This document shows, in pieces, positions 1-64,000 of a stretch of DNA of 64,000 nt (position 1 is its first letter; every line of letters starts with the position of its first letter). Below the pieces are notes generated by a model. It saw nothing but the letters and a program-made list of their open reading frames with translations. It was not told where the DNA came from and made no database searches. This stretch comes from Rebecca billardiae RCC1528. Taxonomy: Eukaryota; Protista; Haptophyta. The DNA lies in the NCBI GenBank assembly GCA_965240325.2, contig OZ251224.1, forward strand, positions 558,001 through 622,000, in the 5' to 3' direction. A program made the translations under genes and the position numbers.

Positions 1-233
1 TTTATTATCTGTCGCGCGCGCGTACGTAGTCGTATAGTAGTCAATAAGTCATCAGCGCCGTAGGTCTACCGCTGGTAAGTGGTAGCGTTCGCCAGCCGCC
101 AGCATCAAGTATCAACGCAAGCGCGGCGATGCCGATGCCGCTGATCATAAAGGCGGCAGCCATCGTCGTCGCCGTCGCCATCAAAGGGTGCTGGCCACCA
201 GCGCCGCCACAGCTCTGCGGCATGCCGCTGTCA
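1..233 (-). repeat. Degenerate direct duplicate of the 3' end and 3' UTR of the Sel1-MYND gene (copy of ~466-679); probably continues left of the window
   Basis: 1-233 aligns to 466-679 (tttattatctgtcgcgcgcgcgtacgtagtcg ... catgccgctgtca) with several 7-8-nt insertions. ORF 41..262 repeats DSGMPQS.GGAGGQHPLMATATTMAAAFMISGIGIAALAL. Confidence 0.9.
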
Positions 234-513
234 CACCTCCACGTGCCCACCTCGGACGCCACGCTGGCAGACTACACGGCGCATCGGCATGCGCTGCGCC
301 ACCACCGGCGCGCTGACGCGCAGCAGCAGGCGGCCGAAACGCGGGTGACACGCGCCGGCTCGTACAGCTGCCCCTCGCCACGTGGGGCAGCCGCCGAGGA
401 AGCTCCGCTGCTGAGCGGGGTCACTCTGGGCACGTGCAAAGCGGAGTAATAACGGCGGCGGTATATTTATTATCTGTCGCGCGCGCGTACGTAGTCGTTA
501 TAGATAGTAGTCA

Positions 514-2577
514 TCAGCGCCGTAGCTGACGCTGGTAGCGTTCGCCAGCCGCCAGCATCAACGCAAGCGCGGCGATGCCGATGCCGCTGATCATAAAGGC
601 GGCAGCCATCGTCGTCGCCGTCGCCATCAAAGGGTGCTGGCCACCAGCGCCGCCACTGCTCTGCGGCATGCCGCTGTCAACGCTGGTCGTCGTCGCCATC
701 GCCACCAACTGACGGTCGAAGCCGCTGCTCTGTGAAGTGCCGCTGTCAGCGCTGGCCGTAGTCATCATCACCATCTCAACCAAAGGGTGGCCGACGCCGC
801 TGCCCTGAGACGTGCCGCTGTCAGCGCTGTCATCGTTTATGCTGGGCGAGAGCCCTGCTTCGCACTCCTGGCACCAGCGAGTGCAGTGCGGCTTGTGCTC
901 CCTCCACGCCTGCCGCTGGTGCTCTCGCGAGCAGAAGACTGCCAAGAGGCACCGCTGGCACTTCTTCACGCCGCGGCCCGCCTTGGCGCACACCATGCAA
1001 CATGCACCCGCCACCTCCGGATCTCCAGCCAGTCGTGGCTGCCCCAGCAACTGGCAAACGACGGAAATGGATGGCTGCGATGACTGGCCGAGATGTTGAT
1101 TGGCGTTGTTCTGCTCACACCATTGCTCATGTGCGAGGCGCATGAGGCGCGCTCCCTCGTCGACGTCGCGCTCCACGCCGCAGCCCACGAGCGTCAGCTT
1201 TGCCAGCGACCCGGACCCTAAATCATTGCCCCCATCCGCTGCGAGCCGGTACCAGCGCACCGCCTCTGCGATATCGGCGTGCATGCCGTTCAGACCAAAC
1301 TCGAGGCACTGACCAAGGACGGCCTGCGCCATTGCCAAGCCCTGCTCGGCCGCCAGCCGGCACAAGCGCATCCCCTCGGCCACGTCCTGCTGCACGCCCT
1401 CGCCTCGCACAAGGCACAGACTCCACTGGAGCTGCCCTGTCGGGTCACCGTGCTCAGCCGCCAGCCGGAACCAATGCGCCGCCTCAGCCACATCTTGAGG
1501 CACGCCCCAGCCCTTGACGAGGAGCAGACCCAGTCTGCATTGCGCTCTCGCGTCACCCTCATCAGCCGCCAGCTGGTACCAGTGCACCGCCTCGGCCAAG
1601 TCCTGCGGCACGCCCTCGCCAGACTCGAGGGAGTACGCCAATTGGTACTGCGCGCTCACCAAACCCGTCTCGGCCGCCCGCCGGTACCAGCGCGCCGCCT
1701 GGTCCTTGTCCTGTGGCACGCCGTAGCCGTTGGACAAGTAAATACCCAGGTTGAACTGCGCGTCTGCGTGGCCCTCCTCGGCCGCCAGCCGGCACCAGCG
1801 CGCCGCCTCGGCCATGTCCTGCGGCACGCCGTAGCCGTTGGACAAGGAAATAGACAGGTTGAACTGCGCGTCTGCGTGGCCCTCCTCAGCCGCCAGCCGG
1901 CACCAGCGCGCCGCCTCGGCCATGTCCTGCTGCACGCCCTCGCCCGTCCTGAGGTGCCCAGACAGCTGGTACTGCGCATCTGCGTGGCCCTGCTCAGCCG
2001 CCAGCCGGCACCAGCGCGCCGCCTCGGCCATGTCCTGAGGCACGTGCAAGCCCTCCATGAGCCACGTAGCCAGCTGGAGCTGCGCGTCTGCCATACCCTG
2101 CTCGGCCGCCCGCCGGCACCAGTGCAGAGCCTCGGCCATGTCCTTCGGCACGCCCTCGCCCTCGGCGAGCAAACTGGACAGGTGGTGCTGCGCAAGCGTA
2201 TTGCCCTGATCGGCCGCCCGCCGGTACCAGCGCGCCGCCTGGTCCTTGTCCTGTGACACACCCAGGCCTGCAGCGTACCACATACCCAGTATTGCCTGCG
2301 CGTGAGCGTGCCCCTGCTCGGCTGCAAGCCGGCACCAGCGAGCGGCGCGCTCGGCATCGCCCATCAACTCGTAGAGTCGGCTCAGCGCGACCTGTGCGTC
2401 CACGAGCCCACCATCGGCCGCGACCCTGTACAGGCGGAGGGCCTCGGCCGGATCGCACGCGACGCCGTCGCCCTTCTCGAAGCGTCCTGCCAGAAGGAAG
2501 GTGGCACGCGCATCGCCTCGGGCTGACTTGCGCTGGAGTAGCCTCACGGCGGCGGCGTCATGTTCGGCCGCCATCAT
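514..2577 (-). CDS. Sel1-like repeat protein with MYND zinc finger and C-terminal hydrophobic anchor
   Basis: About 12-13 36-aa Sel1 repeats (AEQGHADAQFNL...GVPQDMAEAARW), MYND motif CMVC..CQRC..FCSREHQRQAWREHKPHC, hydrophobic tail. First ATG at 2577. Confidence 0.9.
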   Translation of the reverse strand: MMAAEHDAAAVRLLQRKSARGDARATFLLAGRFEKGDGVACDPAEALRLYRVAADGGLVDAQVALSRLYELMGDAERAARWCRLAAEQGHAHAQAILGMWYAAGLGVSQDKDQAARWYRRAADQGNTLAQHHLSSLLAEGEGVPKDMAEALHWCRRAAEQGMADAQLQLATWLMEGLHVPQDMAEAARWCRLAAEQGHADAQYQLSGHLRTGEGVQQDMAEAARWCRLAAEEGHADAQFNLSISLSNGYGVPQDMAEAARWCRLAAEEGHADAQFNLGIYLSNGYGVPQDKDQAARWYRRAAETGLVSAQYQLAYSLESGEGVPQDLAEAVHWYQLAADEGDARAQCRLGLLLVKGWGVPQDVAEAAHWFRLAAEHGDPTGQLQWSLCLVRGEGVQQDVAEGMRLCRLAAEQGLAMAQAVLGQCLEFGLNGMHADIAEAVRWYRLAADGGNDLGSGSLAKLTLVGCGVERDVDEGARLMRLAHEQWCEQNNANQHLGQSSQPSISVVCQLLGQPRLAGDPEVAGACCMVCAKAGRGVKKCQRCLLAVFCSREHQRQAWREHKPHCTRWCQECEAGLSPSINDDSADSGTSQGSGVGHPLVEMVMMTTASADSGTSQSSGFDRQLVAMATTTSVDSGMPQSSGGAGGQHPLMATATTMAAAFMISGIGIAALALMLAAGERYQRQLRR

Positions 2578-2671
2578 TCTGCGCGCTGCTTTGCGAATAT
2601 GTTTAACCAAGTGTGCACGTTAAATCATAGTACAGTTAAACTGTAAACAGGTCTTGGCAGTGTCGGCAGTC

Positions 2672-4982
2672 ATGACCTCCGATGATCGCCCGCTCGCCGT
2701 CGGCGATGACGTGGTCGTCGTGGGGCTCAAAAGCGAGAGTGCGCGTGGCTTGAATGGGCGGGTGGGCCACGTGGCGGAAGCCGCAGCTGAGGACGGGCGT
2801 GCTGCGGTGCAGCTCATTGCCTGCCCGACGATCGACGTGGGCGCGCTGCCTGCCATCCGTGCGGCCCCCGATGAGCTGGCCGCAACACGCATCCGCCCGC
2901 GCACCGACTGCATCCTGCGCGCCGACGACGCGGCCTCGATCGCGCGCTGGCTCGGCGACGACCAGGACTCGGAGCGCCCCGAGTCGATCGACGCCCTAGC
3001 GCTGCACTGCTGCGCCGCGCTGCTCATCGCGCCTCCGCGCGCCACGGCGGTGCCCGGCTGGAGGGTGCGGCTCGGGCTCGTCGAGGCGATGCTCGGCGAG
3101 CCCAGCCTCCGCCAGCACGTGCTCCGCGGCCCCTGCCTTGGCGCGCTTGGCGCATCGCTCGTGCACGCGCACGAGCTCGCGCTCTCCGCCCACGCGGCGC
3201 AGCACACGGCGTGCCTGGCCACCGTGCTCCCCGCCGCGCTGCCGCTGTGGTCGGATGCGCTCATGCCCGCGCTCGGGGTGCGCGCGGGGGCGGCGGGCGG
3301 GCGCAAGCCGCTCAGGACGCCGACTCGGCCCACGCACCTCACACACGCCGTGATCACCGCCGGCGGCGTGCCGCTCCTCGAGGCCCTCGTCGCGATCGCC
3401 GCGCAGCCAGTGATCTTGACGTACCTGCTGCAAGCGGAGGGCGCGGACGGCACGTCCAAGCACGGCTCGTACGGCGCGGATGCGCTGCTGGCGATGATCG
3501 TCTACGTCATCTCGGCCCCCGGGGGCCCCGCGTCGGAGCTCGCGTCGGAGGCGGAGGCGGCGACCGCGCTGCACGCCAACACGCGCGCGCTCGCAAAGGC
3601 GCGCTCGGGCTCACGCTCGCGCTCGCGGCGCACGCGGCCTGCCCCGACGGTGTGCGCATCCTGCGTGACGGAGCCGGCGCGAGCGCGACGCTCACGGGCT
3701 CGATCTGGGCCGGGGTGCGCCACCAGGCGCAGGAGCTCCTCGTGCAGCTGGTCGTCCGCAGTCGCAAGTCGCCGCTCGACGTGGCCGCGCGCGCGCTCGA
3801 GCGCGTGAGGCTGCCGCGTCAGCTCCTGCCCGCGCGAGTGGCGAGCGCCGCCGCCGCTGGCGCCGACGGCGAGTCCCTGCTCGAGCTGCTCGTGAGCACG
3901 CTGCGCGAAGACGGCGCGCACCTGTCGGCGGACGTGCGCTCGGCGCTGCCCACGCTCAAGTCCTTCGCCGAAGTCAGCGGGCTGCTCCCCATGGGCGGGC
4001 AGCACGCTGACAGTGACGTGCAGGTGATGACGCGCATGCGCGACATCTGCGCGGCGTGCGGCAAGATGTCGGACGTGGGCGTGCACTTTGCCAGATGCGC
4101 GCGCTGCGCGGCGCAGCCCTACTGTGCGCGCGCCGCCGCCGCCGTCGCTACCGCGCGCCGCGCGCCGCGCCGCGCGCGGAGGCGCCTCGCGCGCATGCCC
4201 TGCCGTGCGCGCTCCCACGGCCTCGCTCTCAACCCGCGCCGTGCACGGCGCGCGCTGCGGCTGCAGGCTCGGCCGAGTGTCAGAAGGCGGACTGGCAGGC
4301 GCACAAGGAGGTGTGCAAGGAGGTGGCGCGCGCGCGCGGCGTCACGGGGGGCGGGCACGCGCCGCGCGGCCACCCGCCGATGGTGAAGACGGTGAACACG
4401 TGGCTCTTCTCGCACTCGCACCTCATCCTGCTCGCGCCCTTCAAGCCCGGCGGCGAGCACATCAACGTGGCGCGCTCGGTGCTCGTGCTCGACTTCACGC
4501 GGCCGGGGACGGGCACGGACGAGCCGCCCGCGTGGCGCTTTGTGCCGGAGGCGGAGTGGGAGGCGGCCGTGCTCACCGCACGCGAGGGCAAGCCGCTGAT
4601 GTGCGAGTCCAGCCGCGCGGAGCTCTGGCCCCTGCTCCGAACATGCCTCGCGAAGCGCACCGCCAAGCCGCCCTCGACAAACCTCGAGCTCGTCTGGATG
4701 GCCGGCTTTGCCAAGGGTGTCGGTGCGTCGGGCGAGACGACCTTGAACCCGCCCGTCACGGAGAGCGGCGAGCGACGCGGCTGGCCGTGGGTGATGGAGG
4801 CGGTCCTCAGCGGGCATCAGCTGGGTCGGCAGGTGCACAGCGATCGCGGCATGACTGCGCTCGCCTTCGGCTCCATCTTCGAGGCCATGATGTCGCAGCG
4901 CGCGTCTGCCGCCGAGGCCGTGCCGAGGCCGCCTGTCCCGAGCTGGGCGACCATGTTCGGGTCCCCGGGCCGAGGGCGATGA
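2672..4982 (+). CDS. MYND zinc-finger protein; one intron (4124-4266) and an apparent frameshift near 3581-3592
   Basis: Splicing GTGCGC..CTGCAG joins CAACGK..CARCAAQPYC to SAECQKADWQAHKEVC, completing the MYND finger. The N-terminal VGDDVVVVGLKS..GLNGRVGHV motif is typical of algal MYND proteins. The coding-like frame switches within a (GC)n run. Confidence 0.75.
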
Positions 4983-5766
4983 GCCCAGCGTAGACGACGA
5001 GTATAGCTTAGACTTAGACTTATGATCGATCCTCTCTGCTACAGTACGACATTACTACGACATATAGCTCTGAGTCTGTGATGACTTCGTCGATCTGCCG
5101 TGTGCCGTCAACTCCGAGCGATGATGTAACGCGGTCGCCGGAGTACAGTAGTCCGTACGGTACGCGACTGAGTTAGTACTAGTAGTCGTGGTCGTGGACG
5201 TGCGCTGCTGTGATGAGGACCCTACAGTATACCGTAGTGTCCGTATACCGACGAGTGCGTATATCGCCCGACTAACTAGTAACTGCTGAGTAACTCGTGT
5301 CCACGGCACGAGTGACCCGCCGCAGTCGCTCGTGGCCGTGCTGACGATCGGCTTGTCGAGTATGCATGATGATGATCCGATCGATATATGTGGGGTTATT
5401 GGTACAATAACTGCTGATTGTCTAAGAGCAGACGACACGGACGCCAGGCGCCAGCGCCGCTCATCAGCTCCATCGCCCTCTACCGGACCATGGCCTCAAC
5501 GAGCTGCTCCCGGACAAACAGTCCGTCCGGCTTTTTCTGTTTCCGGCCAAAGATCTCCGATCGCCATCCGATCCGCATCGGCTTCTCGGGCTCTGCAGTC
5601 GTGGCGCGGGCATCCAGCCATGTCGCGTCCTGCGTCGCCGGCGGCTGCGGCTCGCACGCGGGTGGCGCGTCGCGTGCACCGACCAACATCTTTCGGCGGT
5701 AAGCAACGCTCAGCCATCATCATATATATATATATACGACGTCGTACTGTAGTTAGCCTTATGTAC

Positions 5767-5768
<2 letters not shown>

Positions 5769-5817
<49 letters not shown>
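5769..5817. repeat. (TA)n microsatellite, with a shorter (TA)n at ~5723-5736
   Basis: Direct reading. Confidence 0.95.
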
Positions 5818-5819
<2 letters not shown>

Positions 5820-6087
5820 GCGATATATACGCACGCGCAGCGTGTCAGCGGCGCGCGTGTCTGGCGGCCTGTCTTCTGCGGGCCCCGCGACTCAACAATG
5901 ACGAGTAGCTATTGACTATTGAGTCGAGTATATATATGATTGGCAGCCGACCGCCAGCCGAGGACGGCAGCCCGCGCCGATCCGGTCGAGCGCGGCTCGC
6001 CCTGCGCGGCGCGCGCCGCTTGGGCGAAGGTACGGGTCGCTAGGAGCGAGGGCCCAGCTCGCGACGCCAAGGTGCCGCCCCCACGGC

Positions 6088-7754
6088 TCAGTTGTAGCAC
6101 ACCCTGCGCACCATCGAGTGGCCGTACTCGAGGTACTCGTCGCGGCGCACGGACGAGCGCTCAAAGAGGGGCGAGGCGGCAAAGGAGGCGGCGCCGCGCC
6201 ACGCGGCGATGATCGGGTCCTCCGGCATGCGCACGTTGATCGAGATGTCCGCGGGTACCAGCGGGCGCAGCTCCGCCTCGAGCCGCTCCTTCAGCCCGGG
6301 GAAGCGCGCGTTGCCGCCCACCAGCAGCACGTTGTTGTACAGCGCCTCGTGCAGGTCTGGCAGCGTCGCGCTCACCGCCTGCACGACCGCCTCCGCCAGC
6401 CCCGCCTGCTCGAGCCCGATGTCGGAGGGCGAGAAGAGGATCTCGGGCGTGGCGAAGCGCTCGACCGTCAGCGCGAGCACCTGCTCCTCGCCCGCCCCGC
6501 CGCCGGCGCGGCCGCCGCCCTCCTTCGTCTTTGGCCGCTTGGCCGGCGGCGCCTTGGCGCCCGCGCCCGCGCTCGGCGCCGCCGCGCCCGCGGGCGCGCC
6601 CTCGGCCGCGGCCGGCGCGCCCTGCGCGCCCTCCGCGCCGGGCGGCGGCTCGTCGTGCTCGGAGTGCTTGACGTACCCGCGCATCACGTGGATGTAGTCG
6701 GGCATCACGTACTCGCGCCGCACCGTGTTGCTCGCCGCCTTCCTCACCGACGCGGCCGCCAGGTCCTTGCCGAGCGCGCTTGACACGTAGCACACCTTCT
6801 CCTTGACGTCGTTGATCATGTGCGTCTCGTCCATCACGTTCCACTGCCGGTGGCTGATCACCTGCTTGAGCTGGTTGGTGAGCAGCTTGCCGCCCACGTC
6901 GACCCGGCGCACCGCGTAGTTCAGCCCCTGCGCGTCGAAGATGGGCACGGCGTGCGAGAAGGAATGGCCCGAGTCGAGCACGAGGCACGCGGGCGGCGCG
7001 GGCGCAGAGCGCGCCTCCAGCTCCGCCTGCGGGCGCGGGCGCCGGCAGGGGTGCGCGTGCGCGTGAGCGCGCGCGCGGGGCGGCGCGGCGGCGCGCACGC
7101 GCGGGGGGGTATGCGTGGCTCGGCCGATGCCGCGCGCGGCCCGCCGCGCCGCGCGCCGCGCGCCGCGCGCGAGGCTGGCGGCGCGCGGTGCGGCGCGGTG
7201 CGGTGCGGTGCGGAGCGCGCACGAGCTGCGCGAGGTGCGCGAGCACGGGCGCGGTCATCATGCACGCCGACTTGAAGTTGAAGTGCTCGAAGACCATCTC
7301 GTCGAGTGTGGAGAGGATGGCGGACGGGCAGAGTGGCGGCACCGACAGCATCAGCCGGCAGTCCGCGCTGTTCACGTCGAGCACGCCCTTCCCGAGCGCG
7401 CGGCTCCACACGTCCGTCTGCACGTCCCAGTTGATCGGGTAGCCCTTCTCAAAGGCCATGCGGTACTGCAGGCCGGAGAAGTCGTGGCACGCGTCGAGCT
7501 GATCGCCGATGAACGTCTTGCGCTCCGTCTTCGACTTGGCGATCAGGTTGGGCACGCATCTGTGCGCGCCGCCGCGCGCGCGCGTGCGTGAGCGTCCGAC
7601 GCCTGCCAGCCTTGGCGCGAGCGTTGCGCGCGCGGCAGCACCCGGCTCACGGCCGCGTCGCTCGCGCGCACTTTCTCGGCTCCTTCTCGCCAGCGAAGCC
7701 AACCTTGCACGTCGCGCCGCCGTTGTCGATCACGACGGTGCGCTCCTTCACCAT
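6088..7754 (-). CDS. ARP6: Actin-related protein 6 (SWR1 complex); exons 7754-7672, 7559-7223, 7026-6088 (452 aa)
   Basis: VVIDNGGATCKVGFAG, FEKGYPINWDVQ, CLVLDSGHSFSH, GGKLLTNQLKQVISHRQWNVMDETHMINDVKEKVCYVS, ERFATPEILFSPSDIG. Spliced length 1359 nt is in frame. Confidence 0.93.
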
Positions 7755-7905
7755 CGTGCCGACGGCGCGCGCGAGACCTCGGCTCGCGCGCAAGCCACAG
7801 TCGTCGCCGGTGCTCGCCTGCTCGGCGCTGGGTGGCCCGGCGAGGGCGATGGCGTCTGACGCCACGCGGCACCGGCTGGTGCCACCAGGCGGCCGTTGTT
7901 CGGGC

Positions 7906-9501
7906 ATGCGGGGCCGATGGCGGGCGGCGCGCGCAGCGGCGCTGTCGCTGTCGCTGGTGCTACGCGTGCCGCACGCCATCGGCGCCGCGTGCCCGAACAC
8001 CGCGATCGCGCCGAACTGGAACCTGCACATCATGCGCACGTACCACCGCAACCTGCGCGACACGTGTCACTTTCAGTCGGCCGTGCCCGAGGGCGAGCCG
8101 GCGCAGGTGCGCGACCTGACGATGGCGACGTCTTGGAGCGGGCCGACCGTGCCGCACTACGAGCAGCCCGACTGGCCCAAGCCCGAGCGCTGCAAGCCGT
8201 TCGCCCAGCTGGCGTCGCACGCGCCGTGGCGCATCCGGAGGGTGCCGCACCAGTTTGTGCGCACGCCCAACGGCGAGCTCGCCTTCATCCTCGTGTGGAA
8301 GGCGGGGATCACGACGCTCACGCGGCTGTGGGCGTGCGCGTACGGGGCCACCTCGCCCAACGGCACGCTGCGCTCATCGTTCACGCCCGAGTTCCCGCCG
8401 ACCCGCCGCTTTGCGGGCATGGTGCGCGACCCGATCTCGCGGCTGATCTCGGCGTACGGCGAGATCCTCGCGCGCACCACCTCGCCGGTGCGCGGCCGGG
8501 ACGGGCGCGTCGTGCGCCTCCCCGACCCGCTCGACCTGCGGCTGCTCGAGGCCTCCGTCGACGGCGCCGCGTACAAGCGCTGGGTGGAGACGCTCTTTGG
8601 GATCGCGCGCGCCGCGGGCGCGCCCCGCGAGCGCGCGATGTACACGCTCGACCGCAAGCTGCTCTTCCGCAACTTCCCGCCCTCCGCCGAGGTGCTCACG
8701 CCGGAGGAGGGCGCGGTGGCGCGGCTGGAGGAGCGCGTGCGCGCCTCCGCCGTCGGCTGGCTGTACGCCGGGCTCAGCGCGCCCGCACCGCGCACGTTCA
8801 CCATCCCCGAGGGCGCGCTCAGCGCGCGGATGCCTGGCGGGCAGAAGTGGCCGACGCGCCACCGCGGCTTCGAGCAGGGCACGCCGGTCGCGCAGCTCGA
8901 CGGCACGCTGGACGAGGCAAAGCGTTTCGCGGCGTTCGTGCGCGCGCTCGAGTGCGCGCCGCGCTACTTCGCCTGGCAGCACGCCGCCACGCAGACCGCG
9001 TTCATGGCGCGCATGCCCCACGTGATCAACGCGTCGGCCATCGTGCCCTGGCCCGATGCGGCCGAGGGCACGGACGGCGATGGCGGCCCGGTGCTGCCCG
9101 CGCGGCGGCGCGGCGAGGGGGCGAGCGGCAGCATGCCGCTGGACATCACCTCGCTCGTGCGGCAGGAGTTCTACGAGGGCGACCTCAAGCGCGAGCTGAT
9201 CCGCGCGCGCGCGACCAGGCCGCTCAAGAAATGCCGCATCACGCGGCAGCGGCCGTCGGTGATGGGCGCGGCCGGCAGCGGGGCCAACGCGGGCGAGCAG
9301 AAGCGCAAGCGGCAGGCGGCGGAGCACGGCTTCCCCTCCAAAGAGCTGATCAGGCGCGTGCTCGACGAGGACGACGAGCTGATGCGCATCGTGTGCCGCG
9401 TCTTCTTTCAGGACTTCACGTGCTACGGCTACAAGCTGCCCCGCGCGTGCGGCACCGGCTTTGCGCGCGCGCCGTGCCCGACGGCGGCGGCGGTGCCATG
9501 A
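7906..9501 (+). CDS. Secretory carbohydrate sulfotransferase (Sulfotransfer_2-like)
   Basis: N-terminal hydrophobic signal, 5'-PSB-like FILVWKAGITT, 3'-PB VRDPISRLISAY, C-terminal FFQDFTCYGY. Confidence 0.8.
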   Translation: MRGRWRAARAAALSLSLVLRVPHAIGAACPNTAIAPNWNLHIMRTYHRNLRDTCHFQSAVPEGEPAQVRDLTMATSWSGPTVPHYEQPDWPKPERCKPFAQLASHAPWRIRRVPHQFVRTPNGELAFILVWKAGITTLTRLWACAYGATSPNGTLRSSFTPEFPPTRRFAGMVRDPISRLISAYGEILARTTSPVRGRDGRVVRLPDPLDLRLLEASVDGAAYKRWVETLFGIARAAGAPRERAMYTLDRKLLFRNFPPSAEVLTPEEGAVARLEERVRASAVGWLYAGLSAPAPRTFTIPEGALSARMPGGQKWPTRHRGFEQGTPVAQLDGTLDEAKRFAAFVRALECAPRYFAWQHAATQTAFMARMPHVINASAIVPWPDAAEGTDGDGGPVLPARRRGEGASGSMPLDITSLVRQEFYEGDLKRELIRARATRPLKKCRITRQRPSVMGAAGSGANAGEQKRKRQAAEHGFPSKELIRRVLDEDDELMRIVCRVFFQDFTCYGYKLPRACGTGFARAPCPTAAAVP

Positions 9502-10673
9502 GGCATGCTGAGCGCCACGGTCAAGCTATGCCGTCTGTGGGGCTCACTACTGTCGGCTGTCGCATGACGACGAACAACGTGCGCGATTCGACGCTGCTGC
9601 GCCGTCGCTGCGCCATGAATCGGCGGTCCGCGGACCCGGGGCCGCTGTGGCTGCGGAGCTGCTGCTGGTGACGCCGTGTGACATGCAACGTTCGCGACCT
9701 TCTGGCAGTGGCTGCTGGCCTTGACGAATCTTATTGATCTATAGTACGTTATAGCAGCAGGCGTGCGCTCTGAGTCTCCATCGATGAGCATATTAGATGA
9801 TCTGACCATGCAGGCTGCTCGGCTTTTCCTGCTGCACGGCTGCTGCCAGCTTGGCTGCTTAGTGCTTGGAACTCGGTAGCGCGCTTGAATAACGGTTGGC
9901 CCAGCGGACTGAGCGCACGCGCCGCGGGTGCCACACTCCCACAGGCGGGACTAGGAGGCTGACGCCCAGAAGGCAGAAGAAACTACTCAGTGTCAGTGAC
10001 TACTCAGGCGGCCGAAGTGACGGCATCACCTTCTTCAACTTAGCTACGTACTCCTTCCTTGAATCCTCAGTGACCTGCTTATTATCAGTGTCCTTGTTAT
10101 TAGGCCTGCACGTTACGAAGTCTGCGATGCATGACCTGGTCGTCCCGTGATGATCCGCCTGCTCCGAGGGCTCAGGCTGACTTTAAATATCTTTACATCA
10201 TCCGGTATACCGGAGTATTTACGACTACAGTAGTACATATTAAGCTACTACTCATCAGATCGATATAACAGCACTGACTCAGACGGATCGAATAACCTAA
10301 ACCGTTATTACCGTACTCTAGTGAGCTAGTCAGTAGCCAGTAGTACGGTCCACGTGCTGGATAGTGCATACGCTGTTCAGTCGTATCTATCTATATATAT
10401 ACTTTGTTTATTAATTTGTGCACGGTACCTAGTAACGGTACGCGGCTGCTATATCAGTATCACTGACACTGTCTGACGACTCTCCGACGCGGACGGCGTG
10501 CGCCACGGCAATCGGGCTCGGCGGGCATCGGCGGGCTCGGCGCATCGCGTGATTGGCCATCGTCGTGCATGATCATCGTCAACGGACGACTCATGAGTCA
10601 TGCCACTCATCACTACTCATGAGCTTTGGTAGCTGCTAGTACGTCTCAGTCTGCGCTTCATCAGATTTCGTCG

Positions 10674-12221
10674 TCAATAGAATTCGGTGAAGGGCAGTGG
10701 GTGCCAGCGCAGCGACGGCGGGAGCGACGCGGGCTCGACGGTGAGCTCGAGCTTCGGCAGCTCGGTCTGCAGCGTGTCGACGAACACCGATGAGCAGTTG
10801 AACGAGCGCGACATGGCGAGGCGGCGGAGGCGCACGCAGCCGCGCGCGCACGCGCCGATGGCGTCCGCAGACAGGTAGATGCACGCGACAATGTTGAGGT
10901 CGGCGAGCTCGGCCGCGTGCTCTTGGAGCACGTACAGCGTCTCGTCGCGCACCTGGCAGCCGCTCACGTCGAGGCTGCGCAGCTTCGAGCACGCGCGCCC
11001 CACCGCCCCCACGCCCGCGTCGTCCACCTGCCCGCAGCCGCCCACGTGCAGCGCGCGCAGACACGCTGGGAGTGCCGCGGCCAGCTCGAGCAGCGACGCC
11101 GAGCTGAGCGCGGGGCAGCGGCGGAGCTCGAGCGCCTCGAGGCGCGGGCAGCCGCGGCAGAGCAGCGAGACCCCCCGATCGGTCAGCGCCGCGCAGTCCG
11201 TCAGCCCTAGCGCGCGCAGCCCGGCGCAGCGCGAGGCGAGCAGCTCGACCCCGAAGTCGGTCAGTGCGCACGCGGGCGGGCCGGGCTGGCGCGCGCGCGG
11301 CACGTACGCGCGCCGCGCGGCGAGGACGAGCGCGGCGGCGCAGCCGGCGTCGGCGGGGTCGGTGTCGTGGCCGTCCACCGAGCCAAGCGCCTCGCTCTCC
11401 GGCCCGCCCGTCGCGTCCGCCTCCGCGCCGAGCAGCGCGCCCGTCAGCCCGCAGCGCGCGCCCGCGGAGAGCGCGAGCGCGCGCGCGTCCTCGTCGAGCA
11501 GCAGCGGCAGCGTGTGGTCGGCGATCAGGCCGTGCACGCGCATGTGCTCGGCGAGCGGGCGGAGCAGCTCGGGCGGGAGGGGCAGCACGGACGGCCGCCC
11601 GTGCTCGTCCGGCTCAAACTCCGCCCACTCGCCCGGCAGCCCGTGCGCGAGCGCGCGCGTCGCCAGCTCGACCAGTGAGGGCACGCGCGGCCGCTCGGCG
11701 GCGCTGGCCGCGTTCGTACGGTCGTCGGCGGCGGCGGTGCCGGCGAGCAGCTTGCGCGCGCGCCGCTCCTTGGCCGCGGTCGCGCGTTGCTGCCGCTGCC
11801 GCCTGCGCACCGCCTCGGCCGCCGCGCGCAGCTCGTCCTCCTCGTGCACCTCCTCGGCGGCATCGTGCGGCGCGTTGGCGAGCGACCACAGGTCTCGCAC
11901 GATGGGCAGCAGCGTCTCGAGCCAGCACCACGCGATGTTGGCGCCCTGGATGGCGATGGGCACCCACGGCCGGTCCCAGCTCGCACGCTCGAACAGGCTC
12001 AGCTTGATCACCAGCACCGCGCACAGCAGCGAGCGCGCGAGCACGACAAAGGGCGACGAGTGGCCAAGGTGGGCGGCCAACTCGGTGCGCACGACGCCCG
12101 CGGTGGCCACGTCGACGAGCGATCGGCGCCAGGTGCTGATGGGGCGCGATGGGCGCGTTGAGGGGGCGAGCCCGAGCTCGAGTGCCAGCAGCGCGAGGTT
12201 GGGGAGCTGGCGGCGCAGCAT
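10674..12221 (-). CDS. Cys-containing LRR protein (AMN1/Rad7/FBXL-like) with N-terminal hydrophobic segments
   Basis: Repeats LRALGLTDCAALTDRGV, LRSLDVSGCQVRDE; BC-box-like VPSLVELATRAL. Start codon uncertain. Confidence 0.75.
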   Translation of the reverse strand: MLRRQLPNLALLALELGLAPSTRPSRPISTWRRSLVDVATAGVVRTELAAHLGHSSPFVVLARSLLCAVLVIKLSLFERASWDRPWVPIAIQGANIAWCWLETLLPIVRDLWSLANAPHDAAEEVHEEDELRAAAEAVRRRQRQQRATAAKERRARKLLAGTAAADDRTNAASAAERPRVPSLVELATRALAHGLPGEWAEFEPDEHGRPSVLPLPPELLRPLAEHMRVHGLIADHTLPLLLDEDARALALSAGARCGLTGALLGAEADATGGPESEALGSVDGHDTDPADAGCAAALVLAARRAYVPRARQPGPPACALTDFGVELLASRCAGLRALGLTDCAALTDRGVSLLCRGCPRLEALELRRCPALSSASLLELAAALPACLRALHVGGCGQVDDAGVGAVGRACSKLRSLDVSGCQVRDETLYVLQEHAAELADLNIVACIYLSADAIGACARGCVRLRRLAMSRSFNCSSVFVDTLQTELPKLELTVEPASLPPSLRWHPLPFTEFY

Positions 12222-12581
12222 GCCGGGCCACGATGGCGCCCAGCTGGTGCGTCGCCGAGGGTAATCACACGGCCGGGCGGCGGCACCGGCCTGGGTCCGC
12301 AGGTGGGTCAGGAATCTCTCTGGTCGGCCGGCCCAGCAAACATTTTCGTCTGCCGAAAATCGGGCACGTGATCCTCTATCCAATCTCGATCTCTCCGGGC
12401 GGGGGGGGGGGCGCCGCTACCCTACCTCAGAGCCGACGACGACGGGTGATCGCCGCAAGAAAGAGGGGGGCATCCATCAGGCCAAGGCGACGCCATCAAG
12501 CCAAGGGTGGGGGCACACACCCAGGCCCCATCAGCGTCCGCCTGCGCGCCTCGTCGGATCTCCCGGCGAGTGGCCGGGGGC

Positions 12582-15365
12582 ATGCCGCCCGTATCGGTGC
12601 CTCGGCTGCGCCGATGGTCGAGTGGGCGGCACACAGCCGGCACTGCCGGCGGGGACACGCCACGCCGCTCGATCGGCGACGGCGGGCCGTCGACGGCGGC
12701 CGCGCTCACGGGCTCTGGACCGCTGACCGCGCGCAAGCCGAGGTGGTCGGCGGCGCGTCGGCGGAGTGACACCGCGGACGCGCCGCCCGCCCCGCTGCCG
12801 AAGACGCCGCGCCGCACGTACCGCACCATCGAGAAGATCGGCAGCGGCTCGCAGTCCGAGGTCTTCCTCGTGAGCGACAGCGAGACGCACACGCTGTACG
12901 TGAAGAAGCGCTTCCTCAAGGCGCGCATGTCCGAGTCGGCGCTGCGCGAGGTGCAGTTCCTGCTCAAGCTGCGCGAGCACCCGCACATCGTGACGGTGTA
13001 CGACGCGTTCGAGGAGGAGGGCCGCTACTTCTGCCTGGTCGTCGAGTTTTGCGACGGCGGCGACCTGGACCGGCACATCGCGAAGCGCGCGGAGGCGATG
13101 CGCCCCTTCTCGGACGACGAGATCCTCGACTTCGCGGCGCAGCTCGCGTCGGCGCTGAACTTCGCGCACCGCAAGTCGATCCTGCACCGCGACATCAAGC
13201 CGTCCAACATCTTCGTCACCAAGGCGGGCCAGCTCTCGATCGGCGACTTTGGCGTCGCCAAGGAGCTGACGGACGAGCTGCAGCCGAGCAGCGGCAACGC
13301 GATCGTGGGCACGCCGTACTACCTGCCGCCCGAGACGGTGCGCGGCGAGGCGTACACGTACAAGGCGGACATGTGGGCGCTCGGCGTCGTGCTGTACCAG
13401 CTCGCCGTGCTGCGCAAGCCCTTCGAGGGCAGCACGCTCGTCCAGCTCGGCAACGCAATCCAGCGCGCAGAGCCCGAGCCGCTGCCGCCGTCGCGCTCGT
13501 CCGTGCTGCGCACGCTGATCGACATCACGCTGGCGAAGGACCCGGCGCAGCGCGCGTCGGCGGCGCAGCTGATGCGCATGCCCGCGCTCCACTCGCGCAT
13601 CCTGCGCACGCGCGCCTTCTCCCCCGCGCAGATCGTCGCGCCCGCGCGCGCGCGCCGGCCGGCCGCGTCGCAGCAGACGGTCGTGCACTCGGCCTACTCG
13701 AACGCGAGCGGCTACCTCGACGCGCTCAAGGAGCTGCAGCACATCCCGGGGGCGCTCGGCCGGCGCGCGTCGCTGCCCAACCCGTTCGCCTGGTCGCTCA
13801 GCGCGGTGGGCGCGGGCGCGGGCGTCGCGTCCGCCGGCCGGCTGCCGCCGCCCGTCGAGGGCGCGCCGGCGGGCGCGGACGCGGGCGCGCCCGGCGCCGA
13901 CACGCCCGGCAGCGCCAGGCTGCGCTCGCCCACGTTCCTGCCCTTCTTCGGCGGCGCGTCGACGGACGAGATGAGCCTGGGCAAGCGCGGGCGCGACGCC
14001 AGCCTCGGCTCCGCCAGGCGCTCCAGCGCGCCCGGCGGCACCGACCTCGCGGAGGCGGACGAGCCCGCCTCGACCGCCGACCTCGGCCGCTCGCTGCACC
14101 TCGAGCAGCTGGGCGAGGTGGAGCCCGTGCCGGAGGGGGCGGAGCGCGCGGCGGGCGGGGCGCGCTCGCCGCGCCGCGCGCGCGAGCCGTCGAAGGGGCG
14201 GCAGAGCTCCTTCCCCATCCCGTTCCCCGCCGCGCTGCCCGCCTCGCCCGTGCGGCTCACGAGCCACGGGCGCGCGTCGGGCGACGACGGCGGCCGCGGC
14301 GCCGTGGCGGCCGTGCTCGACCTGCGCTCGCACCAGTGCTCGTGCGAGCTCTCGCGCACGGTGGGCACGCTGTACGTGACGGCGACGCACGTGTGCTTCG
14401 TCCCCTACCTCGGCGGACGCTCGGTCTCGATCGAGATCAACGCGATCGCGTGCCTCGTGAAGGCGCGCTACCTGACTTGGGGCTGCGGCCGCGGCCACTC
14501 GCTGTGGATTGCCGTTGCGACCGCGGACGGCGGCATGCACATCGAGAAGTTCCACGGGTTCGCGGCGCGCGGCGAGGCGGTACTGCACATCTGCCAGGCG
14601 GCCGCCGCGACGGGGTACTCCATCCCGGTGTACGCGCAGCGCGGGCTGTACAAGGCGTCGACGCAGCGCGAGCTCGTGCGGCGCGTGAGCTCGCGCGAGC
14701 AGCGGCTGCGCGAGCTGATCGAATCGGGCGCCCTCCGCCCGACCGACACGCCCGTGACCGCCGCCGAGATCGACAGCTCGAGCGGCACGCGGCGGCAGCA
14801 CGACCCGAAGCTCGCGGGCGCGCTCGCGCCGCTCAACCAGGCGGCGCGCGCGCTCACCGCGCCGCCACCGCGCGGCGCACGCGCGGGCGAGCCGGCGCCC
14901 GCCCCGGCGGCAGCCGAGCCGGATGCGCACGGCGCCGCGCGCGCGGACGGCGATGCGGCCGGCTCAGAGGCTGCCACCTCGCTCGCCGACAGCGTCGCCA
15001 CGCGGGACGCGAAGGCGCTCGCGCTGACGGCGACGCTTGACGCGACGCTGGATGCGGCAGATGCGGCCGGCGACCCGAACGCGTGCACGCTCGGAGCGGA
15101 CGACGACGCAGCGGCCGGCGGCGCAAAGGAGGTGGCTGCGGCTGCGCCCACGCCCTCCGACGGCCAGAGTGTCGCAGACCCGAACGACGTGACCGTGGAG
15201 GTGCGCGTGAACTACGAGGAAGTGCCGCCACCGCCAACATTGGACGCTCACGGCGGCGGGTACCGTGGGGATCAGAAGCCGCCGGAGGTGCGGCCCCCGC
15301 TTTGGCACGCTGCCCCTGCCAGTCACACTCACAGCGATCCGATGGCCAGTGCGCGGTACCTGTGA
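12582..15365 (+). CDS. NIMA-related (NEK) Ser/Thr kinase with a C-terminal GRAM/PH-like domain
   Basis: HRDIKPSNIF, GDFGVAK, GTPYYLPPE, KADMWALGVVLYQL. GRAM-like CSCELSRTVGTLYVTATHVCF at ~14336-14470. Confidence 0.88.
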   Translation: MPPVSVPRLRRWSSGRHTAGTAGGDTPRRSIGDGGPSTAAALTGSGPLTARKPRWSAARRRSDTADAPPAPLPKTPRRTYRTIEKIGSGSQSEVFLVSDSETHTLYVKKRFLKARMSESALREVQFLLKLREHPHIVTVYDAFEEEGRYFCLVVEFCDGGDLDRHIAKRAEAMRPFSDDEILDFAAQLASALNFAHRKSILHRDIKPSNIFVTKAGQLSIGDFGVAKELTDELQPSSGNAIVGTPYYLPPETVRGEAYTYKADMWALGVVLYQLAVLRKPFEGSTLVQLGNAIQRAEPEPLPPSRSSVLRTLIDITLAKDPAQRASAAQLMRMPALHSRILRTRAFSPAQIVAPARARRPAASQQTVVHSAYSNASGYLDALKELQHIPGALGRRASLPNPFAWSLSAVGAGAGVASAGRLPPPVEGAPAGADAGAPGADTPGSARLRSPTFLPFFGGASTDEMSLGKRGRDASLGSARRSSAPGGTDLAEADEPASTADLGRSLHLEQLGEVEPVPEGAERAAGGARSPRRAREPSKGRQSSFPIPFPAALPASPVRLTSHGRASGDDGGRGAVAAVLDLRSHQCSCELSRTVGTLYVTATHVCFVPYLGGRSVSIEINAIACLVKARYLTWGCGRGHSLWIAVATADGGMHIEKFHGFAARGEAVLHICQAAAATGYSIPVYAQRGLYKASTQRELVRRVSSREQRLRELIESGALRPTDTPVTAAEIDSSSGTRRQHDPKLAGALAPLNQAARALTAPPPRGARAGEPAPAPAAAEPDAHGAARADGDAAGSEAATSLADSVATRDAKALALTATLDATLDAADAAGDPNACTLGADDDAAAGGAKEVAAAAPTPSDGQSVADPNDVTVEVRVNYEEVPPPPTLDAHGGGYRGDQKPPEVRPPLWHAAPASHTHSDPMASARYL

Positions 15366-15906
15366 CTTTGTATATGCTGCTGATTTATGATTGGACGACG
15401 ATGACTGCTTGCATGTATCTCGGCTACAGTACACACTGCTGACACTGATGCTGCGTATAAATATTAATATCAGAGGGCCCAACAGCCAACTTGAATTTCG
15501 TCCCTACTTACTTAGAATCTGATGATCAAACTCATGAATAATAATGACCATTATTATTATTATGAAAGATGGCGGCGGCTGTAACGCGGCACTCGGGCTC
15601 GGCTGAGCAAGCTGCCTCTGATATGATACGTAACTATATATATACATGCATATATATATATGACGATATATGATGTAGTACATACAGCACGCATACTGAT
15701 GATGACGCGACGACGCGACTACGCGCCGATCAGTGCCAGTGGCACTCGTCGTCATCAACGTACGTGCCGAGCACAAGCCGCCACCTCACGGACACGGGCC
15801 GACGGGGCCGCGACCTCGGACACGAGTCACGCTCTCAGAGAGACTCTCATCAGTGACTCACTCTGAGATGCGCCGACGACGCCGGCCGGCTCCCTGAGCG
15901 CACGCC

Positions 15907-17649
15907 TTATTGCGCCACCGCCAAGGGCTGGCGCTGCCGAGCCCGACTTGCGCCAGCGCCAAGGGCTGGCGCTGCTGAGCCCGACGAACCGCCCATGCAC
16001 GACGCCGCGCGCTGCTCGCAGCAGGCGCGATGCAGTGCGCACGAGCCGTCAGCCTCGAAGGCTCGACATCCGTGCACGGCGATCGGCCGGCCGCTCACCA
16101 GCTGCTGCCCCTGGCTGAGCGGGCGCGGCCGGCCCAGGTGCATGTTGAGAGGCAGGTTGGCTATGCGCGCGCACGCTGCGCCGCTCGCGTCGTGCTCGTG
16201 CTGCCCGCGCGCGGGCACGCGGTCGCCGAACGCCGTCTGGTCGCGATAGAGCAGCGCCGAGATCCGCGCCGCGCCGGGCGTGGTGAGCCGCGCGCCGCTG
16301 GCCGTCGCCGCTCGCTCCGAGAGTCCCTGCAGGTACTTCCACCACCAGGCAGCGCTCACCTGGCAGGGCGGCGGGCGCGGGGCGTGGCGGGGGGGCGCGC
16401 CGGGCAAGCGCGGTCAGACGCAGTGGCGGGCACACACGGCGGCGGCACGGCTGACGGCACACCGACGGGCCGGCGGCGCGCGCGCGCGAGCGCCGGCCCG
16501 CACCTGCGCCGCGGCCGCGCCCCTGCGCACGACAAACACGCCGGTGTTGGCCGAGCACGCGGCGCGCGGGGCTGCGTTCAGGCAGCGCGAGAGGCAGCGC
16601 ATGTGCGCACGCGTGTCCTCCGCGAGCGAAGGCGGCCGGCTGCACCGGTTGTCGCACATCTGCGACACGTTGCTCCCGCGGCGGAGATGGTTCCCGATCA
16701 GCCGCACGCTGAGCGCCGCGCTCGACTCCGCGAGCGCGTCAGCCACGCCGAGCGTGGCCTCGAGCGCGCGCGCGCACAGGCTGGCGTCGGCATCGAGCAG
16801 CAGCGTGCTGTTGAACGGCGTCTGCGCGAGCGCGGAGATCTTGAGCAGTCGCGAGTAACGCCCGCTCGCGCTCTTCTGCCGCAGCGCGCGCGGGATCTCG
16901 GCGTGTGCCTGCAGGTGCGCTGCCGCCAGCGCGCAGAGCGAGCAGCGGTCGGGCCCGCGCCGAGCTGAGAGCAGATGCGCGGCCGCAGGCGGGCCGGGCT
17001 GCAGCACGGGGGAGGGCCACGTGGCGACGTCGCCTGCGCCTCCGGCATGGCTCGCGGTGGCATCCCAGTGGGCAAGGGCCTGCCCAAGGGCGTCATCCCT
17101 CGCGCCCTCGCTCGCAGACGACCGCTGCTGCCGCTTGCCCGCCACGTGCGCGCGCACTGCAGCGTCGGGCGCGGCTGGGATGGCACACCCTGGGATCGTG
17201 ACCACGTGCAGCGCTGAGAGCCAGTCGATGCCACCTGCGCTCATCGCCAGCAATGGCGCCTGGCTGCGATACTCGCTCAGCAGAGCGCTGAGCGTCCCGT
17301 TGCCCATCGACGTGAGCAGGCACATCGGGAGCTCTGGGTTGGCGGCGTGCGCACGGCGGATGTTGTTGAAGGTGAAAAACGCAAAGCGCTTCTCGAGGCC
17401 CAGAGCCTTTGGGACTCTGGCGTCCGGGACGCTATCGCCATCGCGCAGCAGGCACTCGTGGGCGTACAGCGTGAGCACCCAGCACGCGCCGACGGCGCCA
17501 AGACGCGCCGGCGCAGTGTGGGCGTGCATCACGCAATTGGGCGGTCCTGATCCGGATGATGACGAAACCGGACGCTTTACGCCCGTACAGTACTGCTTGC
17601 GGGTACGCTGTGAAACCGTCGCCGACGCTGCTGTAGGCAGCAGGGCCAA
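15907..17649 (-). CDS. GT-A fold (GT8-like, DxD) glycosyltransferase; intron 16360-16503; 5' end uncertain
   Basis: LKISALAQTPFNSTLLLDADA, ANTGVFVVRRG, RDQ motif after the phase-0 intron. The ATG at 17707 is in another frame; a 1-nt indel near 17650 would give a signal peptide. Confidence 0.65.
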
Positions 17650-17780
17650 GGACGCCGGCTCGTCGGGGTGCGCGCAGCACCCACCCAGCCCGTCGGCGCG
17701 TCAACATGTTGAGCAACAGGCGAAGGCGAACGGGATCTCCTGGGCCTCCGGCAGCGGCTCCGGCAAGTGAGGCAGCCGGC

Positions 17781-17957
17781 ATGAGCGCACTCGCTGCAAC
17801 CCCCGCAGCAGAGGCACCCGATGTGGGCAGCCCCCCACGTGTGGCCAGACCACGTCCAGTGGCGACGCCGAATGCGCCAAAGAAGGCGCGGCGGAAAAAG
17901 CTGGACGTCGACGCACACAGCGTTAGATCGCGAAAACTGGACTTTGCCGAGCTGTGA
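17781..17957 (+). CDS. 58-aa small protein with SIAMESE/SMR-like CDK-inhibitor motifs
   Basis: MSALAATP...GSPP...ATPNAPKKARRKKL...RSRKLDF. Divergent to the GT gene like other pairs here. Confidence 0.55.
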   Translation: MSALAATPAAEAPDVGSPPRVARPRPVATPNAPKKARRKKLDVDAHSVRSRKLDFAEL

Positions 17958-19385
17958 CACGTGATGTCTCGGCTCCCGTGGCCTGACGGCATCCATGCTG
18001 CTTTATTTGGCGCTGATGTGATTTCTGCAAGCGGGCTGCTACGACACGTCACCGATGGCATCAACGCACTCGAAACGTGTAACTCTCATCGTATTGACCT
18101 TCTTCTCACGTCGAGCTGTCCTGGGTACCTCATTTGCCCCGACCCGATGCATGTGAAGAGAGCTGGAGCGGGATGCACGTTTGCACACTGACTGGGATCT
18201 CATCCGAGCCCACGCCATGGCGACACCTGCTCTCCGGCGGCTAAGCACAAACATCTCTCCAGCTGCTCCATAAATCCGCAGATGAAGGTGACAAGTCGAC
18301 GATCATAACCCGGTGAGCTTCACGAGACACGAACCCGGCGTCACGTATAACGCTCGGCGTCGGACGACTACGCCGTACGGCGTGCGCGCGGACCGTACGA
18401 CAGTACGAGTCAACGTGGACAGCGGGTCCGCCGGCGGGGCCGTCAGTCAGTCGGGCAGCAGTCCGAGCCCCGCCGCCCCACGGGCGCCGGGACTGCTTGA
18501 GTGCTGCCGCCCAGAATCGGATACGTTAAATATGATCTATCGTCGTAGCCTGCGCGCTGATCGAATGACGATAAGACATAAGTGATCAGGCACCGCGCTG
18601 GGTGCCGCTGTACTTGATATACTTATGCGGGTACCGGTGACGAATTATAATTAAAAGCGCCAGCGGTGGCGGCGCCGGCGGTGTCTGGGCCGTGGCGGAT
18701 TCCGTCCGGGATTGCCTGACAGACGGACGGGGCACGGGGGCTCCGGCGCCCGGCGGCGGCCCGGACTCGGTGCCGGCTTACGGCGCGCGCCGCGCCCGGG
18801 CGCGCGGCGCCGGCCCGCGCGCACATTAAAGGCTCAGGTCGCCTACTGACTTTACATATGTACTATATATGTGCGCGACAGACGATATAACGGATACGCG
18901 AGTAGTAGTTGCTACTAACTACTAAAAGCTATATACGACCCACGTACATTAAAGAAGACCTGTCTGTCTGCAGCCGCGCCCGCGGGCTGCCGCGGGCCAC
19001 CGACGGCACCGTACTTATACGAATTATTAAAGTCATTATAATATTACGGTCACGCATTACGGCATTATTATCATCATTGTTATATCACTGCGTGCTCAAT
19101 CATAAATATATTATAAGTAATATCAGCACTCGGTGCCACTGATCGGGCAGATCGGAATGTGAGATCGCCGCGGCCGTGGTCGCGCTGCTCACGGCTGGCT
19201 AGCAGACAATAGCAGTGTGATACTATACTGCGCTGTACTCATATTGATGATATTCGTCTATGATTTTAACGCCACACAGGTAGGACGACGCGACGACTGT
19301 ATTAAATTGGTACGGCGGCTGCCAATAATTATAATATATACGCACAATTTAATATCGTTCGGATCAAAGCCATGCCAGGAGGCCA

Positions 19386-20912
19386 TCAGTAGCGACTAGC
19401 GTCGGCGAAGAGCCAAGAGGCCATCAGTAGCGTCGGCAATGACAGTATCATTCGCATTGATCCATTTTTGGCCGCCCCTGGGATGCTCGTGTGTTCATGG
19501 ATGAGTTTTGCCTTCATCCACAGCGCGTTCATGTGATTCAAGTCGAGGACATCCCCAGGCGCGTCGCCAAATTGACGACGATGATCGTGATATCCACTGG
19601 CGCCTCCAGCCTCACCATCGCCATCGCCATACAGCTTGCCGCCGCCGGTCTCACTAGCGCCGACCCTGCCGAATGTCGCGGCAGCGTCACCGTAGCAGAA
19701 ATGCGTGGAGTTGCCGTGCCGCGGCCCAGGCAGCTTTGCCTCGAACGCCGTACGCAACCTGCGCACATCGTGCCAATCAGGCAGGAGGAACGCCTCATCT
19801 GACATCGAGCGCCGCCACACCCATCTGAGCTCGGCAGTGGGTATGCACGCGTGCGGCGGCTGGATCCCAGCGCGTTTGTGCCACGCCTCCGCCGCATGCA
19901 CCGCCACGCTCAAGGGCTTGTCCCAGCGCGGGTCATCCGCTGCAACGAGCCCGGCCTTGGCCCTGCCGACCACGATATCGGCAAGCGCCGTCAGCGTAAA
20001 TGGCAAGCCTGGGTTCGTGCGGGTCTTGGCCGCAAGTAGCTGGCCTGGGCGCTTCTCTCTGAGCCAGGCGCACGTGTGCGCCGCGCCCGTGTGCTCGCAA
20101 ATGAAGCGCGTGAGCAGGGGCCCGCGCGCATCGTCGTGCATGTTGAGCACGCTGATCCGGGCCGTACTGCCGCTGCCCGCGTCATTGCGGAGCAGCACGT
20201 GTGCCCAGTGGACGTACGCGCCGAAGGGGGAGAGACCATGGGCATCATTGTGCAGGCTCCACTCGCTGAGGAACTCGTGCAGCGTGAGGTGCCTCCCGTC
20301 CGCACACAGCCTGAGCGACGGCTGCCGTCGCGTGCCCGCCGTGCCGCGATGCTCAACCTTGTACCGCTGGTTGTAGTAGGATGTGATCCACTCGAAGAAG
20401 CGGCGGTAGACGACGACGATGCGCACACTGTACGAGGGGCGTAGGGCTGCGAGTACCAGCTCGCCACGCACACTCCCGAACGAGAAGAACTCGCTCGAGA
20501 TGAGCACATTGCGCCAATGGGCGGCCGCATCCCTGAGCTGGCTGAGGAAGTTGCTCCATTCTCGCCGCATGTCGGCTCGCATCGCGCCTTCTGAGGCCAC
20601 CCCCGCGATGCCTGCCTGCATACGCGTGTGGTGCCCAGCGGTGTACCCCTTCTTCAGAGTGCTCCGAGTTGTCCTCCCGGTGCCCACCACGGGGCTGAAG
20701 GGCACGTCCACCCTGTCCAGGTGCACGAGCAGCTGTTGGAACGGGCCTTCGGCACTGCGGGCGACGATGTGAAGCTGGATGGCAGTCGAGCCCGTCTTCA
20801 TCGGCCCGACATGCACGGTCGCCCAGAGGGGCCCCGAGCGATTCGCAGCGCTGGCCGCTTCACAGCACGAGGCCAGGACGACGATGGCCGAGGCCGCTCG
20901 CCATCGTACCAT
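19386..20912 (-). CDS. Secreted sulfotransferase-like P-loop protein
   Basis: Signal peptide MVRWRAASAIVVLASCCEAASA; VHVGPMKTGSTAIQ; VLISSEFFS; VVVYRRFFEWITSYYNQ. Confidence 0.75.
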   Translation of the reverse strand: MVRWRAASAIVVLASCCEAASAANRSGPLWATVHVGPMKTGSTAIQLHIVARSAEGPFQQLLVHLDRVDVPFSPVVGTGRTTRSTLKKGYTAGHHTRMQAGIAGVASEGAMRADMRREWSNFLSQLRDAAAHWRNVLISSEFFSFGSVRGELVLAALRPSYSVRIVVVYRRFFEWITSYYNQRYKVEHRGTAGTRRQPSLRLCADGRHLTLHEFLSEWSLHNDAHGLSPFGAYVHWAHVLLRNDAGSGSTARISVLNMHDDARGPLLTRFICEHTGAAHTCAWLREKRPGQLLAAKTRTNPGLPFTLTALADIVVGRAKAGLVAADDPRWDKPLSVAVHAAEAWHKRAGIQPPHACIPTAELRWVWRRSMSDEAFLLPDWHDVRRLRTAFEAKLPGPRHGNSTHFCYGDAAATFGRVGASETGGGKLYGDGDGEAGGASGYHDHRRQFGDAPGDVLDLNHMNALWMKAKLIHEHTSIPGAAKNGSMRMILSLPTLLMASWLFADASRY

Positions 20913-21134
20913 CGTCGTACAGTCAACGGTACAAGTAGTCCGTACGTAAGTAACTGCACCATGTATTATTAATGTTGTAACGGGCTGGGAGGCTGGCGGC
21001 CGATCGGGATGGCGCCGGGGGCTTAGGTGGCCTCGGTCAACAAACTCCAGTCTTGGCCCTGCTCGGAGCAGCCACGATCGAGGGAGCGTCCTGAGTGGAG
21101 GCCAGGCACGTCTCTTTGTGCTGACCAGCAGCTG

Positions 21135-22577
21135 ATGACTGCGGCTGATGCGCAGCCCGCCCGGGCCGGCCTCCGGACCTGGGCGCTCGGAGTGGCCTGC
21201 TTCGCGGCCGGGGCGCTCTTCAACCGCGCATGTCAGCGCGCACACTCACCGGCCGGGCCCTTCGAGGCTGGGGGGCGATTTCTTCTCGAGGCCTCGCCAG
21301 CTGCGCCAACGGCGGACGCCAGCCCTCGCGACACCGTCTGCGGCGAGCACGGCATGCTCTGGGGCGGCGAGCGCGAGTGCACATGCCACGCATGCGCGCA
21401 GGGGTCGCACTGCGAGTCCACGAGTGCTGCGCGGCGCAGGGATGCCTCGTGCGTCATCGACGTGCGTGCCGGCCAACCTACGCTCTTTGAGGACTACTGG
21501 CTTCGCGCGCGCGCGCGGCGTACGTGCGTGTCCGCCGAGCACAGCCTCGAGTACGCGCTGAGCGGCGAGGCGATGCCTCGGCTGCTGGCTGCGATCAGGG
21601 CCGTCCACGCGCTCGTGGGGAACGCGCGGCTCGATGCAAACGTGAGCATCATCGTCGGCGTCGGCTCGCTGTCCCTGCTGCAGGCGGCCATGACCGCCAC
21701 CGCCACGTGGGCTGGCCCGGCAGCCGCAGGCCCGACGCACGTGTGGGCGCCGAGCCCATACCTGAGCTACATCGCAGATGCGTGCCGCTCGCATGGCCGC
21801 CTGCTCAACTGCTCGCGTCTCGGGCAGCGGGAGCCGCCCAGGCGCCAAGAGTTCGCCATGCCCGACGGGCGCTGGCTGCCGCTCGTCGAGGTCGTGACGA
21901 GCCCCAACAACCCGGATGGCCGGCTGCAGCGCTCTCGGCTGTCGGGACCGAACGTTGTTGTGCACGACCACGCCTACTACTGGCCGCACTTCACGCCGGT
22001 GGCCGAGCCCATCGTCGTCAGCCGCCCACAGCACGTCGCGCTCTTCACGATGTCCAAGCTCAGCGGGCACGCGAGCAGCCGCGTCGGGTGGGCGATCGTC
22101 CGCCGCGGCTCGATGCTCGAGAAGAGCCTGCGTGCATACGTCGCGCGCACCACTGTCGGCGTCCCGCGCGACGCGCAGCACCGCGCGGCGGCAGCGCTCG
22201 AGGAGATGGTCGCCGACGGCGGGCAGCTGCTGCGCTGGGCGCAGCAGGCGATGGCGGAGCGCTGGCGGGTGCTGGACGAGGTCTTCGCGCCGGGGGCGCC
22301 CGTGCCGAGCGCGGGGGGCGTGTTCAAGCTGCACGCACGTGAGCCGGCGCAGCGCGACCTCTTCCTGCGGAGGACGACCTCGCCGACACCGGCCTTTGTG
22401 TGGCTCGAGCGAGTGGATGGGGGGAGCGCGTTCAAGGCGCTCGCGAGCGTTGGCATCATCGCAAGAAGCGGCCGGGCCTATGGCGCCGGAGCAAACTTTG
22501 CGCGCCTGTCGCTGATCATGCGTGCTACGGAGTTCGAGCTGCTTGTGCAGAAGCTGCGCAACCTCGGTCACCAGTGA
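21135..22577 (+). CDS. Alliinase / tryptophan aminotransferase-related (TAA1/TAR family) PLP enzyme with EGF-like domain
   Basis: Signal anchor; EGF-like CGEHG..CTCHACAQGSHC..C; GQPTLFEDYW; EVVTSPNNPDG; HDHAYYWPHFTP; PLP lysine in FTMSKLSGHASSRVGWA. Confidence 0.92.
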   Translation: MTAADAQPARAGLRTWALGVACFAAGALFNRACQRAHSPAGPFEAGGRFLLEASPAAPTADASPRDTVCGEHGMLWGGERECTCHACAQGSHCESTSAARRRDASCVIDVRAGQPTLFEDYWLRARARRTCVSAEHSLEYALSGEAMPRLLAAIRAVHALVGNARLDANVSIIVGVGSLSLLQAAMTATATWAGPAAAGPTHVWAPSPYLSYIADACRSHGRLLNCSRLGQREPPRRQEFAMPDGRWLPLVEVVTSPNNPDGRLQRSRLSGPNVVVHDHAYYWPHFTPVAEPIVVSRPQHVALFTMSKLSGHASSRVGWAIVRRGSMLEKSLRAYVARTTVGVPRDAQHRAAAALEEMVADGGQLLRWAQQAMAERWRVLDEVFAPGAPVPSAGGVFKLHAREPAQRDLFLRRTTSPTPAFVWLERVDGGSAFKALASVGIIARSGRAYGAGANFARLSLIMRATEFELLVQKLRNLGHQ

Positions 22578-23424
22578 GTCCTGGTGTCACCACTGACCAG
22601 CGTCGTCCGGCCGTCGGTGCGAACTGCGAACAGCGGGCCGACTGCTTCACTCATCACTGCTGATGCTGACATGCTCCGTTGCACGCCTTTGTTATTAATT
22701 GTTTTATTGTACGTAGCTAATCACTGAGCGCAGAACTAATATGATAAATTATATAAATAGTGATGATAATGTCTTGATAACGGTGAGACTAATCGGGCCG
22801 GCGGGCGCAACTCCGAGTCAAGTCGGGACCATCAGGAACGGTGGACATGCCAGGCCGATGGCCGCCCCGGCACCCGTCGGCGTCGCGTGACTTCATTCAG
22901 CCGAGCTGCTAGGAACGAGCAGCTTACCGTCCGGTACAAACTAGCTTACAGGTCAGTACTGGTAGTCTTAGCAGCCACTGAGACTTCAACTACGGCCCCG
23001 AACGGGATCTCAGACACTCATTCACTCATATGTAATTGTCGACTTCAATTCTTGAAGATTTTCACTCTGAGACTGAAATGCGGCTATCGTCCTCAGCGCC
23101 AGCAGTCTCATCCAAAGGGCCCGCCTGTGGCCGGCGTCCGACACGCCCGACACGCCACGCGCACGGTCCCGGTCCCAGGCCCGCCGGCAGGCCGGCAGCG
23201 ATACTGTGACTGACACACGATCCGGTCAGCACTGTCTTCAGGATCAGGAATGGGGAACGGCTGCACACCGATGGCATCGGGCAGCCAACTGCGCACGTGT
23301 TGCGGCTTGCCACGCCAGGAGACGCGCTGCTTCCGCGTGAAACCTCAGGCCCCCGCAACGCACTGGCGGCAGACTCGCACGGCCTGATGCGCAGATGGTC
23401 CGCAAGCCCTGCGCTCGCGTCAGC

Positions 23425-24162
23425 TCAGACCACGGTGCCAGCAGCGCTCGCGATACGCGGCCAGATGTCGGCGCACTCCTTCGCGACCGGGCCCGTGATG
23501 GCGGAGCCCTTCATGTCACCCTTCACGTTCACGATGACGCCAGCATTGTCTGCGGGCAAGACAGTCGCGGCAGCGCGGCGGAGAGATCAGCGCAGGTGAT
23601 CGAGCAAAGCGTGCAGCGCTTGCGCCGGGTAGGCGCGGGCACGCGCGCACCTTCGAAGTACAAGAAGGTGCCATCGTGCCGCCTCCACGTCTTGCGCTGG
23701 CGCACGACGATGGCAGGCATCACTGCGCGCGGCGGAGACCAACCGACGCGAGAGCGTGGCATAGGGTGCATGGTGTGAGCTCACAGCGAGGCTAGGCACA
23801 GACACAAGCCCCCGCGGTGTGTGGGCGCAGACGCACCCTTTTTCCGGAGCTCGGGCTTGCCCTTCTTCACCGTGGCCATCACCATGTCACCCAGGGTCGC
23901 CTTCGGCAGGCGGTTCAGCCGGGCGCCGATGCCCTTCACCGAGATGATGTAAAGGTTCTTCGCGCCAGTGTTGTCGGCGCAGTTCATGACCGCCGCGACG
24001 TTCAGACCGAGCGTCGTGCGGAACTTGTTCGGCACGGAGCCGGCGCGACCTGCGCGACCGGGCGCAACGCGCACGAAAGAGCCGCGCCGCGTGAGCCATC
24101 GCCCGTCCGCGTGCGCGCCGCGCCGCGCCCGCGCTGGCGAGGCACTCACCGCGCTTGGACAT
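23425..24162 (-). CDS. RPL23: 60S ribosomal protein L23 (uL14); exons 24162-24150, 24049-23837, 23722-23651, 23549-23425 (140 aa)
   Basis: [83 protein letters not shown]. Spliced length 423 nt. Confidence 0.97.
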
Positions 24163-24283
24163 GCTGGCAGACTACGTCGACACGGGCGAGCGAACCCAGT
24201 CCGGTGCCTTGCCCAAGCCGGACACCTTCCAGCCGAGCCGGGCGAGCCCGGACTCGCTCAACAAAGACATCGGGTGGGCCGAT

Positions 24284-26399
24284 CAAAGGAATGAAAGAGA
24301 GATAGGACGGCAACTCCAGTGACCGAGGTCATGCGAAAGACGCCATCGTGCGGGGGGCCGCAGCCCGCTGAGCCGAGGCGCAAGCCGGGGCCGCACCCTC
24401 CCTCCTGCTCCCGGGCGCCGCTCCGCCACGGGCGTGCACGCCGCGAGTTCGACGCGCGCGGCGCTGCCATGCTGCCGACGCTTCGACCGGATCGTCGACC
24501 GGCTGCCGCCGCGCCCGCGCCCGCCGCCGAGCCCACCGGGTGCGCCACGCGCTGCGCGGCATGCGCGGGCGCCGAACTGACCGGCGCCGCCGCGAGCGCC
24601 CGCACGAGGGGCGAGAGAGTGGCAATTTCGCGGGTGTTAAGGTTTGAATGTGGGGTTGGGCCAATCCAGCTCCCATACAGACCTTAACACCCGCGAAAAT
24701 GTCCCCAGACCGTGCGCTCACGACGCGCGTATGCTACCTGCCTGGGTGCAATGAAGCTGGTTGTGCACCTCTGCGAGCGCCGTCGCCCAAGTCGAGAGAG
24801 CGGATATTTCGCGGGTGTCTTTGTTTGGGCAGTGCCCCGTGTTACTACTCTCGGCATGCACGCCCAAAGACCCGCGTTCTAGACCACAGGGCGCGAGCAG
24901 ACCACGACGCGCACACGCTGCGCGCCTTGGCACAATGCACCTGGCCATGCGACGCCCGTGCGAGCGTCGTCCGAGGCGAGAGAGGGGGCGATTCGCGGGT
25001 GTCTTTGCTTCTTTGGAGGGTTGTGCCCATGCCCTTGGCACGCAGACCTTAACACCCGCGGTTTGTCCGAAGACCGCGCGCTCACGACAGCGCGCGCGCG
25101 CTGCGCGTCGTAGTCAAGCGAATGCAGACTGCCTAGCCCCAACCAGCGTTCGGCACTGGCGGATATCGACGACGATGCTGAGTCGCGGTCGGACAGAGAC
25201 GATGGCAGTCACCTGGGTCAGATTGCAGCCTCTAGAGTCGGCACATACAACAGAGGCTTCGGACTAGGTGCTAGGCAGCGTGCGCAACGATGATGTTCGG
25301 TCTATGAAGTGAGATCGCGCCTAGCGACTACTGTCCCGCCCGTGATGATAATACCCTGGGCCACTCGGTTGCATCATGCCATTCATGGCATCGCGGTGGA
25401 TATGAATGGCACGCGCATGATGTCTCCGGCAGGTTTCCTTGAAGATGATACGAGCATCTGCCTGCGTTGGGCGACGCTCTCTAGGCTCTAGCGCGTTCAA
25501 GGATGGCGCAGTTGCTGTTGGCAGTGCTTGCAGCTAGCCGAGTCCTCCACGACGCGCAGCGCGCGCACGCTGTCGTGAGCGCGCGCTGTCGTGAGCGCGC
25601 GGTCTTCGGACAAACCGCGGGTGTTAAGGTCTGCGTGCCAAGGGCATGGGCACAACCCTCCAAAGAAGCAAAGACACCCGCGAATCGCCCCCTCTCTCGC
25701 CTCGGACGACGCTCGCACGGGCGTCGCATGGCCAGGTGCATTGTGCCAAGGCGCGCAGCGTGTGCGCGTCGTGGTCTGCTCGCGCCCTGTGGTCTAGAAC
25801 GCGGGTCTTTGGGCGTGTATGCCGAGAGTAGTAACACGGGGCACTGCCCAAACAAAGACACCCGCGAAATATCCGCTCTCTCGACTTGGGCGACGGCGCT
25901 CGCAGAGGTGCACAACCAGCTTCATTGCACCCAGGCAGGTAGCATACGCGCGTCGTGAGCGCACGGTCTGGGGACATTTTCGCGGGTGTTAAGGTCTGTA
26001 TGGGAGCTGGATTGGCCCAACCCCACATTCAAACCTTAACACCCGCGAAATTGCCACTCTCTCGCCCCTCGTGCGGGCGCTCGCGGCGGCGCCGGTCAGT
26101 TCGGCGCCCGCGCATGCCGCGCAGCGCGTGGCGCACCCGGTGGGCTCGGCGGCGGGCGCGGGCGCGGCGGCAGCCGGTCGACGATCCGGTCGAAGCGTCG
26201 GCAGCATGGCAGCGCCGCGCGCGTCGAACTCGCGGCGTGCACGCCCGTGGCGGAGCGGCGCCCGGGAGCAGGAGGGAGGGTGCGGCCCCGGCTTGCGCCT
26301 CGGCTCAGCGGGCTGCGGCCCCCCGCACGATGGCGTCTTTCGCATGACCTCTGCCCGCGCCGCACTGGGAGTTGCCGTCCTATCTCTTTCATTCCTTTG
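24284..26399. mobile_element. Non-autonomous foldback DNA transposon, P/Galileo-like: ~830-bp TIRs, ~440-bp spacer, 7-bp TSD
   Basis: Arms 24284-~25111 and ~25549-26399 are near-identical reverse complements. Termini CAAAGGAATGAAAGAGA...TCTCTTTCATTCCTTTG. TSD GGCCGAT at 24277-24283 and 26400-26406. Confidence 0.9.
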
Positions 26400-27129
26400 G
26401 GCCGATGCCCCGATGGCCGTGCAAAAGCTCACCGCGATAGCTGCGCCACCCCTCACTCCGCGTCACGCTTTTCATCCCGTCGCCCCATCCGTGCCAGGGA
26501 GCAGCGTGTAGTGCACGCCCCCGTAGCATCGAGGTGGCACCCCAACAAGCGACCTGCCCGGGATCACTCGAGCGATGCGCCTCACACTCGCCGACCTGCC
26601 GCCAGCCGCGGCCCGTGGTGACTGGTGTCTGGTGGCCGCTGTGTAAGCAAGACTAAAGACACGCTGAATGGGCGGTACAGGTACATCCGGCACGGACTGA
26701 TACGCAGCCCCGGGTGTGCTAGAGTCTTTTTGACTCCGCAACACGGCGAGGCGCGCACTTCATGCCGCCGGATCAGACCGGGCCGCCGCGCCGCCGTGAC
26801 CGTGACCGGCTGAGGCTGACGCGGCGGGCCTGACCGAACCGCGGCCCGCGCGTTGAACTAGACTCGTCAGACTGATCAGTAAGGGTCCTACAGACCCCCG
26901 GTAGCAAGTCGACTTTTGACGGCACGGTCTCCAATGAGGACCGACCGACCGACCCGTGACGACACGCGGTCTTGGCTGACACTCGGACGCAGACCGGGTC
27001 CAGATGCCTTGGAGCAGCCCCGAGCGGACGAGCCCGGCGCCGCCGGCATCAGATGGCGGCGTCCAAGCGCTGCGACTCGCCGGGAGATAGGGCGGGAGAT
27101 AGGGCGCGGACTCAGCCCCGGCGGCGTCG

Positions 27130-29203
27130 TCATTGCGCGGCCTGGGGGCCCGTCGTGGCCGGGCTCTGGCCCGGGCGGCTGGAGCCGCTGCGTCGCGTGG
27201 CCTTGCTCGCGCTCGGCGTCGGCGTCGGCTTCAGCGGCGATGGCGGCACGATCTTCGCGTCGGGCGGGAGCGACGAGGTGAGGCCCACGTCGTCGCACAG
27301 CCGGCGCCAGTGGATGGTGAGCGAGACCTCGCCCTGGCTCACCTCCTGCAGCTTGTACGTCTGCTGCGTCTTGGGCACGCGCGAGAGCTCGGAGAGCGGC
27401 AGCGTGAGCGAGCCGAGCGGGTCGTCGTCGCCCACCATGTCGCGGTCGAAGAGGCGCAGCGTCAGCTTGTCCAGCGCCGCGTCGCGCACGGCGAAGCGGA
27501 ACTTCTCCTCCCAGCGCGGCTCGGTCGTGCGCGTCATCACCTTGCTGCGCTGCTTCGCGTCGCCCACCGAGAGCTTGGCGTATGGGTCGCTGGTGCCGCC
27601 GTAGTCGAGCGCGAGCAGCTCGGACGCGGAGTGCAGCTCGACGATCAGCAGGCCGACCGCTGGCGGCACCGGCCTGCCCACGCGCAGCGAGGCGCGCGCG
27701 AGGCGCAGCTCCTCGTCGTCGAACGCGGCCGCGGCGGGCGTGATGTCGTTCTCGTCCTCGGGCGGCGGCGCGAGCGGGTCCTTCGGGAACGGGCGCCACT
27801 GCGCGCGCACGTGCAGCTGCATGCCCGCCGCGCCACCCTGCAGGCTGAGCCGCGTGTCGAGGAAGCCGCGCGCCGAGCGCACCACGTCGCGCACGTCCAG
27901 GTTGCACGTGCCTGCGGGCGCGGCCGCGCGCGCGGGAGGGCGGGCGCGACTCGCGCGGCGCGTCGGTGCGTCGCGCGCCCACACAGCGCGCGCGCGCTGG
28001 GCCGCGCGCGCGCTTGGCGCTCGGTTGGCGCGCACCGAGGATGGCGTTGTTGATCTGATCGTCCCACACCTTGAGGCCCACCACGTCCGAGTCCGGGTGG
28101 TCGACGATCAAGTCGAGCACGTGCGCCCACGCGCACGGCGGCGCGGTCGAGCGGAGCGTGGGCGTGTGCTGGTCGGCGCCGCGCAGCTGCGCGCTGACGA
28201 ACGGCTTGATCGAGCTCACCGCCGCGACGGCCGACATCAGCCCCCCGTACACGTCCCCAATCGAGGAGGGCGCGTGCGCGAGCGACGAGCCGAGCGGCGG
28301 CCGCTTCAGCCCGCTCGCGCCGACGATCTCGAGCTCGAGCACGCCGGCGATGCCCATGGTGAGCGCGTAGTCCGTGTCCATCTCGCAGTCGAGGATGCGC
28401 ACGGGCAGAAAGTTGGGCCAGGTGAAGTACGAGCCGAGCGACCAGCAGATGATGGACTGCAGGCTCTCGGACACGCCCGGCACGCTCATGATGTCAAACG
28501 CGTTCGTCGCGACGGCGAGGCGCACGTCGACGAGGGGCTGCTTGACGAAGCCGATCGAGAGGCCTCCGAAGCACGGCCAGTCCACCACGAGCGGCGCGAA
28601 CACGAGGCGCAGCGTGCCGACCAGCTGCAGCTCGCTCAGCATCACCGGCACGTGCGCGACCGTGTTGAGCCCCACGTCGAGCAGGATGTCCGGCCGGCCG
28701 GCGAGACGCACGTCGAGGTCGAGCACGATCTCGGCGTGCGAGCCGCGCCCGTGGCAGCGCACGCCGGTGACCTGTATCGGCGTGCCGCCCAGCGAGAAGC
28801 GGTCGAACGCGAGCTTCTTGATCGGCGTGCCCTTCACCAGCCGCGCAAAGATCGGGTTGAGGCACCAGATCATCGTGTCCTCGGTCGCGGCGTTCAGGTA
28901 CGGCCAGTACTTCTTGAGGAAGGTGTTCAGCCAGTCCGCGCGCTCCGTGTCCGGGAACGTCACCCACGACGGGAGCACGTCGAGGATGTTCTGCGGCAGC
29001 GAGGCCATCAGCTGGTCGGCCGTGCCCGTCGCGTTCAGCAGGTTCGCCTTGAGCATGCGCTGGCGCTGGCGCGATTCGTACGCGGTGACGAGGACGACCA
29101 CGAGGAGCGCGACGATCACGCTCAGGCGCGGGTCCAGGTCCGCCGCGCCCAGGCAGTACACGCTGCCCACGAGAAAGGCCGCCTCCCAGATGCGCGCCAG
29201 CAT
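27130..29203 (-). CDS. Synaptotagmin/E-Syt-like membrane-contact protein (TM + SMP + 2 C2); intron 27912-28035
   Basis: LPSWVTFPDTERADWLNTFLKKYWPY (SMP); GTSDPYAKLSVG..TTEPRWEEKFRF..FDRDMVGDDDPLG (C2). Spliced 1950 nt, in frame. Confidence 0.92.
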
Positions 29204-29676
29204 CGTTGCGGCGCGCGTACCGACGGCGCGGCGTGTGCGGCTCGGCGTGCAGCGCGCGGTCCCAGCCTCGCAGGTCTCGGATCTCAATCTCAAGTCCGGA
29301 GATCGCAGCCGTCCGTCCGGACCGCGCTGTAAGTACTAAGAGCCGCCCTGTGCGGACTCCAAAGTTGCACTTTCATGACAGTGGGCGCGCTGTGAGTCTG
29401 TGACCCTGCGTGCATATCCACGGGGGGACGTTCGGGGCGATCCTCGGCCATGGTGAGCAAAGCCGTGATCAAGCCGCGGCCAACCGTTGCCGGTTGCGGC
29501 GGGCGTGCTGAATCTGATTCGAAGTGTGCATGCGTATTCTGCGCGCGCACTGCCGACAGCCGCGCGCTGGAGCGCCCCCCGAGACGTGCGGGTACTGCGG
29601 CGACGCGGTGCGTTGCGCTTGTGCGAGCACGGCTTTCACAAGTGATGTGATCTTGGCTGAGAGCTGGGCACTTGAC

Positions 29677-30754
29677 CTACGCGGCGGCGGCATGCGCGCG
29701 AGGCGCGTGCTGCGGAGACGCGCGCGGCACGCGGCACTGCTTGGGTGCCGGCTCGCGCTTCGTGACGTCGCGCATCATCGCGGCGCTCGACGTGCCGCCA
29801 TACTCCTTCGGGATCTCCGACGGCTCGATCAGCTCGAGAAGCGCCGCCTTGCTCGCGCGCTGCGACGAGCACACCGAGACCTTGGCCAGCATGCCTGCGG
29901 ACATGAAGGGCGAGACGAGCGCGTAGCACGCCGCAAACACGAACGGCGCGTTGATGATCAGCACGCGCCCGACGCGCGCGGCGAAGAGCTCGGTGTCGAG
30001 GTACATGATCTCCTCGCAGAAGTCACGCGTGGCACGGTTCATAAGACCCATGGAGAAGCCGCTCATGTCGATCACCTGCAAGGGGCGAGGGCGGTGCACG
30101 GTTGAGCAGCCCGCGTGCATCACGACCGTCCGCGTGCCGTCGTCGAGAGTGACCCACCCAACTTCAGACTGCAACATTAGGTCCCAGGGTGATGCTCAGG
30201 TCCCCGGGGGTGTTGGGCCTGGGCGGTGCGAGCGCGTGTGGCGCTCGCGAGCAGCGCACCAGCGTGAACCAGGCGAAGCTCTCGCGACTCGCAGCCGACA
30301 CTTCGCGCATGCGGGCGCACATCTGCTCGCGGTCCCACAGGTGGAACGCGCGCAGCTCGTCCCTGGACATGTGCTTGCACACAGAGCCAATGTCGAACGC
30401 GCCGAGCTTCGTCCAGCCGACAGGGCGGCCGGTGCGGTCGACACCGCCGTGCCACGTGGGGTAGTAGTACTGGATCACCTCCGACTGGCAGCCAGTCACG
30501 TCCGAGACCGCGCTGTCCGCGAGCACGTCGACCTGGTACTTGTCGCGGTGCGCGAGATGCTCGGCGAGCATCTCGGACGCCCCGGCCACGCTGTTGCCGC
30601 GCGCGCGGAGAAAGAGGAGAAGAAGGGCGTCCTCGTCCTCGGCAGGCTTAAGGGCGGCCTTGCCGAGGCCCTCATACTTGCCTTGCGCGCGCACCATGTC
30701 GGCGAGCGCTGCGAGCGCCTTCCGCTCCTCGGCCGTGACGTGCTGCGACACCAT
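29677..30754 (-). CDS. Sec14/CRAL-TRIO lipid-binding protein; intron 30076-30259
   Basis: LLLFLRARG, HGGVDRTGRPV, VIDMSGFSM, RVLIINAPFVFAACYALVSPF, IPKEYGG. Confidence 0.9.
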
Positions 30755-31332
30755 GGCGCCGGCGTGGACGGCTTTGCGGAGCCAAGGCGTGGCAGCAGTC
30801 GCGCCAACCACATGGTGCCGCAGCAGTCCTGCCGGTGCGGGCGACCGGAGTCCGGACCACGCCAGCTGAAAACTTATTGGCCGCGAGCCAGTCCTATCAC
30901 TATGGCCAGCTGCCCAGCGGACTCACCGAAGTGGTCTCGCCTGCACGGGCACGGGGACTCGCGCCCGAGAGGCGAGAGTGTCGTGCCGGTGCCCGGCCGC
31001 GCGCCCCGGGTGGCAACAGCCCGGTGCCATTAGATTAGTCATTAGTGATTAGACCGCCGCGGCTGGCAGAATCACGGCTTGGACTGGCGCCGCGGAGCCG
31101 CGCCGGACAGCGCTACGACGAATGAGCCAGGAAGCCGGACACGCCTGCAGCGAGACTGGCCAGTCGTCTGTGGGCAGGCAAGGGCAGGTTACGCCGCCAC
31201 GGAGGCGCCACCACGCCGCGGGCGGTGGACGCACCACCTACAGGGCGGGCGGCCGGCACGCCCAGAGCTGAGCCGCATCGGGCGCGCTGCTCCGGACACC
31301 GGCAGGCACAGCTCGGCCCATGTGCGCCGCGC

Positions 31333-32037
31333 TCAGAGCATGTCGTGGTCGTTCGGGCCGGCCTCCAGCGACTGCGCGGGGTGCTCGACCTCGCACTTGA
31401 AGCTCGCGTCGACCACGCCCGCCGTGGCGATGTCCACGTGCATGATCTGCTGGCCGAGCGCGCACGTGCCGAAGAAGCACGACGTCACGACCGAGAGCAG
31501 CACCGACTCGTTGATGCCGTACCGCTTGACGAGCTGCATGCGCGACCAGAGGACGACGAGCCAGAAGAAGACGTGCGGGAGCGCGTTGCGCGCGAGCTCG
31601 GCCACGCTGTACTCGCGGTACGTGATCGTCTGCCCGTCTTCCAACTCGATCTCGACTGGCGCCGGGAAGAGGCCTGCCATCGCGAGCGAGAAGAGCAGGT
31701 AGACAACGCACGCTGCCGTCGTGGCGGCCGCGGCCTGCATGTACGTGCAGATGTTCGCGCGGTGGAGCATGCGGCCCCAGCCGCAGCAGCACAGCGGGAA
31801 CACGAAGATCGGGATGGGGAACGTCACGATGCAGTCCGCAAGGTCGACGTGCCAACGTGCGCCGGGCGCGGTTGGCGTCGGCCGGCCAGGTCGGGCGGGG
31901 GTGGCGTCGACGCCGAGGCGGGACGGCGCATGCGAGACGGGCGCGTCGGCGTACCCGTCCGAGAGCTCGGCCGCACCCCGCTCCCCCGGCCGTGCCTGGT
32001 CGGAGGGATAGGCGGGCGGCCCAGAGCCGATCTCCAT
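31333..32037 (-). CDS. PLAC8-family Cys-rich membrane protein
   Basis: WHVDLADC, FPLCCCGWGR, RMQLVKRYGI, CFFGTCALGQQIMHV. Confidence 0.8.
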   Translation of the reverse strand: MEIGSGPPAYPSDQARPGERGAAELSDGYADAPVSHAPSRLGVDATPARPGRPTPTAPGARWHVDLADCIVTFPIPIFVFPLCCCGWGRMLHRANICTYMQAAAATTAACVVYLLFSLAMAGLFPAPVEIELEDGQTITYREYSVAELARNALPHVFFWLVVLWSRMQLVKRYGINESVLLSVVTSCFFGTCALGQQIMHVDIATAGVVDASFKCEVEHPAQSLEAGPNDHDML

Positions 32038-32261
32038 GCTCGCTGCCCAGGCCGGCGCAGCCGCCGCCGCTCGCCAGCTGCTCACCAAGGACTGGGGGGG
32101 CCGAGTCCGGTTGGCAGTCTGACAACATGGTGATGAAGCGGAAGCACCGGACAGCCCACTTTCGCTTGCCCCAGCGAGCGAGCGTGGCGCAAGTTGCCGC
32201 GTGCGGAAGTGTGGCCGGGCCAGTGGCGCCGAAAAGCAGCCTGCCCGTGCAATCGGCGGCG

Positions 32262-33840
32262 ATGCGCATGCGCCACCCGCCGCCGCGCGCGCTGCGCGCG
32301 GCGCTCGTGCTGCTCGTGGGCTGCGCCACGCACGTGCAAGCCTTCGGCAACGTGGGCACGCTCGGCGACTGCGACTGCCCCATCCACACGCCGCCATCCT
32401 TCACGATCGAGCCGGGCTGGGGCACGCACGTGTGCGCGCGCTCGCACCGCTGGCGCACGGCGATCTGCGAGGCGACGGTGCCCGCCTGGTCGGACGAGCT
32501 CGCGCCGCACGAGCTCGCCGAGGCGCTGCGCGCGGCGGGCGCGACCGCGCCCGTCCACCCGGCGGCGCTCGGCGCGCAGCTGCGGCCGCGCGCGCACTGG
32601 GGCCCGCATGGCGCGCCCCCGCGCGCGCTGCGCCGCCGGCTGCGCGAGGCGGCGCTCGGCGCGGCGAGCGCGCGGCGCGCGCTCGCCCCCGCGACCGAGC
32701 TCGTCGCCGCGTACGACTTCACGCCCGCCGAGGACACGGCCGGCTGGACGGTCCGCACCGGGCGCGGGCTGAGCGCATGGACCGTCAACCCGGCCGGCGG
32801 CGCCGACGGCTCGGCGGGCTACCTGTGGTTCAAGTGCACCGAGCCGAACGCGCGCGCGATCATCTCGACGGACGAGCTGCCCGCCAACCGCGCCTACTTC
32901 GCCTACCGGCTGCACGGCGCCGACCCGGGCGGCAAGCTGCTCCTCTCCATCTCCGCGCACGGCTCCCGCAAGTACAGCAGCGCGTGGGTGAGGGAGGGCT
33001 GGGGCGAGGGTCGCTGGGCGTCGGGCTCGCTCGAGCTGCAGGACGCGTCGGAGTGCGGCGCGCCGGGGCTGGTGTCGCTGCGGATCACCATCAGCTGCGG
33101 CCCGGAGCCCGCGGGCGCCGAGCTCGGCTTCGACCGCCTCGAGTTTGTGCGCGAGTGCGGCGCGGCGCGTGAGCGAGACATGACGGTGCCGGCGGGCGGC
33201 GGCGCTGCGCCTGCGGTCTCGTCGCCGCCGCCCAGCCCGTCGCCCTCGCCGCCGCCCAGCCCGTCGCCCTCGCCCTCGCCCTCGCCCTCGCCCTCGCCCT
33301 CGCCCTCGCCCTCGCCCTCGCCCTCGCCCTCGCCGCCGCCGGGCGCGCCGTCGCCGCACCCGCCGCCCTCACCCTCGCCGCGCCCGCCGCCGCCGCCGAG
33401 CCCGCGGCCGCCGCCGCCAAGCACGCCGCCGCCGCGTCCACCGCCGTCGCCGCCGCCGCCCGCGCCGCCGCCGCCGCCGAGCCCGCCGCCGCCGCCGCCC
33501 TCGCCGCCGCCGCCCTCGCCGCCGCCGCGCCGGCCGGTCGTGCACCACCCGCCGCCGCCCTCGCCCTCGCCGCCGCCGCCGCCGCCCTCGCCCTCGCCGC
33601 CCGAGCCTCCGTCGCTGCCGCCGCCGAGCCCGCTGCCGTCGCTGCCGCCGCCGCCGCTCTCGCCCAAGCCGCCGTCGCCGCCGCCGCCGCCGCCCCCGGA
33701 CCCGACGCCGCCGCCGACGCCGCCGCCACCGAGCCCGCCGAGCCCGCCGCCGCCCTCGCCCTCGCCGCCGCCCCACCCGCCGCCCTCGCCGCCGCCGCCG
33801 CCGCCCTCGCCCACGCCGCCCGCGCCGCCGCCGCCCTCGT

Positions 33841-33873
<33 letters not shown>

Positions 33874-36800
33874 GCGCGCTCGTGCTCGAGCGGCTCGACC
33901 CGTCGCACCCGCCGCGCTTCGAGTCGCTCGCGCTCGCGGTGGGGTACAACTTCACGTGCACGCTCACCGCGCGCGGCGCGCTGCACTGCTTCGGCGACAA
34001 CCGCCTCGGCCAGGCCGGCGCGGGCGTGGCCGACACGTTTGTCGCGCTCTCGGCGCGCGCGGTCGCGCTCGGCACGACGCGCGCGCTCGCCGCGGGCGCG
34101 GCCGCGCCGTTCGGCGGGCTGCGCGTGCCGGCGCGTGTGCGGCTGCTGACGGCGGGGCACTCGCACGCGTGCGCCGTCACGTGCGACGGCCGCCTCAAGT
34201 GCTGGTGCGCGCACGCCGCCCGGCGCGCGCGCCGCGCCGCGCCGCGCCGCGCCGCGCCGCGCCGCGCCGCCGCTCACGGCCCGGCCGCCCGCCGCAAACG
34301 CTCGCGCGCGCCGCGCCGCCGCCGCCGCGCTCAGGGGCGCCAACGTGGTGGGGCAGCTCGGGCTGGGCGACACGCGCTCGCGCGGGACGAGCGCGGCGGA
34401 GATGGGCGACGCGCTCCCGGCCGTCCCGCTTGGCGGCGCGCTCGCTCCACACGACCACTGGCCCCGCCCACAGGTGGTGCAGGCGTCGGCGGGCGGCGGG
34501 CCGTGCTCGCCGCTGCAGCACTCGCTGCTGCCGCTCGGGCGCACGTGCGCCGTCGACGCGAACTACCGGCTCAAGTGCTGGGGCGACAACGCGTGCGGCC
34601 ACCTGGCGCAGCCGCTCGACTCGGGCGCGTGCGCGGCCGGCGCCGACGCCGCGCGCCGCCGCCTCGCCGCCGCGCTCGAGCCGAGCGGCGCGCAGTGCGC
34701 CGCGCTCGGCGCTCTCGGCGTGCGGCCGCAGAGGGCGCCTGGCGGCGGCCTTGCGCTGGTCTACGCGAATGGCGGGCTGGGCGCGTTCGCGGTGGCGGCG
34801 GTGGACGCGGCGCGGCACGGCGTGGTGCTGCGCAACATGCGCCAGTGCGACGGCGCCACGCTCGCCGCGCTCAACGCCGCGCTCACCGTCGCCCTGCCCG
34901 GCGTGCGCGCGGACGCCAGCGCGCGCACCAGCGCGCGCAACCCGTGCGGCTGGCGGCTGCACGGCGGCGCCGGCTGGGGGCTCGACTTCTGGGACGGGGT
35001 GGAGGTGAGCCACGCGGCGCCGCGCGGCGCGGAGAAGGCGGTGGGCTTTGGGGAGGCCGACGAGGGCGAGGCCGTCGCGACGAGCGTGGGCTCCGCGCCG
35101 CCGCCGCCGCCGCCGCTCGCGCGCGAGCCGGCGGCGGCGGGTGTCGGCGCGGCGGGCGCGGGCGCGGCCGGCCCCGCGCCTGTCCGCGCGCCGTGCGCCG
35201 CGCTGGGCGACGAGCCGTCCGAGATGGGCGACGCGCTGCCGTTCGTCGAGCTCGACGCGGGCTCGCCCCTCGTGTACGCCGTGAGCGTCGGCGTCACCTT
35301 CGCCTGCGCGCTCTCCGGCCCCGCGGCCCAGCCGGGCGGGCGGCCGTCTGCCCATTGGTCTGCGCACGAGAACGTGGCGTACGGTGGCGGGCGGGTCAAG
35401 TGCTGGGGGGACAACACGTTCGGGCAGCTGGGGCAGAACGACCACGCGCCGATCCGCGGCTCGGTGCGCGGCGCGGCGTGGATCGACTTTGGCGGCCGCG
35501 CCGCGCTGCAGGTCTCCGCCGGCTTCGCGCACGCGTGCGCCGCGCTGCTGCCTGCCGGCGCGGACGCGGCGGCCGCGGACGAGACGGCGCCTCCCGAGGT
35601 CGTGTGCTGGGGGGCGAACGGCGCGGGCGAGCTGTGGCGGGACGCGGCGGGCGAGGACCGGCGGTACGTGGGCGACGACCCGGGCGAGATGCCGGCGCAG
35701 CTCGTCCCCGCGCCCGTGCGCACGCGCCCGCTCCTGAGCGCGCAGGCGTGGCAGGCACAGGCGCACTCGACAGTCGCCGAGGCGACGCTGGCGCCGTGGG
35801 TGAGCGCTGGCTCGGCCGATGCGTCGCTGTGCCTGCGCGACGGCGTGCGCACGTGCGCGGCGGCGGCGAAGACGGGGGAGGAGGCCGCGTGCGCGGGCGC
35901 GCGCACGCCGCCGCTCCAGGCGCCGCGCGTCTGGGCGCGCGCCATCAACCTCGTCAACATCTCGGCGGCGGGCGGCGAGGAGCGCTGCCTGCGAGCGCCG
36001 CGCGCGCCGCCGTCGCGCCGCGCTGGCGGCGCTGAGCTCGAGCTGGTGCCGTGCACGTCGCACGACGAGCGGCAGCTGTGGGCGTACGACCACGTGACGC
36101 ACGCGTGGGTCGCCGCCGCCGCCGAGCTGCCCGACACGTGCCTCGGCACCAGCCAGCCCGGCGGCGGCCGGCTGCTCGCCGTGCCGTGCGCCGAGGCCGC
36201 TCGGGTGGACCCGGAGGCGGGCCGAGCGGTCGCGTACTGCCCGCTGGGCGGCGGCGAGGCGGAGGCGGGGGCGGGGCTCGCGCTCGGGCTGGGCTTCGAG
36301 TCCGGCGCGGACGCGGCCAACCCGATCCGCGCGGTGCCGCCCGGCGCGGGCGTGTGGGCCGCCCCCGGCCCCGCGTGCGTCGAGGCGCTCGGCGGCGCGT
36401 TCGAATGCGCGGAGGTGCGGTGTGAGTGGCCGTTCCATGGCTGCGAGCCTCGGGGCGGGGAGGAGGAGGCGCGGGAGCCGCAGCAGCCCAAGGCGCCGCC
36501 GCCGCCGCCGCCGCCGCCGCGCCCGCCGCCGGGCACGCTCGGCACGCCGGGCGGCGCGCGCGTCGCGCCGCCGCCGCCGCGGCCGCCGCCGCCGCCGCCG
36601 CCGCGCTCGCCGCCGCCCGCGCCGCCGCCGCCGCGCGCGCGCGCGATGCCGCCGCCGCCGTCGCCGCCGCCGCCGGGCGCCGAGCCCGAGCCGTGCGCCG
36701 AGTTTGCGCCCGCGCCGCACTGCAACGCGGAGCACTTCCGCCGGCAGCTCAAGGCGCGGGGCGAGCGCCTCCCCAAGGAGTGCAACTGCGCCGACGCCAT

Positions 36801-37440
36801 CAGCGCGTGCGAATCAGACGCCGAGCTCGCCGCCAAGTTCAACTCGGCCGCGTGCGCGGCGCGGCTGCGCGCGCACCCTCGGCTGCGGTGGGACTGCCTG
36901 GCGCACGCGCTCACGCCGGTGATGCGCTTCACGCCGAGCGAGTGCGTCACGCAGTGGCACCCGTTTGACAGCCTCGAGCTCGGCTCCGCCGCGGACGGCG
37001 CCACCGCCTCCGAGGCCGCCGCGCGCACGTGCGCCGCGCAGCGCTACCCGTCGCCGCTGCTGCAGCCCGCGCCGTGCGCGGAGGATGCGCGCGACTGCTG
37101 CCTCGAGTACGTGGAGTGCTCGGTCGGGCCGGGGTTCTACGGAGGGAACCACCCGGCGAAGACCACGCGGTGCGACGCGTCGCAGCCGCGGCAGTGCTGG
37201 TACGTCGACACCCTCTCCGCGCCGCGGTACAACCCGAGTGCGGACGGCAGCGCGTACTACTCGGCTTTTTACGAGCGCGAGAAGGGGCGCAGGGGGTGGT
37301 CGCCTCTGGCGCAGTGCCTCACGACGCCGGAGACGGCGGGCGGCGGCGGCGTGGAGCTGGGCGCGGAGGGCGGCCTGCCGCGCGCGCACGCGCCCGCGGG
37401 GCCCCACGCCCCGCGCGCCTCGCCGCCCCTCGAGAAGCAG

Positions 37441-37471
<31 letters not shown>

Positions 37472-38477
37472 AGTCCTCCGCCGCGGCCGCGCCGCCCTAC
37501 GCATACGCCTACACGGGCGCGCAGCTCGGCCAGCCGCTGCCGGCCGAAGCGGCGGGCGGGGGCGGCACGGCGGGCGTGCTCGGGCCGTACGTCGAGCCCT
37601 CCGCCGTGCTGAACGGCACGTGGCGCTCGCTCGGCGCGAGCGTGATGGACGCGGTGCTCTGGTCCGCCCCCGTCCCCACGCCCGGCTGCTCGCGCGAGCT
37701 GAGCGTTGCCGCGTACGCCGTCGACATCTCGATCTCGTGGGCCAAGGCCTCGCCCGACGCCGACCTGACGATCGGCGTGTCGGACGGGGCGAGCATCGTG
37801 GGGCTGATGAAGACGGACGGCGACACGGCGCTGCTCTACGTCGGCGGCTGGGCGAGCGACCGCTTCGACCCCTACCAGTACTGCTGTGCCAAGGCCGTGG
37901 GCGCGCACGCGGGCTCAGAGTCGGTCAGTCTCCGCTTCGAGTGGCCCGCGGGCGGCGGCAAGGGCACCGCCTCGCTGCGCAACAACTACGGCGGCAGCAG
38001 CGCGACGTGGCACCACCTGCGCAGGCTCGACGTCTCTCAGGGGCTGCGCGTCTGGCTCGTGGGCGAGCAGCCGGGCGAGACGTACACGGTGCAGAGCGTG
38101 GCGTTTGGTGGCAGCTGCGAGGACGCGCCGCTGCCGACGAGCCCGCCGCCGCCGCCCAGCCCCGCGCCGGGCGCGCCGCCGCCGCTGCCGCCCGCGCTGC
38201 CGCCGCCGCCGGTGGCCTCGCCGACGCCGCCGGCGAGCCCGCCGAGCCGCCCGCCGCCGCCGCCGCCGCGCGCGCCGCCGCCCGCGCACCCGCCCGCGCC
38301 GCCGCCGCCGCCGCCACCCTCGCAGCCGCCGCGCGCGCCGCCGCCAACGCCGCCGCCGCCCTCGCCCGCCCCGCCGCCGCCGCCCGCGCCGCCGCCGCCC
38401 TCGCCCTCCTCGCCGCCGCCGCCGATGCCGCCGGCGCCGCCGCCGCACGGGCGGCCGCGCTCGCCGCCGCCGCCGCC

Positions 38478-38509
<32 letters not shown>

Positions 38510-40930
38510 GCGCGCCGCCGCCAGCGCCGCCGCCGCCGCCGCCGCCGCGCGCGCCGCCGCCAGCGCCGCCGCCGCCGCCGCCGCCGCGCCCGCCGCCGCC
38601 GCCGCCGCCGCCGCCGCGCTCGCCGCCGCCCGCCGCGCCGCCGCCGCCGCGCTCGCCGCCGCCGCCGCCGCCCGCGCCGCCCCCGCCGCAGCCGCCGCAG
38701 CCGCCGCCCGCGCTGCAGCTCGGCGCGCCGTGGCGCGGCGACGACGGCCTCCTGCCGATGGCCCGGTACGCCACCTGGGAGTGCAACGCTCTGCGCACGC
38801 AGCAGTGGAGCGGGGACGCGCTGCTGCCCGAGGGGATCGCGTTCTGGAAGGTGCGTCCGCGCGCGGCGCGCGCCCACCTCGCCCGCTCCCGCGCGCCCAC
38901 GGCGTGCGCGGCCGCGCGAGCGTGCGCGCGTGCGGTGCGCGGCGGCGGCGCGCGCGCGCACCGCGCACGGCGCGCACGCGCCTTGCCGCGCTCACCGCCC
39001 TCCGCCGCGCGCGCCCCGCTGCCGCCGCGCGCGCGCAGGAGGTGTCGCGCGCGTGCGCGGCAGGCTCGTCGCTGTGCCGCGTGCTCTTCCCCGCGCACGA
39101 CCCGGTGGCCGCGCGCGCGCTCGCCGGGCACAACTACTGCGTGCAGCTGCACGACGTGCTCGGCCAGTGGGCGCTCACGGCCGAGCGGCGCGGCGTGGGC
39201 TGCCCCGCCGAGATGCGCTCGTGCGCCGCGCGCGCCGCGCAGCCCGAGCGCGCCGCCGCGCTCGCGCACACGTGCTACGACCCCGACGACTTCAACGCGA
39301 CGATGCTGCCGAGTGCGCGCGCGCGCGCGCCGCGCCGCGCGCCGCGCGCGCGGCGCGACAGCCGGCGCCGCCGCGCGCGCGCGCCCGCGGCCCACCGCCG
39401 CCGCCGCCGCGCCCGCTGCTGCTGCCGCGCAGGCCTGAGCGCCGTCTTCGGCCACGGCTGCGAGCGCTCGCCCTCCGACTGGGCGGAGCGGCTCTCCTTC
39501 CAGTACGAATGGCTGCTGCGGTGCAACGACCACAACTCGAGGGTGCGCGCCGCGCCGGCGCGCGGCCGCGCGCCGCGCGCCGCGCGCCGCGCGCGGCCGG
39601 GTGGCGGCGGCGGCGGCGGAGCGCGCGCGCTCACCGCCGCGCTCGGCGTGCCCTCCGCGCGGCGGCGCCGTCACAGGTCTGCCTGCTGCCCCACCGCGCG
39701 CACTTTGCCACGCCGCCCGCGCCGCACCCGCATCCGCCGCCGCCAAACCCGCCGCCGCCGACGCCGCCATCGCCCACGCCGCCGCCGCCGCCGCGCCCGC
39801 CGGCCGCGCCCGCGCCGCCGCTGCCCGCGCTCGCGCCCGCGACGCCGCCGCTCCCGCCGCCGCCGCCGCCGCCGCCGGCCGTGAGCCGGCCCCACTTCAA
39901 GCGGCAGTGCGCGCCCGGCACGCCCAAGGCCTCGTGCGCCCGGCGCGAGTGCACGCCCGCCTCGAGCTGCCGCCTGCGCTACGTCGACCCGCACACGCGC
40001 GCGCCCGGCGCGGCGCGCAGCGCGGGGCTGTCTTGCCTCGTGTACCGGACGCGCGCGCCGCGGCCCGGCGAGGCGGCGCTCGGCGGCGCGGGCGCGGAGG
40101 GCGGCGCGGCGCCGCTCGTGCACGAGCTGCTCTCGCAGCCGTGCGACGCCGTCGCCCTCGACGAGCTCGCCAACCGCGGGCAGGAGCTCTCCGCTCAGTT
40201 TGGCGCGTGGGCGCTCGACGAGGCGGGTCGCTTCCGGCCGGTCGACCCGGCCGCTGCCGAGTTTCTGCCGGGCTCCCTCTGCCTGGGCGAGGCGCCCTTC
40301 TCGCTGGCGAACTGCTCGGAGGCGCAGGGCGGCGCGGGCGCGTTCGCGCCCACCGCGCCGTACTACGAGCACCGCGCGCACTGCTTCGACACGGGCGCCC
40401 CCGCCGGCTCGGCCGCGTCGGGCGCGCTCTGCGTGAGTGCCGCAGACCCGCTGCAGCCGCTGAGGCCGACGCCGCACGCCGTGCACATGGGCACGTGGGG
40501 CGACGACGACGACGACGAGGAGGAGGAGGAGGAGGACGGCGGCGGTGGCGGGGCGGTGGACGTGCCTGTGGGCGTGGCGGGAGGCGAGGCGAGCGCGCAG
40601 GCCGCGCTCGCGCGCGAGGCAGGCGCGCACGCACGCGCGCCACACGCTGCCGGCCGTGCCGTCGGCGCTGTCGGCGCTGTCGGCGCTGCGCGCGCTGTGC
40701 TCGGTGCACTCGGCGGCACCGCTCTCGTTGCAGCCGTGGCGCTGCTGCTTGTGGGCGCGGCGCTGCGCACGCCGCGCCGCGCGGCCTTCTGGCCGCTGGC
40801 CTCGTGGGCGGCACCCCGCGCGCCGCAGCACCCGGCGCAGCACGCGCGCGACTGCTATTCGGCCGACGGGCGCGCTGCTGCGCACAGCGACGAGCCTTGG
40901 AGCGGCGGCCGCGGGCCCGCGATGCTGTGA
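32262..40930 (+). CDS. ~2,698-aa cell-surface protein: signal peptide, extensin-like SP/PPP rods, RCC1-like repeats, ricin-B-like modules, C-terminal TM; introns 34205-34334, 38851-39038, 39313-39432, 39543-39676
   Basis: The five exons sum to 8097 nt in frame. (SP)n and SPPPP blocks; LKCWGxNxxGQLG repeats; ELVPCTSHDERQLWAYD; hydrophobic LVAAVALLLVGAAL near the end. Confidence 0.85.
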
Positions 40931-41439
40931 GCCGAGTGTGAGCGCGGAGTGCGCGGACGGCAGGTGCACGCGCGCAGCAATACAGCGCCTGCTGGTCACG
41001 CCAGCATCAGACGGATCGATGCGCATGTATATACACTGTACATGCATGAGTATCATATAGTACTAGTAGTCTACTACTAATAAGTAGTGATATTCTTACA
41101 GCAGCAAGACCTATGCTGATGCTGACTATCGCGACGGTCGTCATATCGATCACGCATCAAATTCATATATCGTCTGGTTTGAACTGATGACGACGACGAT
41201 GCTGATGACGGCGGGCTGTGCTCGTGGCCGCGTGACGGCCGTGCCGCATCATCAGGCGCCGCCTAGGCCGTGATGGCGGATGGACCGGCGAAGTGACGCT
41301 CCCAGCGCCGGCGCGCGGGCGACATGGGTGAGTCAGTGAGATCAACGACGACAGCGCCATGCGCACGCGCAGCGCTTGAAGCTCCTGCTCGAAGACGAGG
41401 ATGGTGGCGGTGCGCATCGTCAGCAGCAGCGGCGGCGCT

Positions 41440-44400
41440 TCAGCGGCGCGTGCGACTGCTCGTCGCAGCCGCGCCGGCGGGCGCAGCCGAGGCGGCGGTG
41501 GGGGCGGCGGCACGCGGGTCGGCGCCGCCCGCGTGCGCCGCGGGCTGCCCGTCCGCCTCCGGCGGCTCGCCCTCGAGGGACTGTGCCAGCGTGTTCGCGC
41601 GCTCAGACAGCACGTCCGCGAACGCGCGCGCGAGCGGGCGCGCGCGCTCGGTGCGCGCGTCCGCCTGCACGCGCGCAGACACGCGGCGCAGCAGCGCGAT
41701 GCCGAACTTGCGGCCGAGCGAGCCGACGAGCGGGAGCTGGCGGCGCAGCCGCGACTGCGGGTCGGTGACCTCGGGCCACACGTCGCGCGGCGACACGCCC
41801 GCAGCCGAGAGCATCTCGAGCGCGCCCGCGGGGCTGAGCTCGGCCGCGCCGCCGGCCGCGCCGCCGGCCGCGCCGCCGGCCGAACCGCCGGGCTGCTGCT
41901 GCTGCAGCCTGGGCGCCAGCGCGTCCCACACCTTGCCCAGCGCCTCGAGCGACTCGAGGTCGTCCGTGTCCGCGGCGCCGAGCGAGGGCACGAGGTCCGC
42001 GAGCTCGTCCAGCCACTCCAGCGGGCGCCGCAGCGGCTCGGGCACGCCCACGTCGAAGGGCAGCGCGCGGCGCGCCTCCTCGGCAAGGCGCTTGGGCGCG
42101 CGCAGCGCCTCGCCGAGCGCGCTCGCCGGGCCCCAGCTGACCGCCTCGCTCAGCCGCGCGCGCACGGCGGCGTCGGCGAGCTTCGCGGCCTCCTCGACGA
42201 GGATCTGCTGCACGTACCCGCCGCGCTCGGCGAGCAGCAGCTCGACCAGCTCCGCCTGCGCCTCCGCCGCGTCGTCGCTCACGTCCCCCGTCGAGGCGGT
42301 GTAGGCGGTGAAGCCGTCTGACATCTCGAGAAGCTTGCTCAGCCCGCGCGCCGAGCCGGAGGGCGAGATCGGGCCGCCGCTGCCGTCCGGGGCGAAGGCG
42401 GGGCCGTCGGCGGTCTTCGCGGCCGAGCCGTACACCATCGAGCGCAGCGCCGCCTTCGCGCGCGGCGAGTCGTCCGTGAGCAGCCGGCGCGAGAGGTACG
42501 GGAACGCCTGCTGCACGATCGAGTAGTCGTCGTCCACCGACAGCCCGATCCCCTCGAGCGTCGAGAAGGCGCGCGACACGTACAGGATGTACGGCGGCAC
42601 GCGGAAGAGCTCGCGGTTGCGCCGGGACATCTCCTCCACCACGTTGGTCACGCCCGCCACGTCGACGCCCGCGTCGGCGAGCTGCGCCTGCGCGCTCAGT
42701 GGGCGGCGGGCGCGGGCGCGCGCGCGGGCGGGGCGGCGCGCGCTCGGCGCGGGCGCGCGCGCTCGGCGCGGGCGCGGGCGCGCTCGGCGCGGGCGCGCGC
42801 GCGAGTGCGCGTGTGCGCGCAAAGGCCGCGGCGCACCTTCATCTTCTCGCGCATCTCCTCGCGCGCCTTCTCGCGCAGCTCGTCGACGGAGAGGTCCTCG
42901 CCGTACCGCTCCGCGAACTCCTGCAGCACGCGCTCGCCCATCTTCTTGGGCCCGCCGCCCTGCGAGAGCTGCCGCAGCACGAAGGAGATCCCCTCGCCCA
43001 TGCCCGAGCGGCGCACCTCGTCCACCTTGTCCGGCGGCGTGAAGCCGAGGTTGACGAAGTCGTCGGGGATGGCGTCGAGGTCCTCGGCGTTGACGTGCGC
43101 GATGAACTCGATCAGCGAGTACTGCAGGTCCGACGGCACGGGCAGCGTCATCCCCCAGTCCAGCACGCACAACCGGCCGTCCTCGGTGCGCAGCAGGTTG
43201 CCGGGGTGCGGGTCGCAGTGCAGCACGCCCGTGTCCAGCAGCATCGTCAGGTACGCGTTGATCGCGACGGCGCAGAGGCGGGGCACGTCGGGCGAGGCGT
43301 CGCGGTCGAGCCGCGTGCCCTGCACCCACTCCGTCGTGAGCACGCGGCGCGTGCTCAGCTCGCGCACCACCTCGGGCGCGGTGACCGCCGCGAGCTGCCT
43401 CGACTCCATCGCGCGCAGGAACGTCTCCGTGTTGGCCGCCTCGTGCACGTAGTCGGTCTCCGCGACGAAGCCGCGGCCCCACTCGTCGACGAGCGCGCGC
43501 GCGAGCTCGATGTCCTGCGGGAAGGTCTGCCGCCCGTTCGCCAGGTTGGACACGCGCACCTGCACCGGCGCGAGCAGCCGCAGGATGTACAGGTCGAGCG
43601 CGATCTCTGCGAGGATGCTCGGCCGCTGCACCTTGACCGCCACCTCGCGCCCGTCCTTCAGCGTGCCGCGGTACACCTGGCCGATGGAGGCGGAGGCGAT
43701 GGGCTCGTCCGAGAGCGCGTCGAAGACGTCGGAGAGGTCGTCCGTCCGCAGCTCCCGCGCGAGGATCGCCCGCGCGCGCTCCGACGGGAAGGGCGGCACC
43801 GCGTCCTGCAGCTGGCGCAGCTCGAGCGCATACGCCTCAGGGATCAGGTCTGTGCGGATCGAGAGCGCCTGCCCCAGCTTGATGAACGTGGGGCCGAGCT
43901 GCGTCGCGAGCGCGAGCGCCTCCTTCGCGCGCTGGGCCTCGTTCTGCTCCAGCTTGCCCAGCCGCCAGTCGAGCAGCAGCTTCGTGTTGAACGCCGCCGT
44001 GAGGTACGTGAGCCGCAGCAGCCGGCCGACCACAAGCGGCAGCCGCTTCGAGTAGAACCGCTCCGCCTTGGCCGCGTCGTACGCGCTCGAGCCCGAGGGG
44101 TACGGCGTGCCCTCGGCCATCGCCGGGAGGGCCAGCGCGCCCAGCACCGCCGCGCCCGTCGCGAAGCCGGCCACGAAGCGCGCCTCCGCCGACGTGGCCA
44201 GCGTGGCGATGAAGGGCTCGACAGCGCTCAGCACGCGCGACCCCAGCTCGCGCGACGCGTCGGCCTCCGTGGGGAGGCGCGAGACCGTGCTGGAGAAGGT
44301 CTGCATCGACTCGAGCGCGCGCTCGGCCCACGGGCCCGCCGCGGCCGCCGCGTCGTCCAGCGGGCCGAGCGAGGCCATCGTGGGTGCGGTGGCCGCGCCG

Positions 44401-44534
44401 GCAGCGGGCATGCGCCGCGTCGCCGGCGGCGGCCGCCCGGCTACGCGGGGCGTGGAGAGCGCGCGGGGCGGGGCGAGGCCCCAGGCGGACGTGCACAGCG
44501 AGGCAATCGCCACGAGCGCGAGAGCCTCGCGCAT
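41440..44534 (-). CDS. ABC1K/UbiB atypical kinase, plastid-targeted; intron 42688-42836
   Basis: LGPTFIKLGQALSIRTDL, PIASASIGQVY, VAVKVQRP, LHCDPHPGNLL, LDWGM. Signal peptide followed by an R/P/A-rich transit-like region. Confidence 0.93.
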
Positions 44535-44807
44535 CGTGCCGGCGTGCGCGCTCGCTCGGTGCAGCTGCTGCGCGCGCGCGTTCGTCGCACGTGTACGACG
44601 AGTTGCAGCAGTGCGTGGGATGCGCGGCCAGTAGCCTGGCGCCAGATGCACGAAACTTCTCAGCCGCTGGGCGCAAGGTCGGAAGGTGTCGAGCGGCTTC
44701 GAGGACGGTGCAGTGGGCACACGCGCTGCACTTCCCGCGCGACCGTCCTGAGCCGGAAAATCCCGTGCGCTTTTGCATGCGATGAGTGAAACAATATGAC
44801 CTCCTGG

Positions 44808-45538
44808 CTTGCAAACCAAGCCCCCCAAAACCCCTCGCGCGGCGAAAGGCACCGTCCCTTAAGGAGTCGATGCCTTCCGGGAGCTCTTTGAATACGCGTT
44901 GCGCGTGCGCGGGCACTCCCGGACAGCCGCCGCCAAGAAGGCCAGCCTGCGCGCGCCCTCCTCGGTCGTCCCCCGCGGCGCGTGCGCGTCGAGGCGCATG
45001 ACGGGCTTTGCCGTGCACGTCGTGCCCGTGCTCGCGGCTCATGCACGCCTCACGACCGAGATGCATGTCTTGCGCGCCCTCCTTTGGCTCGCACTGCGGT
45101 CTCCTCGCCGACAGCCTTGTGATCACGCGCGCCGCCATTTCAACCGGTTGCTGGCCTGCCAGCTGTCGAGCGTGTGTGTGCGGTCTGATCGATGTCGGCA
45201 TGGCTGCCGGCGAAGCAGTGATATTGAGTACACCCATGCCCATCTCGCAGAAGCAAAAAAGCCGACCTTTGAATGCCCCAGGGGCGCACGCGTGCCCATC
45301 ACGCTCGTCGGACAGGCCTTCTCCAGAACTGCGCTTGCCATCCGGCAGGTCTCTGCGCGCGGAGAGGGCGGCGAGGGCGTCGGCGAGGCGGCACGATTGC
45401 TGCCTACGGGTCTTCTAGCCCCCACAAAGTGCCCGCGCACGGCTGTCACGCCCGCATGCGGCCTTGGGAGCGCTGCGCAGGCGGGCCCACGCGTCGCCCA
45501 GTGCTCGCCATCCCGTTTTGGGGGGCTTGGTTTGCAAG
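44808..45538. mobile_element. 731-bp non-autonomous DNA transposon with 24-bp perfect TIRs and a 7-bp TSD
   Basis: CTTGCAAACCAAGCCCCCCAAAAC at 44808-44831 and its reverse complement at 45515-45538. CTCCTGG at 44801-44807 and 45539-45545. Confidence 0.88.
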
Positions 45539-46027
45539 CTCCTGGGCGCCTGGCGGCTTGGCAGGCGTTCCCTTCTCTCGGTGTGGTGCTCACCAGCGAT
45601 GAACGGCTGTGAGCAGAGCTGCTCCCCTCCGCGAGCTCAGAATGATGCCTGGACAGCCCTCGCGCGAGCACGACCTCCTAGGCGACAGCGAATGTCCAGG
45701 TAGCTTCGCGTACGTCCCCTCTCCGATGGCGATGAGGCTGCTGCCCATCGTCGTGAGATGCGCGCGCAAAGTGCGGGCCGCATCCTTCGAGGCCAGCCGC
45801 GCGTGCTGCGCGCAGCACGCAGAGCAGCAGTTGAGCTCCGCGCATGATGGAGCGCGTGACGACAGCGAGCGCCGTTGCTCTCGCCTGGTTGCCCTGCGGC
45901 TGGTCACACGGCTACCATGAAAAACGGAAGTGCTTCCCGCCGCCATCGCCGAACTTGGACCCTGCCGCCGATCGACAGCGACCGGGGCGGGCTCTCAGCC
46001 GCTCATCAGGACCGACGCGGCCACTGG

Positions 46028-47757
46028 ATGGTGAGCTGCGTGCGCGCGGCGCTGCTCGTCGCTCTGAGCACGCCCCCCGTCGCGCTCGGGCGCAGCCGGG
46101 CGCAGCTGCCCTGCGTACGGCCCCCGTGCCTCTCGCGCGCGCCGCGCGCGCGCCGCTGCGCCGCACGGGCGATGCCGGAGCCGGGGAAAGAGCTGCCCCT
46201 CAAGCGCTCCAAGTCTGAGAGCCTCTCCGAGGACGAGGAGCTGCTGCCGTTCCCGTCGGCGCCGCGCGCGGGCCGCTTGCTGCTGCCGCTGCTACTCGCG
46301 GCGTACGTGCACAACCAGTGGTCCCGCTCGCTCATCTACTACGTCGTCGACTTTGGCGACACCGACGCGCCCGGCTCCGCGCAGAAGCTGATGAACGCTG
46401 AGCTCGGCTTTGGGCCGGGCACGTACTCGGTGCTGGCGACGATTGCGTTCTCGGCGCTGTTCGCGCCGCTCAGCCTGATCGCCGGCTCGGCGTCCGACGT
46501 CGGCGACCGCGCGTTCATCACATGGGCCTCGCTGCTCGGCTGGTCGGCCGCGACCGCGTGGCAAGGCTCGGCGCACTCGGTGTGGGAGGTGGCGGCGTCG
46601 CGCTCGATGCAGGGCGTGGCGCAGGCGTTCACCACGCCGGCGGCGTACACGCTGCTCGCCGACGCGACGCCGCCAGCGCGCCGCGGCACCGTCAACTCCG
46701 TGTACACCACCGGCGTGTACATCGGCGGCGGGCTCGCCGCGCTGTCCATCATTCTGGACCGGGCGCTGGGGTGGCGCGGCGCCGAGTGGGCGGTCGCGGG
46801 CGTGGGCGGCGTGACGGCGATCGCGTGCGCGGCGCTGCTGGAGGACCCGCGCGAGGCCGCGCGCGCGCGCGGGCTCGCGGTCGCCTCCGCCTCGTCCACC
46901 GACTCCACCGCCGACGCCGTGCGCGCGCGGATCGCCGAGCAGCTCAGCTCCCTGCAGCGCACCGCCGAGGCGGTGGCAGACTCGCCCGCCACGCAGCTGC
47001 TGCTCGCGTCCGCGGCGCTGCGCTTCTGCGCGGGCTTCTCGATCGCGGTGTGGATCGGGCCGTGGGGGCGGCTGGTCTTCCCCGACCGCGAGGCCGACTT
47101 CGCCGTCGCCAAGGCGCTCATATCGTGCTTGGGCGGCGGCTTCTCCGTGCGCGCCGCGCGAAGCGACGCCGGGTGCCGCGGCGTGGCCACGCGCCACGCG
47201 CGCCGCGCCCTGCGCCGGCGCTGCTCGCGAGCGCGCGCGCGCGTGACCGCGCGCGCGCACATGCCACCCCGCGCGCCCTCCGCTCGGCGCGTCCACAGGC
47301 GGTGGCCGGCGGCGTGCTCTCGGACAAGCTGAGCCAGCGCGGCGGCGAGGGCCGCCGGCTGTGGGTGCCCGTCGCGGGCTCGGTGCTCGCTGCGCTGTGC
47401 TGGCTGCTGATGCTGGACGCTTCCACCTTTGAGCTTGCGATGTGCTGGCTGCTGCTGCAGTACCTGTGTGCGGAGTGCTGGTTCGGGTCGACGGTGGCGG
47501 TGCTGCAGCAGCTGCTGCCGGACGACGTGCAGGGCGGCGCGCAGGGCGCCTTCTCGATGCTCACCGTCGTGGGCAACCTCGCGCCGCTGCTGATCGGCGC
47601 GCTGCAGGAGACGCGCGCGCTCCCGGACGTGCTGCGCGAGGTGGTGCCCGCACTGTACGTGGCGTCGGCGCTGTGCTTTGCCGTCACCGCGCGCAAGGTA
47701 GCGACTGTGCGCACGGGCGCCAAGAGCGGCCCCAACTTCCTCGATGACTTCCCTTGA
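46028..47757 (+). CDS. MFS transporter (spinster-like), paralogue 1; intron 47147-47298
   Basis: HNQWSRSLIYY, AGSASDVGDR, AQAFTTPAAYTLLADATPPARRGTVNSVY, GGVLSDKL, AECWFGSTVAVLQ. Confidence 0.9.
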
Positions 47758-48136
47758 GGCGAGGTGGCATACGCACTTCATCCGCTGCGACGCTGCTTAC
47801 AAGGGGATGGCCCTCCGGGCCTCCGGGCCGGCCCTGCTGTCAGCTGCGCGCGTGATTAATAGCAGCTTGTGATGGTCCGTATCACGCCGCGACATGCTCG
47901 GGCTGCTCGGCGAGTCGGCGTCGGCGACACGTCGCCTGCTGCAGAGTGCAGCAGCCAGCAGTCGTGCCGATGACCGGTCGGACGTCGTGCACTGCTTCTT
48001 ATTCGGCGGATGCGGGATGGCTATGCCTATTGGCTTCGGATTGACAGACATCACTCAATCAGTCCGAGTAGTGAATCAGTCAAAGGCGGCAGGCCAATCA
48101 GGATGCAGTGAGCTAGTGCCAGGTATATATAAATCA

Positions 48137-49216
48137 TCATGCGAGGTCGTAGCCTGCTGCCAGAACCTCGTGAGCGGGCAGACCGTTGCATGCGAGCAGC
48201 CCGACTGCGCTTTCTGCCGCCCCACGGTCGCGGAGCAGGATTGGCGGCCTGCGGATCATGAGGAGCGCGGGCTCGGGCTGTGGCGGGCCGACCGGCCCAA
48301 AGCCGAGCTGTTCATGCACGATGGACGCCGCTCGGCCACCACGACCGAGCAGCACGAACGCTCGGCAGGAAAGCTGGCCATTCGCTGCGGGGCTCGCCCT
48401 CGCAGCTGCCATTGCGCCGACGAGAACATTGCGCACCGCCGCCTCCGCCTCAGGCGCCCGCTCCCAGCGACTAGCCAGCACTGGGCCGATGAAGGTGCCG
48501 TCAGCGCCCCATGGCCGCCCAAATGCGCATGCCAGCAAGCCGAAGTCGTCGCGCACGCCGAGTGCAAGGTGCGGCCATTCCGCGTACCACGCGCGGAGAG
48601 CCGCTGCGCGAGTCGCTGTCTCCGCGCGCAGCGCCTCCTCCAGCTCATCCCGGCCGAGGGCGCGCGCGGTCGGTGCTGCGCTCGATGGCGCCGGCAAGGG
48701 TGGCCGCAGCACCCTGCCCAGCAGCGTGACCGGGGCGTGGCCCTCGAAGCCGAGCGAGCGGTACAAGGGCTGAGCCGGTGCAGTGCCTATGAGCCCGAGC
48801 GTGTCTTCGCTCGCGCCCCGGACGAGCCGCTCGCACAGCACACGCGCAAGGCCGCGGCCACGCCAGCCCGTGTCTGTAACCACATAGCTCAGCCATGACG
48901 TGCGCATGTCGATGCGGAGCATTGCCGCGCAGCTGACGAGCTCGGAACCGGCAAAATGGCCGAGCGCGGCGCTTGGGCCGCTCGAGTCCGCCTCGATGAG
49001 CCGGAGGATCAGCTCGATGTCCGACACCGGCTGGTCCCAGTGCTGCGCTGCCGCGAGGCGTGCGACAGCCGGGACGTCACGCGCGACGAGCGGTCGGATC
49101 GCGAGCGGCACGTGTGAGCTGTAGGTGGTATACGCGTCTGAATGCCTGAGGCGAACGAAGCTCGCGACGCGTGGTGACCGTCCGCGCAGCGTGCGCGCGG
49201 CACGGAAGGCGTCCAT
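48137..49216 (-). CDS. GNAT-family N-acetyltransferase (two-domain, YitH-like)
   Basis: IRPLVARDVP, WLSYVVTDTGWRGRGLARVL (acetyl-CoA motif A), PLYRSLGF, FIGPVLA. Confidence 0.8.
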   Translation of the reverse strand: MDAFRAARTLRGRSPRVASFVRLRHSDAYTTYSSHVPLAIRPLVARDVPAVARLAAAQHWDQPVSDIELILRLIEADSSGPSAALGHFAGSELVSCAAMLRIDMRTSWLSYVVTDTGWRGRGLARVLCERLVRGASEDTLGLIGTAPAQPLYRSLGFEGHAPVTLLGRVLRPPLPAPSSAAPTARALGRDELEEALRAETATRAAALRAWYAEWPHLALGVRDDFGLLACAFGRPWGADGTFIGPVLASRWERAPEAEAAVRNVLVGAMAAARASPAANGQLSCRAFVLLGRGGRAASIVHEQLGFGPVGPPQPEPALLMIRRPPILLRDRGAAESAVGLLACNGLPAHEVLAAGYDLA

Positions 49217-49399
49217 TCGTGCGTCCGGAAGTCTGGTGCGGCGGGCATCACCGTGGGCATCAAGGGATTCAAGGCCTTCCCGCCTTCCCAGTCTCAATTT
49301 CAAAGTCCGGGTCGCTACCGGTACTCGCTCGGCCCTTGATTGAGAGAGTCGAGACTGGCGAGTGGAGCTGAAACCGTCAAGCTTGCTTGGCTCGTCCAG

Positions 49400-51141
49400 A
49401 TGAGCCAGGACGCCGCGTCCGCCGCGGCGCCGCTCCTCCCCCGCGATGAAGGCAACGGCGGCAATGCCCTCGAGCCATCGCGTGCGCGACAAGCAGCCCA
49501 GCCTGTGGAAGCCGTCTCGCACAGCAGCGAGTCCTCCACAGCCGCGCGCGGCGGAGGGCGCGCGCCGTCCACCGCGGCCGCCTATGGCGTGCTCTTCCTG
49601 CTGCTTGTCGTGTACATCCACAATCAGTGGACGCGCTCGCTGATCTACTACGTGGTCGACTTCAGCGATCTCGCCGAGAGCGCCCCTGACGCCGACGTCG
49701 TGCTGATGAACGAGGCCGTCGGCTTCTCGGCCGCCACGTACGGCGCGATGGCATCGCTCGCCTTCACGGCCGTCTTTGCGCCCGTCAGCCTGCTCGCGGG
49801 CACGGCGGCGGACCGGTGCGACCGCTCGCTGATCACGTGGCTCTCGCTGCTCGGCTGGTCCGCCGCGACCGCGTGGCAGGGCTTCGCCACCTCCGTGTGG
49901 GAGGTGATTGGCTCGCGCGCCGTGCAGGGCCTGGCGCAGGCGTTCACCACGCCCGCCGCGTACACGCTGCTCGCGGACGTGACGCCGGCGTCGCGGCGCG
50001 GCGCGGTGAACTCGATCTACGCGTGCGGCGTGTATATTGGCGCGGGTGCCTCGGCGCTCAGCATCCTCCTCGACCGGCGGTACGGCTGGCGCATGACGCT
50101 GTGGATCGCGGGCGGCGCGGGCGGCGCCCTCGCCCTGTTGAGCATGGCCGCGCTGCGCGACCGGCTGGGCGGGCAGAAGGGCTGCAGGTGCGCGTGCCCG
50201 GCGCCGCGGCTCGCGCCGGGCCAGGCGTCGTCGTTCTCGGCGTCGTTCGCGCGCACGCTCTGCGTCATCGCCGCGAGGCCCGCCGTCGCCCTCCTCTTCG
50301 TCTCCTCCGTGCTGCGCTTCAGCGCGGGCCTCTCGGTCGCGGTGTGGGTGGCGCCGTGGGCGAGGCTGTCCTACCCGCAGCGGCAGGAGAGCTTCGCGCT
50401 CGCCAAGGCGTTCATCTCGATCGTCGGCGGGAGCGTGTCGGTGCGTGCGCCCAGGGCGATGGCGCGTGCGCCGCGCGGCGGCGCGCGCGGGCGGCGCTCA
50501 CGCGCGGCCGCGCTCCTCTGACTCCCCTCCGCTCCTGCCCCGCCCGTGCGTGCCGCCGCGGCCAGGCGGTGTGCGGGGGCGCGCTTTCCGACCGGCTGAG
50601 TCGGACGCGCGGCGGGGAGGGCGAGCGGCTGTGGGTGCCGCTGGTGGGCCTGTCGCTCGCCGCGGTGTTCTGGGTGCTCGCGCTCACCTCGTCCACCTTC
50701 GAGCGCGCGATGAGCTTCCTGCTCCTCCAGTTCCTCGCCGCGGAGTGCTGGTTTGGCCCCACGGTCGCGGTGATGCAGTACCAGCTGCCCGTGGACGTGC
50801 AGGGCGGCGCGCAGGGGGTCTTCTCCACGCTGATGGTGGCGGGCAACGCGGCGCCCGTGGCGATCGGCGCGCTGCAGCGCACGTGGCCGCTGCCCGTGGT
50901 GCTGCGAGCCGTCGTGCCCGCGCTGTACGCCGGCTCGGCGCTGTGCTTTGCGCTCACCCTCGGCCTGCAGAGGCGCGCCGAGTGGCGCGCGCGCGCGGCT
51001 GTGCGCCCGATGCACGCGCCGAGCAGCGGCGTCGCGTCAGAGGCGCACTCGGCGCCGATCCCGGCAGATCGCGCGGCAGCGGCCGAGCACTCCCGCCACC
51101 GCCACGCTCTCGAGTCAGTGGGCCGGCAGCCGACTCTCTGA
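49400..51141 (+). CDS. MFS transporter (spinster-like), paralogue 2; intron 50441-50565
   Basis: Highly similar to paralogue 1, with the intron at the homologous codon. Confidence 0.9.
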
Positions 51142-51528
51142 GCCCGATGCCGAGCAGAGACGGCTGACCTCGTCTGGTGACCTCCCGACTGGTCGAGTGC
51201 CGACCCGCGCCGCCGACGGGCCACTCCCGCGACTCCCGTCGGCCGACTGGGGCCCTGTGGAATCGGCTGGCATCTCACTCTGAGCAGCCTGACCGTGATG
51301 TGGCGGCAGTAATAATTAAAATAATACATGATGCCTCGCCAAATATGAAATCGTTCATCGATAAGTCATGTCACATCAGATATCTGTCGTCCGAATTTGA
51401 CTGTTCCGAGTCCACCCGTTCCACGGGGTGTTGTTCCGCCTCCAGGCGCCCCGCACCCGGCTCGTGGCGGCAGGATGGCGATCAAGTGGCGCGTGGCCGA
51501 CGTGCGGCCCGAGAGAAACGTGACTTGG

Positions 51529-52510
51529 GCGCCGCGCGCCGCGCTGGCGGGGCGGCCGGGACCCACGCGCGCCTTCGAACCCCCGGCGCCCGCGTGCTCA
51601 TCGGCTTCCTCCGCCTGCGAGTAGCCCACGACCGCGCCCGCCGCGCTCTTTGAGTGGGTTGACCGCGCCCGAGCCTGCTCGCCGCCGAGCGCAGGGATGA
51701 GTTGAGCACGGCGCGAGGCGGCGATCGCGGTCGGGCGATCGCATGAGCCCATTCGGGCCCCATCTGCCACGGCGCGACCGCTTCAGCATGCGTATGTGAC
51801 GCCACTTGTCATGGTTGTCTCATGTCGGGTAGCAGGTGAGCACTGTCGGCCAGCATGTCCGCGCGCGCGCGCGCGCTCGCGCAAGGCTATACGGGTCGGA
51901 TGCCGCTCCGTGGCGTCTCGTGATGTCTGCACTACGCAAACTGGCTGGCACGATTGGTCCGCATCTGTAGTTATGCGACGCCTGCCGTGTTCGCGACGAG
52001 AACTCAAGCAAGTTCTTCTGGCGACCAGAGTTGCCGTCAGCATTGACGCACGTTGCGAGCTGGCAGAGCAGTGAAGGTCATGCCCTTGCTGGCCCACGCT
52101 GGGCAATACACGGTAATCAGCATGTCCTGATGCCAACTGTGATGTGTTTCCGACCCGTCTGGCCCTGCACAGGCGCGGCGCGCGCGGACACGCTGGCCGA
52201 CAGTGCTCGCCCGCTACCCGACATCCATGACAAGTGGGGTCACATACGCATTCTGAAGCGGTCGCGCCGTGGCAGATGGGGCCCAAATGGGCTCATGCGA
52301 TCGCCCGACCGCGATCGCCGCCTCGCGCCGTGCTCAACTCATCCCTGCGCTCGGCGGCGAGCAGGCTCGGGCGCGGTCAACCCACTCAAAGAGCGCGGCG
52401 GGCGCGGTCGTGGGCTACTCGCAGGCGGAGGAAGCCGATGAGCACGCGGGCGCCGGGGGTTCGAAGGCGCGCGTGGGTCCCGGCCACCCCGCCAGCGCGG
52501 CGCGCGGCGC
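51529..52510. mobile_element. Foldback element with ~335-bp inverted arms and a ~310-bp spacer; no TSD found
   Basis: ~51529-51866 is the reverse complement of ~52178-52510, with a few mismatches. Mirrored ORFs 51366..51770(-) and 52269..(+) share their sequence. Confidence 0.75.
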
Positions 52511-52615
52511 AAACAGCAACTCCTCGACAGCAGAGCGCGTGGATCGCCGCGACGTCGACGTCGCCCGCCCGCCCCCGCCCCCTCTCAACGGCCGCGGCCC
52601 CGCGTGCGCCCACTG

Positions 52616-52665
52616 TGGTCCGGGAGCTCATAGGTCGTGTCACGACCTATGCCGCTCCCGGACCA
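52616..52665. repeat. 50-bp near-perfect hairpin
   Basis: TGGTCCGGGAGC-T-CATAGGTCGTG-T-CACGACCTATG-CC-GCTCCCGGACCA (12-bp and 11-bp stems). Confidence 0.85.
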
Positions 52666-52903
52666 TGTCCGAACTAATCGCCTTTCTGGAACGGGTGGTT
52701 CGGGCAAGCACTCTTGTCTCTTCACTCTTCAGACTTCAACTTGGACTGCACCCGTGCCGTACGGGCGTACGTGCCGCTGACGATGTGATTGTGAATGTGA
52801 ATCGGATGTGCCGGGCCCGCCACATCACAGCGGCAGCATCACTGCGAGCAGAGCAAGTCTCGTCCGCACGCCATCCGCCAGCGGCAGCGTCGGCCACGAC
52901 GCG

Positions 52904-53920
52904 TTATGCGTGCGCCGTCACAGTGATGGGCTGCAGCTTGTCGAGCGGCAGCTCAGCAGCAAGGAACTCAGCGTAGTCGTCAGCTGTGAACTTAGACACG
53001 ACTGAGACCGCAAAGTCCTTATGGCAGAACAGGATGTCGTCTTCCTTGGTGAGCATCTTGCCGAGGAAGCCGCCTTTCCAATCGCCGTCCAGCCCAACGG
53101 CGGCCGCCACCTGCGGCTGGTCGAGCAGCTCGAGCGGCACCGCGTCCGCGCTCGCAAACTGCGAGGTGAGCGGCGGCGCTGCGTTCGAGCACAGCAACAC
53201 GAGCTCGTACCCGCGCTTGAGGGCGAGCACGATCTTGGTTCGCATCTCGGCCCGCGCATCCTCGAGCGACATTGTCTTCTTCATGTTCACCTCGACCACG
53301 TACTTCTTCAGCTCGACCAGCTGGTGCCCGGAGTAGGAGTAGAACGTCTCCAGCGGCGTGTAGCCATCCCCAGAGCCCGTGCGGTCGAGCAGCAGAGGCG
53401 TCTTGCCCTTGTCGCGCGCCGCATCGAGCGCGGCCTGCAGCATGTCGAGCTTGCACGACCACACGCCGTCGGTCGCAAAGGACTGGGTCGCAGCCACGCG
53501 CTCGGCCGCCCGCGCCCCCTCCGCCGCCTCCCGCTTGGCCGCCTCCGCTGCCCTGAACTCATCTACGGCGCTCACAAAGCCCACATGCCATGCGACAAAC
53601 TGCTCTTCGCGCACGGCCCCTTCGGCCGCTCCCGATCCGGCCTCGCGGTACTGCTTCTTGATGTACAGCCCCATCTCGTTCTCTCTGAGGTAGCCCGCCT
53701 CCTCGTGGACGTCCTTGATCACCTGCGCAAACTCCTTGAGATTGAGCGCGCCATCCTGGTCCTCGTCGTACTGCGTGAAGACGGCCTTGCTGCGCTCCTG
53801 CTGCGCGCGGCGCGCGGCTTCCTCGGGCGAGACAGCCTCTGGCTCCTCGGCTGCCTTCGCCTTGGTGCCGCCACTCTTCGGCTTCGTGCCGGCCGGCTTC
53901 GCCTGCTTGACGGGCGGCAT
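52904..53920 (-). CDS. EF-hand protein with a C-terminal domain resembling the IQANK1/dynein AAA5-like region; likely flagellar
   Basis: EF loop DEDQDGALNLKEF; GKTPLLLDRTG..LETFYSYSG..MRTKIVLALKRGYELVL. The family match is from memory. Confidence 0.65.
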   Translation of the reverse strand: MPPVKQAKPAGTKPKSGGTKAKAAEEPEAVSPEEAARRAQQERSKAVFTQYDEDQDGALNLKEFAQVIKDVHEEAGYLRENEMGLYIKKQYREAGSGAAEGAVREEQFVAWHVGFVSAVDEFRAAEAAKREAAEGARAAERVAATQSFATDGVWSCKLDMLQAALDAARDKGKTPLLLDRTGSGDGYTPLETFYSYSGHQLVELKKYVVEVNMKKTMSLEDARAEMRTKIVLALKRGYELVLLCSNAAPPLTSQFASADAVPLELLDQPQVAAAVGLDGDWKGGFLGKMLTKEDDILFCHKDFAVSVVSKFTADDYAEFLAAELPLDKLQPITVTAHA

Positions 53921-54045
53921 GGGAGGACCGACAGGACTTTTCAGTGGCCACCAACCTCCCGGACCCGGTGGGAAGCTTCGGAATCTCGCGGCGGCGGCGC
54001 AAGCGGCGAGCCAGCGTGTGCATCCATCCCCTTGAGCTCGTGCCA

Positions 54046-56097
54046 ATGATGGCAGCTGGGCGCGAGCGCGCAGCGGGCATGGGCCGGCGGTGTCGGATGC
54101 TGTGGGCTCTGGTCCTCACGGCTGCGTGCGCAACGGGCGCGGCGCAGAAGCACAGCTCGTCGCACCACTCCCACCACTCGCACTCCTCCTCCAAATCGTC
54201 GACGCGCCACTCGTCGCAGCACTCGTCGCTCGGGCGGCACTCGTCCTCGGCGGCGCCGGCGGCGCCGGCGCGCGTCGTGGTGCACAGGCCGGGTGTCAGC
54301 AGCAGCTGGAGCTCGACATACGGCGTGTCGCACATGGCTCAGCTGCAGAACGCCTCCTTCGAGGCCGATCTGCCCCCCGGCATCGGGCCGCCCTACGAGC
54401 TGGTCGTGCCGTTTGTGATCGTGTGCGGCTTCGGGTCCGACCCGGTGATCGATGAGCTGCAGCTGCTGGTCAAGTCGATCCTGCTGATGACGCGCAGCTT
54501 CCGCGTGAACATCACGTTCGCAACTGACCAGTACGGCGCGCGGGTCATCCCCAAGCTCTTCAAGCGCCTCTCGCCGAAGCGTGCCCATCGCTCTGCGCCC
54601 GCCGACTTTGTGGCGATGCGAATGCTGATGCGCACGCTGCACGTGCAGATCGTGCGGCTGGACATGCGCAAGCTGGAGGAGCTCATGCAGGACACGGGCG
54701 TGCCCGCGATCCACCACTCGGGCATGTTCGGCGCGGCCAAGACCTTCCTGCCCTGGCTCCTCCCGGACCACGACCGTTACATCGTCGTGGACACCGACGC
54801 GGTCTTTGTGACCGACCCGACGCCGCTCGCGGTCGAGCTGTGGCGCGAGGGCGAGTGGGTGTACCAGATGCCGGCGTACCCGATGGAGTACCAGTACAAG
54901 CGGCCGGACCATGTGAACATCCAGACGAGCGACGTGCTCGGCGACGCGCTCTGCTCGTGCCTCATCCTGATGCGCGCCGACCTCGTGCGCGAGCGCGGCG
55001 TGTACGACGTGCTCAAGCAGGACATCAAGTGGTACATCCGCAACATCGACAAGCTCCCCACCTCGCCGCGCAGGACGGCCAAGGTGGACGAGATGGTGCG
55101 CAGCCGGCGGAAGCACGCGCCGACGGTGGACGGCCCGCCCGCGCTCAAGCGGCTCGGCGCGCAAGTCCACCTCTCGACCAACCCGCTCGAGCTCTCGTGG
55201 CCGGGGCACCGGCTCTCCGGTGACCAGCCGCTCTTCACCGTGCTCTTCAAGCGCCACCCGCAGCTCGTGTGGCTCATGAGCCCGTCGTGGAACTACGACC
55301 TGTGCCACTACTACTACGCGGGGATGAAGATGAACCCGCACTGGACGCCGTACATGCTGCACCGCAACTGCGTGTGGGAGGGGCGCAGCATCCTCTCCAA
55401 GGACGACTCCGCCTCGTTTGCGTTCGACTTCTTTGACGGCTACCGCTGGGTGTGGCTGGCGCGCAACACCGACGTGACGGTCAGCGGCGACCTGGAGGAG
55501 GACGACGGCATGCTTGCGAGTGCGCCGGCCATCGGCGCGCTCGACGCGGCGCAGGACGGCGCGTCCATGTACGGCGCGTCGAGCGCGGCGCCAGGCGCCG
55601 ATCTCGCCGACGACGGCAGCGAAGCGATGGCCGCGCGCCCCCTGGGCACGAGCCCAACCACGCGGCCCGGCGTGCACGGGGGCGCGCTGTGGATTCAGCA
55701 GACGCCTTTTGGCGGGCGCATCAGCAGCAGCAGCAGCAGAGCGTACACAGGGGTCGAGCGCATCCGCACGGACGGCGACAACGGTCGCTTCATCTACCTC
55801 GGGCGCAGCTCGACCGGGGAGCGCATAAGCGACGCGGAGCGCGAGACGAGGATGGCGCGGCTCGCTTCCACGCGCGCAGCTGCGCAGCGGCGCTCGCGCA
55901 GCTACGCGACCGGTGGCGACAGCCGCATGGACGACGATTCCCGTGCAGACGAGCGGTTGGGCGGCGACGCAGCTGATGACGACCGGCCTGCGGACGACGA
56001 CTTGCCCATGGGAGCGGGTTTCCGTGATTCGGTTGAGGCCCACGATAACCTCGCAGCAGCAGACCAGCCCATGTCGCGGGCTGCTGAGCTCGTATGA
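54046..56097 (+). CDS. GT8-family xylosyltransferase-like protein (XXYLT1/LARGE-like), secretory
   Basis: Signal anchor; HHSGMFGAAKTFLPWLLP; YIVVDTDAVF (DxD); GDQPLFTVL..SPSWNYDLC. Confidence 0.85.
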   Translation: MMAAGRERAAGMGRRCRMLWALVLTAACATGAAQKHSSSHHSHHSHSSSKSSTRHSSQHSSLGRHSSSAAPAAPARVVVHRPGVSSSWSSTYGVSHMAQLQNASFEADLPPGIGPPYELVVPFVIVCGFGSDPVIDELQLLVKSILLMTRSFRVNITFATDQYGARVIPKLFKRLSPKRAHRSAPADFVAMRMLMRTLHVQIVRLDMRKLEELMQDTGVPAIHHSGMFGAAKTFLPWLLPDHDRYIVVDTDAVFVTDPTPLAVELWREGEWVYQMPAYPMEYQYKRPDHVNIQTSDVLGDALCSCLILMRADLVRERGVYDVLKQDIKWYIRNIDKLPTSPRRTAKVDEMVRSRRKHAPTVDGPPALKRLGAQVHLSTNPLELSWPGHRLSGDQPLFTVLFKRHPQLVWLMSPSWNYDLCHYYYAGMKMNPHWTPYMLHRNCVWEGRSILSKDDSASFAFDFFDGYRWVWLARNTDVTVSGDLEEDDGMLASAPAIGALDAAQDGASMYGASSAAPGADLADDGSEAMAARPLGTSPTTRPGVHGGALWIQQTPFGGRISSSSSRAYTGVERIRTDGDNGRFIYLGRSSTGERISDAERETRMARLASTRAAAQRRSRSYATGGDSRMDDDSRADERLGGDAADDDRPADDDLPMGAGFRDSVEAHDNLAAADQPMSRAAELV

Positions 56098-56412
56098 CTC
56101 TGCCGTGGCATCGGATGCCTACTCTCTGAGCCCTACGACGACTACGTACTTATTCGTACTACATGTAACGTAGAGCTCTATCGTACTACTCAGCACTGCG
56201 CATTCATACTCATTAGAGTAGCGCGCTTATTATTACTCAATAATAGCGCTATAGCAGTGTAAGCAGTACTTACGAAGTCCTGCTGACGACCGCCGGCCAT
56301 CATCACGTATACTGACCCAGGCTGTGCTCCGACGACGAGCTGTCACAACGTCCCAGGCCCAGGGCCAGGTAAAGGTTCTCAGCGGACGACCGGCGGACCG
56401 GCGCCAGTCGGA

Positions 56413-57744
56413 CTAATGACCAACATAGCCAGCATAGCTGGTGGCGATGTCGTCGAGTGTGTTGACGTGTCCCTCGATGACCTCGGCGGAGCATCCGTAG
56501 CGCGCATAGTGATGCACGTATGCGCGCGCACCGAGCTGTGCGCGTGCTCGCCTGATGATCCGGGCGAGGTGCGCCGTCACGCTCGATCGATTCGCGATCA
56601 CGGTGAGCGTTTGGTCCACAGCGTGCGCCGTGCGCTGGGTTGGCGCGTACAGCCAGTCGGCCGCCGCGCTGCGCACGGGCGAGGGGCCGAGGATCCGATC
56701 GAGCTTGGCGCAGCTCGGCCCCAGCTCCGTCGCGTCCGCCCCACGCACCACGACCTGCGCACTCAGCGTGACCACTCGCCGCTGCTCGCCGCCCGCGTCC
56801 TCGTGGTAGCGCGGCATGCACTGCGCCAGCCGCGCTGTGCGCTGCTCCCAACTCGAGCGGCTCGGCGCCGGCGGTGCGTGCGCGCGCACCGACGAGACGT
56901 TGTGCCCACTCCGAGCGCGGCCGAGCTGAGCGGGGGCGGGCGGCGAGACCGCAATCCGCGCCTGCGAGCTGAAGGCCTCGGCCAGCTTGTGCGAGGGCAG
57001 TGGCGCAACCGACGCGACGAGGCCTGCAATGTCAGCCGCGCGGGGCCGTGAGCCGCCGTTGTCGAGAGGTAGGAGGCCGCCGGCGAGCGTGCAGGCTATC
57101 CGCTGGTTCAAATCCGCGAGCGAAGCCGTCACTGACGCGCGGGCGACGGCCGACGGCTTGTCCGCCGCCAGCTTGACGTGCGCGCCCAGCATGTCCGTGT
57201 TGGCAAAGAGAAGGGCTAGGTCAACGTGCGCGTGCTGATGTGCGAGGGAGAGGGCGGCGTTGTAGTGCTGCAGGGTGGAGTCGCCGGTGGCGAACGGAAG
57301 CACAGCCGCTGAGAGCAGCCATTGCTTGTCGTACAGCTCTCGCAGCTCGCCGAGCAGCCTAGAGCCAAGTCCAGATCCCGTGCCGCCTGCGATCGAGTGG
57401 TGGACGACAATGCCGTTCCACCAGTCGCTGCGCTCGGCCGAACGACGGACGGCTTCGAGCACGCCATCCAAAGACTCTTCGGCGATCATGGAGAAGCCCA
57501 TCGCCCAGTTGTTTGCGCAGCCATGCGCATTCAGGACGCGCGCGCTGTCGTCGCGCACAATCGCGCCGAGCCGACGGCGCACGGCGCGCACGACGCGAGG
57601 CTCGCTGTCGACCAGCACGCAGTGCGCATGCCCGTGGTCGTCGAACCACCAGGTGCGCGCGCTCGGATGCGCGTGTGCCAGCGACCAAAGAGGCTCAGCG
57701 ACCTGCAGGCCCGCCTGGCCAACGTGCACGTGCGTGAGCGACAT
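56413..57744 (-). CDS. Divergent centriolar tubulin, most likely zeta (eta) class; delta is the alternative
   Basis: HVGQAG, CVLVDSEPRVV, GCANNWAMG, HSIAGGTGSGLGSRL, GDSTLQHYNAALSL, ARAYVHHYARYG. Confidence 0.85.
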   Translation of the reverse strand: MSLTHVHVGQAGLQVAEPLWSLAHAHPSARTWWFDDHGHAHCVLVDSEPRVVRAVRRRLGAIVRDDSARVLNAHGCANNWAMGFSMIAEESLDGVLEAVRRSAERSDWWNGIVVHHSIAGGTGSGLGSRLLGELRELYDKQWLLSAAVLPFATGDSTLQHYNAALSLAHQHAHVDLALLFANTDMLGAHVKLAADKPSAVARASVTASLADLNQRIACTLAGGLLPLDNGGSRPRAADIAGLVASVAPLPSHKLAEAFSSQARIAVSPPAPAQLGRARSGHNVSSVRAHAPPAPSRSSWEQRTARLAQCMPRYHEDAGGEQRRVVTLSAQVVVRGADATELGPSCAKLDRILGPSPVRSAAADWLYAPTQRTAHAVDQTLTVIANRSSVTAHLARIIRRARAQLGARAYVHHYARYGCSAEVIEGHVNTLDDIATSYAGYVGH

Positions 57745-57836
57745 GGGTCCGGCGCGGGCGCCGAGCGACCACCGCGCCCGTTGCAGAGGCTTGCAGCGGC
57801 CTGGTTGAGTGAATGAGTGGTAGTTGGTCGGCGACG

Positions 57837-59537
57837 ATGGCGGCCAAACGGCGCCTCACAGGCTGGCTGGCTCTGATGGCGGCGGGGCGCGCGCTGGCGC
57901 AGCTGCCGTTCGAGGTTGGGAACTTCGAGGCGGAGGCACGGCGCGTGCGCACTGTCTCTCGCGCCGTGCCGCGTTGGGACATGAGCGGCGGGCAAGTCGA
58001 GCCGCGCTGGTGCCTTTCAGACAGCAGCGGCAACTGCCAGTGGGGCGACTACGTTGCATCCATCGTCGCAGCGAGCTTCCCGAGTATAGCACTCTTCGTG
58101 TGCTTCACCACGCTCGCGTGTTGCTGCTGCTGCAACCCGCACCAGCTCTGCTTCCGCTGGGAGCCGTACTCGGGGTTGCCATGCTGCCCGGAGGACGAGC
58201 TCGCCTTCCGCGGCTACCGGCGCTCTCAAGTGAACACGGCGAGGATACTCCTTCTCCTGTCGTTCGTGCTCGTGACGCTGTTCTCCGTGTCGGGCTGGAT
58301 CGGCCAGCCGCTCATCGACCATGGCATCAAGTCGCTCGCGAAGGGCATGGCCGCAGCGGGGCGCAAGCTCGAGGGCGACGCGCGCGCACTCGTCGACGAC
58401 ATCGATGACGTGATGGCGCGTCAGGCGAAGCGCTCACCCGTCGCGTCCACACCGCGGGCGGACCCGGCCTCGTGGTTCGACGATGCGCGGCGCCTTGCCG
58501 TGGGGCTTGACCGCGCGCACGAGATCATCCTCTTCTCCAACAGCGTGCGCGCCGTGCTGCTTCCGACCGCGCTCGCGCTGCCGATCGTGACGACCTTCTG
58601 CGGGCTGATCGCCTCAGTGCTCAACCTCGGGCCTGTGGTGGGCGCGTGGGGCGTGGCAACGTGCATGGCGATGGTGCTGCTCTGGCTGATTCTCGCCATG
58701 CACTCGCCGCTCGTCCCGCTCTTCAGTGACCTCTGCGACCACGTCGACGACGTGCTCAGGGCCGAGCGCGCCAGCTCCACCGACAGCTTCACCGGCTGCA
58801 CGAACGGCACCACGTTTGCGCGCATCGATGGCGCGCTCGCCGGCGCGCTGCAGCACACGGCGCACGTGACGTGCGCGGGGCTGAGCGTGGCGATGCGCTC
58901 TGGTGAGCTGCGCGGGGATGCGTACGACTGCACTGGCTACGACGAGCTGCGTGCCAACCTCACCGTGGTGCGCTGCGGGGACCTGAGCAACGTCACGCTC
59001 GGCGCGTGCGCCGAGGCGTGCGACGTGCACACACTCACGAGCGCGTGCAGCCCCACCGAGCCTCCGGACGAGCCGTCGATGGGCACGCCAAGCTGCACGA
59101 CCGAATGCCGCGCCGCAGTGGTCCACGACGCGATTCGCTTCCACGACGCATTCGACGAGCTGCGCAGCGAGGCCATGCGCCCCCTGCGCGACTGCCAGTT
59201 TGTCGTGGACACGTTCGAGGCCGTGTATGGGCCCATGTGTGTGCGGCTGATCGTTGGGCTCAACTCGGTCACGACCGCCGCAACGACCATGGGGGTCTCC
59301 CTGATTGCGCCACTGCTCATCCTCACGCCGCTCTGCAAGCTCTTCCGCAAGCAGAACCAGCACATGTACCGGCGCTACGGTCTGCACACGGCGTCCTACA
59401 TCCGCGCCAGGCGCACAGAGGCGCAAGCGGACGCAGCCGAGCACGGGCGGCTCGGTCTTGGTGGCGCCCTCGGCCGCGTGCCGGGGCGGCGGGGACGAGA
59501 AGGCAGCGATCGCGCAAGAGGGGCGAGCGCGGCATGA
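57837..59537 (+). CDS. Multi-pass membrane protein, Tweety/prominin-like topology
   Basis: Signal peptide, TM1 followed by CCCCC, further TM pairs, a large Cys-rich loop, a final TM and a basic tail. Confidence 0.65.
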   Translation: MAAKRRLTGWLALMAAGRALAQLPFEVGNFEAEARRVRTVSRAVPRWDMSGGQVEPRWCLSDSSGNCQWGDYVASIVAASFPSIALFVCFTTLACCCCCNPHQLCFRWEPYSGLPCCPEDELAFRGYRRSQVNTARILLLLSFVLVTLFSVSGWIGQPLIDHGIKSLAKGMAAAGRKLEGDARALVDDIDDVMARQAKRSPVASTPRADPASWFDDARRLAVGLDRAHEIILFSNSVRAVLLPTALALPIVTTFCGLIASVLNLGPVVGAWGVATCMAMVLLWLILAMHSPLVPLFSDLCDHVDDVLRAERASSTDSFTGCTNGTTFARIDGALAGALQHTAHVTCAGLSVAMRSGELRGDAYDCTGYDELRANLTVVRCGDLSNVTLGACAEACDVHTLTSACSPTEPPDEPSMGTPSCTTECRAAVVHDAIRFHDAFDELRSEAMRPLRDCQFVVDTFEAVYGPMCVRLIVGLNSVTTAATTMGVSLIAPLLILTPLCKLFRKQNQHMYRRYGLHTASYIRARRTEAQADAAEHGRLGLGGALGRVPGRRGREGSDRARGASAA

Positions 59538-59808
59538 GTGCGAGCAGGCGGATGGATTGTTCGTGGGCGATGCCCTGGGCTGACCAAGCCCGCAACGGCC
59601 GGGAGCGGCGCGGACGCCGCGCCACCGGCCACCGCGTCCGCCTGCCGGCGTCGCGGTTGGATTGAGCAGTTTGAGCACGGACCGTAGTGTCAGCACGAAG
59701 GCACGCGGCGTGCCAGCGCGCTGCCAGCCCACCAGCGCTCTCTGTTGCACGTGCGCACACAACGCACGCTTAGTCGGGCGGCCGGGGGACGCGCGGTAGG
59801 GCGGCCAA

Positions 59809-59921
<113 letters not shown>

Positions 59922-60340
59922 TAATTCGTCAAAATTATTATTCGCGCCTCGCCGGCCGCGTCGGACCCGCCGCGGTGGGTCCGGGGGCTGGCGCCCCGCC
60001 GACTTCCGCCCGGAGAGGCGGAGTTCCGGTGTAGGGGACTGGGGAGGGCCGGGAGGGGTGCTACCGCCTACCACCTTGGGGCGGCGAGACGCTCGGAGGA
60101 CGAGGGGGTTATTGGTGCAACCTCAACCTGGCTCAATACTGCGCCCAGAATGGCCCGGACAGTTTAAATTAAGGACACCGTGGCCGGGTTGTAACAACAA
60201 CCAACATGACTGCAGTATCAGTATGACTCACTACGTAGCTTCAGATTCTGAGTATGACGCGAGTAGAACCACGCCGGTCACGGTCACGGTTATTCACGGA
60301 CCCGGGACACGCGCGTCACCGGGTCACACGGTCGTGAGTG

Positions 60341-61456
60341 TCAAGCGCCGACGAGGTTCAGCCGCGCCGTCGTGCCGTCGGCGCGAAGCATCGTGCGGAA
60401 CCAGTAGCCCCCGAGCGCAAGGCGCTGCCAGCACGGCAGTGCGCCCTTCGGCACGAAGCCGTAGTAGAGCGCATACTCCTCGGCGCAGTGCCGGGAGTAG
60501 GTGATCCGCACCTCCTCGCCCGGCCGGTACGCGCGCCGCAGCCGCAGCTCGAGACGCTCGCCGGCGGGCGCGCCAAGGCAGCCAACGTGCGTTGCGGGCG
60601 CGGCGTCGCGGGCGGGTACGAGGCGGACCGTGTTCGGGCGCTTTGATGCGCCGTGATTGAGCAGCTCGACGAGCGGTACAAACATGGCGCGGCCGGTGCG
60701 CAGCCAGTGCGCCGCACCGCCCCCGCTGAACGCGCGGTGGCCCTCGTTGCAGTCGAAGTGGCGTGCCATGGCGATGTCCCACGCGCGTGCAAATTCGGCT
60801 GCGCTCGGCTTGCCGGCGAGCGCGAGAGCGTCGGGCGCCCGCCGCTGCAGCTCGGCGTACGTTGCATTGACAGTGCGCGCGTGCAGCGCTGCGAGCGCGC
60901 GCATTGCCGGCGATGCGCGCGCGAGCCGCGCCGCACTCCACGTGCGTGGCGTGTCGGGAGCGGCGCGCTCGAGTATTCGAATTAACGGTGCCCACACGCT
61001 TAGCGGCTCGCGACGCGCTCGCTCGACCTCGGTGAGGTACACGAGCACGAGTGCGACGAACGCCGGCATCCGTTCACGCTCGAGCGGCGCCGCGAGCGCA
61101 CCCACCGCCGGGCTCTCGCGCGAGAGCAGGAGGCGCGCGGGCAGAACCACCAGAGGCGTGTCGCTTACGAGTGGCCGTTCGGCCACGACCCCGCGCACGA
61201 GCACCTTGCCATACCGTATACGTGCAAGGCGAGTTGCGTTCGCACCATAAGGCAGCTGGGCGCCGTTGCACGCCATCCAGCGATGGAGGTCATCGTAGAG
61301 CGCGGCGTCGAGCGCATCAGTGGGCGCAGACGGGGCCAGCGCGAGCGCACGTGGACTACCGAGTGGCACCAGCCGCCGCCCGCCCGCGTCGTCGTCGCCC
61401 GTGCGCGCGATGACGGCGACGCAGATGATGGCGTGAGCAGCCACTAAAGCCATCAT
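60341..61456 (-). CDS. SET-domain lysine methyltransferase (LSMT/SETD3-like) with signal peptide
   Basis: RGVVAERPL, VPLVELLNHG, PGEEVRITYS..YALYYGFV; N-terminus MMALVAAHAIICVAVIA. Confidence 0.85.
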   Translation of the reverse strand: MMALVAAHAIICVAVIARTGDDDAGGRRLVPLGSPRALALAPSAPTDALDAALYDDLHRWMACNGAQLPYGANATRLARIRYGKVLVRGVVAERPLVSDTPLVVLPARLLLSRESPAVGALAAPLERERMPAFVALVLVYLTEVERARREPLSVWAPLIRILERAAPDTPRTWSAARLARASPAMRALAALHARTVNATYAELQRRAPDALALAGKPSAAEFARAWDIAMARHFDCNEGHRAFSGGGAAHWLRTGRAMFVPLVELLNHGASKRPNTVRLVPARDAAPATHVGCLGAPAGERLELRLRRAYRPGEEVRITYSRHCAEEYALYYGFVPKGALPCWQRLALGGYWFRTMLRADGTTARLNLVGA

Positions 61457-61492
61457 GCTGAGGCATGCGCGGACAGTTTACTTTAAGTTCAA

Positions 61493-61773
61493 GCGTGATT
61501 GACGCCATCCAACACTGCACCAAGGGCGGGGTTCAATTGAACCCCCTTGACTTGCACAACCCATCGTCATTCGTCAATAATGACCTCGGCAACGCGCCCC
61601 TTGGTCACCGTCCTGCCTGCGCCGGTCTGTTTTGTGGCGGTGTCTTTGTGCAGTGTTGGATGGCTGGCCGATACACACCCGGCCGCTCTGCGCGTGGTGG
61701 AACCAAGCATGGGTTCCCCATGCGCAGAGCGGTAAGGGTGTGTATCGGCCAGGTTGGATGGCGTCAATCACGC
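61493..61773. mobile_element. ~280-bp MITE with 21-bp perfect TIRs, possibly PIF/Harbinger-like
   Basis: GCGTGATTGACGCCATCCAAC (61493-61513) and GTTGGATGGCGTCAATCACGC (61753-61773). Internal IR GGCCGATACACACCC/GGGTGTGTATCGGCC. Flanks are T/A-rich and the TSD is imperfect. Confidence 0.8.
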
Positions 61774-62104
61774 CTTAATTAACCAAGTGTGCACGTTATC
61801 ATAAATCATAGTCAACTGTGGACAGCCCGACCGCGAGACGTTCCCGGGTTTTCCGGACTTCCGCGGACTGGCGCGGGACGTACTCAAATGTACCCGCCTG
61901 AAATAGCAAGAGGGAGCCCATTTCAATAGGAACATGGTTCGAGTTGGCGTCCACTTTACTGTACTCTAATTACGTGCTTGGTTCCAGGCGACAGGCGTGA
62001 TGACTCGAGATCGCCCATTCGTGCATGATGATGGTGATGAACTGACAGGGATGGTTTTTCGGCGCTGCCCTCGCATCCATCCCGGCATGCCGCGTTGCGC
62101 TGCA

Positions 62105-63523
62105 ATGTGGCGCTGCCGCCTGCTGGCGGCGGTGCTGGCTGGTGAGGTGGCAGGCGCTGCGGCGCAGCCGTGCCTCGCCGTGCGGGCCGACCAGCTCGCG
62201 CGTGGCGCTGACGACGGCGAGCCCTTGCGAGCGTGCATGCCTTCGGGCGTCGACGCGTGCACGCCGCACGTCTCGTTCAAGGCCCTCGCATATGCGCGAA
62301 TGGTGCGCGCGGGCGTGCTCATGCCGCCACCCACGGCGAGGTCACCCGGCGGTGGCGCCCGCAGACATACCGCGCCGAGCGCGATAAGGGCGATGGGATG
62401 GGGGCTCGACCCGGCCACTCGCGCGCCGATCAACCTGCACTGGCTGCACGTGCTGCACCAAAAAGTGGCACACCACCATTTCGCTCGCACGCTCGGCGTG
62501 CGGACGGCGCGCTACTTCGCGTGCGCTCAGGAGAGCCCGGCTGCGCTGCTTCGACAGCTCAGGACGCCACTGCCGTCCAGCTACGTCGCCAAGCTCGCGC
62601 AGGGCAGCTACGCGCGGGAGGTGTTTGTCGTGCGCGACGGACGGCTCGCCGACCTCCGCAGCCAGGTGACCACGTTCTCGCGCACGCCTGTGTCGCTCAA
62701 GCAGGTGGTGCACAAGCTCAGGCTGGCGGCGGCGGCGCGCGCGGTGCGCGGCGCGCGCAAGCATACCTTCTTGCTCGAGTCATTCCAGCCGTCCGTTAGT
62801 GACCCGGGCCGCGCTGTCGACTTTAAACTGTATGCATTTGGCCGGAACGTGCCCGTCGCAGAGTACGACAACGTGATGACCAACCGCCCGGGCTTCTTCG
62901 CACTCGCGTGCGACGCGAGCGTGGTGGGCTGCCCGGCGGTGGCCGCGGTGGGCGGCGCGGGTGCGCCGACACCGGTCTTCTACGAGGTGAACACCAACCT
63001 CACGCTCGTTGGCGCAGCTGGCGGGGCGACTGGCACGTGCGGCGCGGCACTGCCGGCTGAGGCGCCCCTCGGCGTGACGACAATGCGTAAGCTCGCGCGC
63101 ACGGTGGCTGGCGCGCTGGGCGCCTTCTTCCGCGTCGACTTTTATGAGACGCACACGGGGCCCGTGCTCAGCGAGCTCACGTTCATCCCCGGCTGGTACG
63201 ACGGTTACGTGCTCCGAGCGCCGTTTCGCGACCAGCTCAGCAGATACCTCGGCGCGCAGTGGCGCGGCGTCGAGGGCGGCGGCACACCTCAGCGCACACC
63301 ATGCTGGTTTCCGAGCGGGTGGGACGCGATGCTCGACACGTGCATAGGCTTCGGCACGTACAACCTCACCGCGCTCATCGACGCTAACTGCAATCTCGAC
63401 GAGCCTGGCGACGCCGCCGACGCACGCAAATGGCGCGCCGCCGCGCGTGAGATTGCCCAGGCGTACGCAGAATTCGAGCGCACGACCGCGACGAGGAGTT
63501 CGAGCAATGGCGTAGTCGGATAG
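62105..63523 (+). CDS. TupA-like ATP-grasp ligase with signal peptide
   Basis: LPSSYVAKLAQGS, FLLESFQP, VDFKLYAFG, FFRVDFYE, LSELTFIPG. Confidence 0.82.
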   Translation: MWRCRLLAAVLAGEVAGAAAQPCLAVRADQLARGADDGEPLRACMPSGVDACTPHVSFKALAYARMVRAGVLMPPPTARSPGGGARRHTAPSAIRAMGWGLDPATRAPINLHWLHVLHQKVAHHHFARTLGVRTARYFACAQESPAALLRQLRTPLPSSYVAKLAQGSYAREVFVVRDGRLADLRSQVTTFSRTPVSLKQVVHKLRLAAAARAVRGARKHTFLLESFQPSVSDPGRAVDFKLYAFGRNVPVAEYDNVMTNRPGFFALACDASVVGCPAVAAVGGAGAPTPVFYEVNTNLTLVGAAGGATGTCGAALPAEAPLGVTTMRKLARTVAGALGAFFRVDFYETHTGPVLSELTFIPGWYDGYVLRAPFRDQLSRYLGAQWRGVEGGGTPQRTPCWFPSGWDAMLDTCIGFGTYNLTALIDANCNLDEPGDAADARKWRAAAREIAQAYAEFERTTATRSSSNGVVG

Positions 63524-63928
63524 CTTCATGCCGCCCTGCATGAGCCTGGGTCATACGTATTCAAGATGTGACGACTTGATATTGATGAATCATACGTGTT
63601 GTTACTATGCCGATTCTCGGCGGTTCGCCACGCGCGCGCGTCATCAGGCCACGTGAATCGTGATCCAGCAGCTTTAATAAGTTTAATTGAATGAAGTCGT
63701 AGTCTGAGGCATTGTCGACGGACTGCCCGGACGGCCAGACAGCCGACCCAGCGGGCGTCGATTGACCTCGGGCTCGATGCTATATCTCGATCGGTCGCTC
63801 TGCTAGGCAAGGCAGGCAAAACAGAGTAGGCGGCGAGCAAAAGTTATCCCACACGCTGACAACGGGCGCGAATAATTAGGCGCGTGCAAACCGTCAAGCT
63901 GAAGCTGTCAAAAATCATCATCACCGAG

Positions 63929-63997
63929 TTATATTATATTATATTATATTATATTATATTATATATTATATTATATTATATAATATTATATATTATT
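63929..63997. repeat. (TTATA)n pentanucleotide microsatellite
   Basis: Direct reading. Confidence 0.9.
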
Positions 63998-64000
63998 GTA

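Follow-up and report, generated by a model that had tools for sequence, protein, structure and literature searches.

[quoted passage not shown] Stowaway/Mariner footprints are mentioned in PMC4561436, and classical transposon footprints retain the target-site duplications with changed junction bases (PMC5873905, PMC5499845). The commonest short insertions are small tandem duplications, for which staggered breaks that are filled in and then end-joined (fill-in plus NHEJ) are the established origin (Schimmel et al., 2021; PMC8355091); Messer and Arndt (2007), as cited in that paper, likewise derive small tandem duplications from staggered double-strand breaks. The hallmark of Pol theta end joining is local copies interspersed with unmappable bases: the insertions are shorter than 25 bp, are taken from flanking sequence as direct and inverted copies, and sometimes contain misincorporated bases (PMC12426944).

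The stretch of DNA that was analysed (64 kb, hereafter the window) belongs to a GC-rich, eukaryotic, alga-like genome, whose affinity was narrowed as far as a plastid-bearing alga similar to haptophytes or to ochrophytes (photosynthetic stramenopiles). Two copies of one segment, and no more, are present within the window: copy A (1-233, minus strand) and copy B (466-679, minus strand) share 89% identity including gaps (E about 1e-83), and the duplication described in the earlier note is real. Copy B lies inside an intact minus-strand gene (514-2610) and spans its final ~55 codons, its stop codon and the start of its 3'UTR. The product of this parent gene combines nine Sel1 repeats with a zf-MYND finger and has a membrane helix and a basic tail at its C-terminus; three repeats of about 69-75 nt each are also present in the gene. 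The stop codon is TGA (514-516), and another TGA lies in frame at 511-513. Copy A duplicates this 3' end incompletely and with frameshifts, running from the last repeat unit through the membrane helix and the tail into the 3'UTR (at least 48 nt); on the left it is truncated by the start of the window. The affected DNA had been called non-coding, a description that is uncertain: copy A is a frameshifted coding copy, and a plus-strand reading frame (48-446) crosses it.

Outside the indels, a single substitution (A211 vs B657) separates the copies, i.e. about 1 per 200 aligned bases, and A 1-110 has zero substitutions across ~73 bases aligned with B. Against this one substitution stand five to six indels, all located in A 33-110 (78 nt), a clustering with p about 0.02-0.05 under uniform scatter. 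Three insertions of one form had been proposed in copy A. Two of them, each 7 nt long, are exactly as described and were recovered by both MAFFT and affine global alignment: at 73-84, TGGTA (73-77), AG (78-79) and TGGTA (80-84) correspond to a single TGGTA in B (533-537), and at 104-115, ATCAA (104-108), GT (109-110) and ATCAA (111-115) correspond to a single ATCAA in B (557-561), where the membrane-helix codons reach their C-terminal end. The two clean insertions have an identical architecture, and neither is accompanied by a deletion. The third, AGTCA-ATA-AGTCA at 39-51, varies with the alignment: only that of the earlier note yields 8 inserted nt (+8 in A with +1 and +4 in B), and an equally valid affine alignment needs +5 in A (CAATA) with +1 and +1 in B. 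A fourth difference, absent from that note, is a complex replacement in which A has GTCTACC (64-70) and B has CTGAC (526-530); the A block generates the short inverted repeats GTAG-gt-CTAC and GGT-ct-ACC. Copy B had been taken as the intact sister, but its 3'UTR carries extra bases of its own at 498-507, namely T (498/499) and ATAG or A (500-507), which are slippage-type tandem repeats.

Simple replication slippage copies an identical unit or acts on an existing tract, and among the A/B differences this applies to the extra T and ATAG of copy B. At the clean sites B has no repeat tract, and the 7-nt units match their neighbours at 5/7 and 6/7 positions. The two junction bases distinguish the second unit from the first, and a slipped primer would have no homologous sequence 7 nt upstream with which to pair; the earlier conclusion that the 7-nt insertions are not slippage holds as regards simple slippage. 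The 5-nt-repeat insertions are also more than chance. An exact repeat of at least 5 nt at offset 7 is produced by a composition-matched random 7-nt insertion with P=0.03, and the joint chance is about 1e-3 for two such insertions and about 3e-5 for three. At both clean sites 5/7 of the inserted bases copy the adjacent 5-mer (P=0.03 each), the copying of junction-adjacent sequence that break repair predicts.

Several origins of the spacers and of the inserted units were considered and rejected. Spacer-containing strings of more than 5 nt were sought within 400 nt on both strands and did not recur, so a templated origin was rejected. The background divergence of about 1 in 200 excluded spacers that were later substitutions in perfect 7-nt duplications, and with background substitution nearly absent the junction mismatches appear to have arisen together with the insertions. 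A hairpin (P-nucleotide) origin was rejected because the predicted palindromic extensions fail to match. Retained transposon ends were rejected because AG alone fits one element end: the element ends in the window are CA...TG and CT...AG, and the spacers AG, GT and ATA show no consistent match to them. Finally, AAGT is common to all three insertions, and N3-AAGT-N3 is an alternative notation that covers both clean ones; this string was not enriched within the 64-kb window and was therefore rejected as a constant inserted unit.

Across the 64-kb window, 246 exact 5-nt repeats were counted at offsets 7 and 8 (about 3.8 per kb). The excess over expectation is weak, 1.16x at offset 7 and 1.26x at offset 8. 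The earlier note had named a genome-wide peak at 7-8 nt with a 5-nt duplication as support for its reading; in the window such repeats stand at 1.2-1.3x expectation, and a sharp peak was looked for and none was found, offset 14 being equally high. The window gives no evidence for a genome-wide process.

Other recent duplicates in the window contain local-duplication indels too, for example a 16-nt tandem duplication and a 7-nt extra, TTGTCTC (51815-51821), carried by one of the two arms of the inverted duplication 51529-51900 / 52149-52510 (372 nt). This extra is a looser form of the insertion architecture, TGTC-tca-TGTC. Elsewhere among the window duplicates there is also a single replacement block, where the two arms have unlike sequences of unequal length. 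The tRNA and Rfam scans of the 64-kb window gave no hits.

Coding plausibility favours B as the ancestral state: its arrangement looks like the working one (a hydrophobic helix of 22 residues, then a basic tail and a double stop), which suggests that the change was an insertion in A. Outgroup searches were carried out at several levels. The whole-protein search for the parent gene was swamped by Sel1 repeats and yielded no outgroup; exact look-ups of the gene, its start-codon variants and the neighbouring reading frames returned zero matches; a HMMER search of the 108-residue C-terminal module against 1.84 billion representatives gave one match, a spurious Sushi-repeat; and the membrane-helix peptide, written as a degenerate DNA pattern, had zero metagenome matches.

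We tentatively interpret the micro-insertions as scars of error-prone DNA break repair in a non-functional, partial 3'-end duplicate. Each insertion would consist of five bases taken from the adjoining sequence and two or three bases that have no mappable template. Such a product could result from a short staggered break that was filled in before end joining with nucleotide addition, or from abortive templated synthesis of the Pol theta type. All indels lie within 78 nt and base substitution is almost absent, so one or a few error-prone events, possibly including the one that created the duplicate, were probably responsible, rather than slow independent decay. The insertions resemble small tandem duplications in being short, copying adjoining bases in direct orientation and requiring no repeat tract; they differ in that the classical products are perfect, whereas two or three new junction bases are present here. 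They resemble Pol theta products in combining flank-copied sequence with unmappable bases, and the inverted repeats of block 64-70 are the other known flavour of templated repair. The spacer strings without recurrence fit the bases of undeducible origin in those products (PMC12426944). They differ from them in that the templated part is only 5 nt and directly adjacent, and in that the clean sites have no deletion. Weighing against break repair, the direction of change is argued from coding plausibility alone, the outgroup searches having returned none, and selection acting on B would equally permit differences that are confined to the tail and the 3'UTR. Such scars span a broad size range, so the lengths of 7 and 7 (perhaps 8) nt would be a coincidence under the break-repair model.

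The earlier note had offered staggered-break fill-in with added nucleotides, or an excision footprint, and these remain the two best mechanistic readings; both are known mechanisms. Its 5-nt stagger is one of several possible readings of the insertions, which may also be written as 7-bp duplications with two altered junction bases. The latter reading matches the target-site duplications of two transposon candidates in the window. A candidate non-autonomous DNA transposon occupies 24284-26399 (24277-26406 with flanks). Its terminal inverted repeats, about 815 nt long, start CAAAGGAATG, and on either side lies a perfect direct repeat of 7 bp, GGCCGAT (24277-83 and 26400-06), which becomes 9 bp if the right end is placed 2 nt shorter. 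The element at 44808-45538 (44801-45545 with flanks), a MITE-like candidate DNA transposon of 731 bp, has perfect 25-nt terminal inverted repeats, its ends starting CTTGCAAACCAAG, and a perfect 7-bp target-site duplication, CTCCTGG (44801-07 and 45539-45). A 19-mer from its inverted repeat matched five metagenome contigs, none with extended homology; in one of the five the match was 30 nt long and is unexplained.

These 7-bp-duplication elements make excision footprints a serious rival to error-prone break repair. Cut-and-paste DNA transposons with 7-bp (7-8-bp) target-site duplications would have left both copies of the duplication, with junction-adjacent bases altered while the empty donor site was repaired, and repeated short-range hops would explain the cluster. 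The two window elements are unrelated, and both have perfect 7-bp duplications, equal in length to the net gain of 7 nt at the clean sites, and the non-functional copy A would tolerate insertions. Written as 7-bp duplications, the sites have changes in the junction-adjacent bases only, and 4/7 of the changed bases are the complement of the replaced base, as in hAT-type footprints (PMC5873905), although this pattern of complements and transitions, at about 0.05-0.06 by hand arithmetic from the sequence reading, does not go beyond chance. The likeness to hAT and MULE footprints thus lies in the two retained copies, the joint-only changes and the net gain equal to the duplication length. Set against it, true palindromic P-nucleotide extensions are absent at the joints, bases from element ends are not retained, no element is present at the sites, the 64-kb window has no transposase gene, and excision of MULE-type elements is often precise (PMC5499845). 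An element would have to have inserted and left again two or three times inside about 70 bp, and three such events over that distance would be out of the ordinary. The formal layout of repeat, 2-3-nt spacer and repeat is that of the Tc1/mariner footprint, but the repeats are 5 nt and not TA, and the spacers, as noted, show no consistent match to the element ends of the window. On balance, we consider excision footprints an unlikely origin of the insertions.

The same differences would be read in the opposite sense if an A-like state were ancestral and the working gene B had undergone two or three losses of 7-8 nt, through slippage or through microhomology-mediated deletion at 5-nt direct repeats that were already there. 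Small deletions very commonly arise between short direct repeats, the density given above shows that exact 5-nt repeats with these offsets are no rarity, and all the differences are confined to the one part of B that selection would leave unconstrained, past the membrane helix and in the 3'UTR. However, an ancestor with the needed repeats is itself improbable: for a 233-nt ancestor, P=0.07 for at least two repeats at offset 7 and P=0.06 for at least three at offsets 7 and 8, and within the 110-nt region the values are 0.02 and 0.009, respectively. The imperfect 7-nt repeats would still require an origin, a working gene would have suffered repeated frameshifting deletions, and the frame through the tail of copy A contains rare codons that end in A or T (GC at third positions is 48%, vs about 80% in the parent gene). 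Loss from B is quite improbable. An assembly or polishing artefact in a short duplicated region is highly unlikely. Read mapping and polishing are least reliable in duplicated segments, and the indel-to-substitution ratio is unusually high, both for A versus B and for the two arms of the element at 24284-26399; on the other hand, the insertions are consistent in form among themselves, 7-nt imperfect-duplication insertions are, to our knowledge, not a typical error of any sequencing platform, and an independent assembly of run ERR14847148, from the Logan collection of assembled public runs, is 100% identical to the window over 6179 nt (53413-59591). The earlier note had favoured a dedicated, undescribed process of cutting and repair on non-coding DNA; as weighed here, a staggered-cut nuclease and an untemplated polymerase would leave stereotyped '5 + 2-3' scars. 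The single form shared by two or three events, the AAGT in all three insertions and the weakly raised frequency of 5-nt repeats spaced by 7 or 8 nt are in keeping with such a process. Against it, the clean cases are two, the repeat spacing has no sharp peak, N3-AAGT-N3 shows no enrichment in the window, and the proposed enzyme search found no candidate there: transposase, integrase, PolX, Pol theta, Ku and Lig4 genes are not encoded within the 64-kb window. Known mechanisms suffice, the claim of a dedicated system is unsupported, and its likelihood appears next to negligible.

The insertions look like ordinary break-repair or transposon-excision scars, not the product of a new cutting system: the present evidence consists of two clean events in one pseudogene fragment, explained by already known mechanisms. 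The more useful by-product is the pair of inverted-repeat elements with 7-bp duplications, which make the footprint hypothesis testable with the whole genome. It is exceedingly improbable that a lineage-specific nuclease or transposase with a 5-7-nt stagger hit one short unconstrained tract repeatedly, the breaks being sealed with two or three untemplated, AT-biased bases; the agent could be a programmable nuclease, or else a 7-bp-duplication element, either domesticated or hopping locally. If this were true, the stereotyped 7-nt scar would be a genome-wide readable record of its activity. If the pattern were found genome-wide, it would be the signature of a break-repair pathway or of a transposon family that shapes small insertions in a poorly studied lineage of very GC-rich algae.

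The first 233 nt of the window (copy A, 1-233) and positions 466-679 (copy B) form a direct duplication, with no further copies within the window. A minus-strand gene (514-2610) has its 3' end in copy B. Its product contains nine Sel1 repeats, a MYND finger of the zinc-binding type, three repeats encoded by ~69-75 nt and, at the C-terminal end, a hydrophobic helix, beyond which come a short basic tail and a pair of in-frame stop codons. Copy B therefore takes in the final ~55 codons of the gene and its stop codon, together with 48 nt of 3'UTR. On the same strand, 232 nt further downstream, lies copy A, and its left edge is cut by the window start (position 1 is the window boundary, not the true end of the copy). 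The canonical polyadenylation signal AATAAA ends both copies on the minus strand (1-11 and 466-476, copy B ending at 466); should there be a poly(A) tract left of the window, copy A might be a retrocopy truncated at its 5' end. On the plus strand, an open frame with no Pfam match (48-446) runs antisense through copy A and continues across the unique spacer, where GC by codon position is coding-like (0.74/0.60/0.79 in 234-446), up to tandem stop codons TAATAA (447-452). The frame is possibly the last part of a convergent gene, and copy A is thus perhaps not wholly non-coding.

Relative to a copy B described as intact, the earlier note had listed three insertions in copy A, each a 5-nt duplication around a 2-3-nt spacer. 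Two were recovered exactly as described, as clean insertions under two alignment methods: TGGTA-AG-TGGTA (A 73-84) and ATCAA-GT-ATCAA (A 104-115). The third, AGTCA-ATA-AGTCA (A 39-51), was obtained only with the original alignment, which needs 8 extra bases in A and, in B, one extra of 1 nt and one of 4 nt; affine global alignment accounted for the same bases with 5 extra in A and two single-base extras in B. Copy B was not simply intact: at 498-507 it has extra bases of its own, slippage-type in form (T, and ATAG or A). A fourth, unlisted difference is a replacement block (A 64-70, GTCTACC, versus B 526-530, CTGAC) that makes short inverted repeats in A; apart from this block and the indels, the sole substitution is A211 versus B657. 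An alternative notation for the two clean insertions is a 3-nt duplication flanking AAGT (GGT-AAGT-GGT and ATC-AAGT-ATC), a form not enriched in the window (5/179 AAGT sites, two being these insertions).

A random composition-matched 7-nt insertion yields an exact repeat of at least 5 nt at offset 7 (offset: the spacing between the two repeat copies) with P=0.03, so chance does not account for two or three such insertions. Later substitution was ruled out as the source of the two junction bases because background divergence is only ~1 in 200, and the earlier claim that plain slippage does not account for the insertions stands. The 5-6 indel events all fall within A 33-110 (p ~0.02-0.05 for uniform scatter over A), and the other 123 nt differ by one base. 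With 5-6 indels for a single substitution, the balance is the reverse of ordinary neutral decay; a second recent duplicate (arms 24284-25097 versus 25579-26399) showed a like tendency, with 3 indels to 1 substitution. The cluster fits one or few error-prone events, possibly at the duplicate's birth; it also fits repeated local transposon hops, or changes restricted to the selection-free part of B.

With low complexity masked, exact 5-nt repeats in the window numbered 82 at offset 7 and 76 at offset 8; non-multiple-of-3 offsets from 10 to 40 averaged ~54, yet offset 14 gave 78. This amounts to a weak excess at short range rather than a peak. Among other recent duplicates, the differences were a tandem duplication of 16 nt, slippage in GC and AG repeats, and a replacement block at which the two arms are unlike in sequence and length. 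A 7-nt extra of looser form, TTGTCTC (51815-51821), was found in one arm of an inverted duplication (51529-52510; 372-nt arms, 94% identical, 248-nt centre, no target-site duplication).

Two inverted-repeat elements were found. The 2.1-kb element at 24284-26399 (24277-26406 with flanks) has ~815-nt terminal inverted repeats, 98% identical, and a perfect 7-bp GGCCGAT duplication, which make it a candidate DNA transposon, non-autonomous and of foldback- or MULE-like type. Between its arms the differences are AG slippage, a tandem duplication of 16 nt (25563-25601) and, near 24317, a complex replacement block. A 731-bp MITE-like element (44808-45538; 44801-45545 with flanks), whose 25-nt inverted repeats and 7-bp target-site duplication (CTCCTGG) are both perfect, sits at the 5' edge of an ABC1-kinase reading frame (42699-44858, minus). 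Its flank/inverted-repeat junction (44799-44827), where a small hairpin is possible (CTTGG...CCAAG), gave a 30-nt match with one mismatch to a soil-metagenome contig (L006:1110-1139), with no homology beyond.

The window is eukaryotic (tubulin-family, actin-like, SMP/C2, CRAL-TRIO, ABC1-kinase, alliinase-like and MFS genes), with a GC content of 58-85% and (TA)n microsatellites. The nearest named sequences to the ABC1 kinase are chloroplast-type homologues of Ochromonas, Prymnesium, diatoms and Octactis (62-68% identity). A 443-residue divergent member of the tubulin/FtsZ family (56416-57744, minus) exceeds 31% identity only with unnamed environmental sequences (~50%), its nearest named relatives being from chytrids and Phytophthora (~30%). 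These matches make the source an alga with plastids, similar to ochrophytes (photosynthetic stramenopiles) or haptophytes, and close named relatives are absent from the collections. Perfect (TA)n and TTATA microsatellites (5769-5817, 59813-59919, 63929-63996) lie in AT-rich intergenic islands in a genome otherwise of roughly 70% GC. The stretch 32000-40000 reaches 80-85% GC, with long CCG/CGC-type low-complexity arrays, and contains a 1762-codon open frame (34150-39435, plus) with only faint RCC1-like matches.

Outgroups for the gene tail were sought with the whole protein (Sel1-repeat proteins only), by exact look-ups (no match), with the C-terminal module against 1.84 billion representative proteins (one spurious match) and with the helix peptide as a degenerate DNA pattern in metagenomes (no match), so we could only infer the direction of change. 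Copy B encodes a 22-residue hydrophobic helix and a tail whose net charge is +3, closed by a double stop, whereas the tail of A reads through rare AT-ending codons (third-position GC 48% versus ~80% in the gene); these features favour B as the ancestral state, short of proof. Microhomology-mediated deletions in B, between repeats already present, are an improbable source of the differences. Exact 5-nt repeats are common in the 64 kb (117 at offset 7 and 129 at offset 8; 1.16x and 1.26x the local Markov expectation), and the deletion route would need an ancestor with at least two offset-7 repeats in 233 nt (P=0.07). Imperfect 7-nt repeats would still need an origin, which implies an imperfect-duplication process either way unless chance is invoked.

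We tentatively ascribe the micro-insertions to breaks in a non-functional copy that were mended by error-prone repair. No nearby template for the spacers could be mapped (longest recurring spacer-containing string, 5 nt), which fits either a staggered break that would be filled in and joined with untemplated addition (PMC8355091), or the unmappable, misincorporated bases contained in Pol theta products (PMC12426944). Transposon excision footprints (PMC5873905, PMC5499845) are rather unlikely, but a real rival: the insertions are 7 nt long, the two window elements have 7-bp target-site duplications and, written as two 7-bp copies, the insertions are changed only beside the joint. Such footprints would demand two or three insertion-and-excision cycles in 70 bp; palindromic P nucleotides are absent at the joints, and the spacers do not match element ends. 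An assembly artefact is very improbable; an independent assembly of ERR14847148 (Logan collection) was identical to the window across 6.2 kb elsewhere, outside the copy A/B site. Scarcely credible is a dedicated new system, as the earlier note had proposed: known processes suffice as readings, and the enzyme search it called for, run within the 64-kb window, gave no transposase, integrase, PolX or Pol theta gene.

The observation is therefore partly confirmed. Staggered-break fill-in and excision footprints were reasonable suggestions, and the mechanisms involved are already known. Given how the other recent duplicates in the window differ, local-duplication insertions are the norm here, as they are in other eukaryotes (PMC8355091).
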